Of a stretch of DNA of 64,000 nucleotides, positions 1 through 64,000 are shown in pieces. The DNA comes from a virus (lineage: Duplodnaviria; Caudoviricetes): the IMG/VR virus record IMGVR_UViG_3300009082_000959; one strand, written 5' to 3'. Under the pieces are notes generated by a model. The model had not been told where the DNA came from. It did not search any database and saw only the letters and a program-made list of their open reading frames with translations. The position numbers and the translations under genes are program-made. The first letter of the stretch is position 1, and every line of letters begins with the position of its first letter.

Positions 1-4
1 AATT

Positions 5-418
5 ATGCGGTTAAGTGATGGCAAGATTGGTGGGTGGATAGAGAAAGAAGAAAACCTATCACATGAGGGTCAGTGTTTTGTTTATGATAATGCCATGGTT
101 TACAATGACGCAACGGTTACTGAAGACGCCATTGTTTGTGGTAATGCACATGTTTATGGAACAGTTAGTGTTAGTGGTAGAACCCATGTTGCTGAAAAAG
201 CACATGTTCATGGAAATGCGAAAATTTCTGGTATAGGATATATTGGTGGTAATGCAGAAATACTTGAAGATGCAGAAATATCTGAAGATGCATCGGTTTA
301 CGATGACGCCATTGTTGGAGGGTCTGCAAAAATTAGTGGAACTGCTGACATACGCGGAAATGCAAAAGTGTTTATAGATTTTTCGAGTGGTACTGTTTCA
401 TCAGGAACACATGTATAA
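5..418 (+). CDS. Hexapeptide-repeat (left-handed beta-helix) protein, possibly 5'-truncated
   Basis: GGWIEKEENLS motif followed by repeats of the type VYDNAMVYNDA/VCGNAHVYG/IGGNAEI, typical of phage LbH-repeat proteins. Confidence 0.75.
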   Translation: MRLSDGKIGGWIEKEENLSHEGQCFVYDNAMVYNDATVTEDAIVCGNAHVYGTVSVSGRTHVAEKAHVHGNAKISGIGYIGGNAEILEDAEISEDASVYDDAIVGGSAKISGTADIRGNAKVFIDFSSGTVSSGTHV

Positions 419-737
419 TTCAATTTTTAATAAATTGGTTGTTTTGGCTAATGCGCTAGATTCCAAGGGTTTTTATTTAGAAGCCTCGGAACTAGACAAA
501 ATATTGAGTGATTTATGCAGCGATGAAATGTCTGATATAATAGAGAAATTGGAAGACACAGAAAACAGCAAAAAATCAGTAAGAGTGGATAAACCAGAGA
601 AAGAAAAACAGAAAAGTGATGTTGTTCCTAATTCAACCGGGCATGTTGGAAGTGGTTTAATAGATAATCCAAATTCCGGAATGGGCCAGGGTTTCAGCGA
701 GGCATATATGTACTCCACTTTTGGTGATTTAAGTTAA
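411..737 (+). CDS. Hypothetical protein, probable head-associated; carries helical motif LANALDSKG
   Basis: ATG at 411 overlaps the stop of the upstream gene; the motif is shared with other head-region proteins. Confidence 0.65.
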   Translation: MYNSIFNKLVVLANALDSKGFYLEASELDKILSDLCSDEMSDIIEKLEDTENSKKSVRVDKPEKEKQKSDVVPNSTGHVGSGLIDNPNSGMGQGFSEAYMYSTFGDLS

Positions 738-751
738 GCCAAAAAACCATA

Positions 752-765
752 AATCTATCAATATT
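752..765 (+). promoter_or_regulatory. Conserved intergenic motif AATCTATCAATATT (candidate phage promoter), copy 1
   Basis: Exact 14-mer also at 18289 and 30508, each in an intergenic gap upstream of a gene start. Confidence 0.6.
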
Positions 766-825
766 ATTGAAATATATTGTACGGACCGGCCTATCTGGGC
801 CTTATCTTATTTGTAGGAAATATAA

Positions 826-1419
826 ATGAAACAATTAAATGCCAATGTCGGTCCAAAAATGGTTCTCGAAATTACCGATACAGAACGTGAAACAGCAAAA
901 CAGGTAAAAGAAGAGTTTAAAGCGATCCTTAAAAAATTGACCTCCGCAATCCGCGTTGTCACTAGTTTAAGGGATGCAATAGTTGAAGAGCACCCATCAC
1001 GAGAGGATCTAAAAACCAAATACCACGGTCGTCTTTTAAGATATCGTAGAAAGATTTTAGATACCTTCAATGATTTACTGACCGATGTAAAAACCTCCCT
1101 AGAAAAATTATCACATATAAGCGATCCAGAAATGATTAGGTTGCGTGAAGTAATAATAGCAGAGGTTGGCGAATTATCTGATGGCGTTGAAGCTATTGTT
1201 GATTTACTTAAAGACTCTAATAGGGAAAGTTTTACCAAAACACTCGAACGAATTACCTCACAAATCGAAAAAAGACAGCGATCAATTATTGATGTAATAG
1301 ACAACCAATTGACAAATCACATAAACAATGATATATTTGGTAGAATGAAGATTAGTGATTTGCGTTTTAGAATTATGCGCAGAGCACGATTGGTTAGATT
1401 AGCAATAAGGGAAAATTAG
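826..1419 (+). CDS. Hypothetical alpha-helical protein
   Basis: 197-aa ORF, GGA-containing RBS upstream, co-directional with neighbours. Confidence 0.75.
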   Translation: MKQLNANVGPKMVLEITDTERETAKQVKEEFKAILKKLTSAIRVVTSLRDAIVEEHPSREDLKTKYHGRLLRYRRKILDTFNDLLTDVKTSLEKLSHISDPEMIRLREVIIAEVGELSDGVEAIVDLLKDSNRESFTKTLERITSQIEKRQRSIIDVIDNQLTNHINNDIFGRMKISDLRFRIMRRARLVRLAIREN

Positions 1420-1599
1420 ATGGCACTTGTAAAATATGGAACAGAAATGCCAGTCATTTCCTATTACGACCAGAATGGCGTGAAAGAAGTTTGCCCCGAT
1501 TGTGGAAAACTTCTCACGGTTGTTGTGCTGGACGACAATGATACCATCCTTGTGTGCGAGTACTGTATTAAAAAAGAAATCAAGCAGGAGTCCCGTTAA
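1420..1599 (+). CDS. Small zinc-ribbon protein (59 aa; not in the ORF track)
   Basis: MALVKYG...CPDCGK...CEYC...SR*; ATG directly follows the upstream TAG and its TAA overlaps the next ATG (TAATG). Confidence 0.7.
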   Translation: MALVKYGTEMPVISYYDQNGVKEVCPDCGKLLTVVVLDDNDTILVCEYCIKKEIKQESR

Positions 1600-2216
1600 T
1601 GAATCAAAAAGAAAATGAAATTCTTTCACTACTGGTCAAAATGGCAGACGAATTTGATCAAACCGGTGACCATGATTTGGCAGCCAATGTAGACAAAACA
1701 ATTACGTCTATGGCCAGCAGAAGGACACCACTAAAAGAACTAGACGACGAAACCAAGAAAAACCTTATAATTTTTATTCATGATGCAAACCAAAATACCT
1801 CTAAATCAGTCAAAGGCTTAAAAGAGTTATTTAGACGACTTAGATATTTTGATTTAGTTGATTCAATTAAAGACCTTGGTTTGGATAGAGTTGTCAAGGA
1901 TATGAGCAAAACGCAAGAGTGTCTCGATGGCGCAAAAAAGAAATTTTTTGAGTTAATACACGGAAAGAAACCATCAAGACAGGACTTGGAAAAATTATTT
2001 GATACGTTGTCTGATGCTGCCGAAAAATCAGGTGGCCCACTAGATTTCTTTGAATCACAGCTTAAAAAAGAAATTGTGGATAGTGAAAACGAAGACAGCG
2101 ATGACGAAGAGGAAAACGAGGACACGGAAGAAGATGAGAAAGAAACAGAGATAGACGAAGAATCACTCAAAGAATTTTGGTCCGATTTAGAAAACTACAA
2201 GGACAAAGAAGAATAA
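1599..2216 (+). CDS. Hypothetical protein with acidic C-terminus, probable head-associated
   Basis: N-terminal LVKMADEFDQTG helical motif; D/E-rich tail; RBS GGAG. Confidence 0.75.
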   Translation: MNQKENEILSLLVKMADEFDQTGDHDLAANVDKTITSMASRRTPLKELDDETKKNLIIFIHDANQNTSKSVKGLKELFRRLRYFDLVDSIKDLGLDRVVKDMSKTQECLDGAKKKFFELIHGKKPSRQDLEKLFDTLSDAAEKSGGPLDFFESQLKKEIVDSENEDSDDEEENEDTEEDEKETEIDEESLKEFWSDLENYKDKEE

Positions 2217-2219
2217 AGA

Positions 2220-3062
2220 ATGAGTTATAGTTTAGAAGAGATTAGTAATTGGGCAAAATATTATAGCGAATGTCATTCGTTTAATAAGGTTGCCAAAAAA
2301 TTCCGTGTTAATATAAAAACAGTTAATAAGCATTTGACAAAAAATAAAGAACTGTTATCTATATCTCTTTCGCACGAAGAATCGAAAAAACTAAAAGAGG
2401 CAGGAGTTAAAAGGTGCAATAAGTGCAATACTACACTTACACTAGATAAGTTTGAGTTCAATAAGTCAAACAATTCGCATAGATCCGAATGTATTGTTTG
2501 TCGCAGAAACGAAAATAAAAAATACAGGGACTCTCATAAAACAGAGTCAGCAGAGTATCAAAAAGAGTATAGGGAAATAAACGCAGACAAAATTAAAGAA
2601 CACGATTACCAACGGCACCAGAACAACAAGCAAGTATGGAATGCAAACGTAAAAGAATGGTATTATGCAAATTGGTCTGTTATAAGACAAACACGAAACG
2701 AAAGACATAAAGAAAGAATGCGTGACGACCCAAAATATAGAATTGCTAGAACTTTGCGCGGCAGACTTCATACAATGGCCAGAAAATCTAAACTTAATAA
2801 AAAAGAACAACACACACTTGATTATCTCGGTTGTTCTATTGAGTTTTTTGTTTCTTATATTGAAAATAAGTTTTATCAAAGAGTAGAAACAAAAGAAAGT
2901 ATGACTTGGGACAACTATGGATTTTATGGTTGGCACATAGACCACATAAAGCCATTGGATTCATTTAATCTATTTGATGAGGAAGAAATAAAACTAGCAT
3001 GTCATTATACTAATCTTCAACCTCTTTGGTCGGAGGATAATTGGAGTAAAGGAAACAGGTAG
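2220..3062 (+). CDS. HNH homing endonuclease
   Basis: CxxC zinc motifs, YLGCS, WHIDHIKP, CHYTNLQPLWSEDNWSKG. Confidence 0.88.
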   Translation: MSYSLEEISNWAKYYSECHSFNKVAKKFRVNIKTVNKHLTKNKELLSISLSHEESKKLKEAGVKRCNKCNTTLTLDKFEFNKSNNSHRSECIVCRRNENKKYRDSHKTESAEYQKEYREINADKIKEHDYQRHQNNKQVWNANVKEWYYANWSVIRQTRNERHKERMRDDPKYRIARTLRGRLHTMARKSKLNKKEQHTLDYLGCSIEFFVSYIENKFYQRVETKESMTWDNYGFYGWHIDHIKPLDSFNLFDEEEIKLACHYTNLQPLWSEDNWSKGNR

Positions 3063-3063
3063 A

Positions 3064-3732
3064 ATGGAAAAGAAGTGCAAGAGATGTAATGAAACAAAGA
3101 CCGAGGAATGTTTTTATCTCAATAAAAAAACATTAAAACGCGCAAATATATGTATTGCTTGTGACAAGAAGAGATTAAAGGAATATAGAATCAAAAACAA
3201 GGACAAGTTGTCTGCGCGGACGAAAGAGTGGCAAAAACAAAACCCAGAAAAAGCAAAAAAGAATAGGGACAATTGGGCAAGAAAACACAAAGAAAAAGTA
3301 AATGCAAAAAGCAAGCGGTGGAAGGATAAGAATAAAAAACATTCATTAGAATATAATAGTGCTGTATATGCCAGTAGAAAACATGATCCAATGTATATGC
3401 TTCCTAGAAATTTGAGGACTAGACTATATCAGGCAATTAAACATAATTTTAAGTCTGGCTCAGCAGTGGCGAGTCTTGGTTGTTCTATAAAGAGTTTTAA
3501 AAAATATATGGAATCTAAATTTTATGATAATAAAAAAACAAAAATGAAGATGTCTTGGGATAACTATGGCAAAAATGGCTGGCACATTGATCACATTATC
3601 CCTTTGGCAAGTTTTGATTTAAGTGACGCTAGTCAGCTTGCAATAGCATGTCACTATACTAATTTACAACCGTTGTGGGCAGAAGAAAATTTTAAAAAGG
3701 GCAATAGAGTTGAGGAGATCAAAAATGTTTAA
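3064..3732 (+). CDS. HNH homing endonuclease (tandem paralog of 2220-3062)
   Basis: CKRC/CIAC, LGCS, WHIDHIIP, CHYTNLQPLWAEENFKKG. Confidence 0.88.
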   Translation: MEKKCKRCNETKTEECFYLNKKTLKRANICIACDKKRLKEYRIKNKDKLSARTKEWQKQNPEKAKKNRDNWARKHKEKVNAKSKRWKDKNKKHSLEYNSAVYASRKHDPMYMLPRNLRTRLYQAIKHNFKSGSAVASLGCSIKSFKKYMESKFYDNKKTKMKMSWDNYGKNGWHIDHIIPLASFDLSDASQLAIACHYTNLQPLWAEENFKKGNRVEEIKNV

Positions 3733-6700
3733 AAAACTTGGAGAAAATTTTGATTTTTCTTCATCCAGTTTGCTTGAACCAAAACAAGCACTACAAGACA
3801 CGGAAATTGCTGCACGTTTTGTTAAAATGGCAAAAAAGTTACGTCGAATTGCGCCAAAGGCTAAAGATTTCGTGTACGGAGATGCCATTATTATGCACTC
3901 GGCCGAGGCTTCGTTGATCGACTTGAATACAGGAAAACCAATATTAAACAAAAATGGAGAGCCGGTTCAGGGATGTTTTGAGGACTTTATAAACAAAAAA
4001 GGCGTAAAATCTGTTAGATGGATTTCAAAAGATGGTATTAAGCCATATAAAAATAAAAACGGTGATATTTTCAGTGAAGCAGAGTTGTTAAAAGCATACA
4101 AAAAATGGATAGGTAAGCCTCTGTGTAAAGATCATATCTCTGATTCGGTTGATGGTATTCGAGGAATAATCATTGATACATATTATGATAGTAAATTCAA
4201 GAGGGTACGCGCTCTTTTTGCCTTAGACCGCAAAAACTACGGTGACTTGGCTCGTAAAGTTGAGTCTGGTTATGCTACAGCGGTTTCCATGGGCACTGCG
4301 GTTGGTAGAGCGGTTTGCACAGAATGCGGAAATGTTGCAGTTACCGAGAAAGAGTACTGCAATTGTATTCGTTCCCACGCAAACTATGGCGAAATAAACC
4401 TGGACCTAAGCCCACTAGAACTATCTCTCGTTGTTAATGGTGCTGATGGACTCGCTCATGTTAGAAATGTCATCGCTTCTATGAATAATTATGTAGAAAC
4501 TAAACAGGCACGAATTTGCGAGTTGGTTAATGATAGATGCGTTAATCCAACAGAACTACAGAGTATAGCCGATTCTCTCTCGGATATGCAAACCAAAATA
4601 AGTGGATTACTTGGTCTTACGAAAAAAGCAGATCTCGGAGAAGATGTCGCTGCTTTAAGGGAAATTTCAAAAATGGAAGAGTCCCTCAATGATCCAGAAA
4701 AATCAGAAGAGACCAAGGAAAAACTTAAAAAACGAATCCATGATCTTGAAATACAACTTGATCGCGCTGGTGAAGAACAAAAACAAGAAAAAACTTGGCC
4801 ACCAGTTAGACCAGGACCAGTTCCTTCATTGCCAAGTTCTATGGACGGTGATGCAAGCGATTTAGGCAAACCAAGCACAACTACTTTCAATGGATTTGCC
4901 GAACCAAACCTACGATATGCGAGTTTAGAAGGAGACAAACAGGGTGCTTTGTCAGTTGAATTAGGTCTCCTTCGATCCAAAATAGATAAAATGCAAGACA
5001 GTTTGAATGTATTGAATACAAAAGTCTCTAAGGAGGAGAATATTATGAATTCTGCTAGATTACGTGCGCGTGCTAAGGCACGAAGGGCTTATTGGCTTGG
5101 CGGTGGTGGTATCAATGAACCAACACCTGGACAACCAAAGTATGAGAAAGATCCTATGGCCGAGAAAGTGCGAGATAGTGAAGATAAGCAAATGGTGGGA
5201 GAACCACTTGAAACTGGATCCGAAGGCTTGCACCCTGGTGATGAAGAGAAATTGAGAGACGCTGGTCGCAATGGTCTAAACCTAAGTAAGGCCGAACTCA
5301 AAGAACGCGCTTTAAAGCGTCGTGGTTATTTCCAAGGTGGCGGCGGCATTAATGAACCAACACCTGGGCAGCCAAAGTATGAGAAAGATCCTATGGCCGA
5401 GAATGTTCGTGACAAGGAAGATAAGCAGTTGGAGACCTATGACATGGGCGGGACCGATGGAACCGTTCCTGGTGATATGGAAATAAAGAAAACACTATTG
5501 CGTGCCAAGTTGCGCGCAAAGTTTGTTAAGGTTGCTGATAGAACCGGTGGAATCAATAAGGCTGCTTCTCGTTGGGAAGTTTATGCTGGCGATAAGATGA
5601 TTCTTACTGCTACCGGCAAAGAAATCTTTGATGACCAGCTCGAAGGTAGTTGGGATTATCTAAGTTCAAGAGATTACGGCAAAGATGTTATCGCTGCAAT
5701 TAGGTCTGACGGTTTTGATCGTGTTGCCTACTTGCTTAAGGGCGCAGCCGATCCAATGCCTGCCGATCCGTTGGCAGGAGATCCTTTGGCTGGTCTTCCA
5801 GCCGCTGCTCCAGCTCCGGATGCGGCTCCACCAGCCGCAGAAGCACCTGCTGAGCCAAAGAAAGAAGAGGGCGGGGTTAAAGAGAAGGTAGATTCTGCTC
5901 TCGGCGAAATGGAGGAAGCAATTGAGTCAGTTAGATCCGCCGTTACAGAGGGTGGCGAAAAGTTGGTTGATATAGAGGTAAAGGTTGATGAGGATGCAAA
6001 GGGTGAAGGCAAAGATTCAACCCCAGTTGCTGCCCTTACTGCCGCTGAAAGAAGCGAGTTAATGGAATTGCATGCGTTGCTAAATGAATCAGCAGACGAA
6101 TTGGCCCTAATAAGTGAAGCACTAGAGTCAAATAAGTCAGACCGCAGGGTTGTTAATGCCGCTTACCAGGCTCTTTCTGATGCTCAAATTATCCTAGAGG
6201 CCAAGAAAAAGAAGGTGAAGGACGACGAAGAGGAAGACAAGGAAGATGGTAAGGGTTTCTTTGGCAAAAAGGACAAGAAGGACGAAGACAAGGACGACAA
6301 GAAAGATAAGAAGGACGAGGATAAAGACGACAAGAAGGAAGATAAGGACGAGAAGAAAGATAAGAAGGATGCGAAAAAGGACAAGAAGGACGAAGACAAG
6401 GAAGATGAGAAGGAATCAAAGGCACAGAAGTTGCTAAATGACGCTCTTCGCGTTCGTTCTGAAAACCGCGCCGCATTGCTGTCAAAGATGGCAGAGCCCG
6501 AATTAAAAGACATGGTTAAGGAAAAGGTTAATACAGAAATTAAGAAGGAGTTAGAGGGCGGATTGCCAGCCGATGATGCAATGCTAGATGACAGTGGGTG
6601 TCTTGGTTGCACAGATGACGTTGTAGAAAGCGATGAATCTGCAAAGCTGGCTCGACGGAAGGCTCGTGAAGAATTGGTTGCTAATGCCGCCAAGAGTCTT

Positions 6701-7399
6701 TTGGGCAAGTACGAGTTGGATCTTGGTCCAGCATCAAACGCCACCGAACCAACTTATTTCCAAGCTCATCCAAGTGGCAAGGGAACTGTTACCGAGCTTA
6801 CTCACACAAAAACACCTGAAGCTAAGGTTGAGACAATTTCAGAAGTTCATGATGTTATGCGTGATGTAGCAGAGTCAGGTCCTCGTAATGTTCGTGAAGC
6901 CGCTGCTCTATTACAGGAAGCAATTGTTAAGGGTGCTTTCTCGTCTGCCGATGTGGACGGCTTAGTTGCAGAGGGTAAGGTTGATGCTGCTGCTGCCGCT
7001 TATTGGAAGAAATACTTTGCTATGGCTCCCGATTCAAATAATTTTGGAGCGGAACTAAGCAAGGAATTTGCTACCAAGAAGAAGGCATCAGAGGATACCA
7101 ATTATAAGGTTAAGCTTCGCAGAGCTTATGACATTGGTCTCATGGCACAGGAAAAGGGAATGATAGGTGAAACCCGTGCATCACTTGATACCTATGTTGA
7201 TGAGGTTATGCAGTTTGATGACGCTGCATTTGAATCAACCAAGCGTATTGTTGCTGGTATGAGCGGCCGTAGTAAGAAGTCGTCTCTTCCAAGGGTTGGA
7301 GCTGATGCAGCTAATGAAGCTATGAATGTTACTGCCAGCTCAGATGTTGCTCCTGTTGTAAGTTTGACAGACCAACTCGGTAGCTTGGGTTGGAAGTAA
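3725..7399 (+). CDS. Prohead protease-scaffold fusion protein
   Basis: Start moved to ATG 3725 (GAGGAG RBS). The N-terminal domain has NKNGDIF..EL, KP...KDH (His, 4133) and AVSMG (Ser, 4286), as in HK97-type prohead proteases, then CxxC/CxC. The long coiled-coil/low-complexity C-terminal part is scaffold-like. Lies upstream of the MCP. Confidence 0.75.
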   Translation: MFKKLGENFDFSSSSLLEPKQALQDTEIAARFVKMAKKLRRIAPKAKDFVYGDAIIMHSAEASLIDLNTGKPILNKNGEPVQGCFEDFINKKGVKSVRWISKDGIKPYKNKNGDIFSEAELLKAYKKWIGKPLCKDHISDSVDGIRGIIIDTYYDSKFKRVRALFALDRKNYGDLARKVESGYATAVSMGTAVGRAVCTECGNVAVTEKEYCNCIRSHANYGEINLDLSPLELSLVVNGADGLAHVRNVIASMNNYVETKQARICELVNDRCVNPTELQSIADSLSDMQTKISGLLGLTKKADLGEDVAALREISKMEESLNDPEKSEETKEKLKKRIHDLEIQLDRAGEEQKQEKTWPPVRPGPVPSLPSSMDGDASDLGKPSTTTFNGFAEPNLRYASLEGDKQGALSVELGLLRSKIDKMQDSLNVLNTKVSKEENIMNSARLRARAKARRAYWLGGGGINEPTPGQPKYEKDPMAEKVRDSEDKQMVGEPLETGSEGLHPGDEEKLRDAGRNGLNLSKAELKERALKRRGYFQGGGGINEPTPGQPKYEKDPMAENVRDKEDKQLETYDMGGTDGTVPGDMEIKKTLLRAKLRAKFVKVADRTGGINKAASRWEVYAGDKMILTATGKEIFDDQLEGSWDYLSSRDYGKDVIAAIRSDGFDRVAYLLKGAADPMPADPLAGDPLAGLPAAAPAPDAAPPAAEAPAEPKKEEGGVKEKVDSALGEMEEAIESVRSAVTEGGEKLVDIEVKVDEDAKGEGKDSTPVAALTAAERSELMELHALLNESADELALISEALESNKSDRRVVNAAYQALSDAQIILEAKKKKVKDDEEEDKEDGKGFFGKKDKKDEDKDDKKDKKDEDKDDKKEDKDEKKDKKDAKKDKKDEDKEDEKESKAQKLLNDALRVRSENRAALLSKMAEPELKDMVKEKVNTEIKKELEGGLPADDAMLDDSGCLGCTDDVVESDESAKLARRKAREELVANAAKSLLGKYELDLGPASNATEPTYFQAHPSGKGTVTELTHTKTPEAKVETISEVHDVMRDVAESGPRNVREAAALLQEAIVKGAFSSADVDGLVAEGKVDAAAAAYWKKYFAMAPDSNNFGAELSKEFATKKKASEDTNYKVKLRRAYDIGLMAQEKGMIGETRASLDTYVDEVMQFDDAAFESTKRIVAGMSGRSKKSSLPRVGADAANEAMNVTASSDVAPVVSLTDQLGSLGWK
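5045..7399 (+). CDS. Nested in-frame scaffold protein (predicted internal translation start)
   Basis: AAGGAGGAGAATATTATG: strong SD a few nt before the in-frame ATG at 5045; codon style appears more GC-rich downstream. Confidence 0.6.
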   Translation: MNSARLRARAKARRAYWLGGGGINEPTPGQPKYEKDPMAEKVRDSEDKQMVGEPLETGSEGLHPGDEEKLRDAGRNGLNLSKAELKERALKRRGYFQGGGGINEPTPGQPKYEKDPMAENVRDKEDKQLETYDMGGTDGTVPGDMEIKKTLLRAKLRAKFVKVADRTGGINKAASRWEVYAGDKMILTATGKEIFDDQLEGSWDYLSSRDYGKDVIAAIRSDGFDRVAYLLKGAADPMPADPLAGDPLAGLPAAAPAPDAAPPAAEAPAEPKKEEGGVKEKVDSALGEMEEAIESVRSAVTEGGEKLVDIEVKVDEDAKGEGKDSTPVAALTAAERSELMELHALLNESADELALISEALESNKSDRRVVNAAYQALSDAQIILEAKKKKVKDDEEEDKEDGKGFFGKKDKKDEDKDDKKDKKDEDKDDKKEDKDEKKDKKDAKKDKKDEDKEDEKESKAQKLLNDALRVRSENRAALLSKMAEPELKDMVKEKVNTEIKKELEGGLPADDAMLDDSGCLGCTDDVVESDESAKLARRKAREELVANAAKSLLGKYELDLGPASNATEPTYFQAHPSGKGTVTELTHTKTPEAKVETISEVHDVMRDVAESGPRNVREAAALLQEAIVKGAFSSADVDGLVAEGKVDAAAAAYWKKYFAMAPDSNNFGAELSKEFATKKKASEDTNYKVKLRRAYDIGLMAQEKGMIGETRASLDTYVDEVMQFDDAAFESTKRIVAGMSGRSKKSSLPRVGADAANEAMNVTASSDVAPVVSLTDQLGSLGWK
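5075..5500 (+). repeat. Two-copy intragenic repeat (~80 aa) RxxYxxGGGGINEPTPGQPKYEKDPMAExVRD
   Basis: Near-identical DNA at ~5101-5170 and ~5338-5407. Confidence 0.9.
6200..6420 (+). repeat. Low-complexity K/D/E tract (KKDKKDEDKDDKK) in the scaffold
   Basis: Tandem aag/gac/gat codons. Confidence 0.9.
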
Positions 7400-7427
7400 A
7401 TAATATATAGCACATTGCAGAATTCAT

Positions 7428-7457
7428 AGGAGGAGCGGTAAAACGCTCCTCCTTTCT
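7428..7457 (+). terminator. Probable intrinsic terminator after the protease/scaffold gene
   Basis: AGGAGGAGCG-gtaaaa-CGCTCCTCCT perfect 10-bp stem followed by TTCT. Confidence 0.7.
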
Positions 7458-7474
7458 CCTAATAGAGAAATAAA

Positions 7475-7645
7475 ATGAACATTGATGGTTTAATTGCGTG
7501 CTTAGAGTTTAATTTAGAGTTGCAAAACCTTAGGAAGATTGGATTATCAGAGGAAGAGATAGAGGGTTTCTTTGATTTCAATTGGTGCTCCGATAAGGAC
7601 ATAATAAATTCTCTCTTGGAATTGGTAAAAGATGATGATAACTAG
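7475..7645 (+). CDS. Small hypothetical protein (56 aa; not in the ORF track)
   Basis: MNIDGLIACLEFNLELQNLRKIG...DDDN*; fills the gap and overlaps the next start. Confidence 0.5.
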   Translation: MNIDGLIACLEFNLELQNLRKIGLSEEEIEGFFDFNWCSDKDIINSLLELVKDDDN

Positions 7646-8927
7646 CGACGAGATACTAAACAAATTGGCTGGTATTCTGAGTGTTGCCATAGAACCGCCA
7701 CCAGAAGAAGAGGAATTTATAGAAGTAGAGCCGGAACAAATAATTGGTCCTGCTGACGAAGAATCCAATCAAAAAACAATCGACATCACAGAAGATGAAA
7801 AGAGCATAAAAGTTCCACTAGATGACCTTTCTTGGTCAGACCCAAGAGCTGGGTCACCTGATTGGGTTGCAAGTAATCATCCCTATGTTTATTTGCGTGG
7901 CACTGGAGCACAATATCTTGGCTATTTAAATCCAGCCAATTCAAAAACATCTGATCAATTAGTTAAGCAAGTCTTGAATAAAAACCCCGAACTGTATTAT
8001 GAGTGGGAAATAGATAAGGCCGAACCAAAGGCCGGCCAAGACGCAGCTAGTTGGAAAAAAACAGCATTGGATAATTTGATTAAATCAAATCCGCAATATG
8101 CTTTAATTTTGGGTGTTTTCCAGGATAGATTACAGGACACGCAACTTGATAAAGAAATGCTTGGGAATTTATTTAAGAATGCAATTGCAAGCGAAAGCAA
8201 GAACTATTCGAATATTTATGAGATGTTTCCAGGCGTATTGCACAACAGAATGCAGGAATTAGTTAAGACAATAAAATCATCGTATCCCGATTTATATGCT
8301 TCTCTTATTGCTGGGACAGAGTGGGAATATAGACTTGCCCCTGGAACGACTGCTCCAGAACAAAAAAACAAACTAAGCTCAAGAGAGCCAGCTAGAGGTT
8401 CATATGAGTGGATGGCCCAAAATTACCCACACACTTATTTGCGTGGACAAAATACAATGAAACATGGATTTATTCGCGAGAAACAGGATCCAAAAATCAT
8501 TCAACCGTTGATGGACACAATAGTTAAAGAAAATCCAGATAAATACTTTGCTTGGCATTTAAATCTGGTTGGTGGGCAGCCAAGAAAAAGGGATAGTAGC
8601 GCGATTAATTTCAAAGATTGGTTGCGTCCGGCGATATCTTCCATAGTTGATAAGAGCCCCTACGGCGCACTAGTGTATGATGTGACTAGGTTCAAGAATG
8701 AGTCTGCACCGTATCTGGAAAAATTATGGAATAATCTACAAAATATTGCAAATAATAGGTTTGAACAGGGTTTGGATCCATATCCTGGTCAAATAGCTGG
8801 CAGTATGAGGAAATTGGCCGGAAGAATGGCAGTAGTTCGACCTGATTTATATATTCAGCATGTAATTGGAACACGATTTGAGGACAAGGATTTCACAGAT
8901 CGCGCTAAACAAAACTTGAAACAATAG
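7632..8927 (+). CDS. Hypothetical protein with two internal repeats
   Basis: 431 aa; repeat GSxxWxAxNxPxxYLRG...V(K/L)xNP(E/D)xY(Y/F)xW occurs twice. Confidence 0.8.
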   Translation: MMITSDEILNKLAGILSVAIEPPPEEEEFIEVEPEQIIGPADEESNQKTIDITEDEKSIKVPLDDLSWSDPRAGSPDWVASNHPYVYLRGTGAQYLGYLNPANSKTSDQLVKQVLNKNPELYYEWEIDKAEPKAGQDAASWKKTALDNLIKSNPQYALILGVFQDRLQDTQLDKEMLGNLFKNAIASESKNYSNIYEMFPGVLHNRMQELVKTIKSSYPDLYASLIAGTEWEYRLAPGTTAPEQKNKLSSREPARGSYEWMAQNYPHTYLRGQNTMKHGFIREKQDPKIIQPLMDTIVKENPDKYFAWHLNLVGGQPRKRDSSAINFKDWLRPAISSIVDKSPYGALVYDVTRFKNESAPYLEKLWNNLQNIANNRFEQGLDPYPGQIAGSMRKLAGRMAVVRPDLYIQHVIGTRFEDKDFTDRAKQNLKQ

Positions 8928-8937
8928 GAGAATAAAA

Positions 8938-9420
8938 ATGTCACAGTCTGGAGAAGAGATGATTGCGGGACTTTCGAAACTTTTGGACAGTAAAGTGGTA
9001 ACAAAAACAGCTTCTACAAAGGTAGAAACACAGAAAGTTCCCAAAAAGAAGGCAAACGTAATAAGCATATTGAAAGAACTTTCTAAATTAGCATCAACAC
9101 TTGATGAGTCTGGAGCATGGGTTGCTGCTCAACTGGTTGATGATTCTATAACCGCGATTTCATCGAACATGGACGAAGACGAAGATCCCACAGAGATTTT
9201 TGAGGAAGAACTACCAGTCAGTGGTAACGAAGAAGGAATGGGGTCTAGGATGGAACGCACCTTACAGGATGATGGCCAGCCGCCACAAGAAATGACTCCA
9301 GAAGGACTTGGAATGAGTGATTTCAATGAAGCCGGTGGGACGGTGCATGAAGACAAAATGGACGCACTATTCCGCGATCCAGCTTTCCGCGCAAAAGTAA
9401 AAGAATTTTTGGGCCAATAA
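8938..9420 (+). CDS. Acidic hypothetical protein, probable head-associated
   Basis: AGGAG RBS; VTKTA and LASTLDESG motifs. Confidence 0.8.
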   Translation: MSQSGEEMIAGLSKLLDSKVVTKTASTKVETQKVPKKKANVISILKELSKLASTLDESGAWVAAQLVDDSITAISSNMDEDEDPTEIFEEELPVSGNEEGMGSRMERTLQDDGQPPQEMTPEGLGMSDFNEAGGTVHEDKMDALFRDPAFRAKVKEFLGQ

Positions 9421-9435
9421 TCAAGGAGAAGTAAG

Positions 9436-10128
9436 TTGCTTAAACTTATTCAAATCGGACAGTCATTACCTGTTAGTTTCCCAGTAGACCCAACTGCGCA
9501 GTTTCAGCCAGGACAAATTGCGCAACTTAAAGTTCTTGGAAACGAAGTTGTGTGCGGTGTTTCTGATGGAACTGCTCCATTTGGAATTATAGATGAAATA
9601 AATACATCTGCTTTTACTGCCCCAGTGAGAGATGAGGTTGTCGTAATATCCACCGTTGGAATGAATGATGGATACGGAAGATATGTGTCTATCATAGAGT
9701 CTATGAAAAATTTGAGATTTTCCAACATAGTTAGAAGTAGTTTTAGTTGCGATGTAGAGGGCTTAATACTAAATGATGTGAATGGTTTGGTTATTGCGCC
9801 AGCAGGAACACCACTTAATTATGACTACGATGGTGATGGGGTTCTCGATTCAATTAGGGTTATTTGCACATATATTTATAGGATAGCCAATATACCAGGA
9901 GACAACACAACGATAGGTAGCGGAAGAATGACAATCTGGTTTCAGAGAGGTATATTTGAAACCGATCAATATGACACACGGGCAGCATATGTCGTTGGTG
10001 CAGTTTTGTTTTGTAATGCAGAAGGATATCTAACCACTAATCAATTAACACCACAACATCCTGGTTTTGCTATGGTAACTGGACCCCCAACAGGTCTTAA
10101 TAATACATTAGAATTTTTGTTTTACTAG
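9436..10128 (+). CDS. Capsid decoration/cement-like virion protein
   Basis: TTG start with AAGGAG RBS; beta-rich; GIFETDQYD...YVVGAVLFCNAEGYLT resembles cement-type proteins. Confidence 0.5.
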   Translation: MLKLIQIGQSLPVSFPVDPTAQFQPGQIAQLKVLGNEVVCGVSDGTAPFGIIDEINTSAFTAPVRDEVVVISTVGMNDGYGRYVSIIESMKNLRFSNIVRSSFSCDVEGLILNDVNGLVIAPAGTPLNYDYDGDGVLDSIRVICTYIYRIANIPGDNTTIGSGRMTIWFQRGIFETDQYDTRAAYVVGAVLFCNAEGYLTTNQLTPQHPGFAMVTGPPTGLNNTLEFLFY

Positions 10129-10138
10129 TGGATTTATT

Positions 10139-10870
10139 ATGATTTTTAAAATTTGTCCTCATTGTGGCGTCCAAAAAGACGAAAATGAATTTGGAAAAAA
10201 TAAAAACAGACGTGATGGCCTACAAGGTTATTGTAAAATTTGTAGAAAGCAACAGTATGAGGAAAATAAAGAAGAAATTTTAGAATGTAATAGAAAATTC
10301 TATGAAGAAAATAAAGAAATGATTTCCGCAAGAAACAAAGATTGGCGCGCAAAAAATCCAGAAAAAGTTAAAGCAAGAAAAAAACATTATCGCGAAACAA
10401 ATAAAGAAAAAATTGCTGTGGGAAACAGATGCTATCGCACAGAGAACGCAGAAAAAATTAAAACACACTATAAATCATATTACGAACAAAATACAGATAT
10501 GCTTAAAACAAAAAGCAGTCTATACAAAAAAACACATCCAGAAAAGATACGCGAACAAACAAGAAAACGACGCGCCATGAAACGATCAGTTAATGAAAAT
10601 TTTACCGCACAAGATGAGCTACTTGTTTTTGAAGTTTTTGGCAATCGGTGTGCGAATTGTGGTTCGATAGAAAATTTATGTATTGATCATTTTTACCCCC
10701 TTTCGGCTGGAAACGCCTTAACTATCAATAATGCGTGTTTATTATGTGGCCATTGTAATTGTTCCAAACGAAATAGTGATCCAAAATGTTTCTTTACCGC
10801 AGATAAATATAATGAAATTACACAACTAATGTCAAAAGCGATAGAACTCAATTGGAGACAAAATGTTTGA
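10139..10870 (+). CDS. HNH homing endonuclease
   Basis: CPHC/CKIC N-terminal zinc motifs, K/E-rich helix, CANCG...IDHFYP...NACLLCGHCNCSK. Confidence 0.9.
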   Translation: MIFKICPHCGVQKDENEFGKNKNRRDGLQGYCKICRKQQYEENKEEILECNRKFYEENKEMISARNKDWRAKNPEKVKARKKHYRETNKEKIAVGNRCYRTENAEKIKTHYKSYYEQNTDMLKTKSSLYKKTHPEKIREQTRKRRAMKRSVNENFTAQDELLVFEVFGNRCANCGSIENLCIDHFYPLSAGNALTINNACLLCGHCNCSKRNSDPKCFFTADKYNEITQLMSKAIELNWRQNV

Positions 10871-11297
10871 ATTTGATGATGGGCTTTTGTTTAAATCAAT
10901 AGCTTCGTTGATTAGTGACGAAGCAAGTCGCATCGTGTCACTTGGGCTAGCCTGTCACGCAGATATGAAAAATTGGCTGGACCACTCAATTGGCGATTTG
11001 AACCAACACGATAGGGACACTGCACTAGGTGAATTAGCAGAAACGCATAAGACTCTTTCTGCAATTTGGCTTCCCGGCGACTTTGAAAAAATAGCAATAG
11101 TAGAAGAAGAAGAAAAAATAGAAGAAGTTCCGGAAAAAACAAGTGAAACAAAAACGATTGTTGATAATAATATGTCAATAATTCGTTCAGGTCTTACTGG
11201 AATTGCATATAAACTTGGTAGTTCGGGCAACCATAAGGCGGCCTATCTGATCGAAAGAGCGTTATTTGATATAGAAAATATTATTGACCGTAAATAA
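10863..11297 (+). CDS. Hypothetical protein, probable head-associated
   Basis: GGAGA RBS; C-terminal IAYKLGSSGNHKAAYLI helical motif. Confidence 0.75.
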   Translation: MFEFDDGLLFKSIASLISDEASRIVSLGLACHADMKNWLDHSIGDLNQHDRDTALGELAETHKTLSAIWLPGDFEKIAIVEEEEKIEEVPEKTSETKTIVDNNMSIIRSGLTGIAYKLGSSGNHKAAYLIERALFDIENIIDRK

Positions 11298-11309
11298 TTG
11301 GAGACAACA

Positions 11310-13508
11310 ATGAAACACATAGGATTTAGCGAAAGCACTGTTATGGGAGAATACGCAAGAATAGCGAGTGAGCAAGGACTCATTAAGGTTGCTGATATTC
11401 AGTTTGGAGAGCCAGAGATAAAAACGGATACAAGGTGGTCTCCATCTATGTCTGTGGATGACTACACTGACTATGTTCTTAAAAATGTATTTAAACTAGA
11501 TACATCTGTTGCTCCAACAATTCAGTCGGCACAACTATTTCCACAATTATTGGTCAAATACGAACAGTATCTCCGCAGTGTTGTTTCTGCACAGGTTGGT
11601 GCGCTGTCTGGTAGAGAAGATCGCGCTGCCGCTCACAAATTTCATTCTGATGTAAGAAAGGCAATTGGCAATAAGGTATCAGAATGGTATAAACTTAATA
11701 AATTACCAGTAGCGCAGAGCGAAGTTTCTTTTATTGTCCCGGCTCAAAAATTATATTCAGCAATAGTTGAGGGCATTGCCCCAATTAGCCAAGAAGCAAA
11801 TGACGGTGGTGCAAACCCACTGACACCTCATATGCAACGTCTTAACAGTACATTTGCAAATCTTATGAAGCAGTATGGTAACGATCAGGCAAAGGTGAGA
11901 CCACTATACAACAAAAAAGTTGATGAAATGATGAAATCATTAGAGAAATTTAAAAGTAATCCCGCCAATATACCTGTGCTAAAACAATTCGAGAGTTCTG
12001 CCAGACAAATTGGAATAGATGTAGACAAAAAGAAATCCAGCAAACTTGATATTGATTTATCCAAGCGAGCCAAGGGTAATTCTGGCGGAGTTTATGATGT
12101 TTCTGGCGAAACCGGAGAACAATTGATAGATTCTGCTCACCCAGGCAAAATGAGAACAGAACTAACCAGCAAAACCGATGAAAATTTGGTAGAAACAATC
12201 ATAGAACAGCAGGTTCGTGACATCGAAGTTGCAAACAGTATTCCAAAGGGAACATACGCTGCCCTAGTAAGTCTTGTCGCTAAACTCAATAAGATGGGGT
12301 ATTCAAAGCAGGCAGAACCGCTAAAGAAAATGATCGTTAAATTAAACGGCTTTAATATGGTGGATGTAGAACTTATATCTCTGGCTATGAAACTAAAAGA
12401 CGGTGGCCTTAAAAAAGAGGCAGTAAAAGTAATACGATTACTATCAAAAAAAGCACAGGGAACCCAGGAATCGGTTAATGAGACACTACCTAAGGTTTCC
12501 GGAAATCTATCAAGTCTAGTGTCTTCAATGAATGCCTTGGGACTTGGAAACAACCAGGAATTCGCAGGTATTTTAGATGAATTAAAGAGAGACCTTACTA
12601 ATATACAGAACATACAAGCTGTAGCAGCGATGGATAGAAAAACGGCAGATGGGGCTCAAAATTCACTTAAAGAGATATTAGCAAACCTCAATAAAGCACA
12701 ATCAGTAATTGTTGTTGCATCAAGGTCTGGCGAATTTACTGGTATGCCCGGTGATATAAGTAGTGTAAGCAAAAGTATAGGTTCCACAATTTCATCTGTT
12801 GTTGCTGCATCAGTGGCGGTTAGGTCATTTGCAGAGACCCTGCCGCAAGAAGTTGCACAGCCAACCGAACAAGAAAAGAAAAAGATACCGTTCATAAAGC
12901 AGTTGTTGTCTGAAGAGAAATTTGCCAATGAGTGGGGTAAGAGATTTAATGCACAATTAGAGGAAATAAGGGAAAAGAATGATGTCTCCGAACAGTATCT
13001 TCCTGATGAAATTAGTGCACTGCGAGCAAAAACCGATGGAAGTTGGGATGAGCTAAAACGAAGCCTAAGCAATATAGTTAAGGTATGGCGATCTAAAGGA
13101 AAGTGGAATGATTTTATTAAATACATAGATGATGTTATGAAGAATGTTAATATGGATTTTAAGGACAAGGACAGTCCCTCTGACACAGTTCCCGATGTAG
13201 AACAAGAAACAAAGATATCAGGTGACCGCAGCGCAGAGGATATTAGAAGATATAATCAAATGATTCATGATCGCGCATTGGAGCTAACAAAGTGGTCTTA
13301 TGCAAATTCCGCAAAATTAATCGGAGTTGATTTGAGGAATTCTGGCATTACCCCAGCACAAGCACGGCAATGGAGAGATAAACTATATGAAGACGCTTTT
13401 AGTTTCATAAGGGATGTGACGCCGTATGTGCTGGATGCTGCTGCAAGCCCGCTTCAAGACTTAAGACAAGATTTTACTGATTTTGTTAAAGAGAAATATA
13501 AGAAATAA
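11310..13508 (+). CDS. Large probable internal head protein
   Basis: Start moved to ATG 11310 (GGAGA RBS); shares an AHP...VE..EQQ...PxG domain with 15960-16541 and the scaffold. Confidence 0.75.
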   Translation: MKHIGFSESTVMGEYARIASEQGLIKVADIQFGEPEIKTDTRWSPSMSVDDYTDYVLKNVFKLDTSVAPTIQSAQLFPQLLVKYEQYLRSVVSAQVGALSGREDRAAAHKFHSDVRKAIGNKVSEWYKLNKLPVAQSEVSFIVPAQKLYSAIVEGIAPISQEANDGGANPLTPHMQRLNSTFANLMKQYGNDQAKVRPLYNKKVDEMMKSLEKFKSNPANIPVLKQFESSARQIGIDVDKKKSSKLDIDLSKRAKGNSGGVYDVSGETGEQLIDSAHPGKMRTELTSKTDENLVETIIEQQVRDIEVANSIPKGTYAALVSLVAKLNKMGYSKQAEPLKKMIVKLNGFNMVDVELISLAMKLKDGGLKKEAVKVIRLLSKKAQGTQESVNETLPKVSGNLSSLVSSMNALGLGNNQEFAGILDELKRDLTNIQNIQAVAAMDRKTADGAQNSLKEILANLNKAQSVIVVASRSGEFTGMPGDISSVSKSIGSTISSVVAASVAVRSFAETLPQEVAQPTEQEKKKIPFIKQLLSEEKFANEWGKRFNAQLEEIREKNDVSEQYLPDEISALRAKTDGSWDELKRSLSNIVKVWRSKGKWNDFIKYIDDVMKNVNMDFKDKDSPSDTVPDVEQETKISGDRSAEDIRRYNQMIHDRALELTKWSYANSAKLIGVDLRNSGITPAQARQWRDKLYEDAFSFIRDVTPYVLDAAASPLQDLRQDFTDFVKEKYKK

Positions 13509-13526
13509 TTAAACTAGGATTATATT

Positions 13527-15332
13527 ATGCAAAAAATTTCTTGGACCTGGCGAGATATAGTTACGGAGCTTGGAGTTGGGGCCGTCACTGACCTGGCAAT
13601 TGCTGGCGGTGCCGCAGCTCTTGGTCTTGGCACTGGTCCAATAGGATGGACTCTATTGGCTGGAGCAGGAATTACAGCGGCAGTTTGGTATTTTACGCGC
13701 CAAATGGACGACAACTTACCAGACCTCATAGATAGACTTGAAGACCTTGATCCAAAACCAGAGTATGAACTCAAAATAAATAATTGGATTGACACACTAA
13801 AATCAATACTGCCCACAATTTCTGCTCCACCAACCACTACTGATGTTGCACAAAGAGGACAACTCAATGCTCAACAGTATGTTGCTATGAGAAATTTGCT
13901 TGCTTATATGGAGCAATTAGAGAAAGAGTGGAGAACAGATGTATATCCAAATGGACTTACGGATATCGTTTTTGATGCAGGTCAGGTAAATTATACTATA
14001 TCTGAAACCCTAAATGCTATAAAGACTTCTATCACAAAAATGCGTGAAGCTGCAAAACAAGATGCTGACACACTATTGAACCAAATTAAAGAAAAATCAA
14101 AGATTGATTACAAGCAATTATCCACAGATATAGTTGGTTTATATGACCAATTGACCAGTTTATATGGAAAGGCACCAGAGTGGGAAACAAATGAAAGAAA
14201 TTTGGAGGCAGCTTTTAATTTTGCAAAAAATATAGTTGGCCGAGGCGAGGAATTCAAAGCATTCACACAGCAGGATTTGACTGCTATGTTGCCCCTGATG
14301 AATAAAGTTAAGGAATTGTTTTCTCGTGCCCTACAAGCAAAACAACCTGCTCAAAAAACATCATCTCACCAGGCTTTATCTAAACGGGCACTTATATTGG
14401 GTGATGGTAGTCGTATTTCAGACACAGAATCTCCAATTCCACATGGCCAGTTAAGGCAGGCACCACTTACCTCAAAATCTCCAACTGTGGCAAAATTACA
14501 AATGGCGCTTAATGTAATAAACGAAAAGATTGGCAGTCCAACAAAATGCATAGTTGATGGGCTGTATGGAAAACAAACAGCCGGCGCAGTTGTTGAGTTA
14601 ATGGGAAAAAGCAAAGCAGTTGCAGATATGGTTGCACCTCTTGATGCAGAACAAATATCTAATGTCTCCGCCATGAATCAAAATCCAGGCAATATAAAAG
14701 ATTTGTTTGACGCGTTTTATTCAATTGCCCTACAATTAAAAGAGAGCGGCGGTAAAGGCACAGAGCAACCAGCAGCACAGTGTAATCCAGAAAAATTCAA
14801 TCCAACTCCGGCAGAAATGTTGGCTTGTTTAAAGGAAGAATTGCAAGTAGAGGAACCAAATACTGGTAAAAGAATGTATGCCTATGATTGGATGAGAAGT
14901 CTTGGTGTAAGTGATTCCACAATGATTTCTTGGGTCACGAGTTTATTTCCGCCAAGTGATTATAGACCAAAGGACTGGTCTCCTTCGGTTTTGGTATCTC
15001 ACGTAAAATCAGAGTTTGCTAGGGCTCAAAAAAACAAAAACCCAACACAATTGGGAAATATATCAATACCAAAGGATGATAATAGCCTAATAAGATATAT
15101 GAAAAATTATTTTGAAGTAATAGACCCACCAACCAATGAAAAAATGGGAGTATATTTCTGGCTACAAGGAAAAGGATTGGATAAATACATATCATTAAAA
15201 ATGATGAATGATTTCATAAACAAACAACAAGGTGGCCAGAGAATTTGGAACACAGCAACAACTCCAAGACAATTCACCTCTTTTGTTGAATCACTTATGG
15301 GAGGCCGAGAAGGTGCAGCACGTATTATCTAA
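13527..15332 (+). CDS. Probable virion/ejection protein with N-terminal glycine-rich hydrophobic segments and a peptidoglycan-binding-like domain
   Basis: AGGAAALGLGTGPIGWTLLAGAG; VAKLQMALN...VDGLYGKQTAGAV resembles PG_binding_1. Confidence 0.6.
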   Translation: MQKISWTWRDIVTELGVGAVTDLAIAGGAAALGLGTGPIGWTLLAGAGITAAVWYFTRQMDDNLPDLIDRLEDLDPKPEYELKINNWIDTLKSILPTISAPPTTTDVAQRGQLNAQQYVAMRNLLAYMEQLEKEWRTDVYPNGLTDIVFDAGQVNYTISETLNAIKTSITKMREAAKQDADTLLNQIKEKSKIDYKQLSTDIVGLYDQLTSLYGKAPEWETNERNLEAAFNFAKNIVGRGEEFKAFTQQDLTAMLPLMNKVKELFSRALQAKQPAQKTSSHQALSKRALILGDGSRISDTESPIPHGQLRQAPLTSKSPTVAKLQMALNVINEKIGSPTKCIVDGLYGKQTAGAVVELMGKSKAVADMVAPLDAEQISNVSAMNQNPGNIKDLFDAFYSIALQLKESGGKGTEQPAAQCNPEKFNPTPAEMLACLKEELQVEEPNTGKRMYAYDWMRSLGVSDSTMISWVTSLFPPSDYRPKDWSPSVLVSHVKSEFARAQKNKNPTQLGNISIPKDDNSLIRYMKNYFEVIDPPTNEKMGVYFWLQGKGLDKYISLKMMNDFINKQQGGQRIWNTATTPRQFTSFVESLMGGREGAARII

Positions 15333-15963
15333 ACGAGCCTTTGAAATAGAGGATTTATGGCAACAGATTAGTTCTGTTTGGCACACTAACGAGGGTTTTT
15401 GTGAAAATCTGTTTAGGATTTCATCATACCTTTTGCCATTTGTTCCTGGTTTGGGGTGGAGTGTTTTTATACTTGAAAAAATTGCTGCGTTTTTTGGATT
15501 TGGTTTAGCAGACTTGGGTGCAGCAATTGATAGGTTTGCTGGGTGGGAACCTAGTAATAATTTAAACATTGGTCAGAGCGAGTTTTCTTCTGTTTTGGTA
15601 GATTTCATAACCACTCAATCTAAATCTGTAAATGCTTCTAAAAACCTAGAGCAAATAACAAAAACTGCTTGGTTTGGTGGTCTAATAAAACTAATCCAAT
15701 TATTGCCAAGAGCAATTGTTCCACTAACGAATGCAGTCAAGTTTATGCTACTGACATTTGGATTTTCAAAGGTTGGTGAAATATATTCTGCCGTAAGTGG
15801 AACAACAAAGGCCCCGGGTGCCTTGATGTTGGAAAACTCAAAACCCCAAAAAACAGAATTGCTATCAGAAGAGAACATTAGTGCGTTTAAAGACCTTATA
15901 TCAAACCCACTCAATGTTGTAAAACCACTAACAGACCTATATAAAGTAATGGAGACAAAATGA
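15313..15963 (+). CDS. Hypothetical protein with hydrophobic segments
   Basis: GTG start at 15313 preceded by GGAGG; LSKRA near the N-terminus. Confidence 0.7.
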   Translation: MQHVLSKRAFEIEDLWQQISSVWHTNEGFCENLFRISSYLLPFVPGLGWSVFILEKIAAFFGFGLADLGAAIDRFAGWEPSNNLNIGQSEFSSVLVDFITTQSKSVNASKNLEQITKTAWFGGLIKLIQLLPRAIVPLTNAVKFMLLTFGFSKVGEIYSAVSGTTKAPGALMLENSKPQKTELLSEENISAFKDLISNPLNVVKPLTDLYKVMETK

Positions 15964-16541
15964 GTATTACTAAAAACGAAATCATGGATGAATTTTTCAG
16001 ATTAGCAAAAGAACAGGGATTCGCTGATGAAGTTGAACCAAATCCTTATCAAGAGGACGAAAAGGTTATACGTGAAAAGAGAGTTAAAACTCCTGAAAAA
16101 AATATCATAGAAGAAGCTCATCCGGAACCAATTTATGTTGCAGAGGCTTTTGGAGATGGTGGTTTGGTTGAAAATCAAGTTGAACAGCAAAAGAAATTAA
16201 TTGATATGATAAATAAAATGCCAACAGGTAATCTCACTGCTCATTATGCATCAACCGCAATAGAGTTGCTTAAAATTGCCAACAAATGCGATGACTTGGG
16301 ACACACAAAGGCTGCTGATTTAATTACCACTGCGGCAGAAAACTTACTTGAAATGGCTGAAAAAAATGATCTTGGATTTGAATGCCCTGGGTGTGAGAAA
16401 CCAGAAGACCAATGCACTTGCGACAAATCAAATGATGCTGAGTATTGTGATAAGTGCGACCGAAGTATGGAAAATTGCATTTGCGATAAAGAATCAGGCA
16501 ACGAGAAAGCCTTCCCTTTTACCAAGGCTCCTATCGTTTAA
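15960..16541 (+). CDS. Probable head protein (partial paralog of 11310) with a Cys-rich tail; upstream partner of a predicted -1 frameshift
   Basis: GGAGA RBS; AHP domain; CPGC..CTC / CDKC..CIC; ends with the slippery site C CCT TTT. Confidence 0.75.
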   Translation: MSITKNEIMDEFFRLAKEQGFADEVEPNPYQEDEKVIREKRVKTPEKNIIEEAHPEPIYVAEAFGDGGLVENQVEQQKKLIDMINKMPTGNLTAHYASTAIELLKIANKCDDLGHTKAADLITTAAENLLEMAEKNDLGFECPGCEKPEDQCTCDKSNDAEYCDKCDRSMENCICDKESGNEKAFPFTKAPIV

Positions 16542-16585
16542 GCGCTAGGGTAAGTCCGCTATTAAAGAAAGCCTGGATAGGAAGT
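16514..16585 (+). promoter_or_regulatory. Predicted -1 programmed ribosomal frameshift signal
   Basis: X XXY YYZ heptamer C CCT TTT (16514-16520) in the correct phase; stem TCCTATC(16529-35)/GATAGGA(16576-82) with inner pairings starts 8 nt downstream; the -1 frame is open from 16490 to 18283. Confidence 0.6.
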
Positions 16586-16591
16586 GCTATT

Positions 16592-18283
16592 TTGGCCGGC
16601 GCTCGTGCTTTTTTAAAGGGAGTTGGAGCAAAAGGTGCACAAAAACTTGGAGTCAATACTGCAAAGACCATAGAAAATGCAGGACCAGGTGTTTTAAAAA
16701 CACTAACCAATTGGTGGGATGGCGGAATGAAACAAGCCGCCAAAGAAGCACAGGAGTTTGCCGGGAAATCATCACAAGAAATGATTCAGGCTCTTGACCC
16801 TGGATTGTTGTCTCGTGTAAGTTCTGAAACCGCAACTAGGCTAAATGCATCCTTGGCTAGCGCAAGACAAAAAATGGCAGAAACGGCGGTGAGACTTTCT
16901 GAGGAACTAACAAGAATACCAGGTGCTCCCAGATTATTGCCAGGTGTTTCTATGTCAGAGGCCAATGCTGCCAAACAGACCATTAAAAATACTGCTAATT
17001 CTGTGGCAAAACAACTAGACGAAGTAAAAAACAAAGCTGGTGCTCTTGAAGAACAAATGGAGCATATGGTTGGTGAAAACTCAAAAGATGCAGTTCAAAT
17101 GGCAACTTTTATGCGAAGTGAACTAAATTCTCTTGCATCAAAACAAGTAAAGTTAGAAAATCAATTGGTTGGGCTTGAACACGCAAAAAAGATTGTTGGA
17201 AAACTCTCTCATGTGTCTGAACTTGATAATCTACTAATTCAGAAAAAATACGACGAAATTCTAAAAAGAATGTATTCCTATGACCCAAATATTTCAAAAT
17301 GGACATCTGACTTAATGGGGCACGATGTAGCGGCTCAAGTTGAAGCAGCACGTCATTCACTGTCTGCTGCAAGCAAAAACTTAAACAAACCAAAAGCTCT
17401 TTTACAAGAATATTTGGATATGATTAATAGGGGCGATAAAGTAAATGCCGATGCCTTTAGAACAAATCCGCACAATGCCTCTGTTTTGCTAGACATAACC
17501 AAGAGACGCCCTGATTTAATGGCACAAGTAACCAAGGGAGAAATTACAAGGGTTCCGCTTAGGCAATCTTTGGTTGGTCTCACTCGTGGTGATACGGTAA
17601 AAAGGCTTGGTCTTGGTGCTGCTGGTCTAACTGCTACTGGATTTGGCGCAGTGAAAGCTTTTGACTGGTTTGGTAAAAACGATCCAGCACAAACAGCAAA
17701 AGACAGCACCTTGGTTCGTGGTTCTATTTCTTCACTACGAGTAAAGGAACCAGGCGCTTCCGTTCTTAGGTCAGCACAAAATGCCGTCACAAGAATAGGC
17801 GAAATAGCAAACAACACCAACACTCAATTGGCCCAAGAAACCACTTCTGCTTCCGCCGCAGGCAATTTTGTTACCGGAATTTCTTCAGAGCTTTCAATTT
17901 TAGTTAAGGCTCTGGAACAATGGGACCTAGTTGAACAAAATGCAGAGGACCCCCAACAAGCAAGAGAAGTTGGAGAAGATTTGGCTGAATTTGCAAACGG
18001 AATAGCTAGCAGTTTGGGTGAGTTAAATACACAAGTTGCCAGTGGTTCTGATAGCAATCCGTCAGTTGGTTCCGAGAATTTATCAAAAATTCAGGGGTTT
18101 TTAAATATACCAGTGACAGGGAAATTAGATGAACCCACCGCAACTGGATTAAAAAACCTAGAGAAGCAGTTTAATGCGAAGACAAATGACACTGCTTTTA
18201 CTGGGGCTTTAATAAAAAACGATGGAAGTGTGATATCTTATGATAATTTAATCAAAGCATATCAAAAATTACAGAATTATTAA
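16592..18283 (+). CDS. Probable virion protein (coiled-coil, glycine-rich segment, C-terminal PG-binding-like domain); possibly made as a frameshift fusion
   Basis: Only a TTG start; LSKIQGFLNIPVTGKLDEPTATGL resembles PG_binding_1. Confidence 0.7.
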   Translation: MAGARAFLKGVGAKGAQKLGVNTAKTIENAGPGVLKTLTNWWDGGMKQAAKEAQEFAGKSSQEMIQALDPGLLSRVSSETATRLNASLASARQKMAETAVRLSEELTRIPGAPRLLPGVSMSEANAAKQTIKNTANSVAKQLDEVKNKAGALEEQMEHMVGENSKDAVQMATFMRSELNSLASKQVKLENQLVGLEHAKKIVGKLSHVSELDNLLIQKKYDEILKRMYSYDPNISKWTSDLMGHDVAAQVEAARHSLSAASKNLNKPKALLQEYLDMINRGDKVNADAFRTNPHNASVLLDITKRRPDLMAQVTKGEITRVPLRQSLVGLTRGDTVKRLGLGAAGLTATGFGAVKAFDWFGKNDPAQTAKDSTLVRGSISSLRVKEPGASVLRSAQNAVTRIGEIANNTNTQLAQETTSASAAGNFVTGISSELSILVKALEQWDLVEQNAEDPQQAREVGEDLAEFANGIASSLGELNTQVASGSDSNPSVGSENLSKIQGFLNIPVTGKLDEPTATGLKNLEKQFNAKTNDTAFTGALIKNDGSVISYDNLIKAYQKLQNY

Positions 18284-18288
18284 CAATA

Positions 18289-18302
18289 AATCTATCAATA
18301 TT
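18289..18302 (+). promoter_or_regulatory. Conserved motif AATCTATCAATATT, copy 2 (upstream of the decoration/MCP genes)
   Basis: Exact match to 752-765. Confidence 0.6.
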
Positions 18303-18392
18303 TTCTAATTAGATAAGCGGTTATTCTCTATGACCAACTAAGTTTTTCACCGAGAATTCACCCAAAAAACAAATTTTGGAGGAAATGCATAA

Positions 18393-19082
18393 ATGGCATT
18401 ATTTATTTTTCAATCAGGTCTTACACCCCTTGGTGATTTTGACTGCCTAGACACCGATCAAGCTAGTATTCTTGGTGGAGAGGTAATGTGTTTGGATGAG
18501 GCAGCTGCGGCCAATTCAGCAACTGAAAAGGCTGCTTACGATGTTTTCGATGGTTATATCGCTAATGCAGTAAGCGAAAATTCACCAACAAGAACCAGAA
18601 CCATTGCGCGTATTGCCGATGAAAGCACTGAGACCTATAATCTCTTTTATCTCTCAGATGAAGGCACTACGAGTTACGGCGTTATGTTTGGGTCAGTGAT
18701 TGGCGCTCCTGTTGGCCAATCAACTACCGGGACCAATCTTGGGCCACACACTCAGTCTGGGTCTGGCAAGGTTACTCTTTGGGGTATGGCCGGCATGTAT
18801 GGCGTGTCTTTGACCGCTTTGGCTACCGATGTAGTTCCAACCACAACTGGAGCTGGTTCAGCAGCTGTCAATCTTTATGACACTCCACTTCCCGGTGACT
18901 TGCTCTATCGTTCTACTGCTGGTCGTTTGACTCGTGCAACTGGAACATCGGACAAGATTGCCTTGTTCGTAGAGCTTACCAACAATGGTTCCTTGGTCAC
19001 TACTCCAGCTAAGTTGGTTGGTGCCGCTGAAACATTTGACCGCATCAAGATCCAGTATCTTGGCGCGACTCATAATGCGTAA
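18393..19082 (+). CDS. Capsid decoration / minor capsid protein
   Basis: GGAGG RBS, codon style like the MCP, position upstream of the MCP; GKVTLW...G.YG and PGDLLY....GRLT. Confidence 0.6.
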   Translation: MALFIFQSGLTPLGDFDCLDTDQASILGGEVMCLDEAAAANSATEKAAYDVFDGYIANAVSENSPTRTRTIARIADESTETYNLFYLSDEGTTSYGVMFGSVIGAPVGQSTTGTNLGPHTQSGSGKVTLWGMAGMYGVSLTALATDVVPTTTGAGSAAVNLYDTPLPGDLLYRSTAGRLTRATGTSDKIALFVELTNNGSLVTTPAKLVGAAETFDRIKIQYLGATHNA

Positions 19083-19094
19083 TTAGTTGATTAG

Positions 19095-19129
19095 TCTACT
19101 GGGTTTGGTCCGAACCCGAACCCAGTAGA
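19095..19129 (+). terminator. Stable hairpin after the decoration gene (terminator or mRNA processing/stability element)
   Basis: TCTACTGGGTT...AACCCAGTAGA 11-bp stem followed by ATTTT. Confidence 0.55.
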
Positions 19130-19151
19130 ATTTTGGAAATGGAAAGGTAAG

Positions 19152-19904
19152 ATGATAGATAGAGATACATTGTATAGACTATATGATGTTGAAGAAAAAA
19201 CGACATATGAAATTGCAGACATTTTTTCGGTTGATCGCTCCTCTGTGTGTCTTTGGTTAAAGAAATATAATATTAAAACAAGAATTGCCAAAAGAGATGA
19301 AGCAGTATTGGATAGAAAACTTACAGAAATACAAAAAAATTTTTTAATTGGCTCAATTCTTGGTGACGGACATATTACAGACAACAGAAAAACACCAGTA
19401 TATACAACAAGCCATAGTGACAAACAAAAAGAATATATCTACTGGAATTGGAAAATTTTTGGTGATTTGGGAAATGAACCTAAACTATTTAAAACCATAA
19501 ACAAAACAAATAATAAGACGTATTCATTTTATAATTTTAGAACAAAGTGTATCCCAGAGTTAAAAATATTTAGAGAAATATTTTACACAGAAAGCAGAAC
19601 AAAGATTATTCCAGAAAATATTAAAGATATTATTGTTAGTCCGTTTTCTTTTGCTGTGTGGTTAATGGAAGATGGTTCTTTTGCGAGAAGAGGAAAGCAA
19701 ACAATTTTATGCACTGATTGTTTTACATATCGAGAGCACGAAATACTTAAAGATGCTATTGAATGTAATTTTAAACTTAAAGCAAATATAATAAAATACA
19801 ACGATAGACATTTTAGGTTAAGATTTGGCGCAAGTGAAGCGCAAAAGATAAAAGAATTACTGGAAGAACACATAATAGAAAGTATGAAGTATAAAATTTT
19901 TTAG
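19152..19904 (+). CDS. Free-standing LAGLIDADG homing endonuclease
   Basis: FLIGSILGDGHI and FAVWLMEDGS motifs (LAGLIDADG_2 type); N-terminal HTH. Confidence 0.9.
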   Translation: MIDRDTLYRLYDVEEKTTYEIADIFSVDRSSVCLWLKKYNIKTRIAKRDEAVLDRKLTEIQKNFLIGSILGDGHITDNRKTPVYTTSHSDKQKEYIYWNWKIFGDLGNEPKLFKTINKTNNKTYSFYNFRTKCIPELKIFREIFYTESRTKIIPENIKDIIVSPFSFAVWLMEDGSFARRGKQTILCTDCFTYREHEILKDAIECNFKLKANIIKYNDRHFRLRFGASEAQKIKELLEEHIIESMKYKIF

Positions 19905-19914
19905 TCGTGAGCCT

Positions 19915-19970
19915 GTCGGTAACAACCGACTTAAAATTTTAAAATAACTCGGCCGGTTTTCCGCTCGGGT
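19915..19970 (+). promoter_or_regulatory. Two hairpins in the leader of the major capsid gene
   Basis: GTCGGT-aaca-ACCGAC (19915-30) and ACTCGGcCGG-tttt-CCGcTCGGGT (19947-70), just before the AGGAG RBS. Confidence 0.4.
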
Positions 19971-19989
19971 AAAACATAGGAGTTTCTAT

Positions 19990-21015
19990 ATGAGTCTTTT
20001 TAATACCCAAGGTGAGCTAAATGCGCTTAACGATCGTGACGCACTTAGCCAAATCGTAAAATATGCTTCGATTATCCAAAATAATCAATCAGCAAGTCAG
20101 GGTCTTGCCGGCCGTCCATCTTTTACTGAAGAGCAAAAAGATGAGCTGCTTCGCAAGGCTTTGATGTCAACTGAAGGTAAGGTTGCTCTAGGTCAGGCTA
20201 TGGCTAACCCAATCCGCCGAAACTTAGATTATCAGGGTGTAGGCCGTCGGGTTCTTGTTGTAGACCCACTACCACAAGGTGCTTTGCCTGTTTACGACCG
20301 TGATATCGATGTTTCAGCCGTAGTGATTTCAAGCAACGGTTCAGCTCCAGAATCTCGCGTGTTCTCAGATCGCGTGACCATTCCTGAGTTTGAAGTTGTT
20401 TCTAATCCAACCGTTCGTATTGCTGAAGTAAAGCGACGTCGGTTTAACGTCATTGATCGTGCGCAGCAAAAAGCTCGCCAAGAAATTCAGGCCCAAGAAG
20501 ATGCTAACATTTTCGCGGCTCTAGATTTCGCTGGTGACCTAAGTCTTGGTGGCGAAAACACCGCACAGGACATCGCTGACGCTGGTCTACTTAAGCGTGA
20601 CCTCTCAGAAGTCAAAGTTCAGGTTGATCGTTGGGACCTAGTGACCTCAAAGTTCCTCATGAATATCGTTGAGTTTAACGACATTCTAAACTGGGGCTCA
20701 GGTGGTGGTCAGGCTGCCGGTTCTGGTGGTGAGTTGGACATGGTAAGCCAACGCGAAATTCTCCAGACTGGTCTTTTCGCTCACATTTGGGGCGCTGACA
20801 TTATCGTAAGCAAGGTAGTTCCAGCGGGCACAGTGTTCGGTGTTGCGGATCCAGAGTTTGTTGGTGTGATGCCTATCAGGCAAGATATAGAGGTGCTCCC
20901 CGCAGACGAGCCGAAGCAGCTTAAGTTGGGCTGGGTGGTGAATGAGATCATTGGTATCGGAATTGTGAACCCAAGAGGTGTAAGCGTTGGTCGTAAGAGC
21001 GTGACTGCCGGCTAA
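19990..21015 (+). CDS. Major capsid protein (HK97 fold)
   Basis: 341 aa; LGQAMANPIRRNLDYQGVGRRVLVVDPLPQGALPVYDRD, PEFEVVSNP.VRI.E, IDRAQQKARQEIQAQED, G.IWGADIIVS..VP.GTVF; strong RBS and a terminator downstream. Confidence 0.88.
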   Translation: MSLFNTQGELNALNDRDALSQIVKYASIIQNNQSASQGLAGRPSFTEEQKDELLRKALMSTEGKVALGQAMANPIRRNLDYQGVGRRVLVVDPLPQGALPVYDRDIDVSAVVISSNGSAPESRVFSDRVTIPEFEVVSNPTVRIAEVKRRRFNVIDRAQQKARQEIQAQEDANIFAALDFAGDLSLGGENTAQDIADAGLLKRDLSEVKVQVDRWDLVTSKFLMNIVEFNDILNWGSGGGQAAGSGGELDMVSQREILQTGLFAHIWGADIIVSKVVPAGTVFGVADPEFVGVMPIRQDIEVLPADEPKQLKLGWVVNEIIGIGIVNPRGVSVGRKSVTAG

Positions 21016-21049
21016 TTGCCTGATTTAGATAGTAAAATAGAATAGCATT

Positions 21050-21082
21050 AAGGCGACCCACTGGGTCGCCTTTTTGTTTTTT
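21050..21082 (+). terminator. Rho-independent terminator after the MCP
   Basis: AAGGCGACCC-act-GGGTCGCCTT followed by TTTGTTTTTT. Confidence 0.92.
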
Positions 21083-21244
21083 GTGTTTCGTGACGTCTGA
21101 TTCGCTCATTTTTTTGGTTCATCTGCTGGCAGACCTTGTTTAAAATAATTTAAAATTTTTCAACAATGTGCTTTAAATTTTTATTGGCTTGGCGTATTAC
21201 TATAGACAGCAGGGAATCTTTTCCCACCTAACAATGGAGACATT

Positions 21245-22777
21245 ATGAAAAAGTTTACGGACACAGAGATTTTAAATGAAATGAAAAAAATATTTGAAGA
21301 ACATGGATCTATACCTTCCATAAAAGAGTGGAGGAAACTAGGACGCATTTCGGCAGATGCAATTCTACGAGCATTCGGAACTTGGACAAAAGCGTGGCAA
21401 GCGGCAGGGTTGCTAAGCAGTGAGGGTCCTGTATATCAGATTAAAGAAAAAATGATTATTGAAATACAAAAAGCATTCATTGAATACAAAAAGGCCGGAG
21501 AAGCGTTTGGCGTTCAAGAATTAGTAAGAGCGTCTGGTCATTCTCGCCCAACCGTAGTAAAATATTTTGGGTCAGTATCAAATTTATTGAGTGCCGCCAA
21601 AATAGATATAAACAAGCAAATCACCAAAGATGACCTTATTAATGATTTTTTGGCAACCCACAAGAAACTAAGCAGAATACCTACAGCAAAAGATATAGAA
21701 AATAATTGCGAACACGCAAAATCAACTTTTCTTAGAGTATTTGGTTCTCTTGATGCGGTTATCTCTGCTGCTGGCCTTGAAAAACCAGAGGTAAAAGATG
21801 GTTTATCTGATGATGAATTATTGGAAGATCTTAAACGACTTCATGCAGAATTATCTCATACGCCAACCAATGAAGACATAATGATTCACGGAAAATTTAG
21901 TCCAAATGCTTATTCGAGAAACTTTGGTTCTTTCTCTAATGCTTTGGCTAAAATTGGTCTCTCTGCCGCCACACAAACAAAAAGTAATCAGGTTTGCCGT
22001 GTATGTGGGATTAACACAGTCTCAATGATATCACATGTGTCAAAAGATCATCCCGAAGAATTTAAAAAGCAAGAGCAGTCTGTAGTAGAATTATATCGTT
22101 CTGGACTAAGCTCAAAAAAGATTTGTGCTCGCGATGATCATATATTTATTAGTTCAACCAGCGTTGCCCGTATTATTAAAAAATACACTACGGCAGAAGA
22201 ACGAGAATTGCTTAGAAAACAGAAAATTGAAACTACTTTAAAAAAGGATTACGCCGATGGCAAATATAATTGGGTAAACGAATTAAATTCTAATCGAAAT
22301 ATATCCTCTGAGGCGCGACAAAAGAATTCCGACGGACTTAAAGAGGCTTATTTGAGTGGTGATCGCGAACCATGGAATAAAGGCGCCACCAAAGAAACGG
22401 ACCCGAGATTGGCTCTGGCTGCCATTAATACAAGTATATCTATGAAAACTCTATTTAAAGCAGGAGAGATAGACAAGAAAATAGGACCAGAAAGCAGTAG
22501 ATGGATCGAAGACCGTGGAAAGGTTGCAAAGAGATATAGGTTGGGCCTTAGTTTTAATTATGAAGAACGCTCTAATATTAAGAAAAGAGCCAACTATTGC
22601 TGTCAGCACTGCGGAATTTCACAAGAACAATTGGAAGAAAGCAACCAGACTTTGGAATGCGACCACATTATAGCTATTACAGATGGCGGGCTTAGAGATT
22701 GGGAAACCAATGGCCAAGCCCTTTGTCCAATTTGTCATTTAAAGAAAACCGCCAGTGATGCAGAAAGGTCAAAATGA
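21245..22777 (+). CDS. HNH endonuclease with N-terminal homing-endonuclease-associated repeats
   Basis: 3-4 repeats of the type xxP(S/T)...FG(S/T)...A...AGL; PWNKG; C-terminal CQHCG...CDHII...NGQALCPICH. Confidence 0.85.
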   Translation: MKKFTDTEILNEMKKIFEEHGSIPSIKEWRKLGRISADAILRAFGTWTKAWQAAGLLSSEGPVYQIKEKMIIEIQKAFIEYKKAGEAFGVQELVRASGHSRPTVVKYFGSVSNLLSAAKIDINKQITKDDLINDFLATHKKLSRIPTAKDIENNCEHAKSTFLRVFGSLDAVISAAGLEKPEVKDGLSDDELLEDLKRLHAELSHTPTNEDIMIHGKFSPNAYSRNFGSFSNALAKIGLSAATQTKSNQVCRVCGINTVSMISHVSKDHPEEFKKQEQSVVELYRSGLSSKKICARDDHIFISSTSVARIIKKYTTAEERELLRKQKIETTLKKDYADGKYNWVNELNSNRNISSEARQKNSDGLKEAYLSGDREPWNKGATKETDPRLALAAINTSISMKTLFKAGEIDKKIGPESSRWIEDRGKVAKRYRLGLSFNYEERSNIKKRANYCCQHCGISQEQLEESNQTLECDHIIAITDGGLRDWETNGQALCPICHLKKTASDAERSK

Positions 22778-23406
22778 AATGTAAAAATTGTAAGAACGAA
22801 GCCACTATCGATAGGTCATTGTGCCAATCGTGTTTGGATAAAGCTCGTCTTAAGTCAGAAAAACGTAGACAGGTTTTGTTGTCTGTTGGTAAATGCATTA
22901 GTTGCGGCAAAAACAATCACTTAGAACAAAAGGAATTATGTCAAGTTTGTTTGGATAAAAAAACAATTTCATCAAAAAACAGAAAAGAAAGATATAAAAG
23001 TGAAAATAAGTGTGCAAAATGTTCTAGAACAAAATCTAATGTTGTGTTGTGGAGTAACGCTTGCTGTGCTGGATGCCATTTAAAATATAAATTTGGATTC
23101 AGCGGCACCAAAGAAGAGGCAGAAAAAATAATAAACGACTTATTGATAAAACAGAACTTTTGTTGCGCTCTTACTGGCAGGGATTTAAAAATAAACAAAT
23201 TTCATATCGATCATATAGTTTCACGCTCTACTGATCCATTAAGAATATCGGATCCAACCAATTGGCAGTTGATAGTTGAAGACGCCAATATGTTTAAAGA
23301 GACAGCATCACAAGAAACAATCATTGCTCTTGCTCGCGATATCGTTGTAAAAGCACTGCACGATGGTGTATTATGTATCGATGACATACAGAAAGGACCA
23401 AAATGA
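22774..23406 (+). CDS. Cys-rich HNH-like endonuclease
   Basis: Several CxxC pairs; CALTG...HIDHIVSRS...NWQLI...NMFK. Confidence 0.7.
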   Translation: MKCKNCKNEATIDRSLCQSCLDKARLKSEKRRQVLLSVGKCISCGKNNHLEQKELCQVCLDKKTISSKNRKERYKSENKCAKCSRTKSNVVLWSNACCAGCHLKYKFGFSGTKEEAEKIINDLLIKQNFCCALTGRDLKINKFHIDHIVSRSTDPLRISDPTNWQLIVEDANMFKETASQETIIALARDIVVKALHDGVLCIDDIQKGPK

Positions 23407-24521
23407 ACACTACACCTTACGACGCCACTAATTCAACTAATCCGTGGCTGATGAATAAAAAATCCACACCAATAATTGGGCCAGAGAACCTACCATTAAC
23501 AGCCGAAAATATATGGAGCAAACAGGGCCAGGACCGCATAGATTTAGTTGATTGGATTTTTAATTATTATCGGACCAAAGGTTTTCCGTATTTTAAGCTA
23601 ACCGACCAAGAATTATTTGACGAATTTCAAAATCTTAAATCAAAAGACCCTAATATTATATTTGACGGACAAATTATAAAAAACTCAAATACCGCTGGCC
23701 TTAATATCGCTAAACATTTTACCAGCGAATTATTTTACGCATCCAGAGAAAAAACAGGGAAATCGTGTATAGATGTTTTCAATGATGATGAATTATTTAA
23801 GAAAGTTCTTCAAAATCGAATGGGTTTTTGTACGAGCAAAGAAGATGGAACAGAGCGACCTTATATTTTTGCCATTGATGATGATATGATTTTGCAAGGA
23901 TTTAGATCATCCAAAATTGGGGGTGCGAGCAGTATCAGTCACTTCAAGCCTATGATTGCAAAATATATTTATGCAAAATATAATACAAAGAAAACATTAG
24001 ATTTTTCATGTGGTTGGTCGGCTCGTTGTGTGGCAGCTTTGTCGCTTGGAATAGAGTATTATGGCATTGACCCACTTACCGCAGAAAAAATAAATGAAAC
24101 TATAAAGTATTTTGGTGGAACTGGGAAATGCATAAAGGACTGTTCTGAAAGCGCTGACTATAGTGTTTTTCCGCAAGTTGATTTGTGTTTTAGTTGTTGT
24201 CCATATTTCAACATAGAAATATACAGCAACGATACAACGCAAAGCAGTAATTATGGCGACTATCAGGACTGGTTGGATAAGTATTGGAAAGCAACGGTTT
24301 TAAATTGCTACCAAAAAACTAATTATTTCGGTTTCGTTGCCATGGAAAATGTTAGAAAATTTAGTTTTTTGGCCGACCTAATGAAAATTTGTTCTGATTG
24401 TGGCGGTGTTTTGGTGGAAGATACTTTGATTTCTGCCGCACGAAGTCATTTAAGCGGTAAAAAGAAAAGTGGTCAAGTTAATAAAAAGACAGAGCATTTA
24501 GTGGTTTATAAGGTAAGGTAA
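23403..24521 (+). CDS. SAM-dependent DNA methyltransferase-like protein with divergent motifs
   Basis: TLDFSCGWSAR (motif I-like), YYGIDP, FSCCPYF (motif IV-like; normally SPPY). Confidence 0.7.
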   Translation: MNTTPYDATNSTNPWLMNKKSTPIIGPENLPLTAENIWSKQGQDRIDLVDWIFNYYRTKGFPYFKLTDQELFDEFQNLKSKDPNIIFDGQIIKNSNTAGLNIAKHFTSELFYASREKTGKSCIDVFNDDELFKKVLQNRMGFCTSKEDGTERPYIFAIDDDMILQGFRSSKIGGASSISHFKPMIAKYIYAKYNTKKTLDFSCGWSARCVAALSLGIEYYGIDPLTAEKINETIKYFGGTGKCIKDCSESADYSVFPQVDLCFSCCPYFNIEIYSNDTTQSSNYGDYQDWLDKYWKATVLNCYQKTNYFGFVAMENVRKFSFLADLMKICSDCGGVLVEDTLISAARSHLSGKKKSGQVNKKTEHLVVYKVR

Positions 24522-24524
24522 TAA

Positions 24525-25247
24525 ATGTTTGAATATAATTCAAAGTATTGTATTTTAGGCATGATGTCAGCAAAAACTGTTCCTTCACCAGACTGGAAGT
24601 GGTTTAAGAAAAATAGAACCACTGCGGTTTGTTTTGATGCCAACTTTAAACCAGATTTTCCAAAAGTATCTTATTCTTATATTTACAACAAACCACCAAA
24701 ACCGATCAAATCATATAAAAGCACACAATTAACCTCCAAATTGGATGCTGGTTTTTTTGATTTGTCTGGTAAAAAATATCAAGAGATACGAGAAACACGA
24801 AACCATTTTGATAGAATTATCACAACCAGGGATTACAACAAACAAGATGTTCTCGATTTAATAGATTTTTGGGACACACATACAGGGAAACCCAAGTATA
24901 AATGGCAGTTACACTCAGGCTATGATCGTAATTTTTTTAATATTTGGTATGATCAAGAAAAGGATAATTTATTTTCCAGATTTTATTATATTGAAGACCG
25001 TATGGTGGGATATTCTATTCTTCATAAAGGCGTAGATTGCTGGGAATACTTGCTGCGTAAGGCAGACAATACATTAAGAAACACTTGTTTGTATATTGAT
25101 TATAAAACATTCGAGTCTATTTATCAGCAAGAACAACGGGATTTCTTTGTTTGTTGGGGGTCCAGTAAAGGTAGTTTATTGATTTATAAAAGAAAGTTTG
25201 GTAGTTACGACGAAAGACCAACATATTTTTATAAGATTGGTGGATAA
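24525..25247 (+). CDS. GNAT-fold DUF2156/FemAB-like protein
   Basis: DLSGKKYQEIRETRNHF, MVGYSI, RKAD and WG...GSLLIYKRKF follow the DUF2156 motif pattern. Confidence 0.55.
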   Translation: MFEYNSKYCILGMMSAKTVPSPDWKWFKKNRTTAVCFDANFKPDFPKVSYSYIYNKPPKPIKSYKSTQLTSKLDAGFFDLSGKKYQEIRETRNHFDRIITTRDYNKQDVLDLIDFWDTHTGKPKYKWQLHSGYDRNFFNIWYDQEKDNLFSRFYYIEDRMVGYSILHKGVDCWEYLLRKADNTLRNTCLYIDYKTFESIYQQEQRDFFVCWGSSKGSLLIYKRKFGSYDERPTYFYKIGG

Positions 25248-25248
25248 A

Positions 25249-25581
25249 ATGGGTTTTGTTCCAATCACGCAGGGTAGAAAAACAAAGAGAGCAAAGAAAC
25301 TGGATAGAGCGAGTCGTAGGTCTTGTTTGAAGGGAAAAAATAAACTAGCGAGTGCTGGTTTAGGTGATTTTTATTTTTCGCCTGGCATTTGCTGTTATGT
25401 GGCTACCAAACAAACGAACGAATGCATATTTTATATTAAAGAGGAGCGCGCAATAAACACTTTATTGAAAAGTGATTGTAAAATATACTACGAAGATGAA
25501 AAAACATGGTTTTATAACATAGAAGAATTTAGAAAATATTTATTGATATTAAAACTATCTTGTTTGGAGAAAAATGAATGA
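25249..25581 (+). CDS. Hypothetical protein
   Basis: Start moved to ATG 25249; C-terminal IYxD...E...LLxxKL shared with the next gene. Confidence 0.65.
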   Translation: MGFVPITQGRKTKRAKKLDRASRRSCLKGKNKLASAGLGDFYFSPGICCYVATKQTNECIFYIKEERAINTLLKSDCKIYYEDEKTWFYNIEEFRKYLLILKLSCLEKNE

Positions 25582-25849
25582 TACTATTGGCCTCAAGGCT
25601 GCCTTTGGTTTAGAGAACCTTTGTTTTTATGAAAAGGGAAGTAAAAAGCGCGGCAAATACCATTGCTTATACATTTCTGATCCAGACTCCAAACACGACA
25701 CCATACCAACAGAAGAATTGGAGTTTTTGCTGCAATCATTGTCAAGGCAACAGGGAGTAATTTATTTCGATGATTACCAAAAAACCTGCACTGGACTAGA
25801 TGAATTAAAAACACTGTTGCTAACAATTAAATTAGCTGGTCTCTACTGA
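25574..25849 (+). CDS. Hypothetical protein (C-terminus resembles that of the upstream gene)
   Basis: GGAGA RBS; IYFDD...LDELKTLLLTIKLAGL. Confidence 0.65.
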   Translation: MNDTIGLKAAFGLENLCFYEKGSKKRGKYHCLYISDPDSKHDTIPTEELEFLLQSLSRQQGVIYFDDYQKTCTGLDELKTLLLTIKLAGLY

Positions 25850-25907
25850 TATTTCAAAAGTTGCAACTCCTTTTCGACAAACCGAATTTATTCAGACCAT
25901 ATTTAAA

Positions 25908-25921
25908 AATATACTAATATT
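25908..25921 (+). promoter_or_regulatory. Variant promoter motif AATATACTAATATT
   Basis: Matches the TA-nn-AATATT consensus; 40 nt before the start at 25961. Confidence 0.4.
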
Positions 25922-25960
25922 TTTTGATAATGTGTATATTTTGACCAATGGTGGATCATT

Positions 25961-26254
25961 ATGACCAGAAATAGAGATAATAATTTTTTTGAAGAATTAC
26001 ATGTATCATCAACTAATTTTGTTGTTTCAGTAAGTTGGAATTTTGTTTCTGTTGGAATTGCTCTTATGATAGAGAGTAATGATGCTAATGATATAATCCA
26101 TTATTCATTTGATGGTTCTACTGTTCATGGCTCTATGCATGCCACTTTCCCATCCGAAGCCATTATATTTGATAACAGAAGCCAGTGTCAAGTCTGGTTT
26201 AAGCGGGCGTCTGGAAGCACGCCGGTTTTGGTGCGAGTTGAGGCTTGGCGGTAA
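25961..26254 (+). CDS. Small beta-rich virion structural protein
   Basis: First gene of the fibre cluster; beta-strand pattern. Confidence 0.65.
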   Translation: MTRNRDNNFFEELHVSSTNFVVSVSWNFVSVGIALMIESNDANDIIHYSFDGSTVHGSMHATFPSEAIIFDNRSQCQVWFKRASGSTPVLVRVEAWR

Positions 26255-27009
26255 TGAGTCATTTCTTTGGACGAAACATCTACAAACCGGCTTTAGCGGA
26301 TTTAACAGATGTATCTGATACAGATACTCCAGCCTCTAATGATGTTCTTATTTTTAATGGAACAGAATGGGTTTTTGCTCCATACAATACTACATTTTCA
26401 TTTTCAATTGCATCATTTACCGACTCACAATCTTCAACAATTTTGATTGGAACTGGTGTTTGGAAAGCTATTGGAGCATTATCCTATACCGCTTCCTACT
26501 CTAATGGACCAGCTACTGGGGGGTACGTCTCTCACAATGGATGGACTGGAAACCTAACTTTAACCAGTACTTTCCAGGGCCCTACGGTGTCCACAGAGAA
26601 TACTAGTTACCCAGCATCTCCTGGGTCTCTTTCTTTTGTATTACATGCAGCCAAGGGAGCCGAAACTGCTACCTCCACTATCACCAGAAACTTTTACAAT
26701 TATCGTTTTTGGGGAGTAACAACAACTGCTGGTGGATATACCGAAGCAGATATTGAAGCATTTAATAGCAGCGAACTTTCCAACTTGCGGACCAAAACTT
26801 TTACTGTTGTTCCAGCTGCTGGTGAGTACATTGTCTACGCTTACCCCAGTAGATTGGGAACTGCTACGTTTTTTGTGGGAGGATTCGAAGGGGGATTTGT
26901 TGGGCCCGAAACGGTTTCTGTAACAAATTCCGCGGGCTATGTTGAAAATTACTACGCCTATTATTCAACTAATTCTGGTCTTGGAAGTACAACAGTGAGT
27001 GTAACCTAA
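26254..27009 (+). CDS. S/T-rich virion fibre/structural protein
   Basis: TAATG coupling gives ATG 26254; LADLTDV...NDVLIFNGTEWV fibre N-terminal motif. Confidence 0.7.
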   Translation: MSHFFGRNIYKPALADLTDVSDTDTPASNDVLIFNGTEWVFAPYNTTFSFSIASFTDSQSSTILIGTGVWKAIGALSYTASYSNGPATGGYVSHNGWTGNLTLTSTFQGPTVSTENTSYPASPGSLSFVLHAAKGAETATSTITRNFYNYRFWGVTTTAGGYTEADIEAFNSSELSNLRTKTFTVVPAAGEYIVYAYPSRLGTATFFVGGFEGGFVGPETVSVTNSAGYVENYYAYYSTNSGLGSTTVSVT

Positions 27010-28397
27010 TGGCTATTAATTTAATTGATAAAATTGTTGCGAAAAATAACGCTTTTACTGGGCTTGTGGACGCCGAGCAAATTATTGGCGACGGGGCAAC
27101 CAATGTGCTTCCGGACGCTGTAGTTTCTGTTTCTAATGTTACACAACATGAGATTTCAATAGACCACGAAAACCTACTTAATGCCGGAATCGACATAAGA
27201 AACGAGGGGCTGGCTATTTATGTTGACCCAGCCGGTAGCGATGATGCCTCTGGAGACATTGGTCATCCAGTACAAACGATTTGGGGTGCAATTCAAAAAA
27301 TTCCTGTGCAGGGGCTCACTTATGTTTATTTAGCAGCAGGAACTTATACCCTTCCAAACTGGACTGCAGATGTTAACTACTACAAAAACACCATCATTCA
27401 GTCAGAAGGCCGAGTGGCTGTTATTGGAACAGTAACTACTCTCGAATCTTTTACCGTTCTTTCTTGTGTTAATAATATTGTAACCGCTACGCCTGATCCG
27501 GGGTGGACGATTAATGAACATCGTGGAAAATGTCTTCGTTGGGGAACCAGTAGTCATTATTGGATAATTAGCAATACTTCAGACGCGTTGACTGTTGCCA
27601 TTACAACCTCTGATATTGGCGGATCTAATGCAAAGCCAACCGGAACTGTAAATATTTGTGAGCTTTCCTCTATTATAGCCCCGGGCACAAGTAATAATTA
27701 TAGTTCCTATCTTTATGCTACTGGTCGTACTATTTTTTGGGATATACATTTTAATGGATCGGCTGGTGGTTCGGCGGGGAGAATTGGGCTTAACGGAATT
27801 GGCGGGAACGAACTTACGGTTAAAGAGTGTAAATTTTCCAATTGGTCTTGGTATGGCATAGTAGGCGCTTATTATATAGCTGTCACTAAAACCATGTTCG
27901 ACAACTGCGCAATTGGAATTGCTCCTGGTTATGGAGCAACTATCAATGGCAATAACTTTTTTTATAACAAGCTAACAGGAGTAGCTATTGAAAGCCGTTA
28001 CACAAACAGTTTAGTTACGCTCAACCATGATTGCGCAGCCTGGATGCATGACATTGGAACTTATTTGAGAATCGGCAACAATACAATGGTTGATGATTCG
28101 TCGTTTCGTGTTTGGGCAAGCGGAACATGCCAAACATATGCAAATCTTTGGGCTCTTGCTATTTATAAAAATAGTGGCCATGGTCTAATTGGAATGCCCG
28201 GAGCACTTACCTTCACCGTTCAAGTGTTTTATTTCAAAGAAGAGCATAACAAGCTTGTTCTTTATGATTCCACAACCTCCACGCTTCAACCCGACGCTAG
28301 CTATTTTAAAAGTGATACTTACACTTTGTCTTTAACAGACTATATAGCAGAAGGCTCGTCAGTTGAGTTTGATGACGGAAACACGGCAATAGGTTAA
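27009..28397 (+). CDS. Tail spike/fibre protein with a right-handed beta-helix (pectin lyase-like)
   Basis: IYVDP.GSD...G....PVQTI..AI..IP; YLAAGTY; Asn/Gly-rich parallel beta-helix repeats. Confidence 0.7.
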   Translation: MAINLIDKIVAKNNAFTGLVDAEQIIGDGATNVLPDAVVSVSNVTQHEISIDHENLLNAGIDIRNEGLAIYVDPAGSDDASGDIGHPVQTIWGAIQKIPVQGLTYVYLAAGTYTLPNWTADVNYYKNTIIQSEGRVAVIGTVTTLESFTVLSCVNNIVTATPDPGWTINEHRGKCLRWGTSSHYWIISNTSDALTVAITTSDIGGSNAKPTGTVNICELSSIIAPGTSNNYSSYLYATGRTIFWDIHFNGSAGGSAGRIGLNGIGGNELTVKECKFSNWSWYGIVGAYYIAVTKTMFDNCAIGIAPGYGATINGNNFFYNKLTGVAIESRYTNSLVTLNHDCAAWMHDIGTYLRIGNNTMVDDSSFRVWASGTCQTYANLWALAIYKNSGHGLIGMPGALTFTVQVFYFKEEHNKLVLYDSTTSTLQPDASYFKSDTYTLSLTDYIAEGSSVEFDDGNTAIG

Positions 28398-28399
28398 AC

Positions 28400-29170
28400 A
28401 TGAAGTATAATATAGGCGACAGAGTTTTTGCAAACGACGTAGAAATACGGGGCAATCTTACAATTGTGGGAGCAACCACGGGTCTTGCTCTAGACGGTTA
28501 TGCATTAGATTCTGCGCTAGACTCCAATTGGGCCGAGCTTAACTCTCAAACACAAGCTTTACGAGACGCTTGTGACGGTTATGGTGCGCCAGATACTACA
28601 ACCATAGATGCCCATTGGACTGAGTTAAATAGCCAAACACAAAGCCTGCGCGATGTTCTAGATGATTCAGACGGGTATGTGCTTTGTGATGGTTCTCGTC
28701 CTTTAACCGGTTTATTGAAATTTGAGGGAACTACGGCAGATTACCCGGCTCTCAAGGCCGTAGGAAATGGTTTACATGCACGATTGGCTAGTGACGACGG
28801 CTATTGTTTTGTCTCTGTTGGCAACTTAGAAATTAATGGACAAGCCTGGAGCACAATACCCGCTGTCCTAACTCCTACTGGCACCACACAGAACATAGAC
28901 TGGAGCTTGGGTGCATATCAGATACTAGACTTGGAATCGGCCAGTGGTAACGTTACTTTAACCTTTTCTGACGAAAAAGCTGGTGCAAGTTATGTTTTAG
29001 AAATACGTCAAGATTCGTCGGTAGCTCTAACCGTAACTTTCCCAGATAATGTGTGGTGGGCAGACGGAATCAGCCCTGTCATATCTATTGGCGCAAATGC
29101 TGTAGATGTATGCACTTTCGTCTTTAACGGCGCTAATTTTTTTGGTAGCTGTGGTAAAAACTACTCCTAA
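28400..29170 (+). CDS. Short fibre protein, paralog of 35438-36853
   Basis: Two WAELNxQTQxLRDxxDGY units; C-terminal domain matches 35438 through GKN(Y/F)S. Confidence 0.75.
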   Translation: MKYNIGDRVFANDVEIRGNLTIVGATTGLALDGYALDSALDSNWAELNSQTQALRDACDGYGAPDTTTIDAHWTELNSQTQSLRDVLDDSDGYVLCDGSRPLTGLLKFEGTTADYPALKAVGNGLHARLASDDGYCFVSVGNLEINGQAWSTIPAVLTPTGTTQNIDWSLGAYQILDLESASGNVTLTFSDEKAGASYVLEIRQDSSVALTVTFPDNVWWADGISPVISIGANAVDVCTFVFNGANFFGSCGKNYS

Positions 29171-29400
29171 TGCTTTATAATAACCTACTACAAAACATTG
29201 GCTGCCAAAACCCCCACTTTTAAGATTTTTGACGGTGTAAATAATTTAATTTCATTCGAGGTAGTGCTGCCCCAACAAGGAAATAAGAGTCACTAACAAA
29301 TAATCAGATTGACGACCGAATATTGGCTATTGAAACTTTACTCACAGATTTACAAGAAGATATTAACCAGCTACCAGAAAACTTGTACTGGTTTGGCTGA
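29170..29400 (+). pseudogene. Degenerate gene remnant
   Basis: ATG 29170 reads MLYNN... and stops at 29221; a shifted frame gives PTFKIF (compare MLY...PTFEVF of 37508); another frame (29287-29400) reads ESLTNNQIDDRILAIETLLTDLQ...* without a start. Confidence 0.45.
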
Positions 29401-29437
29401 AATAAAACACCACTGTCGACAATGAAATTCACAACTC

Positions 29438-29449
29438 TCTACTAATATT
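29438..29449 (+). promoter_or_regulatory. Variant promoter motif TCTACTAATATT
   Basis: Intergenic match to TCTA-nn-AATATT. Confidence 0.4.
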
Positions 29450-29558
29450 TATTTTAATTTATGGGGAAACCCAATAAACCTTTTGAGAGAAACGATGCCT
29501 GAACTATTAGAGCAAGAAACGCAAGAAGACTCCGAACCTCCAAGTAAAAGAGCAAGTT

Positions 29559-29825
29559 ATGCTAACCCTAATATTGCTGTTCACGATATCCGTTGTGTTA
29601 GAGGTCCTAATAGTTGGATGCACTCTTGCTATAACACATCGAAAAATATTATTAGCCGCGCTTTTGTCGGCCTCTATAGAGCCATTAAAAGCAGCAGCAA
29701 TTATACTAGTTGTGGATGGGGACCAAAGGATAATAATGATTTTGCTGCTATCTATATCTTGCTTCGTAGGTAATATTTTAGCATTTTATGGATTTGATAG
29801 GATTTTCAAAAAGAAAGAAAAATAA
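29559..29825 (+). CDS. Small multi-pass membrane protein
   Basis: About three hydrophobic helices and a basic C-terminus (KKKEK). Confidence 0.6.
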   Translation: MLTLILLFTISVVLEVLIVGCTLAITHRKILLAALLSASIEPLKAAAIILVVDGDQRIIMILLLSISCFVGNILAFYGFDRIFKKKEK

Positions 29826-29844
29826 CTAACTTTTTGAGGCACCT

Positions 29845-30501
29845 ATGCGTACTTTAGTTGTTTCTGATTTGCATTCTGGCGATCCAAGATGTGAAAACAC
29901 TAGTTTTGTTTTAAAAGTATTGCGCGAAACTAATTACGATCAGCTAATATTGAACGGCGATATAGTTGATTTATGGTTAGTTAGCCCAGCCCAAATAAAA
30001 ACTCATCCGGTTGTAATCGAGTTATCGCGGATAGCAAAAAACAAAAAGGTTATCTGGGTTCTTGGAAATCATGACTGGGATGCTCGTGGCCAAAACATAA
30101 TACCGGGCGCAGAAGAAGTAGAATCCTATACTTTAAAAACCAGCAACCATGATGTGTTTTTTATACACGGGCACCAGGTTTATGAATTTCAGAATATGCC
30201 GTGGTATTCTAAATTACTAACAAAAATAAATTTTTGGTTTTGGCAAAAAACTGGAATTAATTTTCAAAGATTTCTTAATCGCGGTCCAATGTATGTGTGG
30301 CTAATTAGATATAGAAGAAAAGAAATAATAAAACAATATAAAGATAAATCAAACACAATAGTTATTGGTCATACTCACCTTTTTGGTTGCTCTAGTTCGT
30401 CTAAAACAACCGTCTTTGATATCGGTAGTCTTCCGATACGCAAAACCTACTGCATCATAAACGATAACGGTGACGTTTTGCTTCAAAAATTCCAATATTA
30501 G
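29845..30501 (+). CDS. Calcineurin-like metallophosphoesterase (LpxH-like)
   Basis: SDLH, GDIVD, GNHD, HGH and GHTH motifs. Confidence 0.92.
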   Translation: MRTLVVSDLHSGDPRCENTSFVLKVLRETNYDQLILNGDIVDLWLVSPAQIKTHPVVIELSRIAKNKKVIWVLGNHDWDARGQNIIPGAEEVESYTLKTSNHDVFFIHGHQVYEFQNMPWYSKLLTKINFWFWQKTGINFQRFLNRGPMYVWLIRYRRKEIIKQYKDKSNTIVIGHTHLFGCSSSSKTTVFDIGSLPIRKTYCIINDNGDVLLQKFQY

Positions 30502-30507
30502 TTGCTC

Positions 30508-30521
30508 AATCTATCAATATT
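30508..30521 (+). promoter_or_regulatory. Conserved motif AATCTATCAATATT, copy 3 (upstream of the cold-shock gene)
   Basis: Exact match to 752 and 18289. Confidence 0.6.
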
Positions 30522-30539
30522 TTGACTTTAAATTGTAAG

Positions 30540-30597
30540 GATTGGTTTGCCTTGCGTTAGGCAGGCACCAATCTAATCAAGGCGGGAAGTAACCCGC
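30540..30597 (+). promoter_or_regulatory. Structured 5' leader of the cold-shock gene (two hairpins)
   Basis: GATTGGT/ACCAATC with TGCCT/AGGCA stem; GCGGG-aagtaa-CCCGC; then AAGGAG RBS. Confidence 0.5.
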
Positions 30598-30618
30598 AAA
30601 TTAAAGGAGAAGTACAAG

Positions 30619-30849
30619 ATGGCGCAAGTTTTTACAGGAAAGGTTTGTTGGTTTGATCCGGCTCGTGGAATTGGTTTTATTTCAAAGGATGACGGAACTG
30701 GTGATGTTTTCGTTCACTGGACCAATATAGAAATGGAAGGATTTAAGACACTAAAACCAGGTCAGCCTGTTTCTTTTGAGATGGGCGAGAATAACCGCGG
30801 CCCGCAAAGTATAAAAGTAAAATTGTTGGGAACACCAGCAAAGAGCTAA
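30619..30849 (+). CDS. cspA: Cold-shock domain protein
   Basis: GKVCWF, RNP1-like GIGFI, RNP2 VFVHW, GFKTLKPGQPVSF, GPQ. Confidence 0.93.
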   Translation: MAQVFTGKVCWFDPARGIGFISKDDGTGDVFVHWTNIEMEGFKTLKPGQPVSFEMGENNRGPQSIKVKLLGTPAKS

Positions 30850-30872
30850 ACCAGCAAAAGAGGAGCAAAAAA

Positions 30873-31883
30873 ATGAAAGTTAAGAACAACAATGTTTTGT
30901 GGTTGTTGAATACCACGAAACATGCCGTAAGTATTAGTGATTTGGGCGTTAAAGTTGCACCAGGAAACACCGTGAATATTTACAAACACAACCCATATTT
31001 GACAAAGGAACAGGTCGATTGTTCCCTTAAGTCTGGATCACTTGCTAGCCATCTTGCATCAAAAACTGTAAAAATAGTTAATAAGAATGTAAGTTCTGTG
31101 GCAGATACTATTGGCAAAATAAAAGCAAGTAAAGAGGGTAATAGCAAGGCAATAAAGACAAAATCATCTGTAGTATTAGATTCCAGTTCCCAAAACGAAG
31201 AAGATGGAGAGTCCTTTGATTTTGCAGACTATGGTGTATCTGACATAGGTGCGCTTAGTAAAAGGCAAAATGATGGTTCAGTTGTTATGAAAACAGAACC
31301 ACTTGCAGAAAAACCCCAAAGCACTGAGACCAAATTAGAACCACAAGTTGAATCTGGCGTAAGCAAGCAATCTCAAATTGTTATGAAAGTAACACAGGAA
31401 GCAATGGTTGATCCCACTGGTCCTATTGCTCCTGCATCACAACCAACAACATCACAACCATTCACCGTTGTAAAACCTGAGGAAAAAGAAGGTGTTTGGT
31501 GTGCTGTGGCCGATGATGGAAAAATTCTCACATCCAAAGACGGTAGTGTTTTGGTTGAGGGAGCGCAAGAATCAGAAGAACCAACTAGCTTTTCACAAGA
31601 GCAGCAGACGTACAAGTCCTATGTTCGCGACACCCACAAGGACGAAAGTGGAGCAATTGTGGTAGGAAATGCTCCTGCTCGCTCAATAAAGAAAATTTCA
31701 CAGCAACCGGAATCAGAAGCAGATGGAGCACTTGGTGACGCAGATGATTCTGTTATAGTGTTTGGTGACGTTGGAGAACAGGTAAGGGAACCCGAAAAAC
31801 TAGACGATGGCGCAATCGTTATGAAGGTTGAACCAGAGCCAGAGCCTGTTAAGAGAGTTAGAAAGAAGAAAGTGAAAGAATAA
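30873..31883 (+). CDS. Hypothetical protein with a low-complexity C-terminal half
   Basis: AGGAG RBS; repeated DDG(S/A)(V/I)VM(K)-like motifs. Confidence 0.75.
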   Translation: MKVKNNNVLWLLNTTKHAVSISDLGVKVAPGNTVNIYKHNPYLTKEQVDCSLKSGSLASHLASKTVKIVNKNVSSVADTIGKIKASKEGNSKAIKTKSSVVLDSSSQNEEDGESFDFADYGVSDIGALSKRQNDGSVVMKTEPLAEKPQSTETKLEPQVESGVSKQSQIVMKVTQEAMVDPTGPIAPASQPTTSQPFTVVKPEEKEGVWCAVADDGKILTSKDGSVLVEGAQESEEPTSFSQEQQTYKSYVRDTHKDESGAIVVGNAPARSIKKISQQPESEADGALGDADDSVIVFGDVGEQVREPEKLDDGAIVMKVEPEPEPVKRVRKKKVKE

Positions 31884-31905
31884 TATTTTATTTGGAGCGT
31901 AGTAA

Positions 31906-32796
31906 ATGGCCTGTCATCGTGTCGGAATACGCGGAAGAACAGTGGAATTGTATGTTCAATTCGTCGATTCTGCTGGAAATCCAACAAACGCCGATGACAC
32001 GCCCCAAGTAGAAATACGCGATTCCGCTGGAACTATTTTACAAGCATCCACAAATCTTGGTGTTGGTTTATCTAACGGCCAAGCAGGTCTTTACTACCTA
32101 ATATACACAATTCCAGAAACAGCTGCTGACGGATACGCGGAAGACAAATGGACTGCGGAAATTGGCGGAGTTGAGATAGAAAATACTTTTGAGTTTTTAA
32201 TTTCAACCTCTGGTGATGTTGATGATTCGTGTCCCCCAGATTTTACTCCAGGCGATTTAGTTGCGTGGGATTTTTCAAAAGAAGAATCTTATGGAATAAA
32301 TATTCTTTTAAGGCTTGTAAAAGCAAGAGTAAAAAATAATGGAACAAGAAAGGTAAGAGAAGGCGATCATTACATAGACATTCCCTGCAATATATTTACT
32401 GACGACGAGCTGGTTTGTTTTTTGGTAAATAGTCTATCAAGCTTCAATCAGTACCCACACTTTACTCAATTTACTTTTGCTGATCCCGCCATTTACGGGA
32501 TTTTTAGCGAAATAATTACACAGGGTGGTGTGTTATTGGCCCTAGCAGCACAGTCACTAATAGAAAAGGGCAAAGAATTCACAATAACTGATAATGGTGT
32601 TGCTTATCAACCACCAATGGTTGCCGATTTGCTTAGCTCGCAGTATAGTGCACAATTAGCAGACTACAAAGAGAAACTCAAAATGATAAAAAACTCAATT
32701 AAACCTGCTCCACGTGGTCAGGGCACCTTCAGATCTTTGGGCATGAACCCAAGCTACCTTCGTCTGAGGCACCTTCGATCACATCAAATTGTATAA
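31906..32796 (+). CDS. Probable head-tail adaptor (neck) protein with an N-terminal Ig-like domain
   Basis: IFTDDEL..FL..SLS.FN..P, LALAAQSLIEKG.EFTITDNG; helical adaptor-like pattern; GGAG RBS. Confidence 0.5.
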   Translation: MACHRVGIRGRTVELYVQFVDSAGNPTNADDTPQVEIRDSAGTILQASTNLGVGLSNGQAGLYYLIYTIPETAADGYAEDKWTAEIGGVEIENTFEFLISTSGDVDDSCPPDFTPGDLVAWDFSKEESYGINILLRLVKARVKNNGTRKVREGDHYIDIPCNIFTDDELVCFLVNSLSSFNQYPHFTQFTFADPAIYGIFSEIITQGGVLLALAAQSLIEKGKEFTITDNGVAYQPPMVADLLSSQYSAQLADYKEKLKMIKNSIKPAPRGQGTFRSLGMNPSYLRLRHLRSHQIV

Positions 32797-32813
32797 CGAT
32801 TTCAAGGAGTTAT

Positions 32814-33851
32814 ATGACAGACACTTATCACAAGAGACAAAAACAAGCGGGAGAGAAACAGGGTAGGGGAACGGTTTGGTCTGAGGAAGAGTTGAATTTT
32901 TTGAGAGAAAATTACAGGGCAGACAAGAAACAGGAATTGATTGGCAAACTTAATAGGCGTTGGCCAGCAATTACGCATATGGCTGGGAAACTGGGGTTTA
33001 AATTCGATAAATCTGGAATGACATATAATGTCATTTGGACTGATGAAGAAGAAACTTATTTAATTGATAATTATGCTTCCGGTGATTTAAAAGAAATTGC
33101 AGAAAAATTAGGTAGAACAAAAAAGGCAATTACTGAAAGAGCGAAATTACTAAAGATACAAAGAGACTACGACATCGTTAGGAAACAGTGCCATCATTAC
33201 ACTATTAATGAGGATTTTTTCAAGGTTTGGTCGGATGATATGGCATACATACTTGGGTTAATTTGGACTGATGGTTGTATTCTTGATAATGATTATTGCG
33301 TAGATATAACCCAGCACGTAAAAGACAAATATATTTTAGAAAAAATAAACACACTTATTGGCAGTAATAGGCCAATCAGGAGAGACAGAAATACATCTGT
33401 TTTTGCTATTAATAATAAAATAATATATGAGGATTTGCTTTCCTTGGGGCTTATACAAAGAAAATCAAAAACTGTAGATGTTCCTATTAATTTACCAAGC
33501 AATCACATACCATCATTTATTAGGGGTGTTATGGATGGAGACGGCTCTGTGAACACAAAAGCAAAACGAATGAGGATTTGCACTGCTAGTAAAAAGTTTG
33601 CAGACGGAATTTGTGGGATGTTGTCACAACTAAACGTAGAACAAAAAACCTATAATATGGCATATGTTTTAAGAGACAGCCACAAGGTCAAAAAACAAGA
33701 TCAGGTTCCCGGTGACATTAAAACAGATTTTTATGTCATAGAGATTATTAGGAGAGATAGTGTAAAAAAATTATATCACCTAATGTATGACAACCAAAGT
33801 TTATATTTGGATAGAAAGAAAGAATCATTTGATAAAATGTGCTTAATTTAG
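32814..33851 (+). CDS. LAGLIDADG homing endonuclease with N-terminal Myb/HTH-like repeats
   Basis: W(S/T)(E/D)EE repeats; AYILGLIWTDGCI; FIRGVMDGDGSV. Confidence 0.88.
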   Translation: MTDTYHKRQKQAGEKQGRGTVWSEEELNFLRENYRADKKQELIGKLNRRWPAITHMAGKLGFKFDKSGMTYNVIWTDEEETYLIDNYASGDLKEIAEKLGRTKKAITERAKLLKIQRDYDIVRKQCHHYTINEDFFKVWSDDMAYILGLIWTDGCILDNDYCVDITQHVKDKYILEKINTLIGSNRPIRRDRNTSVFAINNKIIYEDLLSLGLIQRKSKTVDVPINLPSNHIPSFIRGVMDGDGSVNTKAKRMRICTASKKFADGICGMLSQLNVEQKTYNMAYVLRDSHKVKKQDQVPGDIKTDFYVIEIIRRDSVKKLYHLMYDNQSLYLDRKKESFDKMCLI

Positions 33852-33869
33852 CACATTCAAGGAGAAATA

Positions 33870-34103
33870 ATGGCATCCAATACTTTTGCTGGCGGAACAA
33901 CGGATGAGACGGTTGTTTTCGATAAGCCAATAAACTATTTAAATATTTTTGTCGGCACAGGAGTAACATTTGCCGTAAGTCTCGATAAAGGAGAGAATTT
34001 TTTAAGTCTTCCCGTCGGATTTCATAGTTTTTTTATAGGCCATGTTAAAGAAGTTCAAGTTCAGTCTTCTGGAGCTTGGCAACTAATTGGAGTTCAGGCG
34101 TAA
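33870..34103 (+). CDS. Small beta-rich virion protein
   Basis: AAGGAG RBS; 77 aa. Confidence 0.65.
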   Translation: MASNTFAGGTTDETVVFDKPINYLNIFVGTGVTFAVSLDKGENFLSLPVGFHSFFIGHVKEVQVQSSGAWQLIGVQA

Positions 34104-34106
34104 ATA

Positions 34107-34289
34107 ATGGAGTTACAAACAATGAGTTATCATGAAATTGAAATAATGCTTACAGCTATTAAAGATTTCATAGATAGTTTAAATGAAACAATTGCTAACA
34201 ACGCAATAGATGACGTAAGAAGAACAAATGAGCAGTATCGTGAGGCAATTAAGTTGGTTGGTGAAATAGATGGCCGCATTAAAAGATAA
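34107..34289 (+). CDS. Small hypothetical helical protein
   Basis: 60-aa ORF coupled to its neighbours. Confidence 0.5.
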   Translation: MELQTMSYHEIEIMLTAIKDFIDSLNETIANNAIDDVRRTNEQYREAIKLVGEIDGRIKR

Positions 34290-34728
34290 TATAGCAGAAG
34301 ATCTTGCAAAAAGTCTTGAGTCTGCTACACATCTTATGAAGAATCTTCTTGGAGACATAAAAGATAATGCGGCATCAGCAGCGGCAGTTAAGTCAAAGTT
34401 AGAGTCGTTGTCAGATAATGTTGCAACACTATTACACGATAGCAACGGTAGAGGCTCTGTCATTACCAGGCTAACACTGGTTGAAAAAGAAATTGAAAAC
34501 CTAGAAGAAAGATTTGATGATTTTGAAAAAGACACTGCTGATTCTTTTTTAGATATTAAGTCTGGTATCAAAGAACAAAAAAAATTCGAAGAAGCTACAC
34601 TTAGTCAGGAAAAAACCTTCAGGCGCGACAAACTAATAACAAAATTAAAATTAGCGGCAGTAATTGCTCCTGGAACTTTATCATTAATAATATTGGCACT
34701 AAAAGCCTTAACAGGACTTGTTCCCTAG
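34270..34728 (+). CDS. Coiled-coil protein with a C-terminal transmembrane helix (holin/XhlA-like architecture)
   Basis: Heptad region followed by LAAVIAPGTLSLIILALKALTGLVP. Confidence 0.55.
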   Translation: MAALKDNIAEDLAKSLESATHLMKNLLGDIKDNAASAAAVKSKLESLSDNVATLLHDSNGRGSVITRLTLVEKEIENLEERFDDFEKDTADSFLDIKSGIKEQKKFEEATLSQEKTFRRDKLITKLKLAAVIAPGTLSLIILALKALTGLVP

Positions 34729-34736
34729 GAAAAAAT

Positions 34737-34970
34737 ATGAAAGATTTAGATAAATTACAAATTAATTACATAGGGTATAAAGAACCAGAGTCAGTAATGG
34801 AATTGGAAATAGAAATTGCTGGTCTGCGAACGGCGATTGCTTTTGCACAACAGAGAATTGCTGTTTTGGAACAAAGCTTAAAAATCCGCGATCTTATAGA
34901 GCAAAACGGAGCGACGAAACATGAGACGACTATCGATCAGGGAACCGGCGACTCTAAAACGAATAAGTAG
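34737..34970 (+). CDS. Small coiled-coil protein
   Basis: ELEIEIAGLRTAIAFAQQRIAVLEQSL. Confidence 0.55.
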   Translation: MKDLDKLQINYIGYKEPESVMELEIEIAGLRTAIAFAQQRIAVLEQSLKIRDLIEQNGATKHETTIDQGTGDSKTNK

Positions 34971-35436
34971 TAGAGAACTCCCGAACACAGACAAAATAAT
35001 CGCTCTAATGCGCGAGTCTGTAAAAAAAGATCCAGTAATAAAAGAAAAATTCAAAGAGTATGGCGTTTCTATCAGCGAAATAGACGATATCCCTGTTTGT
35101 TTTTGTGATCTTGATGTTTCTGCAAAAACAAAAGATAAGAAAATTTACCTAAATATTGGAATGTTGTTTGACAGGAACATCAATCCAACACATTATTTGA
35201 TTCACGAATTAATACACTTTCTACAACAAAAAACCGGGTTAAATAAAAATGAATCCGATACAGAAGATTATTTGGACAAAGAAAGTGAAAAAGAGGCATT
35301 TCAAGCACAAGTAGATTACAAAAAAAGAGATGAAGGCGAACACGGCGCAGAGGAATATGTCGACGGGTTACTGGATCATCACGGACTTAGTGGCAAAAAA
35401 CGAAAAAATAAGAAAAAAGAATTAATGGACGAATAA
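34921..35436 (+). CDS. Putative zincin metallopeptidase
   Basis: HELIH (HExxH) with a downstream EKEAF glutamate. Confidence 0.65.
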   Translation: MRRLSIREPATLKRISSRELPNTDKIIALMRESVKKDPVIKEKFKEYGVSISEIDDIPVCFCDLDVSAKTKDKKIYLNIGMLFDRNINPTHYLIHELIHFLQQKTGLNKNESDTEDYLDKESEKEAFQAQVDYKKRDEGEHGAEEYVDGLLDHHGLSGKKRKNKKKELMDE

Positions 35437-35437
35437 C

Positions 35438-36853
35438 GTGCGAATACCAATTTGTAATTATAATATAGATGCACAGTGGCGTATTAGCTCCGATGGATAT
35501 TTGTATCGAGAGAACACAAATATCGGAATTGGAACAAGTACGCCCGATGAAAGATTGGTGGTAGATGGAGTAGTAAGTTTAGGATACGAATCAACTCCGG
35601 ATATTACAGATTTGCACGGAAAACTGTATGTTAATTCGGCTGGGGAGTTGCATTTCCTTAGTGCAACCCTAGGGGACATAAACTTAAACTCCATTAGTGA
35701 CTACGAACTTGCTTCAGTATCCAACGGCAGGTGGGCCGAACTTAACTCTCAAACTCAGGATTTGCGAACTGCTTGTGATGGGTATGGCGCTCCGGACACC
35801 ACCATAATAGATGCACATTGGGCCGAGCTAAATAATCAAACCCAAAATCTTAGGGATGCTTGCGACGGATATGCCTCGGGCCTAACAGCAGATCTAAATT
35901 GGGCAGAGTTAAATACACAAACACAAGCGCTCCGAAATGCTTGTGACGGTTATAGTGATTTAATAACCGGCATAGAAGATCTGGAAGTAGAGCATTATCA
36001 ACAGCAGAATGATATTCTGGTTACTATAATCAAAGATTTAGATGGTTATGCTTTAGACACCACAGTAGACTCCAATTGGGCAGAACTAAACAATCAAACG
36101 CAGGAGCTTAGAGATACTTGCGATGGATATGCTACCACTATCGCAGTTGAAGCAAACTGGGCCGAGTTAAATGATCAGACCCAGAACCTCAGAAACGCCT
36201 GTGACGGTTACGGCGCACCAGATACCACTACAATAGATGCTCATTGGGCTGAACTAAACAACCAAACACAGCAACTAAGAAACGCGGCCGATGGTTATGC
36301 TCTTGATTCAACTGTGGATTCAAATTGGATTGAAAATATTTCGCAGTCACAGGACATTAGAGACTCCTTAGATGGGTATGCGCTACTGGATGGCAGCAAA
36401 AACTTCGATCTTATTAAGTTTGACCAATCACAAATAAAGCCTGCTGGTGACGGATTAGTTTTGCGAAACTCCGCAGGTGATGGATATATGACTCTTTTAA
36501 CCACCGGTGACCTAGAAATAAACGGTGGCATAAATAATCCAGTTGTTACCTATACACCGGTTGGGACAACCCAAGAAATAAACCTAAACAATAGTAATAG
36601 TTTTATATTAGACCTGGGTAGTGCGGCAGGCAATGTTTCGTTAAATTTTTTTGGTGAAAGGGCTGGATCTAGCTTCTTCATAGTTGTAATACAAGACTCC
36701 GCAGTAGCAGTTGATGTTGTGTGGCAAAACAATGTGCTATGGTCTGATGGTGTTACTCCGGTTATTTCTACTGGTGCTGCGACAAGAGATTGCATTTCGT
36801 TTATTTTTGACGGTAGCTATTTCTACGGTAGCATCGGTAAGAATTTTAGTTAA
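35438..36853 (+). CDS. Long fibre protein with tandem WAELN-DGY repeats
   Basis: GTG start; IGIGTSTPDERLVVDG fibre motif; six canonical and two degenerate repeats; C-terminal domain shared with 28400. Confidence 0.78.
   Translation: MRIPICNYNIDAQWRISSDGYLYRENTNIGIGTSTPDERLVVDGVVSLGYESTPDITDLHGKLYVNSAGELHFLSATLGDINLNSISDYELASVSNGRWAELNSQTQDLRTACDGYGAPDTTIIDAHWAELNNQTQNLRDACDGYASGLTADLNWAELNTQTQALRNACDGYSDLITGIEDLEVEHYQQQNDILVTIIKDLDGYALDTTVDSNWAELNNQTQELRDTCDGYATTIAVEANWAELNDQTQNLRNACDGYGAPDTTTIDAHWAELNNQTQQLRNAADGYALDSTVDSNWIENISQSQDIRDSLDGYALLDGSKNFDLIKFDQSQIKPAGDGLVLRNSAGDGYMTLLTTGDLEINGGINNPVVTYTPVGTTQEINLNNSNSFILDLGSAAGNVSLNFFGERAGSSFFIVVIQDSAVAVDVVWQNNVLWSDGVTPVISTGAATRDCISFIFDGSYFYGSIGKNFS
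35732..36380 (+). repeat. Coding tandem repeats (~28-29 aa) WAELNxQTQxLRxACDGY
   Basis: Repeated tgggc(c/a/t)ga(a/g)..aa...aaac(t/c/a)ca...gc(t/c)tg(t/c)ga(c/t)gg at the DNA level. Confidence 0.92.
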
Positions 36854-36865
36854 GGTGAATAAATA

Positions 36866-37507
36866 ATGAAAGGTATTATTTATTTGGCAGCTGATACAAC
36901 TAACGATTTACAATATGTTGGACAAACTGTTCGTACACTTGAAAAAAGAAAACAAGGTGGTTATAATTCATACTTTCAAAATGCCATAAATCATCACGGT
37001 GATAAAATAGTATGGGATATAATTGGAGAGTTTGAAGAATCAGAACTGGATTTAATAGAACGTTGTTATATTTATAGTTTAGATACAGTTTATCCTAACG
37101 GATATAATTTTGACAGCGGTGGTTGTAAGCATAAACATATGTCTGAATCATCACGAAAGAAAATGAGTGAATCAAATAAGGGCAAAATAATATCAGATGA
37201 AACCAAACGCAAATTAAGTGAAGCAGCAAAAGGCAGAAAACACTCTGAAGAAACAAAAAGAAAAATTAGTGAGTCACTTAATGGCAAAACTCACACTGAT
37301 GATCGAAAATTAAAAATGTCAATTGCTGATGGTGGTAAATTGTTTTGCGTATATGATTTACAAGAAAATTTTATAGGTTTGTGGATAAATCAAGCAAAAT
37401 GTGCTAGGGACCTAGGATTACTAAGAACATCAATTAATAATTGTCTTAATAATAAAAGAAAAACTCACCACAACTATACTTTTCGATACTTAGTAGAGAA
37501 TAAATAA
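36866..37507 (+). CDS. GIY-YIG homing endonuclease with NUMOD3 repeats
   Basis: KGIIYL...YVGQT, NGYN, repeated HSEETKRKISES. Confidence 0.92.
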   Translation: MKGIIYLAADTTNDLQYVGQTVRTLEKRKQGGYNSYFQNAINHHGDKIVWDIIGEFEESELDLIERCYIYSLDTVYPNGYNFDSGGCKHKHMSESSRKKMSESNKGKIISDETKRKLSEAAKGRKHSEETKRKISESLNGKTHTDDRKLKMSIADGGKLFCVYDLQENFIGLWINQAKCARDLGLLRTSINNCLNNKRKTHHNYTFRYLVENK

Positions 37508-39820
37508 ATGCTTTATACTAAAAACTTTAATATAGATACTCCAAATCCAACTTTTGAGGTATTTCAAAAAGGTAGCACCAGTGGAGTTGCTAACCTATCT
37601 CGCGATCTCACTATAAACGGTACCACTGTTAGTCCCACCTTGCTTTATTATGGGGGAGATGCTAATTCTACTAATTGGACAGCGCAAATTGGAGAAACTC
37701 TGGTTTTGCAAGCCGGTACAGCACCTAGTTATAACCAAGGCAGTCCTTTGCTTGGTACCAATGACGATTCAGTAAAATTTAATTCTGGTGGATATTACCG
37801 TGCGTCTACTGCTAGTATCGGCGATATTACAACAGAGGATATGGTAGTTGAATGCATTGTCAGAATGTCAGCTTTCCAACCTCTTGTTCTCTTCGGTCAT
37901 CGTACCGGAGCAGTGCCTGGTTGGAAGGTTGCAACAACCACTGCTACTAGACTATTTTGTACAATTGGTTCGGGCACCACACAAATATCAGCTGGAGTAA
38001 CCGGAATTCTGACTGCTAACTGTTGGTATCATGTTCTCTTTTTTCTTGACCGTAGTGGTAGCAGTATTTCATATGTTAATGGGGTAGCTTCTGCTGCAGT
38101 TGATATTAGTGCTCTTGTTGCTGCTTCTCTTTCTACTGATGATCTCTTCACTGTTGGTGCTGCTAGTGATGGTGGGAATGCATGTGATTGTCCTATTGCA
38201 CTTCTAGCAATGTGGAAACAGGCTTCCTGGCTTGATACCCATTTACAAGCAGCATTAGCACTTGAAAGATTTAATAAACTGCTGAACTTAATGCCACAAG
38301 TTGCTTTGGGCACCGCGGCACCAACAGCACAAACGCGGGCAAGCGCAACCCACCTAAACAACGCCGGTGAATTGTATAGGGTTGGTGCAAATTGGCTAAG
38401 GGTAGAAAGCCCAGGTTATTTTTGCGAACCAGCAGCTACAAACAAAATACTACAATCACAAGTTTTCCAAAGCGATGGTGTTTGGACTTTGCTGGACGCG
38501 GGTGATACTTTTGGCACTCAGCTGTGTAACGATGCTGACATGGAGGCAGCAACCACAGCAGCTTGGTCCACTACTAATGGAGCTACTCTTACAAAAGAAA
38601 CCACAACCCCTCATGGCGGCACTAATTGTTTGCGAGTAGCGCGAGGAACCACAAATAATCCTAACTCATATCAAGTAGTGCTAACCGTGGGCAAAACCTA
38701 TTGCGTTACCGGTTGGGCTCGTAGCAATGGTGTTTCTAACCCTTATGTTTATTTGGGTATAGCAACTGGATATGAGTGGGTTGGAACAACATCAACTGAT
38801 TGGCAATATTTTACTTTAATTAGAAAGGTAACTGATACTCGTTTAGCTTTAGCTTCTAACGCGACAACTGGTAATTATGTTGAGTTTGATGATATTAAAC
38901 TATACGAAGTCACAGAAACTGCACCAAATAAAGAATTAGAGTCAAGTGGCTTGGTTCCTGATTCCACCAACGGAATCCACGGATTTACGCAAGCAGTTAT
39001 TCTTACTGCTGTTAATCATACTTTATCTGTGTATGCTAAAGCCGGCGCGCAAAACTGGATATATTTGAGTGATGATACAGTTGCAAATGCTACCTGTTAC
39101 TTTGACCTTGGTACTGGTGTTGTTGGAACTTCTGGTGCTGGTATTTCTCAAACCCATATTGAGTCATTAGGAGACGGCTGGTATAGAGCTGGTATTACTT
39201 TTTTGGGAACTGTAGCCGCGCATACACTAAGCATTCAGTCCGCAGAAGCAGATAATGACGCTTCGTTTGCTGGCAATGGTACCAGTGTTTCTACTTATTT
39301 TTGGGGAGCACAATTAGAACTTGGCAATATAGCAACAAGCTATATCACTACTACTACAGCCGCGGCTAGTAGATCAGCTGATATTCTTACTTTCAGTGGT
39401 ACAGACAACATTGCAGATTCGCAGGGTACCATTTCTTTTGACGTACTGACACCAGATTATACTCCTGAGGCAAATGCAATTTGTTACAGATTAACAAATG
39501 GAGGTGGGGTTACCAATTATATTTCACAATATATCTGTGTACCAGATATACTTAAGGGTATTTCTGCAGCCACAGCAGGTAGTGCTGGCAGTATGACAAT
39601 AAACTCTGAAATCACAGATGGTACGGTTCATCATGTATCTGCCCATTGGGAAACAGACAGAATGTATGCCACTTTGGATGGTGTTCGCTCAGATGTGGAT
39701 ACTGATGTAGACATACCGACCACGCTAAATCAAATTCATGTTGGTCATGGTAACACAGCTACACAACTTAACGGCATTATTTCAAATATAAAAATTTATA
39801 AGAGGCTTGTTAATAAATGA
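37508..39820 (+). CDS. Fibre/spike protein with LamG (ConA-like) and CBM4/9-like carbohydrate-binding domains
   Basis: WYHVLFF....YVNG; DADMEA...W...LTVGKTYCVTGWAR; FWGAQLELGNIATSYITT. Confidence 0.72.
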   Translation: MLYTKNFNIDTPNPTFEVFQKGSTSGVANLSRDLTINGTTVSPTLLYYGGDANSTNWTAQIGETLVLQAGTAPSYNQGSPLLGTNDDSVKFNSGGYYRASTASIGDITTEDMVVECIVRMSAFQPLVLFGHRTGAVPGWKVATTTATRLFCTIGSGTTQISAGVTGILTANCWYHVLFFLDRSGSSISYVNGVASAAVDISALVAASLSTDDLFTVGAASDGGNACDCPIALLAMWKQASWLDTHLQAALALERFNKLLNLMPQVALGTAAPTAQTRASATHLNNAGELYRVGANWLRVESPGYFCEPAATNKILQSQVFQSDGVWTLLDAGDTFGTQLCNDADMEAATTAAWSTTNGATLTKETTTPHGGTNCLRVARGTTNNPNSYQVVLTVGKTYCVTGWARSNGVSNPYVYLGIATGYEWVGTTSTDWQYFTLIRKVTDTRLALASNATTGNYVEFDDIKLYEVTETAPNKELESSGLVPDSTNGIHGFTQAVILTAVNHTLSVYAKAGAQNWIYLSDDTVANATCYFDLGTGVVGTSGAGISQTHIESLGDGWYRAGITFLGTVAAHTLSIQSAEADNDASFAGNGTSVSTYFWGAQLELGNIATSYITTTTAAASRSADILTFSGTDNIADSQGTISFDVLTPDYTPEANAICYRLTNGGGVTNYISQYICVPDILKGISAATAGSAGSMTINSEITDGTVHHVSAHWETDRMYATLDGVRSDVDTDVDIPTTLNQIHVGHGNTATQLNGIISNIKIYKRLVNK

Positions 39821-39863
39821 TTGTTAATGTTCGCTTATACAAGAGACCAACAAGGAAATAAAA

Positions 39864-40739
39864 ATGATTATACCCGGAAACACAAAGGAATTGGCATCGT
39901 CTGTGCTACTTTCTGCGGACAATTCACCAAAATACTACGGCACTGTTTATGCTTTTGTTTGGCTTGAAGACGCTGATGATGGATACTCTGGAATTTTTTG
40001 GAATGGGATAGCATGGGAGTCTGGTCCAAACACTTTCCCTACGGCCACGCACATAAAGGGAAGTATTTGGTCATACGAGCTTCCTGCTGATGCCACTACG
40101 CTTTACTCTGGTTCTACAATTCACTGGACTATGGCTGATTCTGTGTCGGAGGCTGATATCACCACTGTTTGTTCCCATTATAGTGATTTTGTTGGAGATT
40201 TAACTACTTCGTCCATAGCAGATTCGGTTTGGGACGAGCTACAGGCCGATCATACTACCGCAACGACTTTTGGTGCTATGGAAGCTAACATTCGCGGTAC
40301 TGATGAAGATGACCTTAAACTTATAACTGACAAAATAGAACTACTGCCTGGACTAGATGAAATGGCCTTTGTCAATTGGAATATTGGAGAGAATATAACT
40401 GTAAGATTATTTGTTGGAGATCCTTCTACTGGTAATGGTTTAACTGGGCAATTAAGTTATATCAACTTAAATATTCACCGTGCGTCTGACACAAAATACT
40501 GGAACGGAACCACTTGGCAGGTTGGCGCTTATGACCTTGATATGACTGAATTAGACTCAACAAATCAACCGGGAGTTTACACATACATATTGTCGGGATC
40601 GACCGGAAATACACGAAAAGATACCTATATAGCCTATGCCACAGTTAATAATCCCGGCGTAATAGACAATCAGCAAAATTTCGAGGTGCACGTTTCAAAA
40701 GACAACACAATTAGGGTTTATGAATCCGAACCAAGTTAA
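39864..40739 (+). CDS. Virion structural protein
   Basis: AAGGA RBS; two related WNGxxW domains; IADSVWDE motif common in phage fibres. Confidence 0.65.
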   Translation: MIIPGNTKELASSVLLSADNSPKYYGTVYAFVWLEDADDGYSGIFWNGIAWESGPNTFPTATHIKGSIWSYELPADATTLYSGSTIHWTMADSVSEADITTVCSHYSDFVGDLTTSSIADSVWDELQADHTTATTFGAMEANIRGTDEDDLKLITDKIELLPGLDEMAFVNWNIGENITVRLFVGDPSTGNGLTGQLSYINLNIHRASDTKYWNGTTWQVGAYDLDMTELDSTNQPGVYTYILSGSTGNTRKDTYIAYATVNNPGVIDNQQNFEVHVSKDNTIRVYESEPS

Positions 40740-40762
40740 TAAAGTACTCCGATTTCTTCAAA

Positions 40763-40776
40763 AATCTAATAATATT
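40763..40776 (+). promoter_or_regulatory. Variant promoter motif AATCTAATAATATT
   Basis: Intergenic, ~60 nt before the probable start at 40834. Confidence 0.45.
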
Positions 40777-40833
40777 CTTAAATAATATGAAACCTTGCCC
40801 GTTTCGGGGCTGATTTCTATCTATTGGTATACA

Positions 40834-43797
40834 ATGACAACAAGAGAAGGTATCATAGGCCAAAACATTGATCTTGGTATTAAATTTTACCAAAACGGCG
40901 AACTATATGATCCGTATAGCGTTTCTGACGTTTTAATCTACGATGCCGAAAGTGGTGGAAACCTAGTAGCCACGATTCCATCTGTTCGAGTTAGTGAAGG
41001 TTATTATATTGCGACTTGGTCGATTCCTTCTTCTTTGTCTCCTCAAACCCTATGGGATGTACATGTTTGGCGCGCTGAAGAAGACATGGTGGAAAAGTCG
41101 CAGACCTATTCTTTTGATATAGTTCCCAAAAGTATTTCCGTCGATGTCCCAAGTTTTGTAAGAGGGGACGTTGGCTGTAGAATCCGTCCAGCGTGGGAGT
41201 TTCACGTCGGTCTTGGTATCGCAGAGGATGTTGGAAATGGCATGGGCTTGAGGCTTACTTGGGGCCGCGCTCTTCCAAACAACCAAAACAATCTAGTACA
41301 CTATAATATTTATTATGCTGATTCCCGATTTGGTGTATTTGATTCTTGGCCACAAAACATGACAACCGCAACACAAGTTGTCATAAATGTTGATCCCGGA
41401 AAACTGCAATTTTTAGCAGTTAGAGCTGTTGAGTTTGATACTAGCGAATTTGATATTTCTCAATTGACCCAAGTAGGATCCAATCTATACGAATATCCTG
41501 AGGAATTAGAACTACAAAACGACATAGATGCTTATGGCGCAACAATTGAAGTAGGTGATACTACTGGTTTTCCCAATAAAGGATTTTTACTAATAGATAC
41601 AGAAGTTATACTGTACAGTAGTAAAACCAATAGTGCTTTTATTGTGGAGGACATAGACAGAGGAGCAATTTCAACTTATATTGCTGCACACGAAGCAGGA
41701 GCCACAGTTAAGCTTTGGCGCGGCATAGAGGACCAAAATAGTGTAATTGTTTCAGAAACCGCTACTTGGCACTATGCTATTGGTGTTCCGCGTAATGTTG
41801 ATGCAATAGGACAATACGCAGTTGACGAAGATGGTTATAGAGCAATACAAACCGACCTACTTACAACCGATTTAAGCGCCTCCGACGAAAATACAGAGGA
41901 TTTCCCCAGCTATGATTATACTGGATATCGTAGGTCTAGTCCGCAATCATTGTTTAATGGGGAATGTACATTTAGTTATGTCGGTGGAGAGTTTAATGGA
42001 GGAAGAGGACTAGCATTTCAGGACCAGAATTTAAGTAGGCTAGACTCCCAATTACAAATTTCTGGAGAACCATTGATACTCTTAAGACGAAAATGGACTG
42101 GAAGAAAATGCCGTTGTGCTGATTTGAGAAGAGATCATCCACATAGCAGGTGCGCCTACTGTTTTGTACCAGGAACATTGGTTAGGACTGAAACTGGTTA
42201 TAGACCCATAGAAGATATAGCAATTGGAGACAAAGTTTTATCATCAAGTGGTTTATTTTGTAAGGTTACAGAAACCATGAAACGCTCTTATGATGGGCAC
42301 TTGGTATCACTAAAATCACATGTCAGTTCTAGACCTATATTAACAACACCAGAACATCCGTTTTTAGCAATGGGCGGTAATCATTCCTCATTGATAAAGA
42401 GAGAGTGTGGGCCAGAATGTGAGGTTTATATAGGAAATGGTGATGGTAATAGATTTAATAATGACGTTCGTAAAGCTCCGTCGGGAAGATGGCATGCACG
42501 GTTTTCAATGAATAGGGTTAGAACTGCTCTTGGCACATTTGATACAAAAGAAGAAGCAGATGCGGTCGTCACAAAATATAAAAACGAGCACATACCAGTT
42601 GGCCACAAATTACAATGGATGGATGCGAAAGATCTTGATGATAATCCGTGGCTGGTTGCAAAGTGGCCAAATCAGACAATGGATATTGAGTATATAAAAG
42701 TGCCGGATATTTTTTTAAAACCAACAAGACCAGGCATGAAGAGAAATGGTGTTAATACATTTACCGTAGATACAGAGTTTATGTGGATTATAGGAATGTA
42801 CCTGGCAGAAGGAAGTTCCAGCAAAAGAACTATACAATTTTCCCTTCACAAAAAAGAAAAAGAGTTTTTTGATAGAATCAAAACCTTTTTTGAAAAATTA
42901 GGGTATAAAACAAGTGTTAGCTCGCATTCGGATAATGGTATAAATATATTTGTAAACAGCACAACCCTAGCAAAGTGGTTTCTCGTTTGGCTTGGCCGAG
43001 GATGTCAAAACAAGCACATACCAGAAGAACTTATGTATCTTCCAGATCAAAAAACACAATCCCTGATTAATGGAATTTACGATGGCGACGGAAGCAAATC
43101 TTGTAACGAAATTGGGCAAACATCTGAAATTCTTGCTTTACAAATAATGGAACTACTACATCGCATTGGCGAACAACCACTATTAAGATTACAACAATCA
43201 AGTATATTAACACCCAAGGGAAATGTTAGAAAACTTTGTTATATAAATAGTTGGGCAGAATCTGGGCTAAAACACGCGAATAGAAAAAATAGGTGGAAAT
43301 TTGGTGAAGAAATGTTAGTAAAGGCTCACAAAACATTTGGAATAATTTACTACAATGGCCCTGTGTATAATCTTGAAGTAGAGGGAAACCACTCTTATGT
43401 GGTAAATGGAATAGTCGTTCACAATTGTTTTGGGACAGCTTTCGAGGGGGGCTTCGATAGATACGTAAATCCAAGGCCAATATCAGAATCCTATTCCAAC
43501 ACCCAAGGATATATTTTGGCCAGAATTTATCCTTACACAGATGATCTTGAATTAGACGCATCACAAAGCTTAAGACAAACTGTAGAGTTGCAGGCTTGGA
43601 CTATTAATATTCCAAATATACGCGATCGTGACGTTTTAATACGCCTTAATGAAGATGGAACAGAAGAATATAGATATGAGTGTCTAAATGTTGTGAGAAG
43701 TAAATTGTTTTTTGGTAAAACCGGAAAACAAGAATTTACGATGAAGCGTTTAGATAAAACGGACGAAATATACACCTACACAATAAGTGTGTTATAA
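40834..43797 (+). CDS. Probable neck/head-closure protein interrupted by an intein
   Basis: Ig-like N-terminus; extein CxC...CxxC motif; C-extein WTINIP.IRDRD.LIR...EEYRYE...Q.F...RLDK; start taken as ATG 40834 (alternative 40795). Confidence 0.6.
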   Translation: MTTREGIIGQNIDLGIKFYQNGELYDPYSVSDVLIYDAESGGNLVATIPSVRVSEGYYIATWSIPSSLSPQTLWDVHVWRAEEDMVEKSQTYSFDIVPKSISVDVPSFVRGDVGCRIRPAWEFHVGLGIAEDVGNGMGLRLTWGRALPNNQNNLVHYNIYYADSRFGVFDSWPQNMTTATQVVINVDPGKLQFLAVRAVEFDTSEFDISQLTQVGSNLYEYPEELELQNDIDAYGATIEVGDTTGFPNKGFLLIDTEVILYSSKTNSAFIVEDIDRGAISTYIAAHEAGATVKLWRGIEDQNSVIVSETATWHYAIGVPRNVDAIGQYAVDEDGYRAIQTDLLTTDLSASDENTEDFPSYDYTGYRRSSPQSLFNGECTFSYVGGEFNGGRGLAFQDQNLSRLDSQLQISGEPLILLRRKWTGRKCRCADLRRDHPHSRCAYCFVPGTLVRTETGYRPIEDIAIGDKVLSSSGLFCKVTETMKRSYDGHLVSLKSHVSSRPILTTPEHPFLAMGGNHSSLIKRECGPECEVYIGNGDGNRFNNDVRKAPSGRWHARFSMNRVRTALGTFDTKEEADAVVTKYKNEHIPVGHKLQWMDAKDLDDNPWLVAKWPNQTMDIEYIKVPDIFLKPTRPGMKRNGVNTFTVDTEFMWIIGMYLAEGSSSKRTIQFSLHKKEKEFFDRIKTFFEKLGYKTSVSSHSDNGINIFVNSTTLAKWFLVWLGRGCQNKHIPEELMYLPDQKTQSLINGIYDGDGSKSCNEIGQTSEILALQIMELLHRIGEQPLLRLQQSSILTPKGNVRKLCYINSWAESGLKHANRKNRWKFGEEMLVKAHKTFGIIYYNGPVYNLEVEGNHSYVVNGIVVHNCFGTAFEGGFDRYVNPRPISESYSNTQGYILARIYPYTDDLELDASQSLRQTVELQAWTINIPNIRDRDVLIRLNEDGTEEYRYECLNVVRSKLFFGKTGKQEFTMKRLDKTDEIYTYTISVL
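42160..43425 (+). mobile_element. Intein (422 aa) with a LAGLIDADG endonuclease and an AP2-like insert
   Basis: Block A CFVPGTLVRTETG, block B TTPEHPF, IGMYLAEGS, LINGIYDGDGS, block F VYNLEV..NHSY, block G VHN followed by Cys+1. Confidence 0.95.
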
Positions 43798-43810
43798 AGA
43801 AAGGAAAGAA

Positions 43811-45043
43811 ATGGCAAGAAAACTGACAGTTAACGAAGTAAAAGAAAGAATTAAAGAAATACACGGTGATTTGATTACCATGGACGAAACCACTTATATA
43901 AACACTAGCACTCGGTGCCGTTTTATTGATCGGGATTACGGAGAGTGGTTTGCTACTCCGCAGAAAATTTTGATTGGACAAGGAAACCCCAAAAGAGGGC
44001 ACGAAAAAAACGCACAGACAATGAGAACACGTATTATTGGGATAGATACAATAAAAGAAAGATTATTTAGTGTGCACAAAGACACTGTTTCTATAGATGA
44101 ATCAACATATATCGATTCACAAACGCCATGTAGGTTTATTGATACTGAGTATGGTGAATGGTTTGCAGCACCAAACAATGTCATTCATAACAAAACAAGA
44201 CACCCGAAAAGAGGCGAGATCATTAGAATAGAAAAACGGAAAACTCCGATGGAAAAATTAAAACAAATGATTTTTAATATTCATGGAACTACCGTCACGA
44301 TTGATGAATATACTTATAAAAACATTCATACACCTGCCAGATTTATTGACAGTATATATGGTGAGTGGTGGACCTGTCCATCAGCCGTTATTAATCAGGG
44401 ATGTGGGCATAAAACCCGAGGGGTCAAGAAAAATTCAGAACGTCGAACAATTCCAATTGATACCATAAAAAACCGTATTTTTGAAATACACGGTGATACA
44501 GTTTCTATAGATGAATCATCTTACGTAAACATAGACACTCGGTGTAGATTCATAGATAAAGACCTTGACGAATGGTATACTGTTCCAGCAATTATTATAT
44601 ATGCTTGCGCAGGACATCCTGGTAAAAAGAAAATAAAATGCGAAGAAACCTGCATGGAAAGGTATGGATGCAGGAGCCCAATGCAGGATCACAATATATC
44701 TCTAAAATCAGCAAGAAGTTCTAATATATCGTGTGTTCTAAAGCATTGGAAAACAGAAGAAGAAATAATTTGTATCGCATCATATGAAAAAGCCGTTGCA
44801 CAATATTTTAATACAAATAAAATTGATTATCTTTGGCAACCAAAAACGTTTCATATGACAATAAACGAAAAAAAACGAACATATCGACCTGATTGCTATT
44901 TACCTGGCCAAGATTTGTGGATTGAAATTAAAGGGTATTTTAGAGAGTTGTCGAAAGAAAAATGGGAATATTTCCATAACAACATACACACAAACTCGGA
45001 ACTTTGGAATAAAGAAAAATTAAAAGAATTAGGAATACCATAA
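43811..45043 (+). CDS. Endonuclease with four DUF723-like repeats and a C-terminal PD-(D/E)XK domain
   Basis: 4x (I/V)H(G/K)xxxxxDExxY....xRFIDxxxxEW; YRPDCYLPGQDLWIEIKGY. Confidence 0.75.
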   Translation: MARKLTVNEVKERIKEIHGDLITMDETTYINTSTRCRFIDRDYGEWFATPQKILIGQGNPKRGHEKNAQTMRTRIIGIDTIKERLFSVHKDTVSIDESTYIDSQTPCRFIDTEYGEWFAAPNNVIHNKTRHPKRGEIIRIEKRKTPMEKLKQMIFNIHGTTVTIDEYTYKNIHTPARFIDSIYGEWWTCPSAVINQGCGHKTRGVKKNSERRTIPIDTIKNRIFEIHGDTVSIDESSYVNIDTRCRFIDKDLDEWYTVPAIIIYACAGHPGKKKIKCEETCMERYGCRSPMQDHNISLKSARSSNISCVLKHWKTEEEIICIASYEKAVAQYFNTNKIDYLWQPKTFHMTINEKKRTYRPDCYLPGQDLWIEIKGYFRELSKEKWEYFHNNIHTNSELWNKEKLKELGIP

Positions 45044-45058
45044 GGCGGATTTTTTACA

Positions 45059-47665
45059 ATGACTGATTATTCAATTTATCCAGACTCTCTTGATTCTTAC
45101 GGTACGCTTCCTTTGGTGAGAGACGGAATAGATGAAATTCTTGCTCGGCACCACAACGCCTTAAGGGACGCAATTTGGAAAATCGAGAGTGAACTAGGCG
45201 CACAACCTTCTGGTACGTTTGGGACCGTACGAGACCGTCTTGATTCAGTTAGCGATGCATCTGCTTTAATTGACTCTCACCTTATTGATTCTCTTGATGC
45301 CCACGACGCTTCTGCGATTTCTATTCTTGATGCTGGTGAAAATTATGTTTCCACAGATGTTGAGGGAGCAATAGCAGAATTGGCAGCCATATTACCAAGA
45401 GCAAACAATACCATTGGAGAAAACAATACCAGTATTCCTAATAGTGGAATACCAAACTTTGTTGATGGTTCTGGGAGTTTGTTTTTACTAAATCAGGCCG
45501 CAGGGACAATCACAAAGAAAACACAACCAATTGCTATTACCGGAATCCACGTAATTGAAGTCGGAGAATCAAATGGTAGTGGAACTGGAGCACAACTACA
45601 AATGGCTTCAGCTGGCCAAATTCAATGGAAAGCACCAGGAGATTCATTTGGCACGGCCGTTGACTTGCTGACGCTCACAGAAGGCGATGTCGTCACCGTT
45701 TCATCTGGCACTGCTACCAAGAAAATTCGTGTTGCTAGAAATTCTGCATCACTACCAAGCGCGGGTGTGTTGCCAATAGTAGAGACTTTTGACGTACTGC
45801 GACTTAATGCGCAGTCCGGAGCATTTTCTGATAATACTGCTGGCATTATAGAAAGCAATTTTATAACCAGAACAGCAATTTCGGCAACTGGCACAAGCTT
45901 AAATCAGTTTGTAATTGGTGGTATAGTTTATCCTGCCGATCGTGGCACACTGGTTTTGCAAAGAAAATTAAGAGGTTCTTCTGCATTCGCTCCTATTGCA
46001 GTTTTAGATTTGGCTGCAAATTTTGATGAAACCTATAGAGCAACTGAACAACCGGTGTATTGTCCAAGTCTTGTAAATTACGACACAATCACTTTGTATG
46101 ATAGATTGCCCTCTAGACCTGATTACGAGGAACTTGATGTTGACGCCGATGGAAGCCAAGTGTATGAAAACTTTGATCTTTCTGCCGCTTTTACTAGTGC
46201 ACAATTAGCAAAATATGCCATTCCTGTGTCAAACGAAGGCTTGGTTGGTGGAACATTGGAAGCCGCAACTGATACAACTGCCGCCGAAATTAACGCAAAT
46301 GTGTCAGCGTATAGGGTTGTGCATTACAGAGACGGCGTATCTAATTTCAACGGAGAACCGGCAGAAGCGGATGTTCTGTGTGTTTATGATTCATTGGGCG
46401 CAGTAAATGATGGCGACAACAACGTAAGAATGTCCAATGTTTTTTTGGACACCAATGCAACAAGACCAAACATTAATCAGGTTTTATTAAATCCCGTTGT
46501 TCCTGCTGCTGAATCTGTTACCAAGTTTGTTTCTGGGGTTAATTATTATAATGGTATAGAGGACAAATTTGATCTTGAACTACGATCAGAGACTGATGTT
46601 TTTTCTAATTCATATTTAAAAGATTCTCTATTAACCGTGTCTTCTAATGCATTTCATGTTGTTTCTGGCGACGGATATGGATTGGGCGTGGCAGTAACGC
46701 AAATGATGGATGATGGATATGCGGTATTTTCTGACTCAAATGTTCCAGTGCACGCCGACACTGCTTATTATTTAATAAATGCATCTGTAAATACTGCAAG
46801 ACGCTTTTATCCAGAACCAGACAAATTTGATTCCAATGCCCGCGTTTCTGTTGCAATTAGCGATCCTTTTGGGGCCGGAACTTCACTAGATGCTTACGGA
46901 TTTATTTCAAGTAGCGCTACACCGGTAAGAGTATTGATAAACTCTTATGATGAATTCAAAGCAACTAACACAATTGAGTATTTCTGCGACGAGAGTCGCA
47001 GAATATCAAATGCTGAAACGTTTAATTTTAATTTAGAGCGCGATCAATACACGCACGCTTACGATGCACCAGAGACGCTTGAAATTTGGGACAATCAAGT
47101 CGCCTTAAGTGCCGGTGAATTACAGGTCGGTGGTGGGTTTGATATAAATTCTGATGTTGGTGGATTAGTTTTTCCGCAAAGTGATTATTCCAGCGGAGTA
47201 GCCCCATTCCAAGACAACACACCCGATTATTCGGCGGCTGGCTATACGGCGGTTGATGAAGCAATTTATCAGAGATTATTTAATCTGGGCGTTTCTACCA
47301 ATAGTGGGAAAATAAGAATTGTCAGCGGCGGAGATTACCCGATTTCTTTCAATGATATCCGATACGGTAATGAAGATAGATGCGTGAAAATAAGCGTAAA
47401 AATTCCGGGAACCGCCGGAAATTCTACTGGTTGGCTCGACCTTGGAAGATTATATTCCACTGGTCACATATCCGATGGTGATGGTTGCTTGTACGGAGCA
47501 GTAACAGAAAGTACTGGTGATTTTACAGTTCCCTTTACTTTTGGAAGATTGAATAGTGATCAAAATGAGAACATGATCGCAGTGAGAATAGCATATTTGA
47601 CAAGCAATTTAACTGCCGCAAAACAAAAAATAATGACCCGAATGGAATTACTACCTAGCGATTAA
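45059..47665 (+). CDS. Tail/baseplate structural protein
   Basis: N-terminal YPDSLD...NALRDAI..IE..LG..P.G module shared with 55245 and 58313; AHDASAIS motif. Confidence 0.7.
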   Translation: MTDYSIYPDSLDSYGTLPLVRDGIDEILARHHNALRDAIWKIESELGAQPSGTFGTVRDRLDSVSDASALIDSHLIDSLDAHDASAISILDAGENYVSTDVEGAIAELAAILPRANNTIGENNTSIPNSGIPNFVDGSGSLFLLNQAAGTITKKTQPIAITGIHVIEVGESNGSGTGAQLQMASAGQIQWKAPGDSFGTAVDLLTLTEGDVVTVSSGTATKKIRVARNSASLPSAGVLPIVETFDVLRLNAQSGAFSDNTAGIIESNFITRTAISATGTSLNQFVIGGIVYPADRGTLVLQRKLRGSSAFAPIAVLDLAANFDETYRATEQPVYCPSLVNYDTITLYDRLPSRPDYEELDVDADGSQVYENFDLSAAFTSAQLAKYAIPVSNEGLVGGTLEAATDTTAAEINANVSAYRVVHYRDGVSNFNGEPAEADVLCVYDSLGAVNDGDNNVRMSNVFLDTNATRPNINQVLLNPVVPAAESVTKFVSGVNYYNGIEDKFDLELRSETDVFSNSYLKDSLLTVSSNAFHVVSGDGYGLGVAVTQMMDDGYAVFSDSNVPVHADTAYYLINASVNTARRFYPEPDKFDSNARVSVAISDPFGAGTSLDAYGFISSSATPVRVLINSYDEFKATNTIEYFCDESRRISNAETFNFNLERDQYTHAYDAPETLEIWDNQVALSAGELQVGGGFDINSDVGGLVFPQSDYSSGVAPFQDNTPDYSAAGYTAVDEAIYQRLFNLGVSTNSGKIRIVSGGDYPISFNDIRYGNEDRCVKISVKIPGTAGNSTGWLDLGRLYSTGHISDGDGCLYGAVTESTGDFTVPFTFGRLNSDQNENMIAVRIAYLTSNLTAAKQKIMTRMELLPSD

Positions 47666-47687
47666 TTTAAATTTACGAGGACACACT

Positions 47688-50600
47688 ATGGCGTGGGATT
47701 CAAAAAAAGAAGAAACTTTTTCTGCACTGGAAAAACTATTAGATCAAAAAACCAATACACTTGGAACAACGGGCGGCAGTGTAGAAGAGCCGTTTAGAAA
47801 ACAAACCAATGTAATCCTAGGTGAAACTTGGCGTCTTGATCCCACTGTTGGGTCCGCAGAAGAATTAGTTGCTCCAAAATTCGACGGGTATGGGGTTGTT
47901 GGTTCCGTGGCTTCGAGATATGAGAGTTTACGACTTCATTCATATTTACCTTCTGGTGAGACTGGGCCAAATTCCTGTCAAACTTTTATAGTCGTTTCCA
48001 CTGCACCTACTTCTCACGCAATTTCCGACATAGATTCTGTAAGAATGAAAGACTTAATTCCACCAGTATATTCTCCTGGAAAATCTGATGCTGCCGAATC
48101 TGACGACTCTATTCGTGGTTTTGAGTTAGCACTTTATCCAGCCGCTTGTTATGGGGGTGTCGGTTCTGTGCTAGTCCCAGACCTAAACAAAAAAATTCCG
48201 ACTACTGCCGATCCAAGTGCTGTGTACGGCGCTGGTGAAAATGGATGGTCTGTTGATTACCTAAACGGAATTGTCCGACTTAGCGTTCCGCCCCTCAATG
48301 GACCAACAGGTGTATTTAATCCGAATGATGTGTTTGGTGACCTGGAAGGCAATAGAGCAGATGATGCCTATGGAAGTATTACACTTTTCGCAACATTTTA
48401 CCAATATAGTGGTTCCTATGGTTGGACAGAAAATCAGGACCTAGTTACCGTTGGTGATGGAGTTATAAGTACTGGAACTTATACTGGAAATTCACACAAC
48501 ACTATACAGTCTGCCATAGATTCACTGCCACACGGCGGAACTGTTTTTATTAAAGAGGGTAATTATTATTGCAGTTCTCCGATCGAGGTAAAACACGGAA
48601 TACATTTAAATGGAAGCAATAATACGAATATATTTTCGCCAGCGGGTAATTATCTTCTCGATATATCAAAGTCGCAGGTTTCCGTTAGTGGAATAAATTT
48701 GTTCGCTCCAGATGGCCAAACAAACACATCACTGATAAGAATAGGTTCAGACATAGATGGCTATTCTTTAAATGATGTAAGTATAAACAACAACAAACTT
48801 AATTGTAAGCTTGCAACCAATGGTATTTTATTACGCGCAGACGAGTATATGTCTTTTAAGAACTTGGATATTAGCGATAATACTTTTTCCATACAAGATG
48901 AGAATAACACAGTTTTTATTATTGGATTTGGAAATAGACTAGAGTCGTCACAACAATTAACTGCATGGACTACGGCTACTGGTATTTCTCAAACAATGTA
49001 TGGTGGGTATTTCAATGGAACTTTGTTTTGTATAGTTGGGGCTACTGGAGCAATATATACATCATCCGATGGTGTTTCGTGGACAGCTAGAACAGCAGAT
49101 AACAGCTATGGTGATGATTTTCACTCAGTAATTTACAACGGAACGCTGTGGTGTGCTGTTGGCGAAACTGGAGAAATTCAGACTTCACCAGATGGCGAAA
49201 CGTGGACTCATAGGGTTGCTGACTCAAGCTACATTGGAACATTTTATTGTGTCGGTTTTGATAGCGATGGAATGTTTTGTGTTGCAGGAGAAACGGGAGA
49301 AATTCAAACATCGACTGACGGAGAAACCTGGACGCACCAAACGGCTGATGATAGCTTTGCAGAAATATTTTATGGTATAGTTTATGGCAGTAATACGTGG
49401 TGCCTAGTGGGTGATAGCGGAGAAATTCAGACTTCACCAGATGGCGAAACGTGGACTCATAGAGTTGCTGATGCCGGATATACTGTCGGTACATTTTATT
49501 CAGTAGCACACAATCGGGTCAACACATTTATGGTCGTTGGTGAGGATGACGAGATACAGATTTCCTCGGACGCAGTGTCTTGGGAAAGTACTCATTCGAG
49601 TGTGGGAACTAATTTTGGTTCGGTTGTGTTTGATTATGGTAGAAATAAATGGATATTGTCAGGCTATGAAAATAATACTATTTTTACAACAACCGATGGT
49701 ACGAGTTTAGTTAGTTTGCCAGATTCAAATGGCACAGATGTATTCGGTCTTATGATTGCTCAGCAACCGACCGACCCAACTTTTATTTCTGTAAATTCAG
49801 ATAACCAGAGTTGTGTTTTTGGTAGTTTGTCAATTGCTAATAATAAGTTTGAGGCAGAAGAAAATAGAGAGTGTTTGGTAGAAATAATTGGCAACAATTC
49901 TTCTTTCGAACACATAAATATATCTGATAACATTGGTAGGGCAAAACTCAAAGTTTATATAGATGACGCGTATATGTCTAGCGTAGTGGTTGATGGTAAC
50001 TCATTTTATTCTGCTGATGTAGGACGTATTTCTGATTCTGTGTTTAGTAATAACACGATAGCAGACGATGTAACGATTACTGCTGCCATTAACTCTGATA
50101 TTTCACATAATATAATAGGCGGAACACTTGACCCAACGCTTGAAAATACACTGGTTTTTGGCAATAATATAACTGGTGATTTTAAAGCGGAGCACGTTTG
50201 GAATTCTTCTGTTTCCGAAAACATCGTAGGTGGAGCATTAACCATAGCAGATGGCCTAACTGATGGTGGAACAGTTTTGTTGGATTCAAAAATAAACAGC
50301 AATACTATTACAGGGGCTTTTAGTATTGCTTTGTCTTATACTGATTCACTAACCGCGCCGATAATAGATAGTGCTGTGTGTTCTGGAAATAGTGCTGCGT
50401 CGTTTGCTGTTGGCAGCACAAGTTTCGATGATGCAAGGCCAAGTTGCCAGAAATTTGTGTTCTCTGATAATATTATTACCGGAAATCTTGCAGTAAGAGG
50501 AAAAACACAGGAATCTTCTTATTCTGGCAATCAGATATTTGGTTCTTGTACTTTGGAGCCGGTTGCAAATTTCTCTTTCTCTGATGGATATGTTGGAACT

Positions 50601-52733
50601 ACTTGTGCAATTGGAGCATCAATTACTTATGGCATGGCAATAGAAAAAACAAGAATTGCTAATAATAATTTTGTTGGAAATGTTTCATTGGGAATAAGTC
50701 TTATTGACGGTGTTGTTTTATCGAACGCAAATATAGAAGACAACATAATGGGGGCAAGTCTTGCGATTGCTTCTGCTGCTGTTGCTGGAAGTGATAATGT
50801 GGTTTATAAAACAAATATTACAGGCAATACTATTGCAGGAAACTTTACTATTGGTGCTACTAGTGCAGGTTCGGCGTCCGATATAGTCCTAATAAAAAAT
50901 TCAAATATATCGGATAACATGGTTGAGGGTGTTTTGATTTTTGGTAGTTCAACGCGAAACCCACCAAATAATTGGACTTATTATGATAATAATATTAACA
51001 ATAACACCATAGGTGTAAGTTTTAGTATGTACGGCAAATGTGTTAGTTCTTCTTTGCACAAGAACGTTTCTTTGCATGGGGCATTTACCTGTGGTCCGTT
51101 GGCCCACTCCGTATTTTCTGATGGATATAGTGGCTCAACCATAACGATTGGAAATACACTGGTATCTGGTACTGCCGTTGCTAACTCGGATATAAAGAAT
51201 AATCAAGCCATTACCACGATAACCGTTGGACCGAGTTTGACATCTGGGTCTGCGCTTTCAAAATCAACTTTTGTGAATAACGCCTGCTACTCTACACTGG
51301 GTTTGGGTACATCTGTTACATCTGGTGATATTATTATCTATTCCTCTGTGAATGATAATAAAGCAACTGATTTTTCAATAGGGGTTGGCTTAACTGGCAC
51401 CACAACTGGCACCGTGCTGAAAGAAGCAGTTGTTAAAGGAAATTGGATTGATAGACATTTTGCACTTGGTAATACATCTCGCGACATTGATACCGAGACG
51501 TTCTTGGATAGTGTAATTTCTGATAACATAATTGAGTCAAATTGTACATTTAGTGGCTTAATTACAGATTGTAGTATAACAAACAACTCAATTGGTGGAA
51601 CTTTTTCAAGAGACAGCATAAGTGGAACGGTAAACATAATCGGTAACATTGGTACATTGGATGGATATATTTCGCAGAACGGCGACCTAAATATATCTGC
51701 TGGCACCAATGATATTATACTTCACTCTCGGGTTGTTCAAAATGGGCCGGATGGGTCATCTGTTATTTCTGACAATGGAAATTTGCTTTTTCATGACGGG
51801 TCTAGCTATATTGATATTAAAACATTTTTATTAACACTTGGTTCTTCTACTTTTACGCACAGATCACCTGATAATAGTTTTGATGGAGCATTTCAGGGTT
51901 CCTCTCACAGCAACGGAACTGATACCTGGTGTTTGGTGGGTGAACATGGAGAAATTCAATCGTCGTCCTTTGGATATACGTGGGTCCATAGAACTACTGA
52001 TAATAGTTACTCAGGTATGTTTTCATCGATTTGTTGGGGTGCAGACAAGTTTTGTGCCGTTGGTTCTTCTGGAGAAATTCAGACTTCACCCACTAGTGAA
52101 ACATGGACGCATAGAACTTCAGATAATAGTTACTCAGGTACATTTCAATCTGTTTCACACAATGGAACAGATTTGTGGTGTGTTGTTGGTGAGACTGGAG
52201 AAATTCAGACTTCACCAGATGGTATAACGTGGACTCATAGAGTTGCCGATTCAAGCTACATTGGAACATTTTATGGGGTTTCACACAATGGAACAGATTT
52301 GTGGTGTGCTGTTGGCGCGGACGGAGAAATTCAGACTTCACCAGATGGCGAAACGTGGACTCATAGAGTTGCTGACAATAGTACCACCAATGACCTATCT
52401 AGGGTTATACATAATGGTGTTATGTGGTGTCTAATTGGTGATTCACTTGAAATGCAAACATCCTTTAACGGGTTTGTGTGGGCTAGTCAAAGCGCAATAA
52501 ATGAACAGCTTCTTGGTATAAATACGAATGGTTTTGGTTTATTTATTGCAGTTGGGAATACTGGAGCTATTTGGATATCGGTAGATGGTATTAGGTGGAG
52601 AAAGCGACATTCTGGTTTAAGTAGCCCATATCCTTCCTTTACTACGATAGCGCATAATCAAGATGGAATGTTTATTATTGCTGGCACCGATGGTGAAATT
52701 CTAACGTCATTAAGGGTTTTGTTTGAAATATAG
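47688..52733 (+). CDS. Large tail fibre/spike (1681 aa): beta-helix shafts and two BNR-like beta-propeller blocks
   Basis: IQSAIDSLP.GGTVFIKEGNY beta-helix start; repeats of the type WC.VGETGEIQTSPDGETWTHRVAD. Confidence 0.8.
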   Translation: MAWDSKKEETFSALEKLLDQKTNTLGTTGGSVEEPFRKQTNVILGETWRLDPTVGSAEELVAPKFDGYGVVGSVASRYESLRLHSYLPSGETGPNSCQTFIVVSTAPTSHAISDIDSVRMKDLIPPVYSPGKSDAAESDDSIRGFELALYPAACYGGVGSVLVPDLNKKIPTTADPSAVYGAGENGWSVDYLNGIVRLSVPPLNGPTGVFNPNDVFGDLEGNRADDAYGSITLFATFYQYSGSYGWTENQDLVTVGDGVISTGTYTGNSHNTIQSAIDSLPHGGTVFIKEGNYYCSSPIEVKHGIHLNGSNNTNIFSPAGNYLLDISKSQVSVSGINLFAPDGQTNTSLIRIGSDIDGYSLNDVSINNNKLNCKLATNGILLRADEYMSFKNLDISDNTFSIQDENNTVFIIGFGNRLESSQQLTAWTTATGISQTMYGGYFNGTLFCIVGATGAIYTSSDGVSWTARTADNSYGDDFHSVIYNGTLWCAVGETGEIQTSPDGETWTHRVADSSYIGTFYCVGFDSDGMFCVAGETGEIQTSTDGETWTHQTADDSFAEIFYGIVYGSNTWCLVGDSGEIQTSPDGETWTHRVADAGYTVGTFYSVAHNRVNTFMVVGEDDEIQISSDAVSWESTHSSVGTNFGSVVFDYGRNKWILSGYENNTIFTTTDGTSLVSLPDSNGTDVFGLMIAQQPTDPTFISVNSDNQSCVFGSLSIANNKFEAEENRECLVEIIGNNSSFEHINISDNIGRAKLKVYIDDAYMSSVVVDGNSFYSADVGRISDSVFSNNTIADDVTITAAINSDISHNIIGGTLDPTLENTLVFGNNITGDFKAEHVWNSSVSENIVGGALTIADGLTDGGTVLLDSKINSNTITGAFSIALSYTDSLTAPIIDSAVCSGNSAASFAVGSTSFDDARPSCQKFVFSDNIITGNLAVRGKTQESSYSGNQIFGSCTLEPVANFSFSDGYVGTTCAIGASITYGMAIEKTRIANNNFVGNVSLGISLIDGVVLSNANIEDNIMGASLAIASAAVAGSDNVVYKTNITGNTIAGNFTIGATSAGSASDIVLIKNSNISDNMVEGVLIFGSSTRNPPNNWTYYDNNINNNTIGVSFSMYGKCVSSSLHKNVSLHGAFTCGPLAHSVFSDGYSGSTITIGNTLVSGTAVANSDIKNNQAITTITVGPSLTSGSALSKSTFVNNACYSTLGLGTSVTSGDIIIYSSVNDNKATDFSIGVGLTGTTTGTVLKEAVVKGNWIDRHFALGNTSRDIDTETFLDSVISDNIIESNCTFSGLITDCSITNNSIGGTFSRDSISGTVNIIGNIGTLDGYISQNGDLNISAGTNDIILHSRVVQNGPDGSSVISDNGNLLFHDGSSYIDIKTFLLTLGSSTFTHRSPDNSFDGAFQGSSHSNGTDTWCLVGEHGEIQSSSFGYTWVHRTTDNSYSGMFSSICWGADKFCAVGSSGEIQTSPTSETWTHRTSDNSYSGTFQSVSHNGTDLWCVVGETGEIQTSPDGITWTHRVADSSYIGTFYGVSHNGTDLWCAVGADGEIQTSPDGETWTHRVADNSTTNDLSRVIHNGVMWCLIGDSLEMQTSFNGFVWASQSAINEQLLGINTNGFGLFIAVGNTGAIWISVDGIRWRKRHSGLSSPYPSFTTIAHNQDGMFIIAGTDGEILTSLRVLFEI
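49150..49470 (+). repeat. Propeller repeat block A
   Basis: ggagaaattcagacttcaccagatggcgaaacgtggactcatag at ~49170 and ~49419. Confidence 0.9.
52060..52380 (+). repeat. Propeller repeat block B (near-identical DNA to block A)
   Basis: Same core at ~52322, with variants at ~52071 and ~52197. Confidence 0.9.
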
Positions 52734-52737
52734 TGTT

Positions 52738-53493
52738 ATGAATAATCTTAAATTATCAGAAAAAGACGCTTTTATCATTGGAACTGGGCCATCTACCGCG
52801 AAATTACTAAAACACAAACACTTACTAAATAATTTTACCGTTATTGGCCTTAATTTTTCTATAAAAGATTTCGAAGAAAACCTTGATTATCATATAGTTA
52901 TGGAAAAAGAACCAAATGTTATATATAATTATATGAAAAATAATCCCTACAGAGAAGACTTGCCAAGGATAATAAACAAAATTCCTTTGAGATTTTTTCC
53001 AAAGGATGCAAATCTAATTCCAGCGGTTAGATGTGATTTTAAACACAAACCAAGTCTCCGCTCTTATACAAACGAATTTGGTTCAGGATTATTTTCTGGG
53101 TATATAACCCACACAATAAGGCAACCAGCAAGTGTTTGTCTGCAAGCACTTCATTTGGCTGGCATTTTGGGTTGTAAAAATGTTTACACAATAGGATGCG
53201 ACTTTTTATTTCAAGGTGATTTACGATATTATACTGGATACGACAACAAAGACCACAAATCTAATATTTCTACCTCCATTGTCAGGCCAAAGAATATAGT
53301 TGAAGTAGATTTTTGTGGAGAAAAACGACTAACAGCCGAATGCTATAAAAATACGGCCGATTGGACGAATAGGTTTATAAAAGAAGTGTGTCGTCCAGAG
53401 ATGGAAGTCTATGATTTTAGTGGTGGTCTTTTAACAGCCGCCATTCAATTAAATTTAGAAGAATTTATGGGAAAATATGAAAACAATATTTAA
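52738..53493 (+). CDS. Maf/DUF115-like glycosyltransferase (MAF_flag10/MptE-like fold)
   Basis: AFIIGTGPS, VIGLN, SVCLQALHLA..LGCKNVYTIGCDF. Confidence 0.7.
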   Translation: MNNLKLSEKDAFIIGTGPSTAKLLKHKHLLNNFTVIGLNFSIKDFEENLDYHIVMEKEPNVIYNYMKNNPYREDLPRIINKIPLRFFPKDANLIPAVRCDFKHKPSLRSYTNEFGSGLFSGYITHTIRQPASVCLQALHLAGILGCKNVYTIGCDFLFQGDLRYYTGYDNKDHKSNISTSIVRPKNIVEVDFCGEKRLTAECYKNTADWTNRFIKEVCRPEMEVYDFSGGLLTAAIQLNLEEFMGKYENNI

Positions 53494-54493
53494 TATAATA
53501 ACGAATAAGTATGTTTTGCTTGCACTTATCGCCGTGTTTGTTGGTTTAGCAATACAAATAAAGGTTTGCTCTGTCCAAGAAAACGAAAGACTGGCAACTT
53601 ACAACCGCCAATTAAGTGGACAACTTACAGAGCAAGAACATTTGCTACAATCTGCTAATCATGAACTTGGAATTGCTAATTCAAGATTAGTTACACAGAA
53701 ACAACTAGCGGACGAATTAGAGAAAGCGAAGCTGGAAGTAGATAAAGAATTCGAAGCTTTCAAAAAAGAGCATAATTTGGTGATTGCTAGTAAAGACCTA
53801 GCTATAGCAAGATTGGAACAGCAATTACAAGGTTCTTCTGGAACCACTGTTGTTCCCGTTACACAAACTGACCAAGAATTATGTCTGAAAATTGAAGAAA
53901 AATGCGTAATTGGTTATACTTGGGCTGATAATTTTGGGCGGTTCTCTCTTATTGACCCAAATATTTTTAAATCTGGTGACGAAATCGTCACAATCAATCA
54001 ATATTTTAGAGTACTTGTGGAGACATTTAAGCAGCAAGATGGGTCTTTGATGATCCAGCGACTAGTTTTAAGAGAAGTATATCCAGACGGTTCCGGTGGT
54101 TATAAAGAAGTCCCAAACGGAAAAGCAGAAATTGTTGAACACGAATTTGTTTATGACAATGCACCAATTGAAATTCCGGAATGGTCTGCTTGGGATTTAT
54201 TTAAATTGCGCATGGTTGTGGGAATTGGAACAGAAATTTTCCCAGAACCAGGTGATTTAAGACTTTCCGTTGGTTTGCAGTTTTTTGGGTGGCGTGGACT
54301 GGGTGTTAATAGTCACACTGGACTTGATTTCGATGACCCAAAAAACATTGCGCAGTACTTGGCCATTTCTTATGCGCCAGAATTCGATGATTTCAAGTTA
54401 AACATTGGGCTTGAGGTTGCGGTAGGAACATTTTTGTATAAACCATTTGATGAATACAGTGTGAAGGTGGGCCTTATGTTTTATTTGTGGTAA
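53477..54493 (+). CDS. Membrane protein: N-terminal TM, coiled coil, C-terminal amphipathic beta-strands (spanin-like)
   Basis: YVLLALIAVFVGLAI; heptads; ends YSVKVGLMFYLW. Confidence 0.6.
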   Translation: MKTIFNIITNKYVLLALIAVFVGLAIQIKVCSVQENERLATYNRQLSGQLTEQEHLLQSANHELGIANSRLVTQKQLADELEKAKLEVDKEFEAFKKEHNLVIASKDLAIARLEQQLQGSSGTTVVPVTQTDQELCLKIEEKCVIGYTWADNFGRFSLIDPNIFKSGDEIVTINQYFRVLVETFKQQDGSLMIQRLVLREVYPDGSGGYKEVPNGKAEIVEHEFVYDNAPIEIPEWSAWDLFKLRMVVGIGTEIFPEPGDLRLSVGLQFFGWRGLGVNSHTGLDFDDPKNIAQYLAISYAPEFDDFKLNIGLEVAVGTFLYKPFDEYSVKVGLMFYLW

Positions 54494-54521
54494 GAAAAAA
54501 TTTATTTTTTTGGAGCCCTAA

Positions 54522-55226
54522 ATGAGAAAACTATCTTTTGTTTTATTGTCTGTTATTTTTTGTTCTTGTACGGTTAATTTGGTAGTTCCGCCGATTGTTT
54601 CAGATAGCACCACAAAAGTAGATACAACCAGAGAATCAATGAATTCGGTTGTAAGAATCTCTGCAAATACACCCGACGGAACAACTGCATTAACTGGAAG
54701 TGGTTGGGCTAATTCGAAAGACACAATACTAACCGCTGGGCATGTTTGTTGGGCAATTATATCACTTCAAAAGGCCGGAGTTTTGGAAGATAATATCGAT
54801 ATACACTATTTAAACAGAGTAGATGCCCTCAGCAAGATATCTGGTGTTGAAATAGTAGATGTTTCAGATAAAGATGATATTTGTTTGCTGTACTCTGAAA
54901 ATCACGGGTTGCCGGTTTTGCAGTTTGAGGAAAGCAAAAATATAAAGTTTAATGGAGTAGCAATTGTATTAGGGTTTCCTCTTGGTGTTATGATAACCTA
55001 TAATAACGGAACAATTATTGTTCCAGATACTGGTAATTATTTTGATATTGAGGTTTTGCGAAATAAACTTATAGTTTCCTCTGCAAGTACTTCTGGTAAT
55101 AGTGGTGGGCCAGTGATAAATGAACATGGAAAAGTGATAGGAATGCTAATCGCGGGCCCGAGCAATGGGTACGATCATCTATCGGTGTGCGTTACTGTTG
55201 ATAGTATTAAGTCATTTATAAAATAA
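54522..55226 (+). CDS. Trypsin-like (S1) serine protease with a lipoprotein signal peptide
   Basis: MRKLSFVLLSVIFCS-C lipobox-like; LTAGHV, DDICLL and GNSGGPV catalytic triad motifs. Confidence 0.88.
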   Translation: MRKLSFVLLSVIFCSCTVNLVVPPIVSDSTTKVDTTRESMNSVVRISANTPDGTTALTGSGWANSKDTILTAGHVCWAIISLQKAGVLEDNIDIHYLNRVDALSKISGVEIVDVSDKDDICLLYSENHGLPVLQFEESKNIKFNGVAIVLGFPLGVMITYNNGTIIVPDTGNYFDIEVLRNKLIVSSASTSGNSGGPVINEHGKVIGMLIAGPSNGYDHLSVCVTVDSIKSFIK

Positions 55227-55244
55227 TATTATGTTGGTGAAAAA

Positions 55245-58200
55245 ATGAGTGTTTTTCCTGATGCCATAGATTCAGATTTAGAATTGCCGCGCGTGGAGAA
55301 TAATGTTTCCGAAATTAGCGGAGACACGATAAATTCTGTTAGGGATTCTGTGTTAGCAATAGAAAATGCCATTGGTATCAATCCACAGGGAAACACTGCT
55401 GACCTGACAACTCGCATTGGTTTGGTTATAGATGCCGACGGAAGAGTTAAAGCATCTGCTTTGGCATCCAGTGGGTTGGTGACTCTTCCAATTTCTAATT
55501 CCCAAATAGGTGTAAATGCCGCAATAGAGGAATCAAAATTAGACCTGGATTACCCCACCGCAACACTTAATGCCAGCTTGGGTACAATATCGGCTAATTT
55601 GAGTGCTCTAATAACAACAATAAATTCACTAGCTTATAATACGGCAAGTCACTACGCCGGAACAGGAAACAAACACAAAGGAACTGCCATAGATTTGGTT
55701 TCTCCAATTTTAGGCGGAACAAATGTTGAGTCTGCACTTGGACTAGTCAATACTGCTCTTTCTTCACACACGGCATCTACACTAAATAGTCACACGGCTA
55801 GCAGCATTTCTTTATCCGGGCCATTTATTAATATAGATTCCGACGATGTTGAAGAAGCAATAGGCGAATTAGACATAGGTCAATCTGCGGCAATAGAGGA
55901 ACACCAAGACAAGTTACACAGAAATGGAATAGTAATAGGAGAAAGATCATCTTCGCAAATTAATTCGGAATACACCACGTTTGCTGGAACAATATACCAA
56001 ACCGATACCGATGAAGCGACAAATATATTTCAAATAATGAGACCAAATGTTGCACGCATTTCAAGTAAAAACATAGACTTACGCGCATTATCTTCTACTA
56101 CTGCCAGGAACCTAAGAATTCAGGCAGGTGGGGTTGGTCGTGGAACGCTGGATGTAGATTTGGTTTCTACAATACCAGCTGACTCGATTGATGAAATTGT
56201 TGAGGTAATAAATACACAAGCACGCGAGCAACACTACCCTATTTCTGCCTATAATACCGGTGCTTTGACTTTGGCCCACAATATACCTGGCGCACAGTAC
56301 ACACTAGAGGTTTTAGATACCATATCACTAGACGCATCTAATGCGCTGGGTTTTTCTGGCATAACAAACGTAGTGTGCTCTTGGCCAGATAATGTGCCTG
56401 GATGCTTTGTTTCTGGCAAAAAAATAAGTGGAATAAAATCAATAGTATCGTGCGCGTGTGTTCAAACATCTCTTAGTCCAACAATTAATCCGGCAGTAGG
56501 TAATTTAAGTTTGCTGGGATTATCTGGGAATGAAGGAAGAGTTTTGTGTAATATCACCAATCACAGCACAGACTCTACGGTCAATGGAACATACTATATA
56601 ATAAATTATCCAACAACAAGTACAATAACACTAAATGATGACATTGCGGCTGGAACTTTTGATTTAGAAATAGCCGCAGACTCTATCAACTTCGAAAATA
56701 GTGCAAGAGGGGAATTATTTGATATTTTTGTAGAACACGATCCAGATGGATATATTGGCCACGGAGTACTTAAAAAATATAATCGTGTGAGTTATGGTAC
56801 AATACCAGGTGTTGTATTGAAGTGCGTAAGTAATGACTTCGTAGATAGTGGTGATTTTGAGTGGGGAGTTTCTTCTTCTGGATATCTTACTTTATATCAT
56901 AATGGAAATGCAGGAGTATCAAAGGGAATTTCAACTGGATATGTTGGGCAAATTGAGGTTTTTGCCCCCAACAATACGACTAGCGCTGTGTTTCAGGTTC
57001 ACGGTAATTTTTCTGCGGCAAGAAAAGAATTCAATGTAAGCGAATTTGCCGGAAGTGATGACAAACTATACTTGGGATCAATTCACTACGGCGGAAATTT
57101 TGGACTACAAACTATTAAATATTTTATGGATAGTAGAGTCTTTGGTTCAACACAAGACACTGAAAGCAATGATGTTATTAATAAAATAAAAACAGACGAT
57201 CTTGCTAGTGAATTAAGAAACAACGGCGTCATACGTGGGTTTGATATAGAAAGTTACCTTAATACATCTTTGAGAGTTCGTGGCGGCCGGGCTCTCATAA
57301 GTGGCAAAATAATAGACGTAGAAACAAAAGATGTAACGGTTGATGTTTTTACAGAAGCAACCAGGATGCTTTTATTAGATATTAATGGAGATTACCTAAT
57401 AAAAGATACGGCCAATGTTGGGTTTTCCTTTGATGAACTCACCAGTGGTACTAATTTTGGTGATGAGGCCGGAGTTGCTCTTATTTGCGAATTTAATACC
57501 GATGGTTCCAAGATAGATGGGTACGTCACAGACAGACGACTTTTTGTAAATAAAATAGACAAACGCTTGAATGATTTAGACTCCAGTCTTGGCGCGCGAA
57601 TAGAGAATGTGCTCAGCACTGTTAGTGGTGGGTACTGGGGATTTACTATAGCAGAAACAGCAAATGAGGATGGTTACATTGCTGAATTGGAAATGGCAAA
57701 TCACGATGGCTTTAATTTTGTTCCTGACACAAATCAAACCGAGTATTCTGCGTGGGGGTTTGGAGCAGGTGAATCATCAATAACGACACGTAGATTTCAA
57801 TTTGTGTCGCCCTCTTTAAATAAAACATCTATATTTAAGTCAGTTGGTTTGACGCACATTAATGTTTTTTTGGATGCAACCTATACTGGTGATCAGGATG
57901 GTATTTTGGGGCCATTTGGTGTGAGTGGAACAGTATATGTAGATATTGGTGTCGCAGTTACTGTTGGCTTAGCAAATCAAACAACAACAGAATCGTATGC
58001 TTTAGTAAAAACAATAAATGCTGGTGTTTTCCCAGTTATATCACAGATAGAGCGTTATGTTGCGTCTATTCCTGCAACTGATCTTAATCTCCAGGATAAT
58101 GTCATGTTTGATGTTGTTCCTCGCATTAGAATTCGCAACACAAATTACGTCGACGGAGGTACGGGGCCAGACCCCGAACCAACTATTCTGTTCGATAACG

Positions 58201-58298
58201 TTCGTGTCGTGACAAGTAGCTATAGTGTTGCTGGCTCAGTAGGTGATATAGATGGAACTTCCACTTCTGTTGGTGTAGCAATAAGTGATATATTATAA
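55245..58298 (+). CDS. Tail fibre/baseplate protein, paralog of 58313
   Basis: MSVFPD.(I/L)DSDLE..R(V/I)ENNVSEI.GD..NS.RD.V.AI N-terminus; RPNVAR and LRNNGVIRGFD blocks shared. Confidence 0.75.
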   Translation: MSVFPDAIDSDLELPRVENNVSEISGDTINSVRDSVLAIENAIGINPQGNTADLTTRIGLVIDADGRVKASALASSGLVTLPISNSQIGVNAAIEESKLDLDYPTATLNASLGTISANLSALITTINSLAYNTASHYAGTGNKHKGTAIDLVSPILGGTNVESALGLVNTALSSHTASTLNSHTASSISLSGPFINIDSDDVEEAIGELDIGQSAAIEEHQDKLHRNGIVIGERSSSQINSEYTTFAGTIYQTDTDEATNIFQIMRPNVARISSKNIDLRALSSTTARNLRIQAGGVGRGTLDVDLVSTIPADSIDEIVEVINTQAREQHYPISAYNTGALTLAHNIPGAQYTLEVLDTISLDASNALGFSGITNVVCSWPDNVPGCFVSGKKISGIKSIVSCACVQTSLSPTINPAVGNLSLLGLSGNEGRVLCNITNHSTDSTVNGTYYIINYPTTSTITLNDDIAAGTFDLEIAADSINFENSARGELFDIFVEHDPDGYIGHGVLKKYNRVSYGTIPGVVLKCVSNDFVDSGDFEWGVSSSGYLTLYHNGNAGVSKGISTGYVGQIEVFAPNNTTSAVFQVHGNFSAARKEFNVSEFAGSDDKLYLGSIHYGGNFGLQTIKYFMDSRVFGSTQDTESNDVINKIKTDDLASELRNNGVIRGFDIESYLNTSLRVRGGRALISGKIIDVETKDVTVDVFTEATRMLLLDINGDYLIKDTANVGFSFDELTSGTNFGDEAGVALICEFNTDGSKIDGYVTDRRLFVNKIDKRLNDLDSSLGARIENVLSTVSGGYWGFTIAETANEDGYIAELEMANHDGFNFVPDTNQTEYSAWGFGAGESSITTRRFQFVSPSLNKTSIFKSVGLTHINVFLDATYTGDQDGILGPFGVSGTVYVDIGVAVTVGLANQTTTESYALVKTINAGVFPVISQIERYVASIPATDLNLQDNVMFDVVPRIRIRNTNYVDGGTGPDPEPTILFDNVRVVTSSYSVAGSVGDIDGTSTSVGVAISDIL

Positions 58299-58312
58299 AA
58301 AGGATTTAGAAA

Positions 58313-61300
58313 ATGAGCGTTTTCCCAGATGACCTCGATTCCGATCTAGAAATTGCCAGAATCGAAAATAATGTTTCCGAAATTGGCGGTGATGTACTTA
58401 ATTCCTTGCGCGACGCTGTTTTTGCAATTCAGCGTGTGCTTGGTATTAATGCGCAAGGAAACAAACCAAGTTTAACAAGCCGCATTAATGTTTCTTTGGA
58501 TGCTGATGGTAATATAAAGCCAAGTTCTCTTGAAGGTATTGGTTTGGCGACCCTACCAATAACAAATTCACATGTTGGTGATAATGCAGCAGTACAAGAA
58601 TCAAAACTGGATCTTGATTTTGGGACACAATATTTAAAAAACCTCATAAGCTCTGCTCGTACCGATCTTGATGCCATCACTGCATCGGTTTCCTCACAGG
58701 GTTCTGGACTGAACCTTCATATTTTGGGCCTTGGCAATTATCACGACGGATATCATATAAAAATAAATAGCGGCACTCAAATTGGCGTCGCAGGTATGGC
58801 CTCTATCACAGTTGGTGACGCAATAAATGAATTAAGCACACGGTTGTTTTCTGGAAGCACAACAACAGAGCCACACATAGATTTAAACGTACCCTCAACA
58901 ACAAAACACGCAGCAAGCGGAATATCTGTTGATAGTTCTGATTTTGTCAGTATCGATCAGTCAATTTCCACTGTCCAAGGCGCAATAGATGCACTGGATT
59001 CTGGGTCAAATCTTTTAATAGAAAAGCATGTTGATGAGCTTCATGCCAACGGAATAATTAAAAATGTTCGATCATATGAGTTTTTTAATTCTGATCGTCG
59101 TTTGATTGGCCCAGTGAGTGGCGTTACTTATGCTTCTGGTGGAAGTGTTGTTACACTGACTGGAGAGACATCTCTATCATCTTATAAAATAAGTGTTGGG
59201 GATGTTTTAGTTATACACACTATGTCCGGTGTTCTGGATGTTGGAGCATTCCAAGTAAGAGCAATAGGTCCCTTAGCAGAAAGTGATACACTAGGTGATT
59301 TGCCCTCATTACTAGCAAATCAGGTTGCCGTATTTCATATTTTTTCTGAAACCAAGGCATCTGGTGACGGTGTTTCGGCGAGCATATACAAACCAGGACA
59401 AGTATCAAGTGAATATGCCCCATTGGCGTGCGGTATTAGACCGAACGAGACCATGGTTGATACAATTTCGGTTGTACGACCAGATGCGGCAAGGGTTGTT
59501 AGTGTTGGATTCAATGGCGCAATACTGGCTGCCGACGGATATGATGTAAAAATAAAAGTTGGTCTTGGAAATAGCACCTTCAGAGAGCTAATAATTACAG
59601 ATCTAAATTATGATAGGATTGGAACAAACAAATCGAATCCAGTAAATTCAGAACACGTTGCAGAACGAATTAATGCATTTGTGTCAGACCCAAATTCAGA
59701 AAATCACTTTCCCATTACAGCGGCAGGTGTTGGGAATGAACTAGTAATAGCACACGATTTGGTTGGTCCGGAATATACAATAGAAATTATGGAAGGATTT
59801 AATGGAAATTATCCGTTGGGTCTGGATGCATACGGAGCAGATGTCGCCGGAAATGTGGTTGTTGGAAACCTAAATTGTTTGTATAATATAAATGGAACCG
59901 GTATACGTTCAATTGCAACAAAGTTCACCGGAACTGCATCTATTAATTCTGCGACTGGAACCTTTTCTGTTTATAATAGTGACGGTCAGCTAATAAACCC
60001 ACTGAATTATGGAATTGGCCCAGGTTCTGTTATTCATATACTTGATCACCAGACCACAGAAACAAATGGTAGTTATACAGTATTGACCGCAACTACAACA
60101 TCTATTTCTGTATTTTTAGCAGAACAAATAGATGCGCCCACGTCACCTACCACATTTACGGTTGAGGCATACGAATCTCATGTGTCATTAAACTCAATTA
60201 GCGGGACAGAGACAGATAATGGAACTGTGCAAATATTTGTAGATGAGGATGGCAGAACACAAGTTCATCAAAGAATATCGTATGGAACAAGTTTTGGTTC
60301 TGCCTTTGAGATTGTATCTATATCAAATACTTTCCCAGAAGGAACATTTAGTATCTTAATTGACTCCGTTGGAAGTCTTTTGTCGTTCAATCTTCTTGAT
60401 GACTCATTCGCTGGTGATACCGTTTCCGTTGATGAAACATTTACTGGTGGATTCAAACTATATCACCCGAATGGCCTTGACTATATAACAATACATATAG
60501 AGGATGGGTCAGTGGTTGTTGGAACAGAAACACTAATTGTTTCTTCTGCCGCCAATGATGATTATTCTCTATTACTATGTACCGCGAATTTTAACGGTGA
60601 TATTGAAATAACCAATCTGGTTGACGGAAGATTATTTGGTAATATCGGGGCTGATCAAGTCCGCGATGATTTTATTGAAGTTTTTAGCCAGCTTCCCATT
60701 TCTGATTTAAGGTCCGATGGCGTTGTTCGTGGTTTCGATTTAGTTGCACTAACATATGCCGATGTGGTCACTGGAATGCAGGCACTACCTTTGCGTGGTG
60801 GCGTGGCATACGTAGATGGTGTAAGGGTGTCAGTAGAAACACAAAAAGTGATAGTGAATTCATTTAACGATGACGAAACCCTTATTAATGGTGATAGAAT
60901 AGTTGCCATTAATAACTTTGGATCAATTGAGGTTTTGCAGGATAGCATTGGAGAAATGCTGACAGATGGATATTACGCCAGTTCATCTCTTGGAAAGCTT
61001 CTGCCACTTTATAAGGTCTCCGTAGTAAATGGAGAAATATCAACCGTAATTGATATCAGAAGGTTTATAAACGACCTAGATAGTAAGTTGGATTTGGTTG
61101 TAGATGAAACAAATAATGTGGTGGGGAATTTTAGAAGCCTTGAGGGAGCACTTTTGTTTGCCGAAAGCTACCCAAACAGAGAGCACCTTACTGTTAGGAT
61201 TCTTAATTCCGTGCATCCGACTAGAAAGATTGTCGTTCCGAATGGAGTATCTTTGGTTGGAGGATTACCATTTGGCGGTGGCAGACACAAAATAATAAAT

Positions 61301-63424
61301 CAAAATAATCTTAATGCTGCCTTTATAGAGTTGGTCGGAAACAATTTCTTAAAAAATATAGAAATTTCCAGTTCAACGGCTGGTCTTCAGGGTCCATTAG
61401 TTAAGGTATCTGGATCAAATGTTGAAATAGATAATTGTTTAATTCAGTTCAATGACATAATTTCCAGTAATAGTGGAGACATTGGCATTGAGATAACAGC
61501 AGAGTCGGACATAGTAATAAGAGATACAAAAATAAACAATGTGTATATTGGTATATCTGGCACAACCGGCACAGATAATTTACTTATAAAAAATAATAGC
61601 ATTCTTGGTGTTTCTGGCGTTGGATTATCATATGCCGTGTATGTTGGTAGTAGTTCTCGCGAAATAGATAATTTAAATATAATAGGAAACACAATAGGTC
61701 TGGATAACACAGACAATACAGATTTGAGAGGAATATTTATTGACATTGGTGAGTCCATTGGAAAAGCAACAATATCTGGTAATAAAATTGTTGGTGAATT
61801 AAATGTCTTGTCTACCAACAATGTATCCAATGGTATAAGAATTATAAATACACTTGCGACAGGAAATGTTTTATCACAAGCAATAATACACGAAAACTAT
61901 ATAGAGAATGTTAAATTACTTGATAGTTCTGTGTTTGGAATTTATATTGAGGACGTAAGCAGGGTCTCAGTTTCTAACAATACTCTTGTAAATGTTGCAA
62001 CGTTTGGGGCACCTTACTCTGACACTGGATTTATTTGGATTGATGACTCTGTTGGAATTGTGGACGTTCACAATAACTTATTAAATATTGGAGAGGCGTT
62101 GCGCGGAATATATGTAAAGGGCACATCGACCATAACATCAATTCTCGGAAACACTTTGAGCCAAATTGGTGACGCAAATAATGCAACCAATTTGGCTCTC
62201 CCGTACTCTGCATATATTTTGGGCAATTCGGCTCGCGCAAGTGTTGTATCAAACACTTTTATTGGCCCAGGAGACTACGGTATTTGGTGGAAGGGAGAGA
62301 GATCAAAAATTTCAGGAAACCATTTTAGCACACCAGATAGCGCCACTAATTATGCCTTCAAAATAGGTATAAAAGCGCAGGCAAGCTATTTGGATATATC
62401 TGATAACATGTTGGTTGGGTTTACTGACACTGATTCAATGGGAATAGTAAACGTGAGCACAGCAAACGAAGGCGTAAGAATATCTAATAATACTATAGAT
62501 GGTGACGAAATGGCCAATCTAATAAAATTAAGTGGTGATTATCATGTAATTTCTGGAAATAGGCTTAAAAACTCTACACAATCGTCTGTTGGTGGCACAA
62601 CACAGTTCATTGAGTTTTCAAGTGATGCTGATAGTATATCTGTTGTTGGAAATACATTTGAGGGCAAAGGAACATCATTTATTTATTCAACCTATGCAAT
62701 AACAAATGCGTCAATTTTAAATAATACCATGTATGATGCGGGCGCGGCAATGCTAACTGGCGCACCAATTACGCTCAGCAGTGCGTCAGTAGCAGATTGT
62801 TTTATATCCGGGAATAAACTACCGGATATATCTCATTGCGGCGCTGAAAATACAATAGGTGCTTCTCCCTCACAATTTGATTATAATACTAATACCATAG
62901 GATTTAATAAGGGTTTATTAGATAGTATTAGTCTACATGCTTCAGCTGGTGTTACTGGATACGATTCAACGGTTTCTGGTGATGGAAAGCCGTTTTGGAC
63001 AATTGTGGATGGCGGAACATACTGGCAACTTAATAATACAGATAAAAATAATTGTTACTTGTATTTCCCAATAAATTGTTTACCAAATGGTTCTGTAATA
63101 AAATCAGCACAAATACAAGGCAGGTTCACAACACAGGCTGCGGCTGCATCTATTACGGCAAGAATATTTAAAAGAAGTGTTAATTTAATTGATACAAGTA
63201 GTCCAGTGCAACCCGTTAGTGACCCGATAACAATATCCATTAATGGTGAGTTTGTAAACACAACTTCTACCGGAACAATAGACGAAATATCTGGTGGTGA
63301 AATATCGGAAGTAATAAATTATAGTGAAAGTGCTTATTATGTGCAAATATACTATTTGTGTTCAAACACATCTTCTGCTTCCGGAATCCAAATAAGAGGA
63401 ATTACTGTTAATTTTAGACATTAA
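58313..63424 (+). CDS. Large tail fibre/spike protein (1703 aa) with a C-terminal beta-helix
   Basis: N-terminal ~900 aa shared with 55245; Asn/Ile-rich I.GN.I parallel beta-helix repeats. Confidence 0.8.
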   Translation: MSVFPDDLDSDLEIARIENNVSEIGGDVLNSLRDAVFAIQRVLGINAQGNKPSLTSRINVSLDADGNIKPSSLEGIGLATLPITNSHVGDNAAVQESKLDLDFGTQYLKNLISSARTDLDAITASVSSQGSGLNLHILGLGNYHDGYHIKINSGTQIGVAGMASITVGDAINELSTRLFSGSTTTEPHIDLNVPSTTKHAASGISVDSSDFVSIDQSISTVQGAIDALDSGSNLLIEKHVDELHANGIIKNVRSYEFFNSDRRLIGPVSGVTYASGGSVVTLTGETSLSSYKISVGDVLVIHTMSGVLDVGAFQVRAIGPLAESDTLGDLPSLLANQVAVFHIFSETKASGDGVSASIYKPGQVSSEYAPLACGIRPNETMVDTISVVRPDAARVVSVGFNGAILAADGYDVKIKVGLGNSTFRELIITDLNYDRIGTNKSNPVNSEHVAERINAFVSDPNSENHFPITAAGVGNELVIAHDLVGPEYTIEIMEGFNGNYPLGLDAYGADVAGNVVVGNLNCLYNINGTGIRSIATKFTGTASINSATGTFSVYNSDGQLINPLNYGIGPGSVIHILDHQTTETNGSYTVLTATTTSISVFLAEQIDAPTSPTTFTVEAYESHVSLNSISGTETDNGTVQIFVDEDGRTQVHQRISYGTSFGSAFEIVSISNTFPEGTFSILIDSVGSLLSFNLLDDSFAGDTVSVDETFTGGFKLYHPNGLDYITIHIEDGSVVVGTETLIVSSAANDDYSLLLCTANFNGDIEITNLVDGRLFGNIGADQVRDDFIEVFSQLPISDLRSDGVVRGFDLVALTYADVVTGMQALPLRGGVAYVDGVRVSVETQKVIVNSFNDDETLINGDRIVAINNFGSIEVLQDSIGEMLTDGYYASSSLGKLLPLYKVSVVNGEISTVIDIRRFINDLDSKLDLVVDETNNVVGNFRSLEGALLFAESYPNREHLTVRILNSVHPTRKIVVPNGVSLVGGLPFGGGRHKIINQNNLNAAFIELVGNNFLKNIEISSSTAGLQGPLVKVSGSNVEIDNCLIQFNDIISSNSGDIGIEITAESDIVIRDTKINNVYIGISGTTGTDNLLIKNNSILGVSGVGLSYAVYVGSSSREIDNLNIIGNTIGLDNTDNTDLRGIFIDIGESIGKATISGNKIVGELNVLSTNNVSNGIRIINTLATGNVLSQAIIHENYIENVKLLDSSVFGIYIEDVSRVSVSNNTLVNVATFGAPYSDTGFIWIDDSVGIVDVHNNLLNIGEALRGIYVKGTSTITSILGNTLSQIGDANNATNLALPYSAYILGNSARASVVSNTFIGPGDYGIWWKGERSKISGNHFSTPDSATNYAFKIGIKAQASYLDISDNMLVGFTDTDSMGIVNVSTANEGVRISNNTIDGDEMANLIKLSGDYHVISGNRLKNSTQSSVGGTTQFIEFSSDADSISVVGNTFEGKGTSFIYSTYAITNASILNNTMYDAGAAMLTGAPITLSSASVADCFISGNKLPDISHCGAENTIGASPSQFDYNTNTIGFNKGLLDSISLHASAGVTGYDSTVSGDGKPFWTIVDGGTYWQLNNTDKNNCYLYFPINCLPNGSVIKSAQIQGRFTTQAAAASITARIFKRSVNLIDTSSPVQPVSDPITISINGEFVNTTSTGTIDEISGGEISEVINYSESAYYVQIYYLCSNTSSASGIQIRGITVNFRH

Positions 63425-63435
63425 GAGAGGAATAT

Positions 63436-63930
63436 ATGGCCGAAAGAAGTGGAATAGAAATGTTGGAAGAAATACTTTTTAAAATATCACAATTAGAGTC
63501 CCAGATTTCTGGCATTGATAAAAATATTAAGTCCTTATTAAATACCTCAAAAAACGGTGCAATAAAAAATAAACCAGAAATTAGTGTGGCCCAACCGAAT
63601 ACAGGACCGGTTTCTGGGTTTAAGAATTTTTCTTTTCAGCCAGAGCAAACAGAACCAATAATTATGGTTAAAGGAAAATTAAAATTAAGCAGCGGAAACT
63701 CAACAATTCCTATTTCTGGTGTGTCTGTTACTATTTATGATTCATTTGACAAGGTGGTAAAAAAGACCAAAACAAATAGAGCAGGACAATGGATGAGTCA
63801 GCTTAAACCCGGAAAATATGTTGCACTTTTTGAAGGAGAGGCTAATGGTAAAAAACTACTCCCTCAAAACAAGAACTTTATAGTTCCACAAACATTACCT
63901 GCTGGGCAAACAGAGTTTGAAGTAATATAA
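63436..63930 (+). CDS. Protein with a C-terminal carboxypeptidase-regulatory-like (Ig/prealbumin) domain
   Basis: GAGGA RBS; ISGVSVTIYD...TKTNRAGQW...LKPGKY. Confidence 0.6.
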   Translation: MAERSGIEMLEEILFKISQLESQISGIDKNIKSLLNTSKNGAIKNKPEISVAQPNTGPVSGFKNFSFQPEQTEPIIMVKGKLKLSSGNSTIPISGVSVTIYDSFDKVVKKTKTNRAGQWMSQLKPGKYVALFEGEANGKKLLPQNKNFIVPQTLPAGQTEFEVI

Positions 63931-63944
63931 AATTGGAGTTTTAA

Positions 63945-64000
63945 ATGGTTCAACCTTACTCACATAGAGTACTTTCAGACATCTTCGGCCTAGAATCGGT
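63945..64000 (+). CDS. Start of a further CDS (runs off the window)
   Basis: GGAG RBS at 63935, ATG 63945, open to the end of the window. Confidence 0.5.
   Translation, partial: MVQPYSHRVLSDIFGLES

Follow-up and report, generated by a model that had tools for sequence, protein, structure and literature searches.

An uncultured huge phage very probably carries a programmed -1 ribosomal frameshift cassette in its head module, which would join a small open reading frame, ORF1, to the 563-codon gene that follows it (ORF2). The locus lies two genes upstream of the gene for the major head protein, in a 64,000-nucleotide stretch of tailed-phage DNA (hereafter the window). The initial annotation had proposed that the two genes are fused by a -1 frameshift at C CCT TTT, with a short and a long form as products, and comparative tests supported this core reading. 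The result most likely extends programmed frameshifting to a phage gene family not previously noted for it.

Anatomy of the junction in the window

The features of the locus are collected in Table 1. Near its end ORF1 reads TTC CCT TTT ACC, and C CCT TTT is therefore an X XXY YYZ heptamer in zero-frame phase, on which direct reading and the ORF listing agree. This heptamer lets both tRNAs re-pair, as a frameshift cassette demands. In E. coli, whose tRNA pool may differ from that of the host here, measurements rank H_HH.U_UU.Y heptamers with the most efficient -1 motifs (PMC4066793). The -1 frame was confirmed to be open from 16490, following a TAA at 16487-16489, straight through the 563-aa ORF to the stop at 18281-18283. 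Joining 187 residues of ORF1 to the extension gave the 774 aa that had been estimated for the fusion, and the peptide bridging the junction is ...AFPF-YQGSYRLSARVSPLLKKAWIG.

Table 1. Coordinates of the frameshift locus and of associated features in the window
Feature	Position	Strand	Details
ORF1, zero frame	15960..16541	+	193 aa, short product; from ORF list
Slippery heptamer C CCT TTT (X XXY YYZ), zero-frame phase	16514..16520	+	Direct reading
Spacer ACCAA	16521..16525	+	5 nt, heptamer to hairpin
Local hairpin	16526..16556	+	MFE structure; covariation in 19 sequences
-1 frame after slip	16520..18283	+	587-aa extension; with ORF1 residues 1-187 gives the 774-aa trans-frame product
S-P-L-L-K-K-A motif	16553..16573	+	Candidate head-protease processing site, just after junction
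AGGAAG + TTG	16579..16594	+	Gene-caller start of the 563-aa ORF; rival independent start
Best conserved core of extension	17537..17677	+	Gly/Ala-rich, hydrophobic, ends in invariant W-F
C-terminal PG_binding_1-like three-helix domain	18070..18280	+	Sub-threshold PF01471; A4 profile; Atlas lead
Protease-domain protein	3710-7399		
Major head protein	19990-21015		phrog_2522, E 8e-77

The window contains many X XXY YYZ heptamers (Y = A or T) in phase (128 in 19,447 codons), and the chance of meeting one within the 17-codon overlap of ORF1 and the -1 frame was about 11%. Only the heptamer at 16514 opens a long -1 frame, with 589 codons versus 62 for the next best.

We considered whether the two reading frames are simply separate genes, the 563-aa ORF initiating at TTG 16592 by means of AGGAAG and the heptamer being incidental. 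As the initial annotation had stated, TTG 16592 is the sole canonical start of this ORF; no ATG or GTG occurs before the next in-frame ATG at 16727, which falls within conserved sequence. Absent from that account was the SD-like AGGAAG (16579-84), which ends 7 nt 5' of the TTG and is well spaced from it, so that some independent initiation is possible. Gene callers also chose the TTG as the start (P0001). The relatives described below bear directly on this explanation.

Conservation of the signal and its arrangements among relatives

In deposited phage genomes, neither the locus nor ORF1 had a match in DNA and protein searches, and single-protein scans of IMG/VR detected no relatives, whereas a profile scan of IMG/VR did find them. 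Sixteen split loci were compared, the window included, from separately assembled contigs and different samples; the window phage itself came from a freshwater sediment metagenome, on a contig of about 289 kb. All 16 carried an in-phase heptamer, either CCCTTT(C/T/A) or TTTTTT(C/T), followed by a spacer of 5 nt. Where its stop lay on the contig, the -1 ORF measured 455-603 codons; in the remaining five loci it ran off the contig without a stop. The opening of the -1 frame in L003 lies a mere 3 nt 5' of the heptamer. At CCC-type sites X1 was C and the Pro codon was CCT in 18/18, against a background in these genes of 13% for third-position C and 34% for CCT among Pro codons. Among the short homologue proteins, 74 of 76 ended in P-[FL] plus 0-12 residues or in F-[FL] plus 1-3 residues. 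The nearest relative, P0002 (48% identity), aligns to the -1 frame of the window 5' of the TTG; P0004, encoded by the gene upstream, overlaps P0002 with the same -1 offset, and C CCT TTC is the junction sequence that both proteins jointly dictate. Taken at the level of sequence comparison, the loci, the protein tails and the third positions at X1 and Pro show that the signal is conserved at the nucleotide level beyond the coding needs of either frame, as is expected of a frameshift cassette.

The peptide encoded between the heptamer and the TTG is conserved in P0002 and in every relative, and the alignments show that this conserved junction peptide has no usable start. The -1 ORF is thus long, start-less and spans conserved sequence, a further property of frameshift cassettes. 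S-P-L-x-K-x-A, the N-terminal motif best conserved in the family, is encoded 5' of the TTG, neither the TTG nor its SD is conserved in relatives, and three loci (L001, L016 and L020) contain no ATG, GTG or TTG within 240 nt. One lineage (L057/L058) truly has separate genes, the second with its own ATG and AAGGAG and with neither heptamer nor hairpin, and fusion is therefore not obligatory for the family. An ATG with a ribosome-binding site for the second gene, which the initial annotation had counted as evidence against a frameshift, is thus present in this lineage. Even in L057, the true ATG of the second gene lies 5' of the conserved junction motif, not 3' of it. An independent start would, moreover, leave the conservation of heptamer, spacer and hairpin unexplained. 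We therefore regard two separately initiated genes in the window as improbable.

A single fused ORF is encoded by seven relatives, and these show that natural single-ORF versions of the fusion exist. Three fused ORFs that were aligned (643, 751 and 728 aa) are colinear with the conceptual fusions through the junction, in line with the product that had been predicted. The five fused loci with DNA (L027, L030, L031, L060 and L061) all retain a CCCTTTN or TTTTTTY heptamer and the hairpin, with a spacer of 6 nt in 5/5. In these loci a -1 slip reaches a stop immediately (UGA, or one codon and then UAA), from which it follows that the long form would be the default and the short form would come from the frameshift. 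Truncation of the dnaX type, with a stop within 1-2 codons, was thus found in the five fused relatives and not in the window, whose product would be lengthened by the slip. The existence of fused relatives could also suggest that an assembly or sequencing indel split a gene that is really one continuous ORF. However, the 16 split loci come from separate assemblies and samples and share both arrangement and spacer length, the fused loci have a spacer exactly 1 nt longer and form a distinct, more distant group, and a 4-T run is not error-prone. We give an indel next to no weight.

Downstream of the heptamer, a conserved hairpin is formed by pairs 16526-28/16554-56 (GGC/GUC), 16530-33/16546-49 (CCUA/UAGG) and inner 16535-37/16542-44, and the zero-frame stop TAA (16539-41) lies inside its loop. 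Pairing holds for 94.7% of the cells in 19 sequences, with changes on both sides in 18 cells; this level was reached by 0/500 shuffles, and slid controls gave at most 64%. A covariance model of the site had a single match in the 64-kb window (58 bits, E 8.5e-11; runner-up 14.6 bits) and recovered the held-out loci L060 and L061 at about 45 bits. The stability of the hairpin is low (-7.6 kcal/mol in the window, -3.7 to -9.6 kcal/mol in relatives), and single-sequence folds of the loci were mostly no better than shuffles. The outer arms coincide with the conserved codons for G-T/S and V-S-P, and part of their invariance may therefore be protein-driven.

This hairpin differs from the long stem-loop of the initial annotation, which was to begin 8 nt after the heptamer; the conserved hairpin starts 5 nt after it. 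The complementary segments of the long stem (TCCTATC 16529-35/GATAGGA 16576-82 and others) are present, but the structure is not supported. The fold that had been suggested as a check, run on 16521-16600, was no better than shuffles (z = +1.05 and +1.2), and across 14 homologous loci 46% of the cells of the long stem pair, the same as with slid partners; the long stem was rejected. Of the conservation expected among homologues, the heptamer was thus kept (16/16 split loci and 5/5 fused loci with DNA) and a hairpin covaries, though it is not the stem originally drawn. No conserved upstream SD-like stimulator was found at the frameshift loci. The weak hairpin, with its 5-nt spacer, provides RNA structure within the 5-9 nt 3' of the heptamer where a frameshift cassette requires it, and it would be the stimulator of a slip of presumably modest efficiency.

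ORF2 might also be expressed if RNA polymerase slips on the T run, or if ribosomes terminate at the ORF1 stop and reinitiate at a non-canonical codon beyond it. Runs of 6-7 T occur in L001, L054 and L055, which would suit slippage by the polymerase, but in most loci the run is just 3-4 T long (CCCTTTC, A or T), and the T runs known for transcriptional slippage are far longer. An in-phase X XXY YYZ heptamer at a fixed spacing from a hairpin is what ribosomal slippage needs and RNA polymerase does not. Reinitiation would draw on the nearness of the ORF1 stop to the conserved motif, but in the window no start-like codon lies between the two. These routes are, in our judgement, very improbable.

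Predicted products and their place in the head module

In the ribosomal frameshift that we favor, most ribosomes would read ORF1 to its TAA and produce the 193-aa helical protein. A fraction would pause at C CCU UUU, with tRNA-Pro on CCU, tRNA-Phe on UUU and the hairpin 5 nt downstream, slip back by one base onto CCC UUU and read 587 more codons in the -1 frame, and the slip product would be the 774-aa fusion ...AFPF-YQGSYR.... ORF1 would then serve as a scaffold-like or capsid-targeting module that brings a helical cargo into the prohead. The head protease might cut the fusion at P-L-L-K-K-A, freeing a mature protein that starts at about the TTG "start".

The ORF1 protein is helical; it combines a conserved core (AHPEP..GDGGLVEN..PTG..YA) with a helix hairpin and an insert that is Cys-rich and variable, and its 76 homologues are mostly about 145 aa. 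Its AF2 model had a mean pLDDT of 68; the 10-residue blocks over residues 101-130 averaged >90, and helices 91-112 and 116-135 enclose these best-scored blocks. The ORF1 module is common to other head proteins. Pfam and PHROGs contained no family for ORF1, for p229 or for the larger proteins with an ORF1-like module, and for ORF2 there was no PHROG family and only three Pfam matches, sub-threshold and unrelated. Fold searches with two AF2 models returned only generic coiled-coil look-alikes (SMC, tape-measure), with nothing at E <= 0.001.

In the extension, P, K and A of the junction motif P-L-x-K-x-A are invariant in 16 homologues at 17-52% identity, and LSKRA and LSKKA recur in neighbouring head proteins, which bears out the earlier observation of an LKKA motif like those of other head proteins. 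The segment carrying the motif (extension residues 1-22) had a pLDDT <50 in the model. P-L-x-K-x-A is a possible head-protease site. In the Gly/Ala-rich core, G353, W383 and F384 are invariant or near-invariant columns of alignment A3, and this core may be membrane-active. At the C-terminus, the matches to the peptidoglycan (PG)-binding domain of the initial annotation were weak: PF01471 was the top match in 5/5 members tested, but below the gathering cut-off (13.7 bits in the window protein and 13-16 in all five members, versus 23). Over about 30 residues, the A4 profile matched solved prodomains of matrix metalloproteinases (MMPs), with E values from 2.5e-4 to 4e-3, and the AF2 model of this domain contains three helices. 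Searches of the Atlas provided leads only.

Within the parts that each contig covers, the loci closest to the window share its gene order, p736-p601-p243-ORF1/2-p229-MCP. A second frameshift, at the overlap of 13527-15332 with 15232-15963, was considered and set aside: this is a +1-frame overlap, its length varies or it is absent in relatives, and ordinary starts are called. The role of internal head or ejection protein that had been suggested for the product fits the position of the locus in the head module. The helical model, the position beside the head genes, the module shared with other head proteins and the conserved L-x-K-x-A motif are indirect evidence for ORF1 as a scaffold or targeting module, and we infer that the extension is its cargo, a helical protein whose end weakly resembles PG_binding_1.

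A wider reading can be put forward tentatively, as one that falls somewhat short of being probable. One cassette (CCCUUUN/UUUUUUY, spacer and small hairpin) would be kept across the family, wired in either of two opposite ways. Where the spacer has 5 nt, a slip would extend a short scaffold or targeting protein to a 600-800-aa cargo fusion, as in Gag-Pol; where it has 6 nt, the fusion would be the default and the slip would truncate it, as in dnaX. A 1-nt change of the spacer would thus flip the abundant form, both forms would always be made, and the head protease would then cut at P-L-x-K-x-A.

If the frameshift is real, a large uncultured group of huge phages, with a head protein related to that of phage G, uses frameshifting in a head-module gene pair. 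Gene callers at present predict 563 aa from what would be a false TTG start and overlook the 774-aa product, and the annotation would therefore change. Split, fused and fully separate versions coexist, with the signal in the first two; they offer a natural series for the importance of the short:long ratio and for how frameshift signals are gained, rewired or lost. The junction peptide and the L-x-K-x-A site would give a handle on capsid protein loading in these phages.

Comparison with known frameshift systems

Conserved phage frameshifts are textbook knowledge for tail chaperones and are known in a few capsid, lysin and polymerase genes. In Bacillus phage G, whose major head protein is the closest among deposited phages (52% identity), the gp22/gp23 pair also has an annotated -1 frameshift (A AAA AAG, joined CDS), is cell-wall-directed and lies a few genes upstream of decoration and head genes. 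Those two proteins are an amidase/muramidase endolysin pair in a lysis cassette (PMC12484599), and no similarity was found between gp22/gp23 and ORF1/ORF2.

Capsid-gene frameshifts are represented by T7 10A/10B and the major head protein of Lactobacillus phage A2, according to references given in PMC10885494. There, as predicted here, a -1 frameshift in a head gene yields a C-terminally extended minor form, but the extension in the window is large, a protein in its own right that carries a conserved candidate processing motif. The window locus was not assigned to this type, as the shifted gene is not that of the major capsid protein, which is encoded separately. Under the proposed model, the arrangement would resemble retroviral and totiviral Gag/Gag-Pol, with an abundant assembly protein, a minor cargo-carrying fusion and cleavage of a linker; there is no homology, and incorporation and cleavage would be predictions for the window.

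The -1 frameshift of the lambda G/GT type is conserved in the tail genes of tailed phages (Xu, Hendrix and Duda 2004, as cited in PMC10885494). Like it, the window would have a heptamer slip that extends a small ORF, near its 3' end, into the overlapping next ORF; in both, the arrangement is kept in phages that have diverged widely and would set a fixed proportion of short to long structural or assembly proteins. In contrast to G/GT, the locus lies in the head module and not between tail tube and tape measure, its extension has 587 aa versus roughly the size of G, and its heptamer is CCCUUUY instead of GGGAAAG. A tail assembly chaperone pair was rejected on the position among head proteins and the lack of a Pfam or PHROG chaperone match.

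Compared with E. coli dnaX tau/gamma, the polarity in the window is opposite, the short form being the default and the long form arising by the slip. The dnaX heptamer is A AAA AAG, and the window has no conserved upstream SD-like element and a much weaker hairpin. The likeness to dnaX lies in the fused relatives, which keep the signal and in which the slip would give a truncated form.

Probable slip site and overlapping frames in the window

The initial annotation proposed that a −1 ribosomal frameshift at C CCT TTT joins ORF1, a short protein gene, to ORF2, the 563-aa ORF in the −1 frame. ORF1 ends with TTC CCT TTT ACC AAG GCT CCT ATC GTT TAA, and because these codons begin TTC CCT TTT ACC, the heptamer is in the correct phase, as first described. 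The −1 frame was likewise confirmed to run open into ORF2. TTG had been named as the only start of ORF2; the −1 frame offers two canonical starts only, TTG 16592, with AGGAAG 5' of it at 16579-84, and ATG 16727, which falls within conserved sequence. Conceptual translation with a slip at the heptamer gave the predicted length of 774 aa (187 + 587), with the junction ...AFPF-YQGSYR....

The window contains many in-phase X XXY YYZ heptamers (128 in 19,447 codons), and the 17-codon overlap would include one by chance with a probability of ~11%. Among these 128, the ORF1 heptamer alone opens a long −1 frame (589 codons vs 62 for the runner-up). On its own, the window sequence is suggestive of a frameshift but not decisive.

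Coordinates of features in the window and related loci
Feature	Position	Strand	Remarks
ORF1	15960 (ATG) to 16539-16541 (TAA)	+	193 aa; direct reading and ORF listing
Slippery heptamer C CCT TTT	16514-16520	+	X XXY YYZ, correct phase
−1 frame	TAA 16487-16489; open 16490 onward; stop 18281-18283	+	
Outer helix	GGC 16526-28 / GUC 16554-56	+	
Middle helix	CCUA 16530-33 / UAGG 16546-49	+	
Short inner helix	16535-37 / 16542-44	+	
LSKRA / LSKKA / LLKKA motifs	12057-12071, 12441-12455, 14370-14384, 15325-15339, 16559-16573		window
Head-maturation-protease domain protein	3710-7399		
HNH/endonuclease VII-like protein	10139-10870		
LAGLIDADG-looking ORF	19152-19904		between p229 and head gene; by appearance
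Major head protein	19990-21015		phrog_2522, E 8e-77
HNH + HNH_repeat protein	21245-22777		directly after head gene
Fused-type cassette	L027 3396-3439; L030 3396-3439; L031 3402-3445; L060 696-739; L061 696-739		
Separate arrangement	L057 3380-3470, same in L058		ORF1 ends ...NKES TAA, then ATG directly; AAGGAG upstream
Phage G joined CDS gp22/gp23	L059 5568-7237 (phage G 19865-21534)		annotated; amidase-LysM extended into glucosaminidase-like part

Split, fused and separate arrangements in related phages

ORF2 had a single detectable close homologue, P0002 (625 aa, 48% identity), whose residues 1-30 align with the window −1 frame 5' of the TTG (VPFRGGTYSLSSRVSPLSKQAGIGSA vs LPFYQGSYRLSARVSPLLKKAWIGSA). 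Directly 5' of P0002 lies P0004 (177 aa; 51% identity to ORF1), the two sharing a 37-nt overlap with the same −1 relation, and their protein sequences jointly imply that the DNA there must be C CCT TTC. ORF1 had 76 homologues, mostly of ~145 aa and many on 130-480 kb contigs; 74 of the 76 have a C-terminus of P-[FL] followed by 0-12 residues or of F-[FL] followed by 1-3 residues, the ends expected from CCN-TTN or TTT-TTN immediately 5' of the stop.

We compared 16 split loci, the window included, in which ORF1 and ORF2 would be joined only by a −1 slip. All 16 carried an in-phase heptamer (CCCTTTC, CCCTTTT, CCCTTTA, TTTTTTC or TTTTTTT), a distance of exactly 5 nt from heptamer to a conserved GGC, and an open −1 frame, of 455-603 codons where the contig includes the stop and without a stop before the contig ends in the five truncated loci. 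This frame opens only 3 nt 5' of the heptamer in L003 and 6-12 nt 5' of it in L021, L020 and L025, and no ATG, GTG or TTG was found in it across 240 nt in L001, L016 and L020. At all 18 CCC-type sites, the codon preceding Pro ends in C and Pro itself is CCT; in the same genes, C makes up 13% of third positions and CCT 34% of Pro codons. Because after the slip the zero-frame CCT TTN codons alone are decoded, the fixed heptamer bases would serve slipperiness and neither protein. The YYZ-encoded residue is F in some loci and L in others, which fits TTN as the conserved feature. In E. coli, H_HH.U_UU.Y heptamers rank among the −1 motifs with the highest measured efficiency (PMC4066793).

Seven relatives have one continuous ORF of 633-801 aa. 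In a MAFFT alignment, three of these fused ORFs (L027, L030 and L031) were colinear with conceptual −1 fusions across the junction, with the consensus LPF-x-x-G-[TSA] ... VSP-L-x-K-x-A, and this colinearity is the strongest argument that the predicted trans-frame protein is real. The five fused loci with DNA all keep in-phase C CCT TTT and a 3' hairpin at a 6-nt spacer, so a heptamer of the kind that the initial annotation had proposed to look for is present in every split locus (CCCTTTN or TTTTTTY) and every fused locus with DNA. The −1 frame of the fused loci terminates immediately (CCC TTT TGA in 4/5; one extra codon, then TAA, in 1/5); therefore, the long form is the default there and a slip would yield a short ORF1-like form, pointing to a frameshift that truncates the product in these phages, much as in dnaX.

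In L057 and L058 the genes are separate, and neither heptamer nor hairpin was found at the junction. ORF2 there begins with MVKLPDEPLYKEA, just before a P-L-Y-K-E-A motif, which places its start 5' of the conserved motif. Homologues without the signal and with an ATG and RBS, regarded at first as counting against frameshifting, thus occur in this lineage, and the signal is kept in the split and fused loci. From these comparisons, the gene family appears in split, fused and separate forms, the putative recoding signal belonging to the first two.

Independent initiation of ORF2 at the TTG may add some product in the window phage, but it leaves unexplained the conserved peptide 5' of the TTG, the lack of starts in relatives and the nucleotide-level conservation. 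Slippage during transcription is unlikely on T runs of 3-4, and an assembly indel splitting one true ORF can in practice be dismissed, given that the sixteen split loci come from contigs assembled separately.

A short hairpin 3' of the heptamer

The long stem-loop first described from TCCTATC/GATAGGA was rejected as a conserved element. Folding of the segment 16521-16600 shows no advantage over dinucleotide shuffles (z = +1.05; +1.2 for another cut), and in an alignment of 14 homologous junctions 46% of cells pair in the proposed helix (16529-35 / 16576-82), level with 3' partners slid by 1-3 columns. What homologous loci do share is a shorter hairpin, which in the window begins five nt 3' of the heptamer and folds with the zero-frame stop within its loop. 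Across 19 sequences, 94.7% of its cells pair and both sides are changed in 18 cells; 0/500 shuffles matched these values for pairing or double changes, and slid controls gave 18-64% pairing. Covariation was also run in a 14-sequence version. Alignments and folds revealed compensated middle helices (CCUA/UAGG, CUCG/CGAG, CUCGU/ACGAG, CCGAC/GUCGG, CCUG/CAGG, CUC/GAG, CCCG/CGGG and CCUGC/GCAGG).

A covariance model of this alignment had a single window match (58 bits, E 8.5e-11; next best 14.6 bits) and recovered two held-out fused loci (L060, L061) at their junctions with 45-46 bits; a search of L057/L058, the more distant arrangements and phage G gave no match. The hairpin is weak in the window and relatives (-3.7 to -9.6 kcal/mol), and its outer arms overlap conserved codons. 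No conserved upstream SD-like element was found among the relatives. With heptamer, spacer and −1 ORF kept in all split loci and the three aligned fused ORFs colinear, the proposed joining of ORF1 and ORF2 is supported, and comparative grounds alone make a real, conserved recoding signal highly probable.

Head-module setting and known frameshift systems

The locus lies within the head module. The major head protein shares 52% identity with gp27 of Bacillus phage G and is 70-92% identical throughout related loci L001-L058; ORF1 and ORF2 drop to 17-50%. The gene order p736-p601-p243-ORF1/2-p229-major head protein (p, window proteins named by length in aa) is kept in the loci nearest the window, within each contig's covered part. 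In more distant loci, a larger protein carries the ORF1-like module internally or at its end, mostly directly 5' of p229 and the head protein, and in L008-L014 the module forms the C-terminus of 445-1178-aa proteins encoded directly 5' of these two. Neither ORF gave an above-threshold match in Pfam or PHROGs, and a search of deposited phages found none with ORF1. The ORF1 family profile matches other window head-region proteins at 11298-13508 (E 1.5e-8), 8938-9420 (E 3e-4) and 378-734 (E 0.008), so that ORF1 looks like a shared module of head-region proteins.

Two further features of the module were observed. If GTG 15232 is used, the p601 and p243 ORFs share a 100-nt overlap in the +1 frame (15232-15332), and LSKRA of p243 straddles the p601 stop; since relatives have an overlap of 11-32 nt or none, p243 probably starts later. 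Homing-endonuclease-like genes flank or interrupt the module.

ORF1 is predicted to be helical, and its structure model contains a confident helix hairpin (helices 91-112 and 116-135; pLDDT blocks over residues 101-130 average >90). Between this hairpin and the slip site lies a Cys-rich insert (CPGC..CTC..CDKC..CIC, 16381-16490), absent or very different in length among homologues; the insert of P0023, an ORF1 homologue, has a match to the DnaJ CXXCXGXG zinc-finger family. The extension is modelled as all-helical with long coiled coils, residues 1-22 (junction and PLLKKA motif) being low-confidence. The likeness of the bridging LKKA motif to other head proteins held: S-P-L-x-K-x-A keeps its P, K and A without exception in 16 homologues of 17-52% identity, and LSKRA or LSKKA occurs in the three genes preceding the ORF1/ORF2 pair; with LLKKA, this makes four consecutive head-module genes. 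The pattern [LIVMF]-x-K-x-A has ~twice its expected frequency in the head region (3710-18283), not so in the tail region, and these motifs are a possible head-protease site code. Of the PG-binding extension first claimed, a weakly supported PG_binding_1-like C-terminal motif stands, and a firm family match does not. The L024 −1 ORF (2832-4196) is shorter, at 455 aa, and ends without this usual domain. Head-module position, helical predictions, the shared ORF1 module and the L-x-K-x-A motif suggest that ORF1 may be a targeting or scaffold module carrying helical cargo into the prohead, where the head protease would then release the cargo at L-x-K-x-A.

A survey of phage frameshifts covers tail chaperones, capsids, lysins, methyltransferases, polymerases and others, with no mention of scaffold or internal head-cargo genes (PMC10885494), and literature searches for frameshifting in jumbo or huge phages gave nothing relevant. 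Bacillus phage G (L059) has an annotated frameshift a few genes 5' of its decoration and head genes, where A AAA AAG stands in phase, three codons 5' of the gp22 stop, but in an endolysin pair unrelated to ORF1/ORF2. The fused relatives would resemble dnaX, in which the short product arises by slippage and the long one by default. Judged from sequence, the mechanism is ordinary −1 PRF; what is new is the gene family and its location, in the head module but in neither a capsid gene nor a tail chaperone.
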